From: Neoechinorhynchus agilis
Taxonomy: Eukaryota > Animalia > Acanthocephala
Direction of reading: 5' to 3'
DNA: 64,000 nt
NCBI GenBank assembly: GCA_051530055.1
Contig: CM121342.1
Coordinates: 1,832,797-1,896,796, forward strand
Under the pieces are notes generated by a model. It saw only the letters and a program-made list of their open reading frames with translations, was not told the origin of the DNA and searched no databases. Positions 1-64,000 of the stretch are shown piece after piece; position 1 is the stretch's first letter; each line of letters starts with the position of its first letter. The position numbers and the translations under genes are program-made.

Positions 1-241
1 GCTGCATAATCAGCACCACAACCACCACAGGAGTCTAATCAAAATTCCTTGGCGTAGGAGCAAACACCCCGAACAAATGGGAAAGTGTTTTCCTTTGGCA
101 GGAAGCTTCTTAGCTGCTCAATAAAATCGTTAATGGCACTACCCATTCACCCCAACGCTACGGCTGAATGTCTGTCTAGCAGATTAACTAAAATTAGTCG
201 GAAGTGCGCAGCTACTTTATTGATTTATATGGCGCTCATAA

Positions 242-826
242 TCATGAAGGCACGATGATCCGTTCTCGCTCGGGAACGCGGCTCTCCTCAATTTGCGTCC
301 TCATTACATTGTGAACAGGGACCTCTGGGAACTGCTCACTAAGTAGACATTCAAGCTCTTGCTCAGCCTTATCCTCATCAACGAGAATTCCGCGCCCCAT
401 CGCATCCCCGATCGCTCTCTGCTCTTCGATCTGCTCATTGACAACAGACATCAATCGACTGATGTCATCCACATTCATTAATGAATTTATCTTCTTTAAA
501 CATTCTGATCCCAATCGAAGACCTTCGACGACTTCAACTTCAATCTGACCAAACTCAAGATCAACTATCATCTGCTCCACTGCCGTCAAATTACGCTCCA
601 TTTTATCACTTAGTCCTTCAAGTAGTTTCCGTTTTTTCATTATCGTTAGTGCTCTCTGCTTTTCTCCGTTTCGCAAAAGATAAAGCATTCGAGATCGATC
701 CACTTCAGTTGATGAATCCAATTGTCGTTGGTATTGCCTCAGTCGGTCGCGTTGGTGTTGAAGTTTGAATATTGCTTTGTCGTGATCAGTAACTCGACTT
801 CTTTTTTTCCCGAGAAGTGCACCCAT
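242..826 (-). CDS. CHMP6: ESCRT-III subunit CHMP6/VPS20 (Snf7 family), intronless, 194 aa
   Basis: N-terminus MGALLGKKRSRVTDHDKAIFKLQHQRDRLRQYQ with Gly2 myristoylation-type start; Snf7 core (LEFGQIEVEVVEGLRLGSECLKKINSLMNVDDI) matches VPS20 from recall. Confidence 0.9.
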   Translation of the reverse strand: MGALLGKKRSRVTDHDKAIFKLQHQRDRLRQYQRQLDSSTEVDRSRMLYLLRNGEKQRALTIMKKRKLLEGLSDKMERNLTAVEQMIVDLEFGQIEVEVVEGLRLGSECLKKINSLMNVDDISRLMSVVNEQIEEQRAIGDAMGRGILVDEDKAEQELECLLSEQFPEVPVHNVMRTQIEESRVPERERIIVPS

Positions 827-994
827 CTAAAGATTTTTGTTGAAAACTTTTATCCAATCTATGGATTCTAGACAATCGAGATACAGTTCGCACATAGTAA
901 AAAGGACTACTTCCAAAGTGCTTTTAACGAAGCAAAGTGCAGGTTCTTTGCTGAAATGATTTATTTTATCTCAATTCATTCTAAAAAAATTCTT

Positions 995-1110
995 TTTCTT
1001 AGTTATACCATCACTCTGATTTAAATTCATGCCCGACGAAATATCGGGGAAATAAATTAGTGAATTTAAATCTGGGGTGGCAACACTACCAAAAGAAAGT
1101 AAAATTCTAT
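995..1110. repeat. Dispersed repeat family A fragment (small foldback)
   Basis: gacgaaatatcggggaaataaattagtgaatttaaatctggggtggcaacactaccaaaag is shared with 4292-4355 and 17865-18150; it is preceded by an inverted copy of part of the unit. Confidence 0.65.
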
Positions 1111-1640
1111 ATTCAATAACGACGTTTTCTATAGATATTTAAAACTTGAGTAAATCACGACCTTCGCATCACAAAACAGTCACAAAATCAATCATTTTCA
1201 AGGATTGACAGCAAAATGACATCAGGAAGATTGACGTTTGTCAGCAGTGACTTAGGCAAGTGGAGGAGCATTTATCCTCCAATCTAAATATTCTTTTTTA
1301 AAAAAGTATTGATCATACTGGCGATCGAAGTCATTAGCGACACTTCACTCGGCATTGTTCGTGATGAAAAAGTGCATTAAAAAATGACATTTATTCAATT
1401 TACATGATTAGGCTTAACTTGAATGCCGATCAGTAGAAAGTCATAATTTTCAATAAAAAAAGAGTGGCAGATATTTATCACTTCGTGGCCAAATCGATCG
1501 ATTGTGTTCCTCCCCCCCATTTAATAGAAATCACGCATCAATTTTGCCTTTAGGACAATAGGCAAAGTGTTTAATTAATCACTCATTAAAAGTACAGAGA
1601 GGAAATCTCTCGGGATTCCGGCTAAAACGTATTTTATTGA

Positions 1641-1671
1641 GATGTTTCGAAGCAGGAAGCTTCGACCTCGG
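1641..1671 (-). ncRNA. Degenerate minimal hammerhead-like core
   Basis: Minus strand ccgaggt-c-GAAGC-ttcct-GCTTC-GAAA-catc followed by AATAAA; stem II is perfect but the core has two substitutions. Confidence 0.3.
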
Positions 1672-2763
1672 ACATCAACCAAACAACTATACCTTTTCCA
1701 AACCGATTGCGTGTACTTTTTTTATCCCTAAACTTGCTTGCGCTTTGCGAGCACACTTACGACAATACTCAATGACGTATTCTTATCGACGTTTCTATTC
1801 TTTCTTCTTTATCAAGGGCTAATAAATTTGCATCGTTTTGAAAAATACCATGATTTTAATGAGTAGATCAACGATTTGTTGCAAATGAAGTTTTTTAATG
1901 ACTCGGATTTAAAATTGAATGCCGTGGGATTATTATATCGTATCTGTTACTAAATGGATTCAGATTTGTGTTTTTTATTCCTGTCGAAAAAAAATTGACT
2001 CTTTCTCACTAACCCAACAAGAAAAAGTCTGCAAAATTCTTAAATTGATCACATCTTCCGATCCATTTTGAGTTCTAAAATTTAAGCCAATTACAACGAA
2101 AAAGCATTATTTTGGATGTTGTGCACTGAAGCACAAGTTCGCAAAGGTCATAAGAATGTTTGACGTTTTCCAAAGAAGTTCTTAGGTTATATTGCTTTTA
2201 ACAATAAAAATATTGTTCGGCGTTATTAAATCTGCATTAAAAGTATGTTTTTTGTGAGTCAATCACGGTATTTCAACTTGGACAGCGATATCATTTTTTG
2301 ACTTGTTCAAAAGAAATCTCACCACGGTTAAATTTCACTGCCATTGAAAGTGAAATCAGTGAACGTCCGATCCGCAATAATTCGTTCAATCAGATTCGTC
2401 GAAGATAGGCTTTTGCACACCATCCGCCATGTCCAGTAAAAACTCTTGCGTTACTGCTATAAATTCTTAAAGAAAATTTGAATGGATCACCCTATGAAAA
2501 TTATTTATTGCGACGAATTAGTTGTGTTGACTGTTAGGCTGGATAAATTACTCAAACGTCTCTCTACCGTTGACGACATAAAATGTAAAGTGAGAAATTA
2601 ACGGAACTAATAAACTTAAAGTACAAAAATACTATATCGGGCATTATTTTTAATCAATGGGAAACATTCTAATTTTTATTTTACGAAAGCTTAATGAACG
2701 GCATTAGCGATTATCAATACTTAGTACAGTTTCGGTGAGCATAATCTCGGCGATGGCGTGTTC

Positions 2764-3100
2764 GATTTATTTGAAATATTTCACATTCAAACAATGACTG
2801 ATGAGGCGAGGTTACTTAATGAAACATTTCACATAAATCAAATATCTTGGATTATTATCTTCGGATGAAAAAAGACTTTCTTTATCTTAGTTATACCATC
2901 GTTCGGATTTAGATTCACAAATTTATTTTCCCTGATATTTCACCTCTCGGATTATTCCGACATCTCCTCAAGGTTCGTCCGGGCAACATGTTCGTCAAAC
3001 CCCAGTTCCTGGACTCATTGCCCACTATAACCTCTAGAGGACTCGAATCTCTCCTTGAGGAAATGTCAGAATTATCCGATGTGAAATATCGGAAATGGTT
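2764..3100. repeat. Foldback of family A repeats with degenerate hammerhead-like cores (2798 +, 2934-2971 -, 3055-3090 +)
   Basis: Inverted arms 2920-2975 and 3052-3100 (cctcaagg...ccttgagg; gatatttcac...gtgaaatatc); ctgatgaggcgaggttac at 2798 matches 38353. Confidence 0.6.
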
Positions 3101-3789
3101 GATTTTATGGCGAAGAAATTAAAATGATCTTATTTTTAAAATCCGATATTTCGGCACAATCTTGTACCCTTATCAAGGTCTAAAAATTACGTCCGGCTAT
3201 TCCCTTCAACCGTTTCCACTTGGCGGATGAACATTGCCTCCAAAATTACACGGTCCCATTTTGTTTCACTGTGTGCCTAAATGGTGGCGTTGCCAATATC
3301 CACGACGTGATCTTGTTGCTCAAAAGTGGTTAAGTATCGCGGAACTGGCATCGGTGCCTCTCCTCAGAGCACATTTGTGTTCTTTGGTTCTTTCCAAATT
3401 AGGATTTAATACATTCGGTGCAAAGAATTTTGTACACCACTCCTTTGCCTTGATGTTCTTCGCGTTTCTTCACCATGGAGTTTAATTGCTTAGCTTTCTT
3501 GGTGTAGATATGACACTCGATGTCTTTGAACGATCAGATTATTAATTGTAGTGAACAGCTCATCATCGACGAATGGCGCATCTATGAAGGCCCCTTGTAT
3601 TGGCTCCTGCAACACTGCTTTCCTTCCATAGAAGGCCCTGCAACTAGCTCTTCTTATCATGCAGATTGGATAGCATTTTCCTTTTAACAAGCTCAACAGA
3701 AATTCAATTCCTCGCTGAGGGAGTCTTGGTCGGAGCAATAGTTATAGGCCCGGTCAAATTGCGACTTAATCCTAGTTACTTTAGATTTA

Positions 3790-3990
3790 ATTGGTACCAT
3801 TGTAATTAAAGGGGCTGTCTATGCGCGATTGGGAGGGTAAGTATGTTTCAAGCCTACCGGGTGTGCAATTCTGGCAGAGGTACGTAGATGACACTTTTAT
3901 CTTAATCGACAAGTTCACAGAACCGAAAAAGTTTGCTCACATGCTGAATTTCAATCACAGCAACATCCAATAGTCACCGTGGACTTGGAG
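3790..3990 (+). mobile_element. Penelope-like reverse transcriptase remnant
   Basis: Translates PGVQFWQRYVDDTFILI...HMLNFNHSNIQ (RYVDD catalytic motif); runs directly into the 140-bp tandem repeat. Confidence 0.65.
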
Positions 3991-3991
3991 A

Positions 3992-4360
3992 AGGAAAATG
4001 TCGGAATTATCCGATGTGAAATATCGGAAATAAATTAGTGAATCAAAATCCGAGTGACGGTATAACTAAGATAAAGAAAGTCTCTTTTCCCGCGATGATA
4101 ATTATCCAAGATATTTGATTTATTTGAAATTGAGGAAATGTCTGAAATATTCGATGTGAAATATCGTAAATAAATTAGTGAATCTAATTCCGAACGGTGG
4201 TATAACTAAGAAAAAGAAAGTCTCTCTTCATCCGAAGATAATAATCCAAGATATTTGATTTATTTGAAATTGGGGAAATGTCTGAAACATCCGATGTGAA
4301 ATATCGGAAATAAATTAGCGAATTTAAATCCATGGTGACAAAACTACCAAAAGTAAATCA
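3992..4360 (+). repeat. Tandem repeat, 140-bp period (~2.6 copies), each with a hammerhead-like core
   Basis: gatgtGAAAtatcg recurs with GAAA at 4018, 4158 and 4298; units are near-identical. Confidence 0.85.
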
Positions 4361-4535
4361 ATTATGTCATGCCCGTGATTATATTCATCAAAATTATACT
4401 TTGAATATCCCGAATGATTTTCTACCTATCAATACTTAGTAATTGTAAATATCGATCGATATGTGAGGACGTAGCGGGTTATATGATTGGAATTATTGTT
4501 TAGGTCTTCTTCACCCATTAAAGGGTTTTATTAGG

Positions 4536-4567
4536 GATGTTTCGAACCTCGTCTTGTTCATCATCAG
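4536..4567 (-). ncRNA. Minimal hammerhead-like core (pLTR-type), probably degenerate
   Basis: Minus strand CTGATGA-t-GAAC-aagacgag-GTTC-GAAA-catc followed by taataaa; no convincing stem I. Confidence 0.4.
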
Positions 4568-4877
4568 TATGATATCATCAGTGTGTTGGTCAAATCCGAG
4601 GAGTTTCGAAAAGTCTTCAATAAAAAATTACCGGTGAAGACTTCTAAATAGCACTTCGCATTAAATTTTAACGCAAGCGATTTTTCAAACGATCTGCAAA
4701 CTTGGTATATAATTGCTTATTTTACTACGTATATCCAAATAGTGTAAATATAAAAACGCTGCTGACTCTCATAGGGATTTCCCCATCTATGGTCCGCGCA
4801 AATCATGTGGATTTGTGGTTGTAAACAAAAATTCATATTAAAAATATATAATGCAGGATTTCATTCGGGTTGAAAGA

Positions 4878-5006
4878 TATTCTTGTTCAGCGGCTTAAAC
4901 CCCGAGACGTATTCATGTTATTTAATATTTCGTGGACAAAATCCACCTCTTCATATATTGTTTGTAAGTTTAAACGTCTCAGGGGTTGAACCGCTCAACA
5001 AGAATA
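4878..5006. mobile_element. MITE-like element with ~33-bp imperfect terminal inverted repeats
   Basis: tattcttgttcagcggcttaaaccccgagacgt versus acgtctcaggggttgaaccgctcaacaagaata. Confidence 0.45.
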
Positions 5007-5752
5007 AAAAATTCAGGACTAAAACGTTCATTGACTGTCATTTTATTTAGTCGTCTTTTTTGCTAAAATTGCTAACAGATTTTCCCCACAATTCTTATCA
5101 AACGCTGATACGCACGTAGTTTATTGCAACGATGAATTAAAAAAGGGAAAATTGTTCAAAATTTTGTTCAAAAAATGAGTGAATTGCGCCAAAGTGTACA
5201 AAATCAAAAATAATTAGGAGTCTTTTCTCTGCAGAATTAAAACGGATGTTCGCCATGAAATATTTTTTAGTGAAAAAATTGATTTAAAAATTCAATTAAG
5301 AGTGAACAAATCCGCAAGAAGAGTCTTTTTGTCCTTGTCTCAAACGACATTCCAAGTTCTCATTATCAAAATGCCGCCGATCTTTCGTCAAACGCACTGA
5401 CATTTTCTATCCCTTGCATCTACATTCAAGACGAAGGATAAATCAGACGCATTTAACAAGCTCAAAGAATTCAATTCGCTGATAGCCACGAGCCTGGTTG
5501 TGAATTTCGAGCGCATTCGCCCTTTCGCTTACTGTGCACGAAAAACTCAGCCGTTTGCACGCAAAGGCGTCAAAGGCGAAAGCCGCACACGCAGGCGCGA
5601 CGAAGCGATTTTTCGAAAAACCTCACCGCCGGTATTTTAGTGTGCACATAAACCCACGCCGCCGTATCAACTGCTCCTTTTGCCGACAAAGGGTTCGTTA
5701 TTTTCGTGCCCAGTGTGTCAAGGGGTAAAAGACTACAACTCTAGAAATCCTA

Positions 5753-6553
5753 ATGTCCCAAGCAGCTCAGGAAGCACCAATGAACCCATTAAGTAAACGA
5801 GAAGACGAAATCTTGAACGATGACGAAAGCATCACTCGACTTGGTCCTATAATTTTCCGTTCCTCGTGGACTCTATGGATGGCGGATAATACTTCCAATG
5901 GAATGGGCACCTATGAATATATGCAACGTCTCAGGAATGTGCTCACGATTAAAAACAGTGAAGATTTTAACTCCATGATAGAAAACGTTGCACCACCCCA
6001 TTTTTTGCCAGCGTCTTACAGTTACAACCTCATGAAAAATGGATCCCTTCCACTTTGGTGAGTCCTGTCACCATTTATGACTCCTACATGTTTATCAAAA
6101 AAGGGAAGATCCCACTCACATTGAAGGAGGAGAATTCGAGTTTAGATGCTCAAAGGCTTACACTGTGAGTGCCGCTTTTTTTACATAAATTTTCATGAAA
6201 ATACTCGTAGACATTTGCATGGACAGAACTAGTTGCTGGTATACTTCTTGACAAGTTCAATGATAACGTACATCCAGGTAAGTAGTGTTTTATTTATAAA
6301 ATTCTATAATTATAACAGAGGACGAGATCCTTGGTGTTGGCGTCAGCATTAAACCTCATTTTGACACGATCCAGATCTGGCACAAATACGCTCTATATTC
6401 AAGCGATGCAGACATTCAGTATTCTATACGGTATTTATTGCCAGGACTATCGTTACCTTACTACAAACGTACGCTCGAATTTCATAACTTTTAATCCGAA
6501 ATTGTCACTTTTCTATAGTGCACTTCTCCAAAGTTCAACAACAGACTGGATAA
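5753..6553 (+). CDS. EIF4E3: eIF4E family cap-binding protein, class III-like; 5 exons (introns 6058-6103, 6165-6210, 6278-6318, 6469-6518)
   Basis: Four GT-AG introns (46, 46, 41, 50 nt) give a continuous frame: SWTLWM...YSYNLMKNGSLPLWEDPTHIEGG...EDEILGVGVSIKPHFDTIQIWH...YYKLH, resembling eIF4E3. Confidence 0.8.
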
Positions 6554-6815
6554 TTACCAATCGGTTACGTTTTCCGCCGAAGTAAATCCATAAACACGAC
6601 TGTACTTCTGAGTGTGTGAGTTAGAAAAACTAGCATCCATAAACGTTTTGTTGAAGTAATTAAGAAACAAAAATTATGATTAAGAGCCCTTATTAGTTTC
6701 TGTCATGATATAATCGAAACTGAACACCCTAATTCAGCACAGATTTAACGGCAATAGTGACAAAAAATTTAATCCTCATTTTGATTGATAAAACAAATAC
6801 TTAGCACAATGTTTA

Positions 6816-7728
6816 CCTGACTTCTAGAACATGTTCGTCCGTGTTCCATAAAGGCAAAACCAGTATTCGTAGCAATTCATTGTAGCTTTTATCTCAAACA
6901 ACGAACACAATGGCGACTCTTCGGTTTCGCGTTTAAAACCATTTATACGTTTTTATTCAATGGATTGTATACCCTAAGTCCTGACTTCTAGAACATGTTT
7001 ATCCGTGTTCCATAAAGGCAAAACCAGTATTCGTAACAAATCATTGGAGGCTTCATGCGGAACAGAAAACACCAAGACGACACTTCAGTTTGATGTTGAG
7101 AACGAAGGAATCGATCGTAATCATGGGATTTCATACGTTAAGTCTTGAGTTCGTTGGCGTATTCATCCGTGTTCCATAAAGGCAAAACCAGTATTCATAA
7201 CAAATCACTGTAGCTTTAATCTCAAACAACGGACACAATGGCGACTCTTCGGTTTCGTGTTTAAAACCATTTATACGTTTTTATTCAATGGATTGTATAC
7301 CCTAAGTCCTGACTTCTAGAACATGTTCATCCGTGTGACATAAAGGCAAAACCAGTGTTCGTAACAAATCATTGGAGGCTTCATGCGGAACAGAAAACAC
7401 CAAGACGACACTTCAGTTTGATGTTGAGAACGAAGGAATCGATCGTAATCATGGGATTTCATACGTTGTCTTGAGTTCGTTGGCGTATTCATCCGTGTTC
7501 CATAAAGGCAAAACCAGTATTCATAACAAATCACTGTAGCTTTAATCTCAAACAACGAACACAATGGCGACTCTTCGGTTTCGTGTTTAAAACCATTTAT
7601 ACGTTTTTATTCAATGGATTGTATACCCTAAGCCCTGACTTCTAGAACATGTTCATCCGTGTGACATAAAGGCAAAACCAGTATTCGTAACAAATCATTG
7701 GAGGCTTCATGCAGAACAGAAAACACCA
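6816..7728. repeat. Satellite array, ~164-bp monomers alternating A/B (~328-bp dimer), left part
   Basis: atccgtg...ataaaggcaaaaccagt anchors at ~6837, 7001, 7165, 7329, 7491 and 7655. Confidence 0.95.
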
Positions 7729-9060
7729 CCGCCACCAACAACAAGATTTATTCATCATTTTGAACATGTAGATGGAAGCTGAACGAAATAATGAAATACA
7801 AAGTTCAATACGGGAAGCCCGGAAACTCATCAGCTCTCCGGCCTATGGAAACGGCAAGGAATCTATGTGTTGATGCAAAGATTCGACAAAAACAGTCTTT
7901 TGTTCTGGGGACGACCTCTTGTGAAAAATACTAGGCCAGGATACTATAGCTCTTCCAAATAGCTTGCGATTGTGTTGAGCTTTTTCTAAGATTCGTGGCT
8001 CGCCTTGCTTTTTTTGAGACCTAATTTCGGTATTTTTTCATTCTATTCAAGTCAAATCTCGATGAAAGATACGCCGTAAAAGTGTGTCTTAGGATTCGTA
8101 ATTTTAGTGGAGTGTTAGAATTTGCCGGGCCGGCATCATTAGTAGATTTGATAAGATTGTTAAAAAGGAGTTTAAGATCCTTCCAAAGTCTACAAGAACG
8201 GGCTTTAAAAATACACATAGATTTCTACATGTTCAGTGATAAATTCATTAAAGGTAAAAAGGAATTGAACAAGCTTCATCTAATCTCCGCCCGCGAAAGT
8301 CCATAGTGACTAGTTGCGATGGGGTATCGAAAGGTTGGTGAACTGTTCCGAATTCCTAGAGTCGGTATTTGGAAGCGATGACTATACCACACGGGCTGGA
8401 GGCTTTAGACAATTTGTGAACTCATTCCTTGTTCCCGGTACCTGTTTCCCACTATTCTTAGCCCATGCTCAGTATTTCTTAAATTCGGGACATCCTCTGT
8501 AGAAGCTCGAATGCTGTCCTATGCGATTAGCGCAAAGTTTTTTCGAATTAGGGCACTTTTCCGAGCCATGAGTCGATTCGGCACAGCGGCAACATTTTTT
8601 GATGAAAGATGAGGGCAGGATTGGTGCCAGTGTCCCCATTGTTGGTAGATATTGATTTGAGGGAACATATAATCATCCTGTTCGCAATTTGATTTAAACG
8701 AAAAAAGAATTTCGATGCAGTTGAAGGTGCAATACTGTTGGGAGCACAAATCTTCAAGCCCATGCCTTTGGCCTTCGACCATAGCGATTGGAATGGGTTG
8801 CCCTGACTTTCTTGAATATAAGAAGTACTTAATCCTTCAATTGAAAGTTAGTTTGAATTGTTCCCGCTCTTCTTTGTTAATGGAAGGTTCGATCCCTTTG
8901 ACCAAAAGTTGCACTTTCTGTGAGCTAGTCGAGACCTTGTTGATTTCATTTGCAAGATTGGAATTAGAGAAATTGACGATATGTGTCATCCAATTGTAAG
9001 CTTTTAAATATATTCCCATTGTGAGCAAATAGTAGGTTTAGATGGCCAATCCTTTTTATA
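7729..9060 (-). mobile_element. Decayed Penelope-like RT N-terminal region
   Basis: Fragmented minus-strand frames with LVTMDF and PKTHFYGVS (cf. PxFYGLPKIHK); many stops and frameshifts. Confidence 0.45.
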
Positions 9061-9074
9061 CCGTCGTATTTGAA

Positions 9075-11661
9075 AGATAATAACACGTTTATTCTTAAAA
9101 ATACAAAGATAGAATAGGCGGACCCATGCAGCTTTGGGTCCTCATAAGCATTTCAGTTCACAATTGTTCAAAAAGCGTATTCGCTAGGATGGGAATATCC
9201 AGTCGAGGGATGCCGTTCGGGAGATAATATCTGGTTGGAGGGATGCATATTCGGGCGGGACTATCCAGTCGGGAGAGGTTCGTTCGGGTGAGGATGTGTC
9301 CGTTCGATTGAGAATATCCGGTCGGGTTGGAAGGTCCGTTCTGGTGGGAATTGGAGTTTATTGCTTGCAGGAGCGCTTATAAGGCTGATCTTTCCTCAGA
9401 ATCATTTCAGGTTATGATATCCGAGAGAAGATTGGACAGCATGGAAAAAATGAGCGTATATATAGGAAGGTGCGAGGTTGATGGAGGATGAATCGAATTA
9501 GGATTACGAGTGTTGTGCTCGTGTGAAAAGGGGACGACACGTGGTAGAAATTGTGGTGGTAGGGTTGATAGGCATTTTGATTGTTTTATGAAAATAACAT
9601 TAAGGCATTCGGTGAGAGGGGGAAAGTCAGCTATGCAAATTTTAGATGCTCTTTTATGAACAATTTCAAGACGGCGGATTAGCGATTTGGAAAGGTTGCA
9701 GAATACAGGATAGCCGTAGGCGAGGGAAGGTAAAATAAAGCAGAAGTAAAATTTGTAGAGATCGTGTGAAGGGATTCCTAAATGTGGGATGCGTTTGAGG
9801 AGATAAATTTTAAAGCGTTGTGCTTGAGGGGTAGAGTGATGTGCGAGTCCCATTTCAAATTTGATTGAAATTGGATACCCAGAATTCTCAGGGAGGTTAC
9901 TCGTAGGATGTCACTTAGAAGCTCAGGCGGTGATGTGGCGTTCCGGGAGAGAGGGGACCATTTCGAAGCATTTAGAGAAATTGAGGTGGAGTTTATGATT
10001 GGTGCAGGAATCTCTTATGTGTGTGATTTCTTTAGAATTTAAGGAAAGGGAGAGGTGGGGTGGTGAATGGGTGATGTGGGTGATATCGTCGGCGTATAAG
10101 AAGAGTTTAGGGTGAGAGGAGAGAGGTTTGAGGTTGTTCAGGAAAATATTAAAGAGAAGTGGTGACGGCACAGCACCTTGAGGTACATGCCTTTGGTGAG
10201 GGATATACTGATAGAAGAGGTAGAACGGTAGTGAATGTATTGTTTGCAATTGTGAAGATAAGATTCGAGCCAGCAGATCTGCCGCAAGTTGAGACCAAAA
10301 TCGGAGCAGGCTCGGACAAGGAGTGAATGGTCCACGAAATCGAATGGTTTCGATAAATCAAGTTGAATGAGACGGGCGACGTGGGAGGGATTATTGTCGA
10401 GGTTACGTAGGAGAGTGTCATAAACGCAAAGTAGGGCAACGGTTGCAGAAAATTTGGACCGGAAGCCAAATTGTAGGGGTGATAACTTTTCGTGGAGAAG
10501 TGAAAGACGAGATTTGAAACATTTTTCGGTGATTTTTAGAAAGTGCGGTTAGAATGGATATTGAACGGAATGATTTGGTGGAAATAGGATGTTCTTTTTC
10601 GGAAGAAGTATAACTTTAGCAGTTTCAGGCATGCGGTGTTGATGCCATATAAAAAGGTGTGGTTTATAATGTGGGTAAGAGGGTTGAGAAGTTCGGGGAT
10701 GACGCAGCGAAGAGCATTTCGGATTGAGAGGATGAATTTCTAGGTAATTTCTTGAGAAAATGTAGTACTTCGTATGGCGAAACTAATGGGAGTACAGGAG
10801 AGTTGAAAGAAGTTTTAGTTGCGAAAGTGAAAGATTGCGTAGAGTCTCACGTTGAACAATGATTGTAATTTGAGTCAGGGCAGTGGTTCTAATTGATAGT
10901 TTCTAAGACATGTTTCAGTTCAGAAGAGATCAAATTTGGGAAGGGGTTCAGTGTTGCGTAGACAAAGAGAGTCCTTGAAGGTCCACCATCATGTAGAATT
11001 GCCACCTGTATTCGTAAGTGCTTTTTGTAAATGGGGAAAGTTTGGAGAGTTATTTCGATGGGCCTCAGATGCTTGCTTTTGAAAGAGTTTTTAAGGTGGA
11101 TGTTGTCCATGGTGGTTCGCGGTTGGAGATCCTAATGAATTTGTCGGGAATTGTCGAAGTTAGTGAGTTTTTTATCATTGAGGTGAGGGAGGGCATGTCC
11201 AAGGAAGGGTCATTTGTGTTTTCAGAATGGGATTTACGGATGTTAGAGTTGAACAATTTTAAAAAAATTTGGATTTGATGATCACGTTTATCCCAAACGG
11301 GTAAACCTGGAAATTTCATAGGCTGAGGTAGGGTGCGGGAGCAATAAGGGCAGAAGAGTGGTCAGAGTTCGCGGGGGGGAGGGAATTTAGAGACTGATGA
11401 GTAGTCGTCGATAAGTGTGAAAGCAAGTGTAGATTCCTTCTCCAGGATCTGAGATTGTGACCCATGATTGGAGAGCGATTGCTCTCGCACTTCTTGAGCC
11501 AAAAAGATACACGTATATAGTTAAGTGGCCGTGTGTTACCATCCTCACGAACTCCACGGTCATCGGGAGGATCTGGAGGTGTCGAGACTGATTTTGGAGT
11601 TTCAACGGCCTTTTTCGCTGCAACGAAAACTGCGTAAGAGTACAACGATCACTCGCTCGAA
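9075..11661 (-). mobile_element. L2/CR1-group LINE, 5'-truncated and frameshifted (APE C-terminus plus RT)
   Basis: Motifs NSDHS, REPPWTT, DLSKPFDFVDHSLL, PQGAVPSPLLFNIF, FLYADD; 3' tail aataaacgtgttattat is shared with copies at 31.26 and 46.51 kb. Confidence 0.9.
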
Positions 11662-13787
11662 AAAACACCAAGACTACATTTCAGTTTCGTTTTGAGAACG
11701 AAGGAATCAATCGTAATCATGGGATTTCATACGTTAAGTCTTGAGTTCGTTGGCGTATTCATCCGTGTTCCATAAAGGCAAAACCAGCATTCATCACAAA
11801 TAATTGGATTCCTCACGCGGACGAAACTTCAAATTCGTGTTGAAAACGATGGAATCGGTCGTAATCATGGTATTTCATACGTTAAGCCTTGAGATCGTTC
11901 GCATATTCATCCGTGTTCCATAAAGGCAAAACCAGTATTCGTAACAAATCACTGTAGCTTTAATCTCAAACAACGAACATAATGGCGACTCTTCGGTTTC
12001 GTGTTTAAAACCATTTATACGTTTTTATTCAATGGATTGTATACCTTAAGCCCTGACTTCTAGAACATGTTTATCCGTGTTCCATAAAGGCAAAACCAGT
12101 ATTCGTAACAAATCATTGGAGGCTTCATGCGGAACAGAAAACAACAAGACGACACTCAGTTTGATGTTGAGGACGAAGGAATCGATCGTAATCATGGGAT
12201 TTCATACGCTAAGTCATGAGTTCGTTGGCGTATTCATCCGTGTTCCATAAAGGCAAAACCAGTATTCATACCAAATCACTGTACCTTTAATCTCAAACAA
12301 CGAACACAATGGCGACTCTTCGGTTTCGCGCTTAAAACCATTTATACGTTTTTATTCAATGGATTGTATACCCTAAGTCCTGACTTCTAGAACATGTTTA
12401 CCCGTGTTCCATAAAGGCAAAACCAGTATTCGTAACAAATCATTGGAGGCTTCATGCGGAACAGAAAACAACAAGACGACACTCAGTTTCGTGTTGAGAA
12501 CGAAGGAATCGATCGTAATCATGGGTTTCATACGTTAAGTCATGAGTTCTTGGCGTATTCATCCGTGTTCCATAAAGGCAAAACCAGTATTCGTAACAAA
12601 TCACTGTAGCTTTAATCTCAAACAACGAACACAATGGCGACTCTTCGGTTTCGCGCTTAAAACCATTTATACGTTTTTATTCAATGGATTGTATACCCTA
12701 AGTCCTGACTTCTAGAACATGTTTACCCGTGTTCCATAAAGGCAAAACCAGTATTCGTAACAAATCATTGGAGGCTTCATGCGGAACAGAAAACAACAAG
12801 ACGACACTTCAGTTTCGTGTTGAGAACGAAGGAATCAATCGTAATCATGGGTTGTATACCTTAAATCCTTACTTCTAGAACATGTTCATCCGTGTTCCAT
12901 AAAGGCAAAACCAGTATTCGTAACAAATCATTGGAGGCTTCATGCGGAACAGAAAATACCAAGACGAAACTTCAAATTCGTGTTGAAAACGATGGAATCG
13001 GTCGTAATCATGGGATTTCATACGTTAAGCCTTGAGATCGTTCGCATATTCATCCGTGTTCCATAAAGGCAAAACCAGTATTCGTAACAAATCACTGTAG
13101 CTTTAATCTCAAACAACGAACATAATGGCGACTCTTCGGTTTCGTGTTTAAAACCATTTATACGTTTTTATTCAATGGATTGTATACCCTAAGCCCTGAC
13201 TTCTAGAACATGTTTATCCGTGTTCCATAAAGGCAAAACCAGTATTCGTAACAAATCATTGGAGGCTTCATGCGGAACAGAAAACACCAAGACGACACTT
13301 CAGTTTCGTGTTGAGAACGAAGGAATCGATCGTAATCATGGGATTTCATACGTTAAGTCTTGAGTTCGTTGGCGTATTCATCCGTGTTCCATAAAGGCAA
13401 AACCAGTATTCGTAGCAATTCATTGTAGCTTTTATCTCAAACAACGAACACAATGGCGACTCTTCGGTTTCGTGTTTAAAACCATTTATACGTTTTTATT
13501 CAATGGATTGTATACCCTAAGTCCTGACTTCTAGAACATGTTTATCCGTGTTCCATAAAGGCAAAACCAGTATTCGTAACAAATCATTGGAGGCTTCATG
13601 CGGAACAGAAAACAACAAGACGACACTCAGTTTGATGTTGAGGACGAAGGAATCGATCGTAATCATGGGATTTCATACGTTAAGTCTTGAGTTCGTTGGC
13701 GTATTCATCCGTGTTCCACAAAGGCAAAACCAGTATTCGTAACAAATCACTGTAGCTTTAATCTCAAACAACGAATACAAGGGCGAC
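11662..13787. repeat. Satellite array, ~164-bp A/B monomers (~13 units), right part
   Basis: Same monomers as 6816-7728, resuming at the base where the left array stops. Confidence 0.95.
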
Positions 13788-14242
13788 TTATCTTGTCGGC
13801 CGATGAACTTGACACTTCAGTTACTCGTTTAAATGCTACAAAGTAATTCCGCATTGTAAGAATGGACTCTTCTTTTTGCACTTGAGACGCCCATGAACAT
13901 GATTTTATTGATGTAGTCACGTGGAAGAGTGATACCGACCTCCAAGACTTATCTATCTACGACAGGGACGTCTATTTTGCCAATAGCATCAGGCATCACA
14001 CTTTCTCCCAACAGCTAGATCTTCTCCATTGTCTGTCACATTTAATGATAGACATGTCAACATATGAAATGAAGGCACGTCTCCACATTTGCACATAATG
14101 CCACTGGTGGCAGCCGACCTAATCAGCCTACCCTCAATCCCTCGCGTTGCTTCTATTTTTCGCGCGTATATTCTGCCTCTCATCCACACACATACACATA
14201 AATACGGTCCTTTTCGATCCATCCTCTCACAAATCCCAGACA

Positions 14243-14638
14243 ATGCATCTCCTGCTCTTCTCTCTTGCTGCCATCATGAGCTTTGCTCTGGCTGAAGTTC
14301 CTATTCATCTAGTTGGCGATGAGATCCGTGAGTGCACAGTGCCCGGCAAACATCGAGTAATCAGCACACGGATCGATGCGTGCCACTCATATATCGACGG
14401 AGTCTGCTATTTGGCAACTAATAAACGAGCGATTCTTACCACTGTATTTGCCAGAGGAAACCTCGATGACCGAGCCGTCGATGGGCTCAGTGTGATTCCT
14501 ACTGTCAAAATCCCATATGGAGACGTTGTAGAACGAAAGGAACCAAAAGATAGCTATGTGGTTACCTGCGATCTTAAGACTTGCACATTGGTTCATGACT
14601 TTGTCATTGAGGATGTTTACCCCAAGGTTCGTCCATAA
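14243..14638 (+). CDS. Secreted protein, 131 aa, possible ML/NPC2-like lipid-binding domain
   Basis: Signal peptide MHLLLFSLAAIMSFALA; ECTVPGKHRVISTRIDACHSYIDGVCYL has Cys spacing like the ML-domain N-terminus; 5 Cys. Confidence 0.5.
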   Translation: MHLLLFSLAAIMSFALAEVPIHLVGDEIRECTVPGKHRVISTRIDACHSYIDGVCYLATNKRAILTTVFARGNLDDRAVDGLSVIPTVKIPYGDVVERKEPKDSYVVTCDLKTCTLVHDFVIEDVYPKVRP

Positions 14639-15639
14639 GATTAATTTAAACCTAAACATTTTGTTTTAGATTGAAGTCGAGATCGATTACGGAGTCTTTA
14701 GGCGAATGAGCCCTGATAAAGTATTTTGCTTTAAACAACCAGTCAAAATCGTTGGATGAGCGAAGTTAAAGACAACATTAGGGGATCAGGACTGAGCTTA
14801 AAAGAAAAAATAAAGTTGTTCTAAATGTTGGCCATAGGTTTGGCATAGTGAAGTGGAAAATTATCAATTGCATTTGATCTTTACATGCACTTCAACGAAA
14901 GTTTAATGCGGCGAAATGACTAAAAGAACTACAAACGGTCGAAAATCCTATAAAGGAATGATTACTGATCATCACATTTATGATTAATTCACAGCGTTGT
15001 TTAAATCTTTTAGCGGACTTATTGGATGAAATTGAGATAGATTACTAAAAAAGGTTGCAGTTTTAAAAGTAATACCTTGTGAAAAGGGTTAATCAAGGCT
15101 AAAATAGGTGGTTAATTGGTAAATAAAAATTTGCGAGTCAGAAATAATTTTATTAATTTTATAATAGTACAATTTTTTCTGCATTACATTTTGAATTTTC
15201 GGGGAGTCGACAAATCACATTTAGTGTTCCTCCTTAACATGCATTATTTTTTAACTAAATGCTTTCAATGGTTTCTTAAATTTTGATTTCAAGAAATAAT
15301 AAATACAGCCCAAATGCAGCGAATCTTTAAAAAAATTACTCACATAGCATTTTCAATAATCGGACCAAAAGTATCCAAATGTGATAACTATCGTGGAACA
15401 TAGGTAGTATTTTGTAAATTTCTAATAAGTGTCAAGTTTTTGTTAATAATCCAGTTAGGACTTTTTGTCATCGTTTAAATCATTTATGAAGTCCGATGTT
15501 TTTGGAAGAAATTTTAAATACGACTTTGATTAATGGTACTTGCCAAGTTTATCAACCCCAAGCCGCCTTTTATCGCCCATTCGTTACTTTTATCGGAATC
15601 TCACAATTAAAGTACAACAATCTATTAAGCCATTCTCAA

Positions 15640-17263
15640 TCATTGCCTCCTATTGGTCCAAACGACACTGTCGTCATCGATACACACTGCATCACATTGT
15701 AGAGAAAATCCTTTAGATTGCATCGGTACGAATTGTTTAGTTCCCAAATGGTATTTGAGATACTTGATAACAATTGATTCATCAATTTCTGATGGTCCAG
15801 TTCCAATCATCTTACTTGCTGTTCTAAAATTCGATCTTTTATTTGTCTTAAAATAGTACAAGGCTCGATATTGAAGCCGATGATCCCTTTGAGAACTGAT
15901 GTGAATTGCTAGACACCCAAGATACATCAGAACTTTAAAAGAAGAACATAGTGACTGCATTCCGAAGATTCTAAAGCTTTTTTATGATGCCCATCAAGTT
16001 TCTGTAAAACTTCGGTCAAAAGTCTCTTATTCACTAAACCAGCCAAGACTGACATTGAAAGTGCAATACTTATGGCTTTGTAGTTGTCGTGGGTTTTTAA
16101 AGGAGTGAACAATGAAGGAGTCAAACGTTGTCGTTGATTCCGTGTTCGAATCCGACGGTCATCGAGATTCATTGTTTTACTTCGAACGATCGGTAAAGAG
16201 TTTCTTTGATTATCGAGCTCTCCTGAAGGACTTGCTAAATCTTCATCCAGAGAATCCATTTCGTTTTCCTTTGCCCCTTTATAATCGAACAATCGGGCTC
16301 GATCGTCGCTCATGCTTCTCCAACACGTAAAACTAAGACCGCCTTTACTTTTCCGAAATGTGGGATATTGATTGATTTGATCGTTGGGTAAAGGATCAAT
16401 CGGAAGGGATTGAACGTCCTGATTTCTACAAATGAAACGCTCCAATCTCGATCGAAATAACTGTGACAGAGTTTCAAAGTCGCATTGAGGGATGAATTTA
16501 AAGAGTTCAACTAGCACACCGAGCATCGTGACGCTCGCCTCTTTTGGTTTGATATTTTCAAGATCTTCTTTGGCGGTAGGAAGCGAACGTATAGCTGCCT
16601 TAAGCGTGGGTGATGGATCGCTTGACATATCGGACAAAAATCGAGCGCAAGTCTGGTGATTTTTGACACAATCCAAGATTGGCAAAACCATTTTGCTCTC
16701 GTCTACAATATCATCTCCGTCGTCTCACTTTTGCTTCGTTCCCCCTTATTTGCAGAAGTGAAACTTAAAACTATGATAGTTCCGGATAATTCATTTCTAC
16801 CGCTAAATCCGAAGTTTTCAAATTCAAATTCCTTAAAGTAAAAGAGAAGAATGAGAGCGAAGATGTATCCAGTCACGAGATCCGAGTCGATTTGGTGAAT
16901 GAAATGAAAAGGCGAAGAATTCGATGTAATGCTGGAGTGTTCCATCACAACACGTGAATGAATCAAAGAGCAATGCGCAATCAGTGAATTAAGCCAACTT
17001 TTCAGAGCTGAGCACCAATCATACCATGAACCGTGTACTTTACATAAAGACGTAGTGATTCCAAGCACTTCAGCCTCCTTTGACCGAATGAGTTGTATAG
17101 GCAGATTTTCAAAACAATGTAGAAGGATTTGAGCGTCCATGTTGACCTGAAGATCACACGATAAAGCAGCCATTTTCTCTAGGGAAATTCTATTTAAACG
17201 TTCAACAATATCGTCTTCTGATTTAACGGCTTCATACCAATTTAGCCTTGATTCACTTTCCAT
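15640..17263 (-). CDS. Hypothetical protein; predicted introns 16832-16876 (45 nt), 16703-16728 (26 nt), 15933-15955 (23 nt)
   Basis: Three long adjacent ORFs are joined in frame by phase-compatible GT-AG introns; TTTCAG lies 5 nt before the ATG; no family recognised. Confidence 0.6.
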
Positions 17264-17799
17264 TGGTTCTGAAATGTGCAACCGGTTTGAAAGTGATTTT
17301 ATAAGGGAATATGATATCGTAATTGTTAGGGATTGTTTCTGGTTTAAATACCTTTTATAGCTTGATACCAAAAACATTTGTTGATTTCCCTTTTCGGTGA
17401 ATTTCCAAACCACAAAATAATACAATTGGCAAATCTGCTTATAAATAAAATACATGAAACGTTTTAGGGCAAAATTATTATTGGCATTTATGAGCTTTTA
17501 TGTTTAACGTCACATTAATGGTTTCATCCTGTGTGGAAGAGAATAAGTCATAAATGTAAACAAGAGTTATGCCGTGGATGATGCAATTTTAGACGTGAAT
17601 TTACGATGCAAGGAAAAACGTTCTTAGGATTTAAGGTGAAAAAACTGCGAAGCACTATCGGTTATGTTCGTCATAATCGTAACTCTAATTTTCTGTTTTT
17701 TCACCAAAAACGTTCCAGATTTTAGGCTATGATTTAATTCAAGGGAAAAGATACTTCCTTTTGATAGTTATAGCACTCCGGAGTTAAATTTACTACCTT

Positions 17800-18190
17800 A
17801 TTTCCGATACTACACGTCTGAGAATTCTGACATTAATAAGGTTTGCCATTATTTGTGAGTTTTCCAGACGAAATATCGGTAATAAATTAGTTAATTTAAC
17901 TCCGGGGTGGCAAAACTATCAACAGGGAGAAGAGTTTTCTATATTTTCAGTCACAAAACCAAACTAATCAAGGTAGAATTTTATTTTACCGCCTACAAAA
18001 ATGTATTACAGAAAGCATAAATTAAAAGCTAATTAATTACGAACTTTCAAATAAGGGCAAATCTTGATGATGTTGGATTTGTCCGGCGAAATATCGATAA
18101 TAATTAGTCAATTTAACTTTGGGGCGGCAAAACTACCAAAAGGAAGTTGAGTTTTCTATATTTTCAGTCGCATAATCAAATTAATCAAGA
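17800..18190. repeat. Family A repeat copies including a degenerate hammerhead-like core at 18064-18095
   Basis: ttgatga-t-GTTGGA-tttg-TCCGGC-GAAA-tatc-gat; downstream aataattag...ggggcggcaaaactaccaaaag as in other copies. Confidence 0.6.
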
Positions 18191-19345
18191 TACAATTTAT
18201 GCAAAAATATATTGTAACGGAAAGCATAGGCAGAAATCTAATAAACTGCGATTTCGAAATACATTATCGGGTTTTTAAACACTTTTAGATTAGGATATTT
18301 TTTTGTCAGACGCATATCCCCAGAATTCAGGGCTTGAAAAAAATTAGCTTGAACTTCAGAGTACCACGAAGTAGGCAAAATCCAATATCTACTATACACA
18401 TTTAAATGTTTTCCTTTACAACAATAGCCACTTTGAGTTTATCGGCATAATTTACATTGAATAGTATATTTGAAATATACGATCTCGCAAATCACAAATC
18501 AGGCAACATTGGTTTGTAGAGGTTTCACAACTAGTTTTTATCCGGTCTAATTGCCAGATAATGGTTCTAGAAACAAAAACCTCCGTGATATCTAAAACGC
18601 TTCTTATAGAGCACGCCGAAATCCCCTATGACAAACGAATTTAATAGCAAGCCCAAAAGGCAACAAGTGAAAACTCGAACTACTCTTCTCATTAGTTTCC
18701 AAAAATGATATAACCTTATTAAAACTTGAAGAGTCCATAAATATCCATAAAAAGCTACAAATTAAATTTTCTCGGTTTAAAATCGACTATCCTGCCAACA
18801 TATTGATTTTTCATCTATTTGTGCACAAGATCTTCAGCACAGATGAAATCGATTGTGTGAACGGAGTATTAACGACGAACAATTTCTCGTAAATCTTGAG
18901 GTATTTTAACACGCAACTCGCGCCAATTGATAACAAGACAAGAGCTGGAATCCTATGCCGTTTTAAATACTCCTGCCGGCGTTAGTAAATGCCAATTTTC
19001 TGTTGTTATCCAGCGCAAACGCCGAACCAGCTTGGCAAACTTATGGCACGAAAATGTCGACGCGAATAAGAGCGCCGGAGTAGATGTTCGTGGTACCCGG
19101 TACTTACTGAAATGCGTCATATCACGCGAGGGGAACGAATAAATTTTCCTGGGCCTTTACAGGTGGAACGGACTTTTATTAACGTTCTTATGTTTAAGCA
19201 AATCTGGTCCGGATCCTGGAGCTTAAGGCATATCGGTGTTTGCAAATTTATGTAGATGGCTCGTAATACTTCTGTCAGACTCCTTTATACTCTAAAATGG
19301 AGTAAAATCAATTCAAACCACAATTCACAATCTTAAAATTCTTTT

Positions 19346-22300
19346 TTAATGGACGTCGATCCTAAACTCATACTCCTGATCCAGACCAATAAAAGTATCA
19401 CTCATGAGTTGAAATGTGAGTTTATCTGCGCCAGTAGACGGTGTGAACGTTACTTGAACTTTTTGATGCTGTCGTCGTCCCATATTAAATCGTTTAAGTG
19501 CAACCAGTTCGTCATTTGTGGCAAGAACGCAAATCCATCCGCCGTCGTATTTCAAGTTCGAAAATAGCCGCGTTAAATGACAAACGAGTAAGTATTTCTT
19601 TTGCGAAGATAGAGACACTAACGATTCACAAGACTTGTTGCTTTCAACGTCAATGAAATCAAAATTTAGTTGAAGAAGAGGAATTTGAAGAAGACGTTGA
19701 TAAATCTGGTTCACCTGGCACACCTTAAAATGTTTCTTAAGAAACTCACGACTATCCTTTCTTGATTGCACGTAGAAAGCAAGTTCGGGTAGGGTCTTGA
19801 GATTCAATTCCTCGATGCTGGTTTCGTCCATCATAGTCCGGAGTTCATTTTCGTAGATCCAAATAGCTTGTTTGGTCATTTGCATGATGATAACAATGAG
19901 AAGTGAAGTGTTCAGAAAAGCATGATTGGCTGATACGTCCAAAGCGGCTTGGAGAACTCGGTATATTTGGTCAATAACACTCTTGAGGTCAGTTCGAAAA
20001 TCAGAAATGGGCATTTCGGATCGCGAGAAATGCGCTTGTAGAAGAAGAAACGTTTTTGTGTTTGGAGACTCGAAATCGGGATTCTGGATACTCAACGGGA
20101 GAGCGTTAGCGAAGTCCGCACACAGTTTGTCTTCATTGTGACGGACGGGCAATTCTGAGAACTCTTTAGCATCACTTACTAGCTTTAACACTTCAGTCAG
20201 TGACATTTGCTCGACTAACTTTGTTCGAAACAAATAGAGTGTTTCATGAGAAAGATAATAATAGGATGCAATCGCACCATAGACGGTCGTAGTGATTTCT
20301 TCATCATCCAATCGTTCAACACATCCGGACGAGACGAGTTGGTCCAATGTGGATCTAACGAGTTGGTCTAGAAAAGTGTTAAGTTCCGAAAGGTTGTCGA
20401 GTTTATAGTAACTCGGATTTCGAAGGAGTCTTCTAAAGAAATAAGTCCATGTGAGATAATCGATGGCATCCGCCACGCTTGTGACGGTAAGAGTAGCCAC
20501 TTCGGCGTTCAAATGATCTGGAAGGACTTGAAGAAGACTCGATTCAACAGGAAACGGTTCATACAGAAACTTTTTATAAAAGTCTTTTTTTGTGTCCTGA
20601 ACCATAATCACAGCAACTCCACTTGTATCAAATTGAGGACGTCCTGCTCGACCCATCATTTGAAGGACGTCCGTGATTGGGTAATCAACGTATTTGTGAG
20701 TTTTCCCGTCGTAAAACTCAGTTCCTTTGACGACCACCAAATGAGCAGGTAAATTCACCCCCCATGCAAGAGTCGCTGTACTCACAAGAACTTGAATCTT
20801 GCATTCACTAAACAGATTTTCAACTATTTTCCGATCGCGATCACAAAGACCGGCGTGATGAAGCCCAATTCCAAAAGCAAGGCACAAATGGAGATTTGGA
20901 TCACGAATTAAACTTGTGAAATTTGCTAATTCATCCTCTGGCATATGAAGCCAGTGTTTAGGACAACCATCAGCAGCTAGATGAGAAACAAGATCCAGAG
21001 CCGTAAGACGGGTTTGTCGCCGCGATGCCACGAACACAATAGCTGGCTTATTTGGAGAATAAGTTCGAATCGCGTGATAGCATGGTTTGTTCATTAAAGC
21101 CATCCTTGGGCAGTAATGTTCGCCAGGATAACCGGATATGTGTGCTTCTAAAGGAACCGGTCTCACAGAACTTCTAAAATTGTACAAACCACAGCTATGC
21201 GGTTTAATCCCCAACCAATCACCAAGATCAACTGCGTTGGCAACGGCAGTGGAAAGACCGATGAGACGTGTCGTTTGATGTCGATGAGCAGTTACATAGT
21301 TTGCCCGACTGACAATCGCCTCCAACACAGGCCCTCGATCTTCCCCCAATAAATGAATTTCGTCAATAATCACGAGAGCAACTCGTCCTACATACTCTCT
21401 CGATCTCCACATTCTGCTCACCCCGTCCCATTTCTCAGGGGTAGTTACTATAATATCTGCGTTTTGCAGCTGTTTCCAGTTTGGAGTGTAATCGCCAGTA
21501 AGTTCAACCACTTGCTTATCAAGAACATCCTTGAATCTCTTACCCCAGTCGTTTACTCTTTCCCGCACCAGAGCTTTCATGGGAGCCACGTACACAGCTT
21601 TGTATCCTGGAGATTTTGTGAACAAACGTAGAATAGCGATTTCAGCAACGATGGTCTTTCCAGAGCCTGTTGGTGCGCCCAATAGGACATTTGAGTCCGT
21701 GTGGTATAGACAATGAAATAATTGCGTTTGAATGGGATTAAACGTTTCAAAATTTTGATAAAGTAGTTCAAATCGATTGTTGTTAAGAGCAGTTTTTGGA
21801 AGAGGGGTAAGTGGAAGTAATTCAGTGTGTGGCCGGTGGTATTCTGGTAGGATTAGATGCTGAAAGGAAACTGGACACGTCTGATCGGTTCCAAAGAATC
21901 GATCGGAACAGCAACGTAGTAAATACTGTGAAGGAAGAGGTTCGGATATTGGAATAGTAAATGATACTGATTGAATGTACTCGATGCGAACTTGCTTTTT
22001 GTTGAATACTATCGACTGGGAATGATAGATAAAATCGGTTATCGGGTCTTCTAGCCACAGCCAAAAAATTGACGAAGAGCTGCCGTGATGAGCGTCACTC
22101 CATTTAAATGCTGGAGTTAGAGAAACAGATATTTTGAGCACTGAGCGCGTCAATGGTTGAACTGAAATTACTTGAATATCGAGTTGAGGTAAATGAGTGC
22201 ATAGACGCTTCAAATGATGAGCCATTTGCATTTGATGAACGATTCCGCCGAGTTCTTGTGCGCTCATTTCCATAATGACGTCTGGAGTAAGGTTAGACTG

Positions 22301-25300
22301 TTCAACTTTGATTATCATTTCACATGGAGCGTTCAGTTGGCGTAAACTATAGTGATTCTTGGTTATTGACAAGGGAAGACTTTGAAAAGATGATCAAATA
22401 CGCAAGAGTTCAAGGTTCATCGGGTAATTTCTCTAACAAGAACCACTACCGTGCAAAGGACTAAAAAAGTGCCAGCAACGCTGTTGAAATGCTCTTGCCA
22501 TCAGAAGACACCGCGATGCCATGAGTGCTCGATTTCGTTTTATTGCAATCAGAAACAACGCCCTTAGAATTCGTCCAGCATTTTGACTTACATAATTGAT
22601 ATCAGCATTTAAAGAATGAGTTTTTACTTCTGCTTGGCTCATGTATGCCTGAATAAGAACAAAGGCCTTTGTGTCACCAGTAGTGGCCTGAGCAGCTTTT
22701 GCGAGCGGAATCTCGCACTCATCTTCATAAAGTCGATCCAGTTCAGCTGTCTCATCGTCCCGGACTTTTAGTTGTCTAAACTCTGATGCATTTGCAACGA
22801 GATCAAGGACGTCTGAATCAGTCATCAGAACTGAATCCATCCGTTCATTAATTAATTCGATTGTTTCATATCGAATGTAGAAATGGCTAGCAATCCGTCC
22901 CAAATCCGTAGCGAACAAGTATTCGTTTAGAGGATCGAAGCGAACCATTTTAGCTTCTTCAAGAGCATTAACAGTTTTTAAAACAACATTTCGGCGATAT
23001 AAAGCAAGATTTGGATCATTTGATAAGTCTGCAAGCGTTAGGCCGTAGGCTTGTGGATTAGAAAGTAAACGTACGTAAAAGTAAGTATCAGACAACCAAC
23101 GGACAGCTTCATCGACACTGGTGACAGTTCCCAAAACAATTTCAGCATTCAGCCAATCAGCGAGTGAATTCAAAAGTTTGCTCTCGATTGGATTTTGTCG
23201 CATTGCTAATTGAATATAGCTTTGGAATTTATCTCGAGTGGTTATGATGATTCCGTGCCCACGATTGTCGAACTGGGGTCTGCCTGCTCGTCCGAATATC
23301 TGAAGAACATCTAAAATTCCGATATCCACAAATGCTCCTTTTTTCGATTCGTAAATTTCTGTGCCTTTTATGAGCACGGCGTGAGCGGGTAGATTGATTC
23401 CCCAAGCAAGTGTAGCCGTTGAGACGAGAACTCGGGTTTTGCTTCTTCGAAAAAGTTTCTCAACCAACATTCGGTCGCTTCTCACCATGCCTGCATGATG
23501 TATTCCTACTCCGTGTTGAAGGAGATTGTAAAGAGCTCGATGTTGGATGTTTGAGGGTAGGCGTTCTCCTGACATTGCTTCAGATATAATACTAAGCTTT
23601 TGTCTAAGGAATTGATCGACTAAATACGTGGCTGTTCGAAGTGTGGAATTTCTTGAATGGACAAAAACGATCACTTGGTTGTTTTGTCTCACTTCAGCCA
23701 ATACTTCTTGAAAGCAGATTTCGTCAAAAAGTCGCTGGCGGCCCAAAAGATCAGTCGAGGTGTTAATGCCGATGTATGTTTGATCCAGTGGAACCGGACG
23801 AAAGCCTTCGTCAAAATAAAAAAGTCCTTTATATGGGTTCACTCGAAGAAACTCAGCAACATCGATGTAATTGGGAAGAGTGGCGGATAAGCCAACGATT
23901 CGGATTGGTCGTTGGTATCGCTCGACTTGTCTTAACGTTCTTGCCACAATGCACTCAATCACAGGTCCTCGATCATCTTGTAAAAGATGAATTTCGTCGA
24001 TAATTATAAGCTTAACTAATCTCACAAATGAATCATCGCCTTCAGCACCAGTAATTTTTCGGGTGATAACGTCCCATTTCTCTGGAGTGGTCACAATCAA
24101 CTGAGTCTCTTGCATCTCCCTTTTGGTAAGTTGCATGTCTCCTGTTAACTCTCTAACTCTTATGTCGCCGAGTTTTGATAAACGGTCGGAGAAGTTCTCA
24201 GTCATTTCAGCTGCAAGAGCCTTCATAGGTGCCACATAGACTATTTTAAACGCATCTTTGTCGATAACAGGAAGCCGAGTGAATTTCTTAACGATATTAA
24301 GAATCGCCAATAAAGCGACGTTTGTTTTCCCTGCTCCAGTCGGGGCACAAACCAGCAAATTAACATTACTTTCATTGTAAGCTGCATTAAATACAGTACT
24401 TTGAATCGTATTGAGGTGGGAATGGGCAAATACTGAACTCAAAATCGGGTCGTTAAGTTCTGCGATTTCGATCTTAGGAACCGGGTGACTTTGGAATCGA
24501 TTCGCTGGAGCCGGAATGTGTATCCGTTCGAACGTGTCTCTAATACGGTGACTGGCGTTCGCAGGAAGAGCTAAAGATGCACCAGCGTGTTGCATGAATG
24601 CACCACGTGAATCAAATACAAATGGATAGCTTGGAATAACTTTTAGAGGTAAAACTTTCTCAATAACCGTTTCCCTTTTTAATTCAGTTGTCAATTGAGC
24701 GTACCGTTCATTTTTGAACGTCTTACCCTTCATTTCCCTCTTCAATTTTTTATTTACCTTAACGTCGGCTTCTGTTCTTACCAATGGCCGCAATTGCTGG
24801 TTTGGTTTCTTTAAAGATTCTAATATCACAGCGCGGTTAGTTACCAATTCAGAAACCAATTCAATTCGATCGTAGCCCAATAAATTTACAAGACTATCTT
24901 CAATGTCTATATTAGATTCGATTACTGTAATAACCGGATCGAACATGTCTTCACAACCGTTCAATCGATCCATCAACCATTGACGACCGTACTGCTTAGG
25001 TTTTACGACATCCACTTTATTCTTTTTTCGTATTTTTTCTAAAATTCTGTCTGCGATAACATAATCTTTTTTGAGTTCGTTAATTTTTGGAACCTCCATA
25101 GAGAATTCCTCTTCTTTGAAATCGAGGTTTCCTTTGACATGTTTAAGAGAAATGCTATCAAGAACATCAACGGTTACATCGTCTACAGAGTCAACAATTG
25201 TAGACCTAATCTTTTCTCTGAACTTTTGAACCTCATCTGGGCATAAATGTTTAGTGCCACGCCTGAATTCAAAAGCTTCTCTTTTGATAACCTTCTCTTT

Positions 25301-25369
25301 TTGTTCCTGTTCGTCAAATAATTCATTACGATAGAGGTCAGTAAATTTTTTACATTTTGAACCCTTCAT
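19346..25369 (-). CDS. ASCC3: ASCC3 Ski2-like helicase (two helicase plus Sec63 cassettes), single interruption near 22347-22449
   Basis: Both cassettes have intact motifs (APTGAGKT/DEIH; APTGSGKT/DEIH); HYCPRMALMNKP and KKDFYKKFLYEPFPVESSL are typical of ASCC3 rather than Brr2. Confidence 0.95.
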
Positions 25370-25860
25370 TTCCAAAATCTATCTTAAATGGCACGTTGGA
25401 CTTCGTAATATTCATGGAAATTCTTTAATGTTTAGTTTCCCATCCCTTCCTGGGTATATTTTCCCTTTTTTGGTACACTAGAAAGTGATTAAACCACGGG
25501 AGGGATATGAGGACGGTGAGGGATTCGTACAAACTCTTAACCGTGTGATGGTTAAGGGTATTAAGTGATTCAATGACTTCTCCAATATGAGAGATCGATA
25601 TCTACAGATCTGCTTAGTCCCGTAGCACTCGTGTATATTAACGAACTAAACAAGCCAATGCTCAATATTCGTTCTCGTTCAAAGTAGGAAATGTCTCTGG
25701 AAGAAAGAAAACGTCAGCACCGACGTCATGATGAAACTATGAAGGACTGCAAGCTTCTATAATGTTGAATCATCTTGCGAAATACTATTTGATTTTCCAG
25801 CTGCATGATTGATCCCTTGCGTTTAGAAGGAAACAAAGCCAGATAACTGCTCTTTCCACA

Positions 25861-25960
25861 CTTCAATGTTCGCTACTTTAAAACGCACTTCATCACTCCA
25901 CGCGCCTTTGTAGATTCCTGAGGAAGCCTTGAGATGGCGAAAACTCGAAAATAAAGATTT
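25861..25960 (+). ncRNA. ~100-bp repeat (pLTR-like) with minimal hammerhead core at 25918-25946
   Basis: CTGAGGA-a-GCC-ttgagat-GGC-GAAA-actc; near-identical inverted copy at 39958-40058. Confidence 0.6.
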
Positions 25961-26067
25961 TCCATTAAAAACGTGATAATGTTAAATAAGAATTTCGTTT
26001 TGGAAAAATTATGGCATTCGTGTTAATTAGGATTTTAGCGATCATTAAAGATAAAATTTTTTTTTAT

Positions 26068-26899
26068 TTAGTGATCCAAAGTTTTGATTAGAACTCCGTT
26101 AAGTATTTCTACTTGTTTATCGTTGAGCTTTAGCGCCATGGAAAGCGCTTTCGAGATGTACGGACGCTGTGATTGATTATGAAGTTGGTTACTTTCACAG
26201 ACGAAATCTATACCTCTTTATGGTCGGAACGTAAAAACTTCATAAACAGAACTTTTAAATGTTCAACTGAATCTAAATCCTGTGCTGTTTGACAAGATTT
26301 GTCTGTTTGAACAACAGAATGAATATCGTCAGGAATGGTATGAACGTATAGCATAGATCGAAACAGTTTCTCGCTCTCGGAAATCACTTCATGTGCCCTT
26401 TTAAGTTCATCATTTGCCAGTCTTATGGTCATTTCGCGTTGTTTTAACTATACAGATTTTTTAAGGGTCGATTAAATGAAACCTACTTTCAGCCTAAGAT
26501 CCACATTGACCTCTTTTAATTTATCGATTTCGTCAGATAATTCCTAAATATCAACATGAACGTTTTAAGGCACATATTGTACATTTGTGACAATCAACCT
26601 GTTGAGTTTTGTCAATGCCATGACTGAGTGGAATCTCCGTGAATGAGTCAAATCGATTTGCAATCGTTTGATTAGCAATATTTCCAATGATCGTTTTTGC
26701 ACCATTAGATCCATCAACCATATAGTGCCGACAAAGTTCATTTATGCTACGCAAATAGTGGGAATAAAACGAATTTTGTTCTTGTAAATTAACACGCATA
26801 CTTTCTACCAAATGAATTATCAGCATATTCTACACCATTCTCATTATTTTTACGTTCTATCGATTCAGATGAAAATTTTCTTTTCAACATATTCAGCAT
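26068..26899 (-). CDS. Short coiled-coil protein with C-terminal GRIP-like domain, 220 aa, 5 exons (introns 26781-26808, 26544-26598, 26448-26486, 26167-26213)
   Basis: Spliced exons sum to 663 nt in one frame; EHLKVLFMKFLRSDHKERPYISKALSMALKLNDKQVEIL resembles the GRIP consensus. Confidence 0.7.
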
Positions 26900-27479
26900 T
26901 CTAATTTCTGCTATACTGGAATTAGAATTCTAAAATGACAAAGTTGCAAAAACACGATAGGAAGCAGCTTGGGGACATTGATTTACGATAGCTTTCATGA
27001 AATTAGAAAAGAACTGAGAAAATCAAGTAGTTTTACTCACGATATTTGACGTTTCTGATCGGCAGTGCGCTAATCGTACTATATATAATATTGGTTTTGA
27101 TGGTTACCGTGGAAACGATTTGCAATCATAGCTTGCATTTAATGACGTTAGTCTATAAAGGTTTGACCATTGATTTTAAATCTGAGTGTTTCATAAACTT
27201 AATTAAAGGAGCATTTACCATACCTTTGATTGAGGCAAAGGCTCAAACATTGAAATCTTGTGGCTGCAAAATCACCTGAGATTTGTCCTTATGAGTTTGA
27301 GACGGGCGACGGCATACCCGGCGGTGTTGCTGTGTATAACATGCCGGGTAAAAAGATAAACCCTATATTACTGGTCCCGAAATAGGACTTTATTATTAAA
27401 ATAAGAAGGGACGACTTGGATACTATTCTTTATCGAGATGCGTCAAAAATATATTACAATGAATTCATGTCCCACGAAA

Positions 27480-30260
27480 CTCACCATTACGCGTGATCGC
27501 ATGATTAAAAAGTAATAAATATGCGATTTAACGTTTTGTTATTGTATTGTATGCAAAGGTACTTTCCTACGTTGCACCGTAGGTATAAGCCCGTCAAATA
27601 GAATTAGACTCCGCAAGGGATCTAAAATACACGACAGCAGTCCTGTTATGCGGCAATTCGCGTCTCTTAAAATCAGGTCATCGTATGTACGACAGTTCCC
27701 TTTGCCTTTACGATACAATGTCGTTGGCTTCCAGAAAAGGAACTGTTGCACGGCCTGTGGGCAAGACGCCTCGGACCGAATTATATTGCCCGTGAACTGC
27801 AGTCGTCTGCGGCGCAAATATTTACTGGGCGGTTGGACTCCGGCTCTCTTATACAGTGCTTTGTTGGTCACTTTATCTGACCATCTGACCTTGAACGCCG
27901 CACGTAAGAGAGATGAATGATTTTGGTCCAACTGCCTCGTCGCCGTTGGTGACAGTGTCCAGGTCTCTGCATTGTAGTAGAGAATGCTCTCAATTAGAGT
28001 CCTGAACAGCTGCGAACGGAGTTCATCTGGCAAAGACTCACTGTCAAACAGTGGTTTAAGTTGCCCCATTGCTCTCCAAACTATAGCTCTCCGTCGGCTG
28101 ACATCCGCACTCAACTCAAGAACGACAGCTCCCAGATAGACATACCGCTCTATCTGTTTTAATTGCCCAACGCCATTCGGCCCTTCGCCAGAGACTGTAT
28201 GCGCGACATGCGGAATCGTCTTTTTCGAGTTGATGATCAGACCAATCGTACTCGCCCTCTCGCACAGTCTATTTAGCATGCGTTGAGCTCCTTCGACTGT
28301 TGAGGACATCAATACGATGTCGTCGGCATATGCCATGTAGGAGGCGCGTATCTCAGGATACCTGCGACCTCTTTTCCTCAACAGAAGAAATCCATCTTCA
28401 TTATTCGGTAGTGCCCATCTCATTACCCAATCAAGCACCAAGATGAAGAGGAAAGGAGCAAATGAGTCGCCCTGCAAAACACCTGAAGTGGTGGAAAAGT
28501 ATTCTGTCAAACCGTCAGCTATCTTTGCGGCGGACCTTGTGTTTTTATATAATGCTATAACGGATGTGGCAATGATCGACGGCACTCCATACTCCTTTAA
28601 GATACTGCCAATCATCGTTCGATTTACCGAATCGAAAGCTCGACGGAAATCAACAAATACCAGCGTCACATCCGTTTGATGAATTCGTGCTTCTTCGAGG
28701 ATCCTCCTCAAAGTAAATATGTGCTCTGTGGTGTCTCGACCTATTCTGAAGCCGTTCTGTTCAATTCTCCGAAACGGTTCGAGGATTGGCTTAATTCGGC
28801 GTCTCAAAATGCTGCTGAAAAGTTTTGCCGTGTTGGACATCAAGGATATACCTCTGTAGTCCTCCATCTTTGTCGAGCAGCATTTCTTGGAGATCATTGT
28901 TAAATGCGCCGTTTGCCAGATTTGAGGTACTGAGCCACCATTCATTATGCCATTCATTATCGGTATGATTTTTCTGGCAATAGATTCAAACCTCAGTACC
29001 TCTGCCATTATCCCATCTGGGCCTGATGCACGTCCCGCACGCATCATTTTCGCCGCAGCGATCGCTTCCTTCACGGAAATCGGTCCAGTTAAGTATGCCT
29101 CAGTGCTTGGGACGATTGTGCCTTTTGGAAATGCAGGACTCACTTCCAAAGACGATAATGGCGAATTGAGAATTTCCGCAAAATAATTTGCGATTCTCTT
29201 TTTTCTGATTTCCGGGGAGGGACCTTCAATCAAAGTTGGCTGTCTTTGGGATATTCCTGTGAGAGTGTTTATCGCTCTCCATGCTAAGGAGGTACGAACA
29301 AAACCTTCCTTATATGCGATCCCGCGAACTGCATCCTCTATCGAAGCTTTTGGTTTTCATTAATGAGGTTCGCAAGTTCAAGACTTGCAATGCGAGCCTC
29401 AGATCGTTTTCCTCTTTTTCTTAGAGTTTTGATCTGCCCAGCCATTGCCATAAATTCACAGTCCTGCCGTATAACCTTTGCAGCTTTTATACGCCTCATT
29501 TTTGGGAGGGTTTTCTCGGCCGCTTCTATCACTGCGTCGCAGATTGACTTGTAATAAAAATCAATATCCGTTTCAGCAGCTGGCATCGAGCTCAGTTGAT
29601 TCTCTAGTTCGATATCGAACTCTTTCCTCTTCTCCTCATTAGCAAGAGCGCCATAGAACGGACGTGGAGGATGTTGAGGCGTACGGAACAACGAGTCACT
29701 CATGCTCAACTGACACATCATCAACTTGTGGTCGGTTGGCAGCCCATCAACTGTGAATGTGTCAGCGTTTTTGACCCGACATTTTCCCCTACGCCTCAAC
29801 AATATATGTTCAAGCTGAGCTAAGCGTCTCTTGGGATTTTTTCCCAAGAGACGCTTTCTTTCACGAGTCCCTAACTTTCTTTCACGAGGCCCTAACTTTC
29901 TTTCACGATGATCGGACTTGATGTTACTGATTCTTGTCGGTCACGTAAAAGAAGCAGCTCCGGCGGCCAGACAGCTACTGATAGTAGCCTGTCAACGCGG
30001 GGTCGGTGTGCCGCTCCACTTGGTGATGCGGCAGCGAACAGGAGCAACAAAATCCACCAGTTCAACGGGAAAAGCGAGGGCGTCGTAGCTCTCGCCGACG
30101 ACTTGAGCGTCGAAATGAGCGAAACTCTCGCCGGAGGCAACGAAAGCGTCAGTCGAAGCTCATCACCGTGGTGGGTACGGACGGTTCAGGTGGCGCTGAC
30201 AGCCGTGAGCCCTTTGGCCAAGCTATTTCAGATAGATCAGATCAGAACGTTTTGGTAATA
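27480..30260 (-). mobile_element. RTE-clade LINE, RT ORF largely open, endonuclease partly missing
   Basis: ASGPDGI, DYRGISLMS, QNGFRIGRDTTEHIFTLRRILE, FVDFRRAFDSV, GVLQGDSFAPFLF, YADD; upstream QLEHILL...TDHKLM is the APE C-terminus. Confidence 0.9.
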
Positions 30261-30559
30261 TTTTTGGAACCACTCAATAATATGAACATCAAATTTCAAG
30301 ATTTATCAAGAACGGGTGCATTTCGGGTGTTTTATATGCCAATATGGCTTGACAAATGAAAACAAATATTGACATAGCAGGCAAATTTTACTGGAAATAT
30401 ATCGGTATTCTCACCAATTTCATACAATTTATGATTAATACAAATTCAAACAAACGAGCTGCGCATCGCGCCCTCAGATTGAACAGTTCCTTGAACACTT
30501 ACTTTGGATAGTTAGGCTTATACATTGTATGGAATAGGTTTTTTGTTTTGGTTCTCCCA

Positions 30560-31000
30560 CCGCTACGAAAATCGGTATAAAATAATGTCTCCGCGGGAGT
30601 TCTTCATATTCAGCCGATTTTTGATTCTCCCGCCCCTTTACCAGACCGGACAATGGAGTATTCGTATATCAACGTGCACTTCACCCCATCTGCGGTTACG
30701 AAGTTTTGGTAGGCTTCCGGTGAATGCTTTGCGATTGCTTCCAAGGGGGCTGATCTATGGATAATGTTGAAAGCATTGCGAAATCTATTTCGAGAAGCGC
30801 GGTCGGTGGGTGCACGTAGCATGAATGATTGACTTAGCTCCACACTGTGTGTAACATCCCAGTGGTACTCGACGAAATCACTGGCCTACCGATTCCCCTA
30901 ATTTTCTGCAGAGAATTTTTGCGGCTAGCTGGTGTAGGGTACAAAAAACAGCAATCGGCCGGACACCGCTGCCTTTTTGAGAAAGCGCAGCGGAACGCTA
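30560..31000 (-). mobile_element. CRE-like (RLE-type) non-LTR retrotransposon RT fragment
   Basis: KKGSGVRPIAV..LHQLAAKILC and FRNAFNIIHRS..LEAIAKHSPEAY are homologous to the element at 54.1-56.7 kb. Confidence 0.7.
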
Positions 31001-31091
31001 AAAGATTTGTTAATTTCTTTTTTATTACATTTACCGTGGGCTTAGTAACACAGCTAAATATTCTAATAATATGATTACTAATTTTAGAAAC

Positions 31092-31172
31092 TTGTCGATA
31101 GGAGAAAATAAATGAAATTAAGAATTTATTGATTTGATATTTCGATCCACTATCTCGGATCTTCTTCAGCGA
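31092..31172 (-). ncRNA. Repeat with minimal hammerhead core at 31136-31169
   Basis: CTGAAGA-a-GATCC-gagatagt-GGATC-GAAA-tatc; identical copy at 58315-58395; stem I poor. Confidence 0.5.
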
Positions 31173-31559
31173 TTGTTTGTACGACAAACAACAATGAATT
31201 ATCTTTTCAACAATTTTAGAAACATGGGTCCCCCTAAACCTTTCTTTGTATTCAATAAACGTGTTATTATTATAATATCGATTGGTAAAAGCATTATCCT
31301 CGTCGGAGTCACAAAGGATTATCTCAACGATAAGTAGAGGCGAAGGATACTTGTGAACAGCTATTAGAGCTTTGTTATTTCAATTTTTTTCATTTTATGT
31401 ATCTATGTTAATATATCCTCCCAAAAATGGGTTTTTTGAGCAAAATTCAGTGTATTGAGGTGGAGATTCTCACCACTTGCTGCTGTAACGCTTTCTCAAA
31501 TCAACAACAATTTAGGCCTGATTTACAGATGCCATTTCTAATTGATAAACGTTAAGCCA

Positions 31560-32270
31560 CTGGCTAGTCTCTTATCGTCACAATCGCCAACAATACATTC
31601 AGTGCCGGGCTACCTCCTCGATGATCAGCCTGGTACTGTCACCACTTCTTTTTAATATTTTCCTAAAACTTTTCTTATACGCAACGATCTCACACCGCTT
31701 GAGCTTCTAAATGATATCCTACCAGTCACCTCCCTCAGAATACTGGGTCTCCAATTTCAATCAAACTTGAAATGGGACTCGCACATTTCACTCTCCCTAG
31801 AGTGCAATACCTTTAAAATCTACCTCCTCTTTCCAAATTTTACCACAGCTTTAGTTTACCCACCCTCACCTACGGCTATCCCGAATTTTGCAACCCATCC
31901 AAATCACTCCACATTTTGTTGCTCCTTTCACATGAGTACAACACTGGTAATCCTAATTCGTTTCACCCTCCTTCGACCTCGTACTTCCCTTTACCTACGC
32001 TCCTTTTTCTAAACTGCCAAATCTTCTCGGATATCACTACCCGAAATGAACCAGGGGAAAGGCCCAATCTCACAAACTCTCCCGCAAACAATAACCACTA
32101 ATCTCTACCCAAACGGACATCCCTCGAACGGATATTCCCACCCGATCGAAACCGTAATCCAGTCCAAAATCAACAATCGCATTCATTTAACAAATCAGAA
32201 TTGAGTGTTTATGGGAACCCAAAGGTACATGGGTCGTATTTAAAATCTAGTTTTTCAAAAATTAAAGATC
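31560..32270 (+). mobile_element. L2/CR1-group LINE 3' fragment
   Basis: Similar to 9100-9900 (LRILGLQFQSNLKWDSH; HEYNTGNPNSFHPPSTS). Confidence 0.75.
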
Positions 32271-32632
32271 TAATCGCCAGAAAAAACGACCGCAAAATAC
32301 GATAAGAATGAGTCGGTTAACGCCGTAAACGAGCAAAATAAGAACTCGTTGTGTATCTCACTAGAACGAAAACTAACAAGCGAAGTTCCGTTCTTTTTAC
32401 GACGAGCTAAACAAAGCGTGATTAATCGGAAATATACATCCTAAGACATTCCAAATGAGCCATAGACGGCACTATGTGGCTCCACTTTCGAAGAAACAAA
32501 ATTGACTTGCGCATTGGTTTGAAGCGTATAAATTAGACTAGCAAAGACAATTCGTGTATTTCCTTGCGTCGAAAATACGAAAGTGCAAACAGTTTCGGCT
32601 TTCGACTGCGTCTCACCGAATCATTTAGACAA

Positions 32633-33602
32633 ATGATCAACGTTTCCAGCGCGAGCGAATTGGACGTGGCTATATTCTGTCCGTTGGCCGTGGTTAATTT
32701 CGTGACTGAAGATTCCCAAGGATGCGCTCTCTATACGGATGCCCTCGGACGTCTTGCATCTAAAGTCCACATGAAAGGACATTCAGTTCCATTTTACGTC
32801 TGTTCCATTCGCGTTTGTCCTCGATGGGTAAATGAGCTCAAAATCGATAAGGTCCCTTGTGTATGTTTGTTCAAAGAAGCGAAACTTTATGAGAAATACG
32901 AGCAGAAGGACATTAGCGATTGTGTGGATCGTTTATTAAAACATTTGACTGCATCGACTAATACTGACGATGAGGCCAGATGGATCAAGTTTGGAGAAAA
33001 GGTTGTCAAAGGCGATCCACCGACTCTTGTGTACGAACTTGAAGCGGATTGTAAGTCCGTATTTGAAGGTTTGCAACAACATCCGATCCGTATTTGCGAT
33101 TTAGATGAAACCAAAATCTAAGAAAAGTTGCCAACAAACAGATTTTGGTTCAATAAAACGTCAACCCGATGGATTCGTCCAGGTCATCCGTAAAGCTCGA
33201 AATATTCCAGAAAAAAGTCCATTCCCAATTACACTATTCATAGAATCCCGTACTATTGACTCTTATGAACAAATTCAAAGCATGTTTGGAAACGAGGAAA
33301 GTCGTTTGAGAAAACTGGTCTCACGTCATCGAGTAATGCTCGTAATTAAAGGAACTCGCGAATCCCCCCGATGTGGATTCAGCAAACGAGCCATTGATCT
33401 ACTGAACAGTACTGGCGTTCCGTATGATACCTACGACATTATCAATGATCCGCAAGCTAGAGAAGGTCTTAAAAAGATGTTTTGCTGGCCAACGTATCCT
33501 CAGCTCTATGTCGAAGGAAATCTTGTAGGCGGCCTTGATATTATGAAAGAAATGAACGAGTGCCATGAGCTTAAACAAATCCTAACTGGCAAAGAAAAAT
33601 AG
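32633..33602 (+). CDS. GLRX3: Glutaredoxin-3/PICOT-like (Trx-like domain, degenerate Grx, CGFS Grx); intron 33090-33141
   Basis: C-terminal MLVIKGTRESPRCGFS...WPTYPQLYVEGNLVGGLDI; a 52-nt GT-AG intron joins the ORFs giving QHPIHFGSI, which aligns with HNIQFSSF of Grx domain 1. Confidence 0.85.
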
Positions 33603-34490
33603 AATTTTAATTTTTTATATTTGCTTGCCTTTGTTGCGACACGAATATCGACTCAAAAATTCATAAATATCATAACAGCGTTCAAGAACTTAAAGCGTTC
33701 AAAAATTCCGCTGGCCGTGTGTGTTTAAATCGAATAGGTTTACATCGTTTACTTAAGGAAAAACGCGAAATCGATCTTCAGCACAATTACGGAATGTAAA
33801 AACTCTGCCAGTTTTTTAATTTTCTGCCAATTGCCCGTATAGTTCACCAGGGTATTAAGTGTGATTTTATGCGCTTCCCTGATCAGAAAAAATTATCAGC
33901 CGTGAAAAAGGCCATACTTCAAAAACACAGAATAAATGATTACTGTTCAATCTCACAACGTCCCGCATGTTAAAAAGAAAAAATCCGAAATTTTTTATTA
34001 ACGTACATCGAATATTTCTTCATTGCGCCGAAGCTAACAGAACTGTTAGAATTCAATTTTAGATGCTTTAATTTATGCCACCTCAAGGAATAGCGTATTT
34101 ATTGCCAGCACTTTCGATTCTTCCGTGCTACCAAGGTATATTGATCATATAAACACATAAGGCTTTCAATAAGCAATTCGACGGCTATCCTTGCGTGACC
34201 TCAATAACTTCTTGTAATGGACAAGGCGTTTACACCGAGGATAAGAACAGATACGCGCTCCAAATATAATAAGGAAAAATCAATAAAGAGACTTACAGGT
34301 CGCCAAAGACCAAAAGCAAAAAGATGGTCAGTCGGCCAATGACGTTGTGTCAGTAATTTTGTTGTTAAGGGTCAAGAAGTGGGTTAGATCTAACTATTCA
34401 TCAATGAAGATCCATAAGTGGATCCGTGGTATGTCTGTGAATGGATCATTTTATAGATTACTCGGTGATTTAGTCGATAACCAATATGAA

Positions 34491-34887
34491 ATGCAAATGG
34501 TCTCGGATGAAAGCAACGACGGAGATCGTAATGACAACAAAAGTGAGAAATACCAAAGTTAGTGCTTATTTTTTTCTGTTCTTAGCGAAAAAGGCTGATA
34601 TTTCGGATGAAAGTACTCAAGCTGCCAGCACTTCACCTTCACGAAAAGATTCGGATCAGGAAACTGCTAAGGAAAACGAAGCGGTAACTCCTGATGACGT
34701 CAAAAAATCGACGTTTTAGTTGCGTAATAAGCTTAAAAATCCCGTCACTATTCCGTCGATTGTGCGAGAGAAAGTTGGGTTCGTAGAGAATAAAGTTCAG
34801 AAATTTAGTGACGAAACTGTGAAGTCACTTCATGCAGATTCTTACGGATGCGTTCTGCTTGACCATTTACATTTACTGACTAATTAA
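34491..34887 (+). CDS. Small hypothetical spliced ORF (introns 34558-34585, 34684-34719); 5' end uncertain
   Basis: Phase-compatible GTTAGT..TTCTTAG (28 nt) and GTAACT..TTTTAG (36 nt) join three frames; no homology recognised. Confidence 0.35.
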
Positions 34888-36073
34888 GCTCATATTGGTG
34901 GTGGTGGTGGCGACGGTGCAGTCATTGTGGATTTCGAGAGTTATCGTTTTAGAGATTTATAAATGCCGCCCGAAAATTATACCGCCGACCAGTGTACCTT
35001 AGGATGTTGCTTTGTCGCACTTTAGGCCACTTCTTCCTCATTTGTAATAAAACTTAAATAACGACGTCATTTTTATATATAAAACGACAACTTTGATTAA
35101 GTAAATTATTCACAAGAATTCTTCATTGTTAAATAAAGACTTTACGAAGTCATTTCTTTTGTTTTTTTACATTATCGCTGAATCAACGATAGTCGCGATT
35201 AATTCGCAATATTTCGTCGGACGTTTTCAGATTGCAAATTGTTTCGAGATAAAAGTGAAAGTTATAAAGCTATATTTCGCAGTTAGCGATCAACAAAACA
35301 GTCTAGATTTTTATGATTAATAAAAGAACACAAATATAATTTTGATTTATTTTCTCTATACGGCGAGTTTTTCCTTCCCTGAGATTTATTTACATGCAAA
35401 TTTTCGAGGCTTCAACCTCCTTCGGAGGAGCGAAGGTGAAAATGGTGGAAAACGGGCTCCAAAGAAGGCTCTGATCAAGGAAACTCTTCTCATCTACGCG
35501 GAGAGGACAACTGAAGGCAACAAGGGCAACTTCGCTCTTGTCCTTCCGACAAATGACCTCCGTGGAGCAGTTGCGCATAGGGCGAAGCATCACCTCGGAA
35601 TCTGATGGTCCCGCGTCCAGGGATCAAATGAGCTCCCCTGGAATCGCCCTCAGAAGCACATTCAAGAAAAAGGAAGACAACTGAAATCATTAGGAAAATG
35701 GCGAAGATTAAGTCCGCCCAAATCTATAACTTGCTAGCAAAAAACCGAACGTCCAACCGGTCGACATTGAACTACAAATCGAACTGAACACACAACACGA
35801 AGGAAGTTGAGGCCTCGGAAATTTGCATGTAAATAAATCTCGAGGAGGGAATAACTCGCCGCATATGGAGAAAATGAACTGAAACCTTCGAAGGAAAAAC
35901 TCGATCGAATATAATTTTGCCGTATATGTTGATTCTTTCACGAAAAGTCGCAATGTGACGTCATTCGCATTAGTTGACGATAATTAACGTCTTGTGAACC
36001 ATAATTTTTGCTTTCCCAACCAGATTCCTGCGGGTTTCCTCCCGAACTTGTTATTTTAGACAAAACAACAAGA

Positions 36074-39000
36074 ATGTCCGAGAGTAAACATTCTCTGCCG
36101 AATCTTTTTTCGCTTCTCCTTCAACCAAGCACAATTGAACAGTACAAACAGGCAGATGACGAATCCATTTGTGATCTAATCACTGCAATCTACACTAGAA
36201 TCGAGATGTATGAAGGAAACTCTGCTGACCGCATCCAATGTGATCTCAGTTGGCACTTAATGCTCAAGGCGGTGTCAATGATCCATTGGAAAGTTAGCCT
36301 TATGGTTTCTCGTCTTGGTCTTAATATTAGCTTTTTAGCTATACAACGATTGCAGGAAATTATTGTCGATCACGCCTACCACAACGATCGTCTCAATAAA
36401 TTTGCAAACATTATTTTCTCTTTATGGGTAATAAAAGTTAATTTAAGCAATTATGAAGTTGAGCGGTCAGTCAAAATTTCGGATAAAGTCTCTATTGCCG
36501 CCATGAGCACTGAATCATCAAGGCGAGATCATGCCAATGAATTGATTGAAGAAGCTGTCGCTACGCTTGAGGAATTTTTGGTCGCGCGGGAAAATGTTTT
36601 ACGTGTCAGTAGCGAATGTTTTGTCTTCGGAACCCAAGAAAAATCAATAAAATCTACGTATGATCTTGAAAAGGCTGTCGTCGTTCAATTCGAGTCAATT
36701 GCTGATCTTATTAGACTTGAACTTGGGAATTGGTATTTGTCTGTTGGCTCACTAAGTCAAGCCAAGTTGCAATTTGCTTCTAGCACAGATGCGAAGTCAC
36801 ATTATCATTTCTTGGAATCTATTGAGTCTATTAATACAATCAGTTGTGGGGAAAATTCAGATTTATCGGCACTGCCCGGTCATCGTTTGTACGAGCTTCT
36901 TTTAGCGGACAACGAGAAAAGATCGATGGATTATTGTGATCGTCTTAAATTAGCAGGAATGTACGAAGACAGTTTAAGACGTGATATTGTACAAAGCATG
37001 AACTGTATCCTTTCTCTAATCGATTCTCACTTCACGTTCGATCTCTCTTATCTGCCCGAACTCACCCATCTCGCTCAAGGTCTCAATGAATACATAGAAA
37101 AACACCGTTCATTTGTTCCTAAAGTATCCGAATTTCTTGAATTTTTCTTTGCCGATCTAAATCAACCGACCATCGATCAACTTTCTGATATGCGACACAC
37201 GCGTCCGATAATGGCAAACCTTTTTTGTCTTCGACAGGAAAAAGCTGAAGAAGACATGCGCCTAATCTCTGACGATCAAGAATTCGAATTAATGCGTTCT
37301 ATATTGCGATCGTCAATCGGTATTCCCGTACCTGAGCACCAATATGAGTTCATCTCACAACGAAAAGGAACCATTCGCAGTATATACAAACGATGTTTTA
37401 GAGAAAACCAATCGATAGTCAATCAAATTCAGTCTTCACTTACAAAAACAACTGTGTTTCACGTAGACCCTTTCATTCAATCAGCAATTGCTTCTAATTA
37501 TCGACGATATAGCGAGTACGAAAAATCCTACAAATTGCTCGAACAAATTGTTGAATCGCATCCCGATGATATAGAAATATCGATCCGACTCGAAATGCTG
37601 CATGTGGAAATCAATACATTCTTGGCAAATGGAAATTTCACAGAGTCATCGGAAACTGCACTTAGGCTAGGCATTTTTTGTAGAACAGCAAAAGACGAGT
37701 GCACTGGACAAGGTGAAGTGGCCCCATTGAGAGAATTGCCATTTTTAGCGATGTATAAGGCTGACTCGGCTTAAAGCATAGCGCTATGCATCAGTTTGCT
37801 TGTTAGCGAGACATGTAAGGATGTGTGTGGTATTAGTCCGCATAATTAGTTTCTGTTTAGCTATAGTCTTGCCGTTTATAGTTATTTCCTTTCAATGTCA
37901 TCCATAAATTGGTTGTTTTCTGACGCGTAGAAAAATTAAAATGATATTGTTTTTAAAATCCGGTTGGTTTCAGAGGCACACAATCTTGTACGCTTTTTGA
38001 TCAAGGTTGCTTGTAAGTTTCACACAGTTAAAAAAACGTACAATAAAACCTTTGAAACCAATCGGATTTTAAAATAAAATCATTTTAATTTTTCTGCGCA
38101 CCAGAAAACAACCAATATGAACAGTTCAAACAATCCATTAATTGCTTCTGTCGTCGGCCAGTCGAGGGTGTGCGTCCAAGGGTAAGGTAGAATTTGTGGA
38201 GCAATAAGGACAGAGCTTTAGAACTTGATCTGTTGTTCATGCGGAGGCCCCCCGTACCGTCAAAATTGCTTTGTTGTTTAGTTCTAAGCGACTTGCTTCA
38301 TAACCTATTTGATTTATTTGTGATAAGTTTTGCACAAAGTACTTAACAATGACTGATGAGGCGACGTTACCTCGCGAAATATCTCAAATAAATCAACTAG
38401 GTTATGACCGGGATTATGTTCATCAAAAGTGTACTTTGATTAACACGAAGTATTTTCTATCGATGATTTAGTTTTTAGGTTGTTCTCGGGCATCCACGGC
38501 ACTTGTTTCATGGTGTTTATAAGTTTCTCGCATATCAATAGTAAATGTTTAAACATACAGGACGAATTGCGCACTTAAAGTTAGTGCAGGGTTTATAATT
38601 TTGAAGTTTAAAGCATTATTCGCATTTCGTCTTTTGTGCTTCAAAGGATTTCTTAACCAGCCTGGAATCCATTCAAGCAATCAAGACCTACTTTGCTCTA
38701 TTTTGGCGTTTCTTATTAGCGTTGCAGAATACGAGTACATGAGGATGGAAATGAGTTCCGAAACGCAGAATGGTTTAATTGTAGCTGCGAAGAGAATAGC
38801 CTTGGTTGTTGATATGGTCGATGAACAGTCCCGGTTGGACAGTCTAAATCTTATCGAAAAATCGTTTTTCGCCGAATCCCGTTCTTCTACAAACGAAGCA
38901 GCAGATTTCACGCGTGTATTTACTGTAATCAACAGTCTAAGTGCAATTACTGCATTTCGTGGATTCTTTGCTTCTCTCAATTCTCGACGTAAAGAACTTT

Positions 39001-39629
39001 CGCAAGTACGCCTCTTGGATCAATGCATTGAAAAATGCCTTAAATCGTCCATTGAAATCAATACACTGTGCATCGACACACATCGATCCGAAGGCCATTT
39101 GCTTATAGCAGTCGACCGTCTGGACGAAGCCATTAATCGTTTCCTGTCGGCGTTTATTATTGAATCAAGCGCGTTTTTCTGTGAGCCTTTACCAAACTGC
39201 AGAGACTATTCTCTGTTTAATGAATGCAAACTTGATGTCATAAAGAGTCTTTTGGCTTCTCAACATCCTACTGAAGCTTTAATACTCTCACAATTCCTTA
39301 ACTTATCCACTCAGACCGACGTTGCTCAATTCGCGATTGCTAGTATTGAACGCGGTGGGCTTAGAGTCAATGAACGATTTTTCCGAGCTTTGTTCAATGC
39401 CGACGTCATTGGCTATGTTGCTAGAGAACTTGAAGAATTAAGCTTTTTGGATAAACTGAAAATGGTAATAAACACAATATCTCAGTTCGACACGAGTACA
39501 GATTATGTCGCCGACGGAAATAAGCTAAGTGCAAAGCGAATAAGGGCAAGATGTATTGTTTACCTCATGATTGAATTGGCACTGGCGCACTTTAAACTCA
39601 TCGATTTTACTTTTTTTCCTCAAACATAG
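36074..39629 (+). CDS. INTS8: Integrator complex subunit 8; intron ~37713-38646
   Basis: N-terminal (LMLKAVSMIHW, IIFSLWVIK, LELGNWY) and C-terminal (FFCEPLP, HPTEALILSQFL, ELALAHF) blocks align with INTS8 from recall; phase-1 GT-AG join; extra small exons possible. Confidence 0.8.
37908..38116. mobile_element. MITE-like palindromic element in the INTS8 intron
   Basis: ~70-bp imperfect inverted arms (attggttgttttctg...ttaaaatccggttggtttc / gaaaccaatcggattttaaaa...cagaaaacaaccaat); related sequence at ~3115-3180. Confidence 0.65.
38299..38407 (+). ncRNA. Minimal hammerhead core (38353-38383) enclosed in a long stem
   Basis: tga-CTGATGA-g-GCGA-cgttacc-TCGC-GAAA-tatc-tca; flanks tcataacctatttgatttatttg / caaataaatcaactaggttatga are complementary. 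Confidence 0.6.
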
Positions 39630-39957
39630 GTGAAAATAACTGGAAAAGGGAGTCGAACCGTGTAAATAAAAAGTATAGGATTGTACGAGGTTGACGGAAG
39701 GGTCGCAGTGACTTTATAATACGTAAATAGAATAATTAAAGAAAAAATATCTTGTAAACACGCAATTTAAAAACTACTCAATATAACTTTGATTTATTCT
39801 CTGTGTTTTGACAAATGCATTGATCACATTTTTACGGTCTAAACTTAAGTAATTTCGATAAAGATTTTAGATCTGAAATTAACACGTTGTTCTCAATATT
39901 ACAATTATCGAGTTTTGTTTTTAAATGGACACTTGGGTGGGTTGTTGTAATGATTAA

Positions 39958-41491
39958 AAAATCTTTATTCTCGAGCTTTCGCCATCTCAAGGCTTCCTCA
40001 GGAATCTACAAAGGCTCGTGGGGGTGATGAAGTGCGTTTTAAAGTAGCGAACATTGAAGCGAAAAGTTCGTCCCGCCTGTTTGCTGATACGCAGAACTCT
40101 CTGCAGAATCGCCATTCCTTCCCATCCAAACAACCGGGATGTTACTAGTGGCTCGGTGATATAACTCGTGTGGAAAATTTTTACCTATTTTTCGCTGTGG
40201 TACGCTGAGTTATGCTTTACCCATGATTCTTGATTCAGTGCGTTGTGAGCGTGTTCCGTCAAACGTTGACGCAACGTTTCACATCTCCACACGCCTTTGT
40301 AGATTCCTGAGCTTAAGCCGTAAGGCGGTGAAAGCTGTAAAATCAAGTAGTATTTCACAAGATTATGAACATGCTGTTGAACAAATCGATATTTCCTAAT
40401 GTCACAAGCTACATGGCGGTGTTACAGGGGTTGAGTGGTCAAGAGCAGCGAATTCTATTCCTCTAGAGATATCTTGGAACAGTATTTTTCCGTCATTTAT
40501 AAAAATAAAATTCGCATCCCAAGAAAACTTGGCACATTTAAACGAATATGTCCCAAAATCAAGAGAAACGTGGCACAATTTCCATTCGTTGAAGGACAGT
40601 TTAGATCGATCATGACAGATTATGAAGGCCGATCATAGTATTTTGAAAGATTGTGCGCAATACTGAGAAGCGGATTGCGAAAGATTGTATGAGAGGCAGG
40701 AAAATAACACGGTACAGTGTAGCAATGAGAGCGAGAGAACGGAATGATTATGAGAAGCTAGGCCTCGGTTCCATTTCGAACGGCGAGTGATCGCAATTCC
40801 TAGAGCTGATGATTACACCGAGAGACGTTTGCTCCAGGTGCCGGAAGGATGGAAGGTCTCACGAATCCTTCAAAGGATCAGAAACCTAAATCGAATATAA
40901 TTCGATCAACAAGTCGATTCGTACTTCATAGGGTGACAAAGGCGGCGACCTGATTACGATCTATCAAGAGGAACTAATGCGGGATCCGACCACATATATG
41001 ACGGGATCAAAGGACGATTGCGAATTAAAGCGCAAGAAGTTGAACAGCATCTTTCGTGAAGTGATAGCCGCAAGAGATTTGAAAGGAATGAGTGGTTTCA
41101 TTTATGAACCGTTGCGGATGCCCTTGATGTATCTAATGGCTAAAATGCACAATATGCCGGTTTGACAACAGCGTCTTCGCTTAAATGCAGATCAATTATT
41201 TCGGTCGTCAATGAACCTGCGAACCCACTATCTCGCTTCCTGGCCATAACGATTGACCCACTGATTCGGAGAACGAATTCAAATTTGCGGAATGTAGAAG
41301 GCTTACTTAATTCTCTGAATGTGCGATACAATGACTTGAATGGTAGCCAAGTTATGTCTTTTGATTTTGTCTCACTCTATACGAAAGTCGAGAATGAAGG
41401 AGCGATACGTGCACTCGAGAAGCGGTCAAATGAGAACAAAGAGAACCTAAGCCCATTCGGAATGCTACCGATGGACGTCTTCAAAAAATAA
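39958..41491 (+). mobile_element. Decayed Penelope-like element with inverted and direct pLTR-like segments at its 5' end
   Basis: GDKGG..RDPTTY, PLMYLMAKMHN, SFDFVSLYTKV; 5' flank carries a hammerhead repeat on the minus strand (39973-40001) and a degenerate plus copy (40307-40337). Confidence 0.7.
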
Positions 41492-41571
41492 AATAGAATC
41501 GTGTGAAGGAAATTTTTTGGTGAAAATATCAAGTTTGCAAAATTAGAAGTATGTGAGTATTTCTTAAGCAC

Positions 41572-42689
41572 CTACGCAATTTCCCAATAAAAAATGAAAT
41601 TTTTATTAATCATATATATTTCACCAAAAGTTAACACGTACATTGCTAGTTCATTTCCACTATGAAAACGGTCAAGATTGAGTTTATAGTTTGCAACTTG
41701 AAATTCACTGTATTCATCTTGCAATTCGAAAAATCTCGTCTCTCGGTGAAACACCTGGAAACATTTTTGCAGTCGAACAAGAGCCTTAAAATATCTTTCA
41801 GTCAATGCCCTACTTTTCGCAGGGTACGAATGACCATTGTGGGTTTCGAATACAAACTGTTTGACGTGAAGACAGAGATAATCAATATCCTGTTCCTCCA
41901 AAAAGTTTAGCTCTGCTCCTTCAATGTCCATTTTTAGAACATCAATTGTTCTAAATTGGAGTCCAGCATATCGAAGAAATGCTGGAAGTGTTAAGGTTGA
42001 TTTTGGCGCAGGTGCGTGACCCGTGAATTTTGATTGACCGTATCCGAGTTTATGAAAGTACCATTTAGGTTTGAACTCAACGGAAACTCCATGTCCAATT
42101 TGGTTTTCCACTTCGACAGGAAGTAAAAACGGGTCCAGCGAATGAACTTCGCAGCCGTAAACTCGATTCATCATTTCGTCAAATGTTGCACACTGTTTAC
42201 AATCACTTATTCCATAGGACAGGACGAGGCAATTTGAAATGAAAGCCAATTTCTCCTTTCTTTACATTCAATGGAGCCAAACGGGCAGAATATTATTGGT
42301 TAACTTCTACAATTCGACTAGGATACTTCTATTGCTTTTGTTATTGGTGTGGCAATTTTCGATAGTGAGAGAAAAAACATTGATCGATTCAAAAATACCA
42401 TTCGTAAAGGAGAGAAAGGCTGTATGGGTCCCACGCCTTCGTCCATGCAAACAAACCAAAGTGAATCGACTCTTCCATGTGTTTCATTTTTGTAAGATTC
42501 GTTGGGATACTCTCGTTGTTCAACTAAAGAAACATCTCCTACTCTCACTTGATTTTTGCAATCGTATTCATTGTTTAATTTTATTCGAATGCTTTCCTTG
42601 ACGTAAGGTTTTATTTTCCATAAAAGCAGTACGGAAAAAAATATAGCCCACAAAATCAAAGCGTACGCTAAAGTTTTTATCAAAGCCAT
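41572..42689 (-). CDS. Type II membrane SAM-dependent methyltransferase (Methyltransf_22/METTL24-like), at least one intron near 42.26-42.40 kb
   Basis: N-terminal TM helix; WFVCMD, CLVLSYGI, GCEVHSLDP, IDVLKMDIEGAE, QFVFETH motifs. Confidence 0.75.
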
Positions 42690-43232
42690 GCCTTTTAAAA
42701 CTAAGCCAAAAAGACGATATTATACGCATGTGTAAGATGTTAAGTCATGAAGCCTATGGAGGGTTTGTGCGTGACTCATGTATGCTTCGCCGCTAACGCC
42801 ATTACCGCCGTTTATATAATGTTGAATTCCTTGTTTATACTTTTGTCAGAAGTGATCAAATTTTATCTTCATCCCAGAAAAATATACCAGGATTATGTAA
42901 AGTTCCGTTAATGATATTCGTTCGTTTAAAATTTTATAGTGAAACGATGTTTAATCAGTTGTGAAAATTAGATGTTGAAAAATCGCAGTTTTTAATTTAC
43001 ACTAAAGGTCGCTTTTTGAGAGTCTTTTAATCTATAAGATGCGTTAAATGAACTACTTGAGTGATGCTTAAATCAGCAAAATTTAAAAATCTTTTTTTAT
43101 TCTACGTCAAAATTACATCAATAAATACGTGATGATGACTTTATTGTCCCAAAAGCGCAAATAGTCACAACCATATAAATGCAAACTACTATTTGTTTCT
43201 CTCTTTAAACGCGCAACGATTTTAAATAATCT

Positions 43233-44397
43233 TTATTTTATAATCAACAAATGCAAGCGCATGAAACAAATGTGCACGAAATCGTTGAGTTGTTTCTGCA
43301 GATAGAATATTTCGGAACCCATGAATACACTGGAAATCTCTGTAAATTGGGAAACTTTGCTAAAAATCAGTTTTGTTTTTATCTTTAAAGAAAGATTTTC
43401 CAAGTATAAAATCGGTAAAATTCGAGTAAGCATCTGAAACAAATCCTGATTGGACCATCCTGTCCATTTCAAATGGATTTTTCCTTCGAAAACGCTAGAC
43501 TTTTTGATTAAGTTCGGCTTCTCTTGACTAAGTTCCAAGGACGTGAATCGTCGATTGCTAATTACAAATGTAAGAAAGTTACATCGACCACACTTAATCC
43601 ATTGTTCAAATCTTCCAATAAGTATAGACAAATCTTTGGATGCGTAAGCAACGATATCAGTTACAATCGAACATAAATCCCTATTGTTTTTCACTCCCTT
43701 TCCAATATCGGCGATATATCTTTTTAAATTATCGTCCTCTTTAGATTGAACAACTTCGATAAAATACTCATCTGCTTGGATCTTTAATTTCTTTAGCTTA
43801 CACATACATCGAGGTTCGACACAATTACGCATGTACGTTTCAAGTGTTTGTTCGCTTTCCAATCGATTTTGTTGAAGAATTTTCTCCAAGTTTAAAACAG
43901 ACAGATCGTTAAATGAATACTTATCGCGCTGTTTATAACTGGATAGTTATAAAAAGCTTCTTACTTAGATCTGCATTTATATCTCCAAAATCTATCTTTA
44001 TTTCTTTATACCGACAATAATCCATGCAATGCCAAATGAGATCTTCTCGGACGAGAGTAGGAAACAGATCGTAAGATTCACATACTTTATAATTACTAAT
44101 ATCGAACTTCTTATATTTTCCGTATTGCTCGTAATCGCGCTGAAATTCCTTCGATAGTTGTGCGTACTGAGTACTGATTTTCTCTAAGTCACTTTCTCTT
44201 GTCTTTACTACTTCGGCGTAATCAGCCAATGATTTCTGAGTGGCACTTGTGTATGAGTCAGATATGTGCTTCTTAGCCTCGTTCTCGCTCGTCTTCATTG
44301 CTTGGTTGCTCATCAAAGACGTTGTTGCATACTCATGCTTTAAGCATGATTTGGGATTGCTTTGAAGAAATCCACGCCAGAATCTGTTATTACTCAT
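43233..44397 (-). CDS. Two adjacent ORFs, possibly one highly divergent ORC/CDC6-like AAA+ protein; junction unresolved
   Basis: DIVAYASKDLSILIGRFEQWIKCGRCNFLTFVISN has the same D..W..IxN spacing as ORC1 Walker B to sensor 1; no intact Walker A. Coding is likely, the family call is weak. Confidence 0.35.
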
Positions 44398-44504
44398 CTA
44401 AAATTGTGCACGCATTTCTTGTTAAGATAGCAAACTTAGACACCGAAGAAAAAATCAACTAAGCTAAAGAGTCCCTATAAACCCTCGAGTTCTGATTGGA
44501 AAAT

Positions 44505-45370
44505 GAAAATAGCTATTGATTTTGGAGTGGATTACGAGTCCGGGCGGGTGGCAATATCCGGTTGGGTTGGAAAGTGTGGTTTGGTGGGAATTGGTGTTTA
44601 TTGCTTGCAGGAGCGCTTATAAGGCTGATCTTTCCTCAGAATCATTTCAGGTTATGATATCCAAGGAGCGTTTTTATAGGAGGTTGCGAGGTCAAGGGAG
44701 GATGAAACGAAGTAGGATTACGAGTGTTGTACTCGTGTGAAAATGGAGAAGATATGTGGAAGAAATTGCGGTGATAGGGTTGAGAGACGTTTTGATTGCT
44801 TTATGAAAATAGTATCAAGGCATTCGGTGAGAGGGTGAAAGTCACCTGTCCAAATTTTAGATGCTCTTTTATGAACAATTTCAAGACGGCGGATTAGCGA
44901 TTTGGAAAGGTTGCAAAATACGGGATAAGCGTAGGTGAGGGAAGGTAAAATAAAGCAGAAGTAAAATTTGTAGAGATCGTGTGAAGGGATTCCTAAATGT
45001 GGGATGCGTTTGAGGAGATAAATTTTAAAGCGTTGTGCTTGAGGGGTAGAGTGATGTGCAAGTCCCGTTTCAGATTTTATTGAAATCGGATACCCAGAAT
45101 TCTCAGGGAGGTTACTCGTAGGATGTCACTTAGAAGCTCAGGCGGTGATGTGGCGTTGCGGGAGAGAGGGCACCATTTCGAAGCATTTAGAGAAATTGAA
45201 GTGGTGTTTGTGATTGGTGCAGGAATCTTTTATGTGTGTGATTTCTTTAGAATTTAAGGAAAGGGAGAGGTGGGGTGGTGAATCGGTGATGTGGGTGATA
45301 TCGTCGGCGTATAAGAAGAGTTTAGGGTGAGAGAGGTTTGAGGTTGTTTTGAAAAATATTAAAGAGAAGT
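44505..45370 (-). mobile_element. L2/CR1-group LINE 3' fragment, close copy of 9250-10150
   Basis: Long near-identical blocks, including FLYADDITHIT. Confidence 0.85.
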
Positions 45371-45519
45371 GATATATTTCGATGACAATTTTTCTAAAGT
45401 GCAACCAATTATTTTTCGATATTATTTGCGAGACCCCTTTTCTTTCAAAAAATTGATACTAAATTAATCAAAGGATGAAAAATAATTTAATATTTCGAAT
45501 TTTAAGCCATAAGATCATT

Positions 45520-45840
45520 CACACCACCGCTCTGGATCACTCAGCTGCCGTCCTGGTGTAGCGGTCGAAAGTACGGATGCAGCGTTCCCTCGTTGCACAG
45601 CCAGACGAATGTTTTGTAGGAGGAATGCTCCTGATCTCGGATCGCCAGTGATTCGTCTCAATCGCTTGACCAGGTCCTGCGCTGCGGGACCAAACGACCC
45701 GAGCGTCTCGACGCCAAAGGGAATGAAATAATGATTTTGTCCTTCTGCGTTCCTCAGCGGCGTTTGCTGCCCCCTGGTTTAATGGTGGCGAATTTTATGT
45801 TGTTGGCTGCGAACGCGTCCACGCACGTAGCGTCCTACGT
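45520..45840 (-). mobile_element. CRE-like element 3' fragment (RLE C-terminus)
   Basis: TCVDAFAANNI...AANAAEER, and a QRGN-type motif (gtgcaacgagggaacgctgca). Confidence 0.7.
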
Positions 45841-46104
45841 TAAACTAAGATCAAATCAATCACAGAAGCTTATATTTTGAAGAAATGAAGGCAATGACAA
45901 TTTTTGCTTCGCTGAATTTTAGAATGTTGACACTTTTATCGTTTAGTAGCATGATAATTATTTACATGCAAAATTTCGATAACAATTTTTCTAAAGTGCA
46001 ACAAATTACTTTTCGACATTATTTGTGATTATGATAGAAAATAACAAGCCAATAAAATCGACCCCTTTTCTTTCAAAAAATTGATACTGTAAGTAATAGT
46101 TTTA

Positions 46105-46532
46105 GCCGCAATATAACCTCACTATGCCAATTCCGTGCCTCAGTCAATTCTCTTTCGCTGTTGTTCAATCTTACGTTTTTGAACTTCCCACCACACATTT
46201 CTCCTTTTACTCACGCTTACAACATTCGTCGCCTCAACATTTTCTATCCTTCAGTTCCTCGCACAAATCTCTACTTCCGCTCTTTCTTTGCCACTGCTCA
46301 ATAATCCAAATGCGAATTGATTCGGAGGAAAGAACGGAAAACAACAACTAACAATTAACCAACCAAATCAACTTACCTAAGATACAGGTTAAAGAGCGGA
46401 AAACAACAATTAACAGTTAAAGTTTTGTAACTCAAAGATGGACCGTCCATAACTAACAAGTCTCACAAGATACCTTAGGCGCATTGTTCGGTGGCTTGTA
46501 TTTTCCCAAATAAAACGTGTTATTATTATAAC
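46105..46532 (+). mobile_element. 3' end of an L2-like LINE
   Basis: HAYNIRR...PRTNLYFRSFF-type terminus; ends aataaaacgtgttattattata. Confidence 0.55.
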
Positions 46533-46539
46533 TCTGGCC

Positions 46540-47620
46540 ACACGTCGGTCCTTATTACTCCCTCTAGACCACCTCAGCGCTCAAAAATCACCTCGTTTAC
46601 TATTCTATGATAAACGTGATCATCACATCCACAATTTTATAAAAAAATTCAACTCTAACATTTGCACATTCCACTCTGACAACACAAATGACCCTTCCTT
46701 GGCCATGTCCTTCCAAACCTCAATGATAAAAAATTCACTAACTTCGACAATTCCCGACAAATTCATTAGAATATCCAACCGCGAACCACCATGGACAACC
46801 TCCACCTTGAAACTCTTTCAAAAGTAAGCATCTGAGGCCCATCGCAATAACTCTCAAGACTTCACTCGTTTATAAAAAGCACCAATTATCAAAATACTTG
46901 TTGCCCGCAAAAACTTGCTTTGCTCCAAAATTCGTTACGCCAGCCTGATCCCTTCCCAAATTGGCCCTCCACTGAATTAAAACAGGTTTTAGGCTCCATC
47001 AACCAGAACCTCTGCCCTGACTCAAATTACAATCATTGCTCCACATCTGACACTACACAATTTTTCACGCTCACATCTGAAACAGTTGTCAATTCACCGA
47101 TACTCCCCTCAGTTTCGTCATATGAAGTCCGCCAACATCTCAAGATATTACATAGAAATTCGTCCTCACAATCCGAAATTCCAAACTGGGCTCTTCGCTA
47201 CATCATCCCCAAACTCATCTACCCTCTTATCCACATTATAAACCACACCTTTTTATATGGCGAAAACTGCTAAAGTTATCCTTCCGAAAAATTGATATCC
47301 GACTTCCACCGAATCACTCCGTCCAATATCTATTCTACCCGCTCTTTCAAAAATCGTCGAAAAATGTTTCAAATCTCGCCTTCTTTCACTTATCAACGGA
47401 TTTTGGCCAAAATTTTCTGCAATCGATGCCCTACTTTCCATTTATGACACGTTCAAACGTAAACTTGACAATGATCCCTCCCATGTCATTCGTTTCATTC
47501 AAATGTATTTAGCGAAAGCATTCGACACCGTCGACCATTCACTTCTTCTCCGGGCCTGCTCCGATTTTGGTCTCAACTTGTGGCTGATCCGCCGGGCTTT
47601 ATGAGTAAGATCAATAACTA
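46540..47620 (+). mobile_element. L2/CR1-group LINE internal fragment
   Basis: Similar to 10250-11350 inverted (REPPWTT, LRPISILPALSKIVEK, YLAKAFDTVDHSLL). Confidence 0.85.
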
Positions 47621-47743
47621 ACTCCAGCAATCACAGCGAATTTTTCAAGTTCATGTACTGAATCGGCGATGGATTCTAATCTATGACCAGCAAAGACGCT
47701 ATTGTTTCTAAAGATCACTTAATCTCAGGTAAAATTAATGGGT

Positions 47744-48690
47744 TTATGCCCCAAGTGGGTACCTGGTTGAATGTGAGAGATCGCCTGCGGAATGGCTAAC
47801 ACCTTTGGGCGGTGGAAATTGAGTAACATGTCTGGTTGGACTAGAGACTGGACTATCTGATGGGTGCTCTTTTAGCTGTGAAGGCGGTGGCGGTATTGTT
47901 TGTAACATTGGATAATCATTCGTGGGATGGTGTGCAGGAAGGGTTGCATATGGATATAACATTGGTGATTGTACAAGTTGATAGAGGGCAGCCATAACCA
48001 ATCAAGCATGATTTGAGACGGTTATTGTCTGGTTGGATCATCGACTGGATAGACTAGTCCAAACAGGATATCATTCAGTCGAAACTGAGATGGTGGCATC
48101 CACTTCTGTTGCGCTTGATGATGCACTGTAATGATTATTAGGTGATGGAACACGGGATAGCAGTTCCCCATGCTTGTTTCAGTTGCTTTGCAGTTTGCGG
48201 CTGTTGGGGCATTTGAACACTCCCCTACTGTGGACTAGATTTAAATTCTTTATCAGGAATGGACGTCCGTTTTAGGCGAGATCATCTATTATTCACTGTG
48301 GTAGCTTCTGAAACCTTCAACGGCAGATACGAACGAGTGATTGGTTACATATTGTTTTTCATAATCAACAATCACTATCTTAGGATAAGCATTGTCCAAT
48401 TCAAATCTGCATTCATAGAAAAATATATCTGATTTCCTATAGTTTCGTTTAACACCAAAGGCTGCACTTCCGCAATTTGTAATGCCGAGAGCATTTGCCA
48501 CTTCCTTCCATTGTTTTGTGCGTGTAACCTCAAGAAATCCGTATCGATCCTTGACCAGAAGGTATAAAATATACTGATCTATCGACTTATTGGACGTTCC
48601 ATATGATTTTTAGATTACCAACTAATACTTTTCCATCTGGACGGTTATCAAGTTGAGCAAGTACATCGAGTGTACCAAGAGAGGCTCAAG
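47744..48690 (-). pseudogene. ARID1/osa-like fragment with frameshifts and stops
   Basis: IDQYILYLLVKDRYGFLEVTRTKQWKEVANALGITNCGSAAFGVKRNY...FYECRFE matches the osa/ARID1 ARID domain; Pro/Gln-rich disrupted frames downstream. Confidence 0.65.
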
Positions 48691-48699
48691 GCAACCCAC

Positions 48700-50100
48700 C
48701 AGCACCATTCTCAAAGGGTTCGCGCTACCAGGCGTTATTCAGAAAAATGACCAGATTCTATTGCCGTGGAGGCGGTTGCTAGGTTGGTATAAATCGGTTA
48801 CAATACGAGGAACACTGCGGTGCAGATGGTTGCTACTGCTCCGATGCGCCGCAGCAGAGTGAAGCATTTGAACTTGCCAGTTGACCAACGGTCAGCGATG
48901 ACGTTCCTTATTTCCATTTTGGATGCCTTCACAACAAATTTGAGAATTGGTGATGAACGCCAAAAGATGCGACTTGCTCGCGGCAAATCTACTCGATGCA
49001 CCTTTGTGACAAATACAACTTCCGTAATTTTGTAAAATCGGCAATAAGTAAACTCAACGAAGTAGCGAAAAAGCTGCTAAAATTGGCGAAACACTATGTC
49101 TACTTTATCCTTTGACACTGCCTGGCCCTATCGAAATTAATCTTCTTCGCTAATCCTTGCGACATAACGTGAAGCCGCGCTCCCAGTTCACTTGAGAGGG
49201 TTTGGTGATCTACTTGCGGCAGAAATGGCAATCCCAGTCTTTGACCCATTTGTTTCCCGAACAAGCCGCTTGACCATTCTAATTTTACCGACATTCTTAT
49301 CGGACCGACCATTAATTAACGATCAATAGTACCGAATCGCACTAGAAAAATGGAGTAAATAATTCGAGCGACATGTCCTAACGGATACGTTGGTCAACTA
49401 CTTGGTTTGAGAAGGAATTCCGATACCTCCTTGGTTCTTGTGTCGACCCCAAAGAACGAACACTTCTACTCGCGGCTGCAACCAAATGGTCCGGTAGTTT
49501 TCTTAACGCTTTATCAATCCCGTCAACTGGTACTAAAATCGATGACCGCTCCTTTGGTCTCGCTTAAGCACAACGCTTATTCGTGGCTTCCTCCGGCGCC
49601 AAGACGGGCAGCACACGAAACTTACGGATTCGATTGGCCCAAAACCCAAGCCATGCATTTAATACACAGGGCATTGATCTTTCTTTGAGCCGATCGGTTT
49701 AAACAGAGATGACGGGAAAGGACCGGACAGCGTATCAACATTTCCGTGGGAAAGAGGTCGTCTCCTTGGGACTTCACCTGCGCGATACCATTGCAAAGAC
49801 CAACTTGTCCCCTGCAGTCTCCGGAGTCGGTGAAGTAGCGAAAAGGGCACCGAAAATGATAGAAGTACAAATGCTTCGATCCGTCGATTCTACATTTTCC
49901 AACCTCTCGCCATTGAGACAATTGGTGCCTTCGGACTAAGCACCGCAGAATTTTTTACAAAGGATGTAATATTGTTGACCGTAACAACAAGGAACAAAGT
50001 GCAACCAACTATTTTTATCGGAGAATCAGTTGTGTGACAGAAGAGAATAGTAGATGCATCCTTGATGCGATGAAGATAAAGATGTTGCGTTGTTCCCATC
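48700..50100 (-). mobile_element. Decayed Ty3/Gypsy pol remnant (RNase H plus integrase)
   Basis: KDAS, KHLYFYHFRCPFRYFTD, LSHGNVDTLS (cf. HGNADALSR), AAHRSS integrase-end-like fragments; many stops. Confidence 0.55.
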
Positions 50101-50344
50101 GAAACTTTGATCGTTCAAATTTTAATAGCTAATTAAAATTTTGTCCATTTTGTATGTGTTTTTAAAATGCAGTTCTTCGTTGAAGAAGGAACGAAGTCGG
50201 AAATGAGTATTTATTGAGCCAAAAAGCGTTTGTCTCGTACTCATTCCTCTTTTGGTATTCGAAATTCGTCATCGTAGCGGGTTTAAAATCGAAATAAATT
50301 CATGGATGAAAAACATCGACTAAGCTTTAATCTCGAAAAAAGTT

Positions 50345-51227
50345 CTATCTTTTCTTGCGTTTTTCTCCAACAGGGCCCACAAATTTGATAACCACCGCTT
50401 TTTGAAGGATTTTTGACATCGGAATTCTCCAAAACTCCTCGGTTTGTGTCTTTTGAATTACGACTTCATTCGTCAAACACTCGTGAATGTTTCCTTCGAA
50501 TTTGTCATCAGAAGAGAACTCAACAATTACGTTAGTGCCACGTTTTAGTTTTGACCAATCAATTGTTGAATCTTCGTGCTGCTCGTTAGAATCTTGAGAA
50601 ACATTTGTTTGTTCGGTGTTAACCTCGCCACCGGCAGCCTCCACGTCGGCTATAGCCTGCTCGTCGGTCAAGCGGTAGAATCCCGTTAGACTGGATTCAC
50701 GTTTTAACCGAGACAACCGATTGGGAGGCGATGAGATACCCGTCTTAGCGATTGGGAGGTTCGAAGCGTTGTACGAAATCTTCTGAGGAGTTGCCATCGC
50801 CATTACCAATCTCTGTCTCATCATTTTCCAATCTTCAGCGTCCTTCAACAAATCAGACGTGTATCCCTGTAGCTTTACCCGCATGAACTTTCTCTCGAAC
50901 TTTGATTAAGTTCATACTTAAAATGGGATTACCTTGAGTGAAGGACAATGCACTTGCTCGTTTTCCAAAACGTCCGTCCTTATAAAGTAAACTGGTCTTC
51001 TTAGTCGGCTCCAAGTAGATCGCTTCAATTGGCTCACCTTGAAAGACCAATGCATCTTTCCCTGGTTGATCGACATAAGCTTCTATTTGGTCAACGAATA
51101 GCTGCTCCTCTACTACCGCATCCTTGATAATCTCATCCATCTGTCCACTTTCGGTTTTGTGGATTAAAAGCGCCAACTCGTGTGGATCCTCGGTTGGTTC
51201 TTCTTTTCCCAATACTGTTTTCTCCAT
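50345..51227 (-). CDS. Hypothetical protein with a C-terminal Tudor/SH3-like beta-barrel; probable intron 50867-50900
   Basis: Two overlapping long ORFs joinable by a 34-nt phase-0 GT-AG intron; WSKLKRGTNVIVEFSSDDKFEGNI...EFWRIP resembles a Tudor-like fold. Confidence 0.45.
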
Positions 51228-51559
51228 CTTTTCTATGACTTGCTAAAAGTAAAAACTTTTCTTATTTGCTAGTAAAACACACACTACAAACGTCGGTCAA
51301 GTTCTCTAAATCCATTCTGAGTTGAAGCGCTCAAGATCTAAAAGAGAGGACGAACAAAGCGGATCAGCGTTATCGAACGATGGTGCCATTTGGCTATGGA
51401 GAACATCTCCTCATTGGCGCAAACTTTCTAATGAAGATTTTGTAATGAAAAGAATTTTTAAACGGATTCTATCAAGATTTTTGTCACTGATAAAAATAGC
51501 GAATCAAAGAAACTGACAATTTTTTCCACGATAATCTCACTGATTTTTCGAATACTCAA

Positions 51560-51665
51560 TAAAAACTTAAGGAACTACCTCATCCAACGCTTGAGTGTGG
51601 CTATTCAACGGGGCAACACGGCAAGCGTGATAACAACGGCCCAATGGAGTGGCGCGGAATGAGGG
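51560..51665 (+). mobile_element. CRE-like element 3' fragment
   Basis: YLIQRLSVAIQRGNTASVIT. Confidence 0.65.
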
Positions 51666-52539
51666 ATTACGAAAAGTTAGTCTTTAAAGAATATATACGT
51701 CTTATATTAAATAAAAACTTCCTAGGTTTTTGAGACGAAAGCTGTAGTGGTTCGACGTTTGAATAACTAGAAATACAAAAAACCGAGTCGATGTCGACAC
51801 TTCGACCACAAAAATGATTTATGTAAAAGAAATTGTTCTTCCCGATTTAATCGAATATTGACCAATGGCGTTGCATGCACGGATTGGGACTTTAGATTGT
51901 TTTATAAAATGTTTTAGTGTTTACTCACGAATTCGGTACGCTTTCGAAGCTAAACACACTGCGGACGAAATTATGATGGGTGATCGGTACTTGCGTCTTT
52001 CGATTCATCAGTATATTATCCAGCGCGAATATCCACTTGCTATCAATTTTTCGAAGGTCCTTTTTCTCGCCTTATTCCATGCAAATTAAGTTGATGAGAT
52101 CATAAAAGCTCGTCCAAAATGGAAAGTATGAAAATGTTATCCATAGATTGTTTTTGGTCAGACGAAATCAAGAAAAGTGATTTAACTTGATTAATATTTC
52201 GTCATCTACGTGGGACTTCTTCAGATCTGCTTTATTAATTAGTCGACTATATGTCAAACATAGGAAGTGAATGCGGAAATTTTATACTTCATAGGTCGAT
52301 GACTAGACGTTCGGCTTCCGAAATAATCAAGTGAAAATTTTGCCAAGTGTTGAACGTTTAACCAAGACATCTAGAAACGAAATCTCGCCATCACCATTCT
52401 CGCTATAGACAGTTCACTGTGTGTGCATCTTGAATGTTCAGTACAGCATTTAAAGAGTCTTTGTTGTGGTTTAAATCGGCCACGAGAAAGTGGACTCCCC
52501 TAAGGTCAGAGCTAGTGACGATCCCATGGCTACCCCATT

Positions 52540-53040
52540 TGTTTGATCGTAAAAATAACCATTAAATTCAAAGGCAGTCATACTCGTGCACCATTGGTCG
52601 TTTTATTCAATGGGACATTGGCCAAGAAGGCGTTCACGTTGGCCGTAAACATTCTGTAGTGTACAATGTTTATGTTTCTAAACGCAATCGCAAACGTTAA
52701 ACCATCCTTAATGTGTGAAGCGGAGATTTGTAAAATTGATCTTCTATAAATAGACGGTATCGAGGGATGGGCTCGTGAATCGTCGGAAGGAGACAGAGAA
52801 GGCTCCCGCAGTTAATGATGATCTCGTCATATTGCTTATTGCTGACATTCTCTTGAGCGGTCTACACCTATTTACATCACTATGAAGTTCCGAGAAGGTC
52901 GACTGAAATGTTTAACCAAAGCAATTATTTGCGCTAGAACAGTCAAATCTTGCTCTAACTGTGGTCAAACAGGACATTACATATTCGCGAGGTCATGCCC
53001 GAAGTCTAAGAAATAATCTATATGGGTGCAGCATCAACAG
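52540..53040 (+). mobile_element. Possible Mutator-like transposase C-terminal remnant
   Basis: SCSNCGQTGHYIFARSCPKSKK zinc knuckle and a SWIM-like CTIGRF fragment; heavily disrupted. Confidence 0.3.
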
Positions 53041-53122
53041 ACGGATATAGCAACTAAAGGAACTGAATGGTATCAGAGACGAATCATCTATCTTGTCCGG
53101 TTCACATAGGCCAATATTGGGT

Positions 53123-53545
53123 CAGAAGGCTGATCCCTTCCCAAATCGGTCCTCCACTGAATTAAAACAGGGTTTAGACTCCACCAACCAGAACCTCTGC
53201 CCTGACTGAAATTACAATCATTGCTCCACATCTGACACTACACAATTTTTCACGCTCAGTCGACTCTCCTGTACTCCCTTTAATTTCGTCATATGATGTC
53301 TATCTCAAGAAATTACCTCGAAATTCGTTCCCTCAATCTGAAATTCAATACTGGGATATAACCCTCATGCGTGAAAACAGCTAGAATAATTCTTCTTCCC
53401 AGAAATGGACAGCCGATTTCCACCGAATCGTCGCGTCCAATATCCATCCTGCCTACTCTTTCAAAAATTATCGAAAAATGTTTAAAACTCGCCTTTTTGC
53501 GCTTTTCAACAACAAATAATCGCCCCTACAATTTGGCTTGAAGCT
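53123..53545 (+). mobile_element. L2/CR1-group LINE internal fragment
   Basis: Similar to 46945-47400. Confidence 0.75.
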
Positions 53546-54059
53546 CGGCAAGCCAAAGTTGCAATACGATGTGTAGGTCACAGTTGATCTTGACAATTCA
53601 CTGCTCGAATTTCGTACCTTTATTTTGAAGCTATGGACCAATGCAGAATTTGTTAGTTGGATTGTTCATTATTCGCACTAAGAAGTACGGAAGCTTGCAT
53701 TCCGAAAACGGTTTAAACTAGAGTTCTTGAATTTCGGCAGCAAAACACCGTTGTCCACCTCCTTGGAAAACGATATCCACTCGAAAGACAAAAATCTTTG
53801 GTAACTCCCAAAGATGAGGCTGCGGTATTATTAAGAATTAGAGATGCGAATCAAATAGTTACGTTCACATCTCACGATATTTTTTGCTCTGTTTCGCAAT
53901 CGCTCAGCATTATCGTGTTTTTGGAGTAAAACAAGATTGACGATGTCGGCGGACCTTAGGCGATCATTACTCAAATTTGCAGCATTAAAAGGCCGAAAAA
54001 TTCTACCAATTTAAAAGTTGATGATAGAGCTTTAAGTATACTTTCTACGATTAGTTAAG

Positions 54060-56660
54060 CCGCCTCCACCGCCGACGACGCTGATGTCGTCCCCTCGCTT
54101 CGCTCGGAACGTGGATGCTAGACAACAATATGAAGGAACCTTGCCCGTTTAATCGGGACACCAAACCGAAATTATGTTCACCAAATCACTGACACAGACA
54201 CCTTGAACGCGCCACTTATCGATCGCGCTCAACCTGAGAAGACCAACGCTGCTGGGCTCCCACGCGTCTCTACTGGTGTGTGTTCGGTTTGCGGTAAGTC
54301 TTATTAACCAATTCGGGGGTTTTGTTTGTCCATGGTCCCCGGGATCTCTGCTGCAGCGGGTCTAGTTCACCACAATCAACCGATCTGTTTATGCGTGGGA
54401 CTTCTCAGATCACCACTGACTCTATTTCGATACCTGATATCGTGCGGATTCTGCCCAGGAACGTCCTGAAACGGATCCCAAAGGACGCACGATATCAGGT
54501 CGCCAACGCATTTACGGGATTGCTCAACAATTGCCTCCAAAAGAACTGTGCGCCATCATGGACACGGCTTTTCGCATTCCCGCGCTTATTCCTCTGCACC
54601 AGCGGTGATTCTGGGGTGTCTTTGGCATCTACAATCAAGGAAAGGTTAGCCTCCTTTGAGCAGATATTTAGCAATTTCGAAATGAAATTTCGCAAGGTTC
54701 GTAAGGGATGCACGAAGGAAAGGTTTCGTTGCCGTTTTTCAAAGCGATCCCTGACTGAACCTGTCTCTTCGAAGCTTGCGAACGAAGATGTTCGGGGGGG
54801 GGGTGTTCGATTATTGTCATCCTCCGACAGTTTTGCACAAGGAGACAACGCGACACTACAAATACTCCGATCAAAACACCCATGCAGTAGTGGCAGTTTT
54901 GAAATTCCACCTCCTCCCATAAAAGACAGGACACCCACTCAAATTTCACAATTAAAATAGGCCATCTCATGTTTTGCAAGTGGTTCGGGTCATGGGCTTT
55001 ACGGGCTATGGCCTCAGCACCTAAAGGGCATAATGTCCTTAGCTCTCTCTAGAAAGTGTGCATTCTCGGTTAGTCGACCGCCTGACTGGAGAGGTTTTTG
55101 AATCCCGTTGCAAAAGACCTATTTTTCGGAGCATCATTATGTGCTCTCACAAGAAAAAAAGGTGGGATTCGTCCCATCGCCGTATCTTAGACGATACGCC
55201 GACTTGCAGGAAAAATTCTCTGTAAACGTATCACAGAGAAAACCGGACAGCAACTTCGCCCAGTCCAACTGGGTTGCTGCACATCCTGCGGGGCGGAAGC
55301 TATTGTCCACGCGCTAGGAAAATTTACTACGAGGAGTTCAGAGCCGTGCGTCATTCTTAAGTGTTATTTTCAGAATGCCTTTAACTCTCTCACTAGAGAA
55401 AACATGTTCTGCGCAATTAGGGAACACGCACCAGAAGCCTTCCAGCATTTTCTCGATGCCTACGGGACCGCGACTGCTTTGCTTTTCGAAGACCACCTCA
55501 TTTGGTCCGAAAGAGGAGTGCAGCAAGGAGATCCCCTCGGTCCAATCGCATCCTCACTAACAGTAAACCCAATAGCGCATTCTCTCCATTCCAGCTTCAA
55601 CGCTTGGTACTTATATGACGGTACGCTAGGAGGTAATCCCTCCGTTGTACTGCGCGATTTGGATACGCTGAAAAGGGAGACCTCGAGAATGGGCATTGAG
55701 CTCAATGCTGGAAAGTGTGAGCTCCTAGTATTAAATATCTAAGACGCCGGCAAAGTCAAGAAGCTAATGGATGGGTTCGAGGCCGTAGCTCAAGGTCTGA
55801 AACTCGTGACTCCAAAGCAACTCAGCCTTCCGGGTAGTTGCGTCTTTGATTCAAATGTGGAAGCTAAGATCGGCCGTATCATACCGAAACTTTCGTTGCT
55901 GTGCGATAGGGCGAGCGCTCTCTTGGCTCACGAATCGCTATTTCTGGCGTGGTTGGAGGCTGCTCCTCTGGCATCTGTGGGATCTCTTCTCACTGATGAG
56001 GTAACGGGGATCGCAGTGTCCTTAAGACTTGGTCCCCGATATGCACGCCTCATTGCTGTCGATGTGGGTCTTTGGTTGATGCTTTCGGGCGACACGGTCT
56101 CGTTTGCCGAAAGTCAGGAGGAAAGTTCTCACGCCATTCTGAGATCAATAGCGTAATTTCTCCGGCGTTGAGAACGGCGAACTTCCCCAACATCTTGGAA
56201 CCCGCCCATCTTTGTCGACTAGACGGTCGTCGACCTGACGGAATTTCGGTCTTTCCGTGGCGGGAGGGCAAATGCCTTCTCCAGGTCGTCACGTGTGTGG
56301 ACACCCTCGCAGTGAGCAACATTCCGTACTCCCTCGAAATCCCTGGAGGTGCAGCCAGTGCAGCGGAAGGGAGGAAGGTACGAAAATATAGGGACTTAGC
56401 AAGGACCCACTACTTTGTCCCCTTGGCAGCTCGGCACTCACTCTGCTCCAGGATCTCTCGAAGAAATTGAGAGAAACGACCGGCGATGCACGAGCAGGTG
56501 TATTCCTGCGACAAAATATCTCGCTTGCAGTACAACGAGGCAATGCTGCTAGCGTGATAGCGACAACCGGGGAAGGCGAGAAGCTCCAATTTTTGGCGGA
56601 CGGTGGTGATTGCACATTTTGTACTTTAACAAATAAAATTTGGTCAATAAAAATGTAACT
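54060..56660 (+). mobile_element. CRE-like RLE-type non-LTR retrotransposon, near full-length but frameshifted
   Basis: N-terminal CSVCG..HGPR..CSGS, IPKDARY, RT GVQQGDPLGP / WYLYDGTLGG, RLE RHSEIN..LEP..DGRRPDG..PW..TCVDT, QRGNAAS. Confidence 0.85.
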
Positions 56661-56694
56661 GTGTTACAAGGCTGTAAAAATTTAAACAAATTGT

Positions 56695-58300
56695 ATGATC
56701 GCTGTTTCGTCGATGCAAAATTGCGCTCATTTCAACCAACAGATCAACTTTAATTCGGACACGCGTCTTCCCGTTTTTCTTACTCCTTGTTTATCTGATA
56801 ACTATGTTAACATGTTATATTTTCAAGAAACCGGCTTTTATAAATTGCTTCCTTTTGATAATTATGATTTTCATATTCTTCTCCCTTGCTCCTCATCAAC
56901 CAATCAGCATATTAGCTTCTCTGGAGGACTCCAAACATTTATTCTTAAATCTTACTCTTCTAGACTTCTCTTTCAAACAAAAAATATCTCTTTTGTAATG
57001 CGAATTCTATCTTTTAAGAATCCCTTCTGTGGTACCTCATCTTTCTTCTCTTCTACTCTTATCATTTGCAACTTGTGTATTCAACCCAGACATGTGGGAA
57101 AATTTACTAAATCTTTTGTACGTATCCTCCGTTACTGGAATCCCGAATTTATTGTCGGTGATTTCAATAGTAATTTTTTAAATGCCTTTAGGCCCTTTTT
57201 TAAGTTTCACAATTTTTTGCTCCCTAAATATCCTTCATTTCATAATGTTAAATCCAAAAGACAAACCTTCTTGGATGGCGCAATTATTAAAAAGTAAATT
57301 CTAATTGCATTCTATCCTGCTTCCCAACTTCAGTCACAGAGATTGTTAGCACATGACTTCATTCTTTTTAAATCTAATGGCATTTCTCTTAAGGACACTT
57401 TTGTTTTTAATCCTCAAAGCTTATCGAAATATCCTCTGTACATAAAAATTTAATTATCAAGTCTATGATCAAGCGACCCCCTGTTTGTCATGAAGCCAAC
57501 ATGTTTTATAAAAAAGCTGTTATAGCTGATTTGTAGTGAAAAATTTTTACACGGCTAAGTTTTATCATCAAGTTTGGTTAGACAAAACGAAGCTGATCTC
57601 TCTTAAGCCTTCTGTAAGGACTTTTGGTCCTGTATTTTGAAAAGAAGATCAGTTTGCTGGAAGGCAAAAGCATCTAACTGGATTGGCTCTATATCTTATC
57701 CTGCAGTAATCGAGTCTATTTTGATGGCACATACTTTTAGTGCATGTTCTTCTCCTCCACTTCCTAAATAAAAAGTCTTCATGGAATTTCGAAGTGGAAG
57801 CTTTTTTAAAGGCTTGTAAATCAAACCCCTCTAAGGCTTATAATATAAGTGGCACTTCACCCAAAAATTTTACTGCTATCTCTTATGAAGTTCAATCGAT
57901 TTTTTTAACAGGCTTCGTTTACCGAAAATTGATTTTAATGATTCCCTTAACGTTAATATTCTTAAGAAAATTTTTATTCGACGTATTTTTAACGCTACCT
58001 ACATGATGATATATTTCTATTTTGTAAAGCTAGAACATATTCAATCCTAACTAATAATATAGCTAATTATATGCATTCTTTGTCGTCGGAACTTAGGAAA
58101 GCCAATTTAGTTACAAACAATAACAAAACTTTCTTTATTCCACTTACTAAAACCTTGGTCTCGAGGAAGCTCCTAATTAATGAATTAGCATCTAATTTAA
58201 ATTTCCTTAATATCAACTTTAGATCACATTCCAGGATTTTAGATGTAGACTTCCCCCACCAGATGTAATGTGACGCGTCAATTGAGAATCCCTGTGTATA
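56695..58300 (+). mobile_element. Decayed APE-endonuclease LINE remnant
   Basis: YFQET, IVGDFNS, PSFHN..TFLDG and AHDFI (SDH-like) EEP motifs. Confidence 0.55.
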
Positions 58301-58310
58301 TGTGTTTTAG

Positions 58311-58395
58311 ATCGCTGAAGAAGATCCGAGATAGTGGATCGAAATATCAAATCAATAAATTCTTAATTTCATTTATTTTCTCCTATCGACAAACA
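58311..58395 (+). ncRNA. Repeat with minimal hammerhead core at 58315-58348
   Basis: Identical to 31092-31172 inverted. Confidence 0.5.
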
Positions 58396-59160
58396 TAGAA
58401 TTTTTATCAACTCTTCCGTTAAAAGCCTATTGACAAAAACAGTTATCTTCATCAAAAGAGCAAAAAGGCTCTCCATCTCTTCTCCTTTTATCTCCAAAGT
58501 TTTAAAAATCTTTTTATGGGGTTCCATTGGTTTTTTCGCACGAGGCTGGCCCCTGAAAATAGGCTTTCCTTTTTTTGTATCTTGCTAAATAAGCTTAGTG
58601 GTATTCTCTTTAGAAATAATATAGATACGGAACCCCTTTTTCCCTTTTAACAAGACTTTAATTGTCTAAAATCTGGTTTTTTTCTAACCCTAATTCTAAC
58701 TGTAAATATTTTAAATACAACTTTTCGGTTCTTACAATCTTTTACAATAACTCTTCTAGTTTTTCACCCATTAATTCCACTAATTTATTAAACAGGAAAG
58801 AGGTAAGTGATTTCTTTACCCTCATCTCTCTTTTACAGGCTCAGAATAGGAAAAGTATACTTATTAATAGACAATAGAAAGGGTACTCGAGGCTGCTGTG
58901 AGGGATTTAAGAGATATTCAACTCACAGTTGTCGTAAGCCCGGGACATGCTGGATCTTATAAACTAAAGAATTGGAGAACTGATTTGTGTGTGTTTGTAT
59001 GAGGCGTATGAATAATAATAAACAAATATTTCTACGTAGCAAAAATATTAGATATAAAAATATACATTAGAACTGTAAATTGTTAGGTTCGTTCAGTTAA
59101 TTCCATGCTATTTACCTTCGTTCTCATATATAAGAATTTTAGTTGCAAAAACTAGAAAAC

Positions 59161-60747
59161 ATGGAACAATATAATAAAGCACAAAGGCTAACCTTAAACT
59201 CAAATAACGCGGGAACAGAAGGAAATAATAATTCCAAGGAAGAGAAACCTACGTCCTCCCTGTCGGCAACTTATGATTCAACGGCGTATCCCATCTTACC
59301 GTACGAAGTGATTTTACAAATAATAGAACATCTCTCAGCACAAGATCTTAACAGTTTCTCGCGAACATGTATTCAATTACACAATGAAATAACGCAGAAT
59401 CGAGAATACCTATGGAATATTCGACATTTTGAAAACAAACTCGAATATTATGGTCCGTGGTTCAAAGAAAACAATATCCTCGAGTCTTATTGGATGCACA
59501 TGAATTCTGAAGGACAAAAAGCTTATCCAAACTTCTGGCAAAGATTTATGTTGGAAGATTGTTTAAAAAAAGTGTGGAAAGATAAGACATTTAGTAAAAT
59601 AGTTGGTAAAGATACATTACATGGTTCAGAAAAAGTTTGTGGTTTTTTATATGACGGCAAGTATACAGTTACCTTTGACGAAGAAGGAGAGATACAAATA
59701 TGGGAATTCAGTCGGCATCTGCAATCTATCCAAGTATTTAATTTAAGCGAAGGTAGTGTGGAACTTCAATATCCATATTTGATTACTGCGTCGTACGATG
59801 GTGTCATTTATGTTTGCCACCTTCCGAGCTCAGAAATTCTTTTTGGAGATCGCCCTCAAGGGTCGATTTCGTGTTTAAAAACAATGATTCCATTTGGACG
59901 AGATTTGATATTCACTGGAAGCGATGAAGGAACTATCGTGATGAATAGTTTAACGAGAGACGATAATGCCGAATCGCGTTATAATTCCATGGTGTTTATC
60001 GATATATTCCAAGATGATCGATCAAACGAGATTTTCCATCTTTGTACAAGCAGAAATTATTTAGCCAGTTGTTGCGACAACGATGTTATAACGGTCCGCC
60101 GGATAAATGATGACCTGCGAGTTTACGTGGTGCATAAGTTAAAATGCCATTCGGAATCAATAGATTGCCTTTATCTGGACGATTCGAGGGTTATTTGCAT
60201 TTGTTTCAACGACATTATAACAATGTGGGATTTGCCCAGCGGAGATGTCCGAACGGTTTTAGACGATTTAGGCTATAGTTTTCATTCGATGACAATCTTT
60301 GGTAAACATGTCTTTATTGGCGATAATGAAGGGCAAGTTTATGTGTACGATATGGATAACAAGAAGCGATTGTATACACTTCAAAAAAATGTTGGTCATT
60401 CTAAAAAAGTCCGATGGATCAGTGTAACAAGGTCAAATATTGTCACTTGTGGAGACGATGGACGACTTATTATCTGGAATGGAAATACAGGTGAATTGAT
60501 TCGTATATTTGAGATGAAAGGAAGTGATAACAGAAGGATGCCGCTAAAAATGGTTTCTTGTTCTGAAACACGGATTGTTTGTATCGGACAAACGACTTAC
60601 TCTTCATTAATTTATCATATTGATTTTACTCCTGAAAATATTGGAAAGTCATTGAACGATGCAAACATGCATCCAGAGAATCCACTTTGTTGGATTGTTA
60701 ACCCTCAACATGTAATGAAGCCGCTTTCGTTTAAATCAAACTATTAG
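59161..60747 (+). CDS. F-box/WD40-repeat protein (FBXW family), intronless
   Basis: F-box ILPYEVILQIIEHLSAQDLNSFSRTC; WD repeats IFTGSDEGTI, IVTCGDDGRLIIWN; first ATG at 59161. Confidence 0.85.
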   Translation: MEQYNKAQRLTLNSNNAGTEGNNNSKEEKPTSSLSATYDSTAYPILPYEVILQIIEHLSAQDLNSFSRTCIQLHNEITQNREYLWNIRHFENKLEYYGPWFKENNILESYWMHMNSEGQKAYPNFWQRFMLEDCLKKVWKDKTFSKIVGKDTLHGSEKVCGFLYDGKYTVTFDEEGEIQIWEFSRHLQSIQVFNLSEGSVELQYPYLITASYDGVIYVCHLPSSEILFGDRPQGSISCLKTMIPFGRDLIFTGSDEGTIVMNSLTRDDNAESRYNSMVFIDIFQDDRSNEIFHLCTSRNYLASCCDNDVITVRRINDDLRVYVVHKLKCHSESIDCLYLDDSRVICICFNDIITMWDLPSGDVRTVLDDLGYSFHSMTIFGKHVFIGDNEGQVYVYDMDNKKRLYTLQKNVGHSKKVRWISVTRSNIVTCGDDGRLIIWNGNTGELIRIFEMKGSDNRRMPLKMVSCSETRIVCIGQTTYSSLIYHIDFTPENIGKSLNDANMHPENPLCWIVNPQHVMKPLSFKSNY

Positions 60748-60909
60748 ATTATAAAATGATTATGATTAAGTCCAATTTATAATAAAATATCTATAAAAAA
60801 TTTTATTTGGTGGATCGTTAACACATTTCACAATCGCGTGCCATCGTTTTTTGATTGTCTTTATTTTCACAGTTTATTCGATAATTAAAGTAACAAAAAG
60901 AGAGCTTAT

Positions 60910-60975
60910 AAACATTCACGCCACCGCTCTGGATCACTTACCTGCTATCCTGGTGTAACGGTCGAAAGGACCGTA
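60910..60975 (-). mobile_element. CRE-like element extreme 3' end
   Basis: ccaccgctctggatcact...tcctggtgta.cggtcgaaag is shared with 45522-45580. Confidence 0.6.
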
Positions 60976-61754
60976 TGTAATTGAAACGAAATATTTATGG
61001 ATTAATTTTTATTGAGTGAATATAATCCCGATCATAACATAATCGATTTATTTGAAATATTTCGCAAGGTAAATCCGTCAATTCAGTCATCTAAAAAGTT
61101 GTTACATTTTATGTGTAATATAGCTCAGGTGCACGGGATCGCCATTCCCTAAATTGCGCTTTTGATCTTTAACGCGACGCTGGCCGGTAGTTTTGAGGTA
61201 AAGTTTTGTTTCCTTCCGTTGTGTTGGACGCAGGGAAATGCAAGGCTTCCAAAACAAGTCGTTTTAAGGTTTTGCTCTCTTTCCAAAAAACAAACTTTAG
61301 CTTAAAACTACCTGCTAGCGAGGTGTTAAAAATAATTGAAAAACGCAATACAGCGCAGGGAGTTCCAGCGGATACATGGTCTCCGAACTTCGGGAATGTC
61401 GATCTGATGTTACCTCGTGAAATATTTAAAATAAATCAAATTTCTCCTGTACGGAGTATGCTCACCACAATTTTAATTTGATTACCCCGAAGGATTATCT
61501 ATCGATGATCGCATTTATAATATTCAACGCAATCAAAATTGAGAATTTAGTTTAAGCACTATTTTTAAAGCTTCGATGTTTTATTTTCACCTGTATTGCA
61601 GAAGGGTGTTAAAAAATAAAAGCAACAATTTGAATAAGATATTAACTTTCCGCCTTATCAAATTCAAAGGAGAGAAAAGCACGTAGCATGATTTTCGCGT
61701 AATTTTTTCAATTTCCCTGGTAGTTTTCGTGAGCCATGGTTATTGAGTAGGACA

Positions 61755-61797
61755 GCGATACGGATAATCGACGTTTCGGATAACCGACGTTCCACTG
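61755..61797 (-). repeat. Possible pogo/Tc1-like MITE terminal repeat remnant
   Basis: cagtggaacgtcggttatccgaaacgtcgattatccg with internal duplication; partner TIR not seen. Confidence 0.3.
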
Positions 61798-62242
61798 TTA
61801 TCAAACTCTTTGTCTTTCTTAAAACTTAGGCACATTTCGTATTATCATTGTTCGGGAAAACAATTAGTTAAATGAAAGATTCGTCGAACATATCTGAACC
61901 TTAAAAATTTAACCATTGTTTAAAAGGCCAAAAGTTTAGGATTTTTGCACATTTAAACGTCCTTTCCATGAATAAACGCTATGTACGACTTTAAATAGAT
62001 CAGCCCAGCGTTTGCAAAATATTTAAAATTATTCAAATACACTGTATTTCTCAGCACAAAAAAGGATGCAAATGAGCAAAATTCAAGAAATTATAAACAT
62101 TCTCCTTGCTTTTATCTAAAGAATCATTCTGAGAAAAGCTAAGTCTAAGCGTCTAAAAAACATAAACGAAGTTCAATCTCTTCTGTTAACTACACAACGT
62201 AAATTCGTTTCACATTTTTCAATGCCGCTTGAAACATGTCGT

Positions 62243-63803
62243 CTACAATCGGCTGATGGCTTCCATAAGCATGCTATGAGTGTTATCTTCAACGATCCAC
62301 CATGGTGGTCGATTTTCATATTCGTCATAGGTGTCTTTTAAATACTCTGGAATTTGATGGGAGAACTTCTTACTTCGTCTGTATCTAAATTCATATCCAC
62401 ATCGACGTTCCTTATCTGTTAGTCTGTTATAATCTAGCTGTTGAATGGCACGGGGATCCGTGCGTTGCTTCTCTCTCTTGGTCTCAACCTTCTTTGCTTC
62501 TTTTATCAAATCAACTCCGAAATTGTTCAATAGATACTGAGCCTTTCGGTTTTCGACCTCAACGGGATCCATACCAAGAGAAACCATTTTGCGACTTCTT
62601 CGATATCGGTGCTCATATCCGACGGATAAGACTTCCGATGGGTAAATTTCCGATAGAGGCACTTTAATATCAACCACAGGTTTCACCTCTTTTTTCTTCT
62701 CAATAGCTTTTTGTTCGTCTTGAATCTTTCTACTCAATCTATATCGATGCGCGTATCCAATCGAGCCATGAGGAATCGAATTCTTTGGAGTTTGGATTTC
62801 ATCTTCAACTTCGTCGTTGCTAATAGCTCTCTCAGCAGCAATCTTTCTACTCTTACGATAACGATAAGCATATCCAATTGAACCATGAGCGATTGCTTCT
62901 CTAGGTTCCGGCAATTGTACTTCAGCCCATTCTACGCATTTATTAAAAACAAGAAGACTGTAAAGCCACGATCCAAGTACCTCTGAACCCGCTACCGGTG
63001 CTGCGTCACCCGCCTTCATCCTGCTTATTCGATACCGATACTCATAGCCAGCTCTTGGCTTCTCTTCCTTATTATCTATTAGACTCAAATTAACTTTGTA
63101 ACTTAATAAAACAAAAACCTTCCACGCATACGTGCTAATTTGAGTCTTTTTCAACACTTTCGATTCCTTCCCCCGTCGCAGCAGCCTTCTCTTGTGCTTT
63201 TAAGAAGTTGCTGATTCGGTAGCGGTAAGCGTACCCTACACTCCGGCTAACCAAATCTACGGAGTCTGGAGACGATGAAATACTCAGCAACTGGCGGGAA
63301 GTGGGAGCTCGTCTAATTGGAGGCTCAACTTCGTCCACACTATCTTTCACAAACAAATTACGAAACCATTGACGAACAAAAGCCAATGAGTAGAATCGGC
63401 TTGGTGCAGCCGTTGACGATAACACAACCGATTGTTCCTTCTTCCTAAATTTATCTTTAGCCGATCTTTTTAAATTGATCTTGGGTTCCTTCCTCACTTG
63501 CTCGACTTTTTTACTCCTCTTCTTTGTTGAGTCCTTCTTTTTCGCAACCTTGACAGATTCCTTTTTGCATTTTTTCTTCTTTTGTCTTTCTGAATCTTTA
63601 GTTTTTCGCTTTTTTCCTGCATCCTTTTTCTTCTTTTTTTGACACTTAGACTCAGAATCACGCTTCGTTGATCGTGTTAGTAATATTTCCTTTTTGATTG
63701 GTCGACTTAGATCGTCCAATGATAGATCGGTTGAAAGAGTCTTGTTTGATCGACGATGAGTGGAAAGCAAATTGAGACTTGACCAAGAAACTTGCCGGTA
63801 CAA
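62243..63803 (-). CDS. Orphan protein with Lys-rich block and six GY-x-[YHF]-RYR-x-S repeats; intron ~63076-63160; 5' end incomplete
   Basis: Two long ORFs joined by a phase-1 GT-AG intron; repeats VGYAYRYRIS, AGYEYRYRIS, IGYAYRYRKS, IGYAHRYRLS, VGYEHRYRRS, CGYEFRYRRS. Confidence 0.7.
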
Positions 63804-64000
63804 CTACAAGCATATTCAAAAAAAATTTCACCAAACGGATAACAAAATTGAGGCCAGTTCTATATCGTGCAACGGTCAACTTAGAAGAAATCTGTGTTTT
63901 TCTGAACAGTTTCGAATGCGTTTTCTTAAATTAGAACCTTTAAAATTTAACAAGTGTATTTTACGCATACACTTTTGGTATACACCCATTTGATGGATGC

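Follow-up and report, generated by a model that had tools for sequence, protein, structure and literature searches.

Organization of the locus

The window (the whole stretch of 64,000 nucleotides that was analysed, to whose first letter positions refer) was read together with both flanks, about 80.5 kb in all, from chromosome CM121342.1 of assembly GCA_051530055.1. An ASCC3-like helicase from this DNA matched those of assorted animals at no more than about 50 % identity. Near its left end lies a tandem array with the 140-bp period described in the earlier note, which proved to be free of indels over its full extent, 3996–4331 (Table 1). The same units were recovered by a repeat search, together with a partial copy at 3058–3116 and an inverted one at 2826–2928, and they diverge within the array by 11–13 %. 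The motif of the unit is TTGAGGA-A-ATGTCGGA-atta-TCCGATGT-GAAA-TATC-GGAAATAAAT, so that the hammerhead-like consensus proposed previously, with a palindromic ATAT in the place of helix III, is found in the sequence of the units: GAAA-UA-UC, i.e. a palindromic A15.1-N-N-U16.1 without helix III and then H17, is present in every one.

The array is preceded, directly and on the same strand, by a remnant of the reverse transcriptase (RT) of a Penelope-like element (PLE), and thus occupies the position of a PLE terminal region. The remnant runs from motif C, RYVDDTF, to ...NIQ and, after a frameshift, continues as VTVDLEKEN; one of its ORF fragments includes WQRYVDDTFILIDKF…LNFNHSNIQ. The segment 3806–3970(+) matched RVT_1-bearing RT proteins with an E value of about 3e-4 in a library of 1.84 billion proteins, confirming the Penelope RT remnant previously noticed beside the array, and was 42 % identical to residues 179–235 of protein P0245 across RYVDDTF...LN..H.NIQ. 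Similarity to RTs runs out at ...EKEN and is followed by a junction in the middle of a hammerhead core. We therefore rejected a reading of the unit 1 motif as continued RT coding sequence, the AAGGAAAATG shared with the other remnant being a coincidence of 10 nt.

To the left, the minus strand carries a second PLE remnant, with an endonuclease part (GVVYKILCTEC...; HVVDIGNATI...RVILEAMFI) and interrupted by frameshifts and stops. GVVYKILCTEC… aligned weakly, in a pairwise comparison, with VIYKIPCECGAKYIGETGRP of the ORF of metagenome locus L005. Pfam and PDB searches with pieces of the remnants returned only spurious PPR-repeat sums, and Pfam also misses the GIY-YIG domain of the intact L005 ORF; a homology search with the joined translation of the remnants, a decayed query joined by X, was empty, and the sample of about 80 kb contains no intact PLE ORF. 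The two remnants show no DNA similarity to each other, and each is trailed, within the window, by hammerheads on its own strand. Because two unrelated ORF remnants on opposite strands are each followed in this way, the region 2700–4430 is two different 5′-truncated PLE copies arranged head to head, each with its own hammerhead-bearing 3′ region. Inverted, 5′-truncated copies are typical of PLEs (Craig et al., 2021, PMC8557442).

For comparison we used 80 metagenome loci (296 kb) of the family of the plus-strand RT remnant, fetched with its RVT_1-bearing matches as query. These loci carry similarly built minimal hammerheads on the strand of the ORF and just 3′ of it (at 2187 in L005, whose ORF ends at 2162), which ties this type of RT to the class of the motif. 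L035 has a direct hammerhead copy downstream and an inverted copy upstream, and the layout of L005, L012 and L035 is that of the window.

Table 1. Coordinates of the array, the PLE remnants and the relatives of the motif in the window. min-HHR, minimal hammerhead.
Feature	Position	Strand	Evidence or remarks
PLE-type RT remnant	3806–3990	+	Protein matches, motif reading; joined directly to unit 1
Second PLE remnant: RT C-terminal part (PFVDD...YLHQES) and GIY-YIG-like endonuclease remnant	3190–3740	-	Motif reading
140-bp tandem array, 2.4 units	3996–4331	+	Tandem Repeats Finder: period 140, 87 % matches, 0 % indels
Units 1, 2 and 3 (partial)	3996–4135; 4136–4275; remainder of array	+	Inter-unit identity 87–89 %
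Unit 1, hammerhead-like 3′ part	3998–4025	+	Helix II 3998–4005/4010–4017, GAAA 4018–4021, UAUC 4022–4025
Unit 2, min-HHR, U3·G8 (TTGAGGA)	4130–4165	+	Descriptor scans; bulge A4137, one U·C mismatch in helix II, GAAA, UAUC
Unit 3, min-HHR remnant, TTGGGGA (U3 and A6G)	4270–4305	+	Sequence; one mismatch in helix II
Sequence 3′ of the array	4344–4430	+	Homologous to the region 3′ of 38353 and, inverted, to 2709–2790 (nhmmer, E 6.7e-8 and 1.4e-8)
Inverted 140-bp unit	2826–2975	-	Body 2826–2928 93 % identical to 4168–4270
Dispersed U3·G8 copy, 140-bp type	3055–3090	+	3-bp core-adjacent helix I UCC/GGA; one mismatch in helix II
Well-formed U3-A8 min-HHR, TTGATAA-G-GGTACA-agat-TGTGCC-GAAA-UAUC	3145–3176	-	11 nt past the stop of the endonuclease remnant
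U3·G8 copy, diverged sister lineage (217-bp unit)	18064–18095	+	G10.1-C11.1, 6-bp helix II, 3-bp helix I AUC/GAU
Head-to-head pair of decayed or 5′-truncated U3-lineage copies	17722–17885	.	17834–17755 minus; 17847–17885 plus
Intact canonical C3-G8 min-HHR, CTGATGA-G-GCGA-cgttacc-TCGC-GAAA-UAUC	38353–38383	+	Fold z = -4.15
Decayed C3 copy of the 38353 type (CTGATGAGGCGAGGTTACTTAATGAAA at 2798–2824)	2760–2845	+	gatttatttg/ataaatc arms
Further decayed C3 copies of the 38353 lineage	61394; 61091	+; -	
C3-G8 min-HHR, family E/F	4536–4567	-	Non-palindromic ACAU; sister 8.3 kb left of the window
A3·G8 variant, relative of the 31169/58315 family	4924–4954	-	Tip of a hairpin with 32-bp arms
Other motif families	40001, 25918, 40277; 52224	-, +, +; -	

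The motif and its relatives

Intact PLE hammerheads are of a minimal type I, in which two copies pair through the palindromic AUAU and so build helix III, and each core of the dimer cuts after C17 of UAUC. Hammerhead cutting trims the transcripts of PLEs or retrozymes and can yield unit-length RNAs that can be ligated. The window and 9.76 kb of its left flank were scanned with a descriptor of such motifs (NTGANGA, a bulge of 0–1 nt, helix II of at least 4 bp, GAAA, palindromic 15.2/16.2, U, H), taking the chance level from 200 dinucleotide-preserving shuffles; the scan returned 8 sites, against about 0.08 per shuffle set. The whole sample of about 80 kb holds about 10 well-formed copies, where chance would give about 0.1, although it is small and partly non-independent and several of the copies are local duplications, and the right flank (6.7 kb beyond the window) added no motif. 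A bulge of 1 nt after A9 was present in every credible match, both here and in the metagenome loci, even though the descriptor also allowed none; the only matches without a bulge are three doubtful ones (58044, L027 and L039). When 13 copies were pseudo-aligned without gaps, pairing in helix II reached 92 %, and each of the 4 tested pairs had changed on both sides. The three proximal pairs of helix I, which lies outside the descriptor, were paired in 64 % (25/39 cells, from per-pair counts), versus 27–39 % for the whole structure in the slid alignments used as controls. The hammerhead models of Rfam gave no match at their gathering score and none at E ≤ 10 over 2650–4450 and 31000–40100; this null result is uninformative for the class, because it extends to 31169, 38353 and 40001, which are canonical C3 copies.

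The motif belongs among the minimal hammerheads (min-HHRs) of PLEs, the minimal, dimer-dependent, Penelope-linked type that had been proposed for it, to which both the excess of descriptor matches and the published features of the class point (PMC4209133). The window copies share with that class a type I topology without helix III and with a palindromic 15.2/16.2 (AUAU), an unpaired base between A9 and 10.1, a long helix II (6–8 bp), a short and ill-defined helix I, and their occurrence as single copies, or as pairs on opposite strands 50–700 bp apart, adjoining PLE ORFs. They differ in that the lineage of the array has U3 with G8 kept, instead of C3-G8 or U3-A8, in that the 140-bp type closes helix II with A10.1-U11.1 in place of a G-C pair reported as highly conserved, and in that the local copies are decayed (PMC4209133). 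The A-U closing pair, singled out earlier as unusual, holds for the 140-bp type but not for the copy at 18064, which has G-C; it occurs also in the canonical C3 hammerheads of PLE loci L012, L013, L033 and L043.

The canonical copy at 38353 belongs to the family of the array and has the same gatttatttg/caaataaatc arms (GAAAUAUC, AAAUAAAUC). The decayed C3 copy at 2760–2845 is joined head to head to the inverted 140-bp unit, whose U3·G8 motif (2971–2934) has a disrupted 3′ strand of helix II and lies on the same strand as the 3176–3145 copy, beyond it. In family E/F, the sister in the left flank (L001 19118–19087) is U3·G8, and in the C3 family of 31169(-) and 58315(+) the stretches 31092–31173 and 58311–58392 are 100 % identical over 82 nt. 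Nearly all credible motifs are followed, 3–8 nt past the cleavage site, by an AATAAA that is kept across unrelated families.

Core position 3 and the 3-8 pair

Positioning of the hammerhead's general acid depends on the C3-G8 pair. In the lineage of the array, this pair is a U·G wobble instead of a Watson-Crick pair: U was found at position 3 in all of the roughly 6–7 readable copies of the U3 lineage (among them 2971, 3055, 4130, 4270, 17834 and 18064), position 3 being unreadable in the 5′-truncated unit 1 (3990), 17847 and 1030. The other fixed core positions are intact in unit 2, 3055, 2971 and 18064, with the CUGANGA box broken at U3. The sister C3 lineage kept its C in 4/4 copies, including otherwise decayed ones. 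The dispersed copies named in the earlier note, 2934–2971(-), 3055–3090(+) and 18064–18095(+), do exist and are all U3; nevertheless, its claim that U3 is found in every copy applies to the copies that it listed and not to the family, four members of which are C3. These are the CTGA versions that it had proposed to look for, one of them intact (38353) and three decayed (2798, 61394 and 61091).

We then relaxed every fixed core position singly and counted the motifs that were otherwise perfect. In the sample of about 80 kb, departures occurred at position 3 only (U four times and A once), with none at the remaining approximately ten fixed positions (U4, G5, A6, G8, A9, G12, A13, A14, A15.1). 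A change from C to U also separates the copy at 4567 (C3) from its sister in the left flank (U3), and a third family is split into C and A (31169 versus 4954). U3 is thus an inherited mark of lineages rather than scattered decay, and arose at least twice from C3-G8 ancestors, in families A and E/F, with G8 always kept. A mutational hot spot at C3 was considered and rejected, since the decayed copies of the C3 lineage all have C and the U3 lineages all have U. Likewise, position 3 is not an artefact of an element boundary, because the homology between copies runs upstream of it in every family.

The states of the 3-8 pair in the 80.5 kb from this genome were U·G in 4 motifs, C-G in 3 (5 when 3-bp helices are included), U-A in 1 and A·G in 1, and C·A was never seen. 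In the 296 kb of metagenome PLE loci there were 10 C-G, 7 U-A, 6 G-C, 2 A·C, 1 G·G and no U·G, with a shuffle expectation of approximately 0.1–0.2 per combination. The frequency of U·G therefore differs between this genome (4/10) and the other loci (0/26 motifs, 17 of them distinct), with a Fisher p = 0.0036 when counted by copies and 0.03 by distinct lineages. According to these counts, Watson-Crick pairing with covariation between positions 3 and 8 is the general rule in PLE hammerheads, and the wobble is the peculiarity here.

U3 itself is known, because U3-A8 is a published natural and active covariant (PMC4209133, in Cercyon PLEs of S. mansoni; PMC3088659, bacterial), represented by one copy in the window, 3176–3145(-), and by seven in the metagenome PLE loci. 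The array lineage has in common with these hammerheads a U3 in an otherwise standard core, but its position 8 stays G, so that it would represent an intermediate between the published states and not the compensated one. Of the new core variant suggested in the earlier note there remains, therefore, U3 with G8 kept, which is unusual. Since natural families with U3-A8 and with G3-C8 exist, lineages must cross a non-Watson-Crick state, and several lineages in this genome seem to be halted at U·G, their core being otherwise intact. What may be new, and the only such point, is that U3·G8 recurs naturally in several lineages within a single genome. Otherwise, the array is an ordinary fossil of a well-described class, and an example of a retrozyme-like tandem growing from the 3′ end of a PLE.

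Lesions of the array and comparison with retrozymes

Only unit 2 of the array has a complete core: unit 1 starts inside the core, without the 5′ box, its junction with the RT remnant lying at about 3990–3996 and the nhmmer match to the unit beginning at 3994, and unit 3 has TTGGGGA. Conversely, the 8-bp helix II assigned to the family is complete within the array only in unit 1, where it includes two G·U pairs; units 2 and 3, as well as the copy at 3055, have a mismatch at one and the same pair (G to T or A, opposite C). In the 140-bp type, helix II has a weak base, A10.1-U11.1 and then two G·U pairs (A-U, U·G, G·U), and in the tandem context the helix I bases next to the core (GAAA versus GG) are unpaired. 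The pairing of gatttatttg with aaataaat suggested previously is part of the minimum-energy fold predicted for unit 2, where the GGAAATAAAT stretch pairs with the upstream gatttatttg as a closing helix. Predicted folds of the U3 copies were no better than those of shuffles (z about -1), the preferred one being a UCCGAUGU-GAA-AUAUCGGA hairpin that would bury GAAA and the cleavage site.

The array is, as judged from these lesions, inactive irrespective of U3. Two competent sites around a monomer are absent, because unit 1 is without its 5′ core and unit 3 has A6G; with these losses, the helix II mismatch of units 2 and 3 and the unpaired start of helix I, a unit-length RNA could not be excised. 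Hence, the tandem arrangement of a retrozyme is present, but not the cut-capable hammerhead in each unit, and competent flanking sites are absent.

Loop-loop contacts link helices I and II in retrozyme hammerheads. With the non-LTR retrozymes of metazoans (PMC7229834; 10.64898/2026.07.22.740005) the array shares a short, non-coding tandem organization with one type I hammerhead per unit, a kinship to PLE terminal regions, and a unit of 140 bp in fewer than 7 copies, both inside the reported ranges. It differs from them in having 2.4 units with one full core, in being attached to a PLE RT remnant and in being known here from sequence. The candidate retrozyme of the earlier note has consequently to be abandoned, the array being the 3′ region of a truncated PLE and not a free-standing element. 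Non-LTR retrozymes have been derived from PLE terminal repeats (Li et al., 2026 preprint, 10.64898/2026.07.22.740005), and the array, which descends from the min-HHRs of PLEs, resembles a nascent non-LTR retrozyme.

Origin and fate of the wobble core

A dead family and a tolerated variant, the two alternatives put forward in the earlier note, were the right pair to weigh. We favour, with a probability of about 0.6, an interpretation of the array as a fossil 3′-terminal repeat of a PLE with an impaired wobble core, from a lineage that was copied without cleavage. The hammerhead-bearing 3′-terminal region of a PLE would have been copied into 2.4 tandem units of 140 bp behind a truncated RT remnant, amid a cluster of PLE fragments lying head to head. 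A change from C to U at position 3 of the source element, turning C3-G8 into a U·G wobble, was passed on to its copies; the resulting core would be catalytically impaired, and the lineage may still have been copied because reverse transcription of PLEs does not need hammerhead cleavage. Impairment is suggested by a full scan of single and double mutants, in which changes in the CUGA turn gave low activity and only the C3G/G8C swap restored it (PMC9901934), and by the hammerhead of the PLE Poseidon PAc, which is abolished by C3G or G8C (PMC11167929). Hammerhead mutants of PAc were inserted normally in vitro (PMC11167929) and the Naiads, which are devoid of hammerheads, proliferate (PMC8557442); as cleavage is thus dispensable for PLE insertion, an impaired core could still be copied. 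Copies of the U3 lineage are 87–93 % identical, versus 100 % for the identical copies of a C3 family, and are the older ones. If U·G cores do not cleave, they would be genomic evidence for the spread of PLE repeats without hammerhead cleavage, matching the in vitro work.

Some observations do not sit easily with impairment. Neutral decay would scatter changes over the core, and yet only position 3 varies; also, U·G has arisen at least twice, while C·A, equally likely, was never seen. The bodies of the 140-bp and 217-bp sublineages are about 25 % different, and they share every other core base, with pair-preserving changes in helix II and compensatory ones in helix I (UCC/GGA in 3055, AUC/GAU in 18064). 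The variation limited to position 3, the recurrence of U·G and the kept helices suggest that the wobble core may still have been under selection in the source elements.

It is accordingly conceivable, albeit rather unlikely, that U3·G8 is a tolerated core on the covariation path between C-G and U-A, which would still cleave, perhaps slowly or only when chaperoned by a PLE protein. If so, the 140-bp and 217-bp lineages would stem from source elements that were functional, retrozyme-like and equipped with hammerheads, and in which selection maintained helices I and II together with the remaining core. Besides the restriction of changes to position 3 in otherwise intact motifs and the distribution of 3-8 states in this genome, such tolerance would agree with the change from C to U having happened twice independently, a C3-G8 sister existing in either case (38353 and 4567), with compensation in helix I on a U3 background, and with the presence of C-G, U-A and G-C in PLE loci, indicating that the pair moves between states. 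U3-A8 is active (PMC4209133, PMC3088659), and the PAc hammerhead cleaves only when protein is present (PMC11167929). On the other hand, U·G is absent from the PLE loci of other organisms, C3 single mutants had low activity in the published scan (PMC9901934), the U3 copies are the more diverged, helix II of the 140-bp type starts, at its base, with A10.1-U11.1 and two G·U pairs, and an intact PLE ORF is missing from the sample. Should U·G cores cleave, they would offer a natural system for following the drift of a catalytic tertiary pair, and descriptor searches with a fixed CUGA would undercount active ribozymes.

It is improbable that the fold was kept for a non-catalytic job, either as a 3′-proximal site for binding or dimerisation of the PLE RT or, through helix I and AAUAAA, as a 3′-end signal, in which case the identity of the core would be constrained and the 3-8 pair free to relax. 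PAc insertion is independent of hammerhead cleavage, and no reads were found that stop at the cut site (PMC11167929), and the role of the hammerhead in PLEs has been termed unclear (PMC8557442); the conserved AATAAA and the constancy of the remaining core bases on a U3 background are also in line with such a job. Nevertheless, the 3-8 pair is elsewhere Watson-Crick and covarying, as predicted by catalysis or, at least, by an active fold. Finally, a chance resemblance in AT-rich repeat DNA, unrelated to hammerheads, for which the empty Rfam searches and the shuffle-like folds of the U3 units might be adduced, is effectively refuted by a motif count about 100-fold above shuffles, by the U3 motif taking the place, within shared arms, that the canonical C3 motif has, by the adjoining PLE coding remnants and by the blindness of Rfam to the canonical copies.

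Within the favoured interpretation of a fossil PLE 3′ region, a parallel for copying without cleavage is Poseidon PAc of Anolis, the hammerhead of which is likewise built with a helix II that begins with ATG and a cut site about 26–28 nt downstream, and its cleavage is dispensable for insertion in vitro (PMC11167929). In PAc, however, this ATG starts the PLE ORF (PMC11167929), whereas the corresponding frame of the array stops after 11 codons and the window motif lies 3′ of the ORF remnants. Another RT ORF in the window, of 564 aa, at 27539–29233, was also considered as a PLE and turned out to be an APE-type LINE.

Variation at the 3-8 pair of min-HHRs

The minimal hammerhead ribozyme motifs (min-HHRs) found in metagenome loci of the Penelope-like element (PLE) RT family include G3-C8 cores (GTGATCA...GAAACGTT, with a helix II of 7 bp), which are a naturally occurring swap of the 3-8 pair; the literature that we found on this swap describes only an engineered rescue mutant.

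Variant cores were also present in the window. The well-formed covariant U3-A8 copy and the U3·G8 copy at 3055-3090 are convergent and 55 nt apart, and the hairpin carrying the A3·G8 motif has a predicted fold of -36 kcal/mol (z = -5.7). The two canonical C3 copies, 27 kb apart and in opposite orientations, are 100% identical over 82 nt and resemble 5'-truncated insertions of very recent origin or the product of gene conversion.

Sequences flanking the predicted cleavage site

In the U3 units, the 140-bp tandem repeats of the U3 lineage, an ATG begins helix II and is followed 28 nt later by the predicted cut site (within 3998-4033 and 4138-4173). This layout resembles that of Poseidon PAc, where the PLE ORF begins at stem II; unlike in PAc, however, the frame opened by this ATG stops after 11 codons. 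Nearly all min-HHR families in the window show AATAAA, or a one-off variant, 3-8 nt past the predicted cleavage site. This motif pairs with an upstream TTTATT, and may be a strand of helix I, a poly(A) signal, or both.

Features of the window and of the metagenome PLE loci (L0xx)
Feature	Location	Strand	Remarks
U3-A8 min-HHR	3145-3176	-	11 nt past stop of minus-strand GIY-YIG-like PLE remnant
A3·G8 motif	4954-4924	-	at tip of hairpin 4886-4996, arms ~32 bp
C3 min-HHR + 48 nt	31092-31173	-	solo, 82 nt
C3 min-HHR + 48 nt	58311-58392	+	solo, 82 nt
G3-C8 min-HHR	L018 2209-2241
G3-C8 min-HHR	L029 2081-2049	-
G3-C8 min-HHR	L061 1240-1272
G3-C8 min-HHR	L066 1432-1464
G3-C8 min-HHR	L079 1926-1958
G3-C8 min-HHR	L080 1046-1078
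G3·G8 min-HHR	L048 546-514	-	sole such copy; one change from G3-C8 type
AATAAA examples	4029-4034, 38389-38394, 31126-31131		3' of predicted cleavage site
164-bp satellite	6757-7788, 11660-13788		two arrays; higher-order period 327/328 bp
RT ORF, APE-type non-LTR retrotransposon	27539-29233	-	best matches 46% identical
Dispersed repeat family	9300-11300, 44500-47600, 53100-53500		fragments; distinct from RT ORF
CHMP6/Snf7-like	242-826	-	gene
eIF4E	5753-6553	+	gene
ASCC3-like helicase	19346-25375	-	gene; two exons of ~1000 codons, ~60 nt between
Glutaredoxin	33105-33602	+	gene
INTS8-like TPR protein	38601-39629	+	gene
F-box/WD40 protein	59161-60747	+	gene

Other repeats and host genes

A search of both 164-bp satellite arrays for a hammerhead-like motif found none. 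Many of the best matches of the non-LTR RT ORF contain an Exo_endo_phos domain. The window belongs to CM121342.1 of assembly GCA_051530055.1, its first base falling at about position 1832797 of that record. This is a compact, intron-poor genome, in which the window's host genes reach only ~50% identity to their best named matches, from assorted animals.
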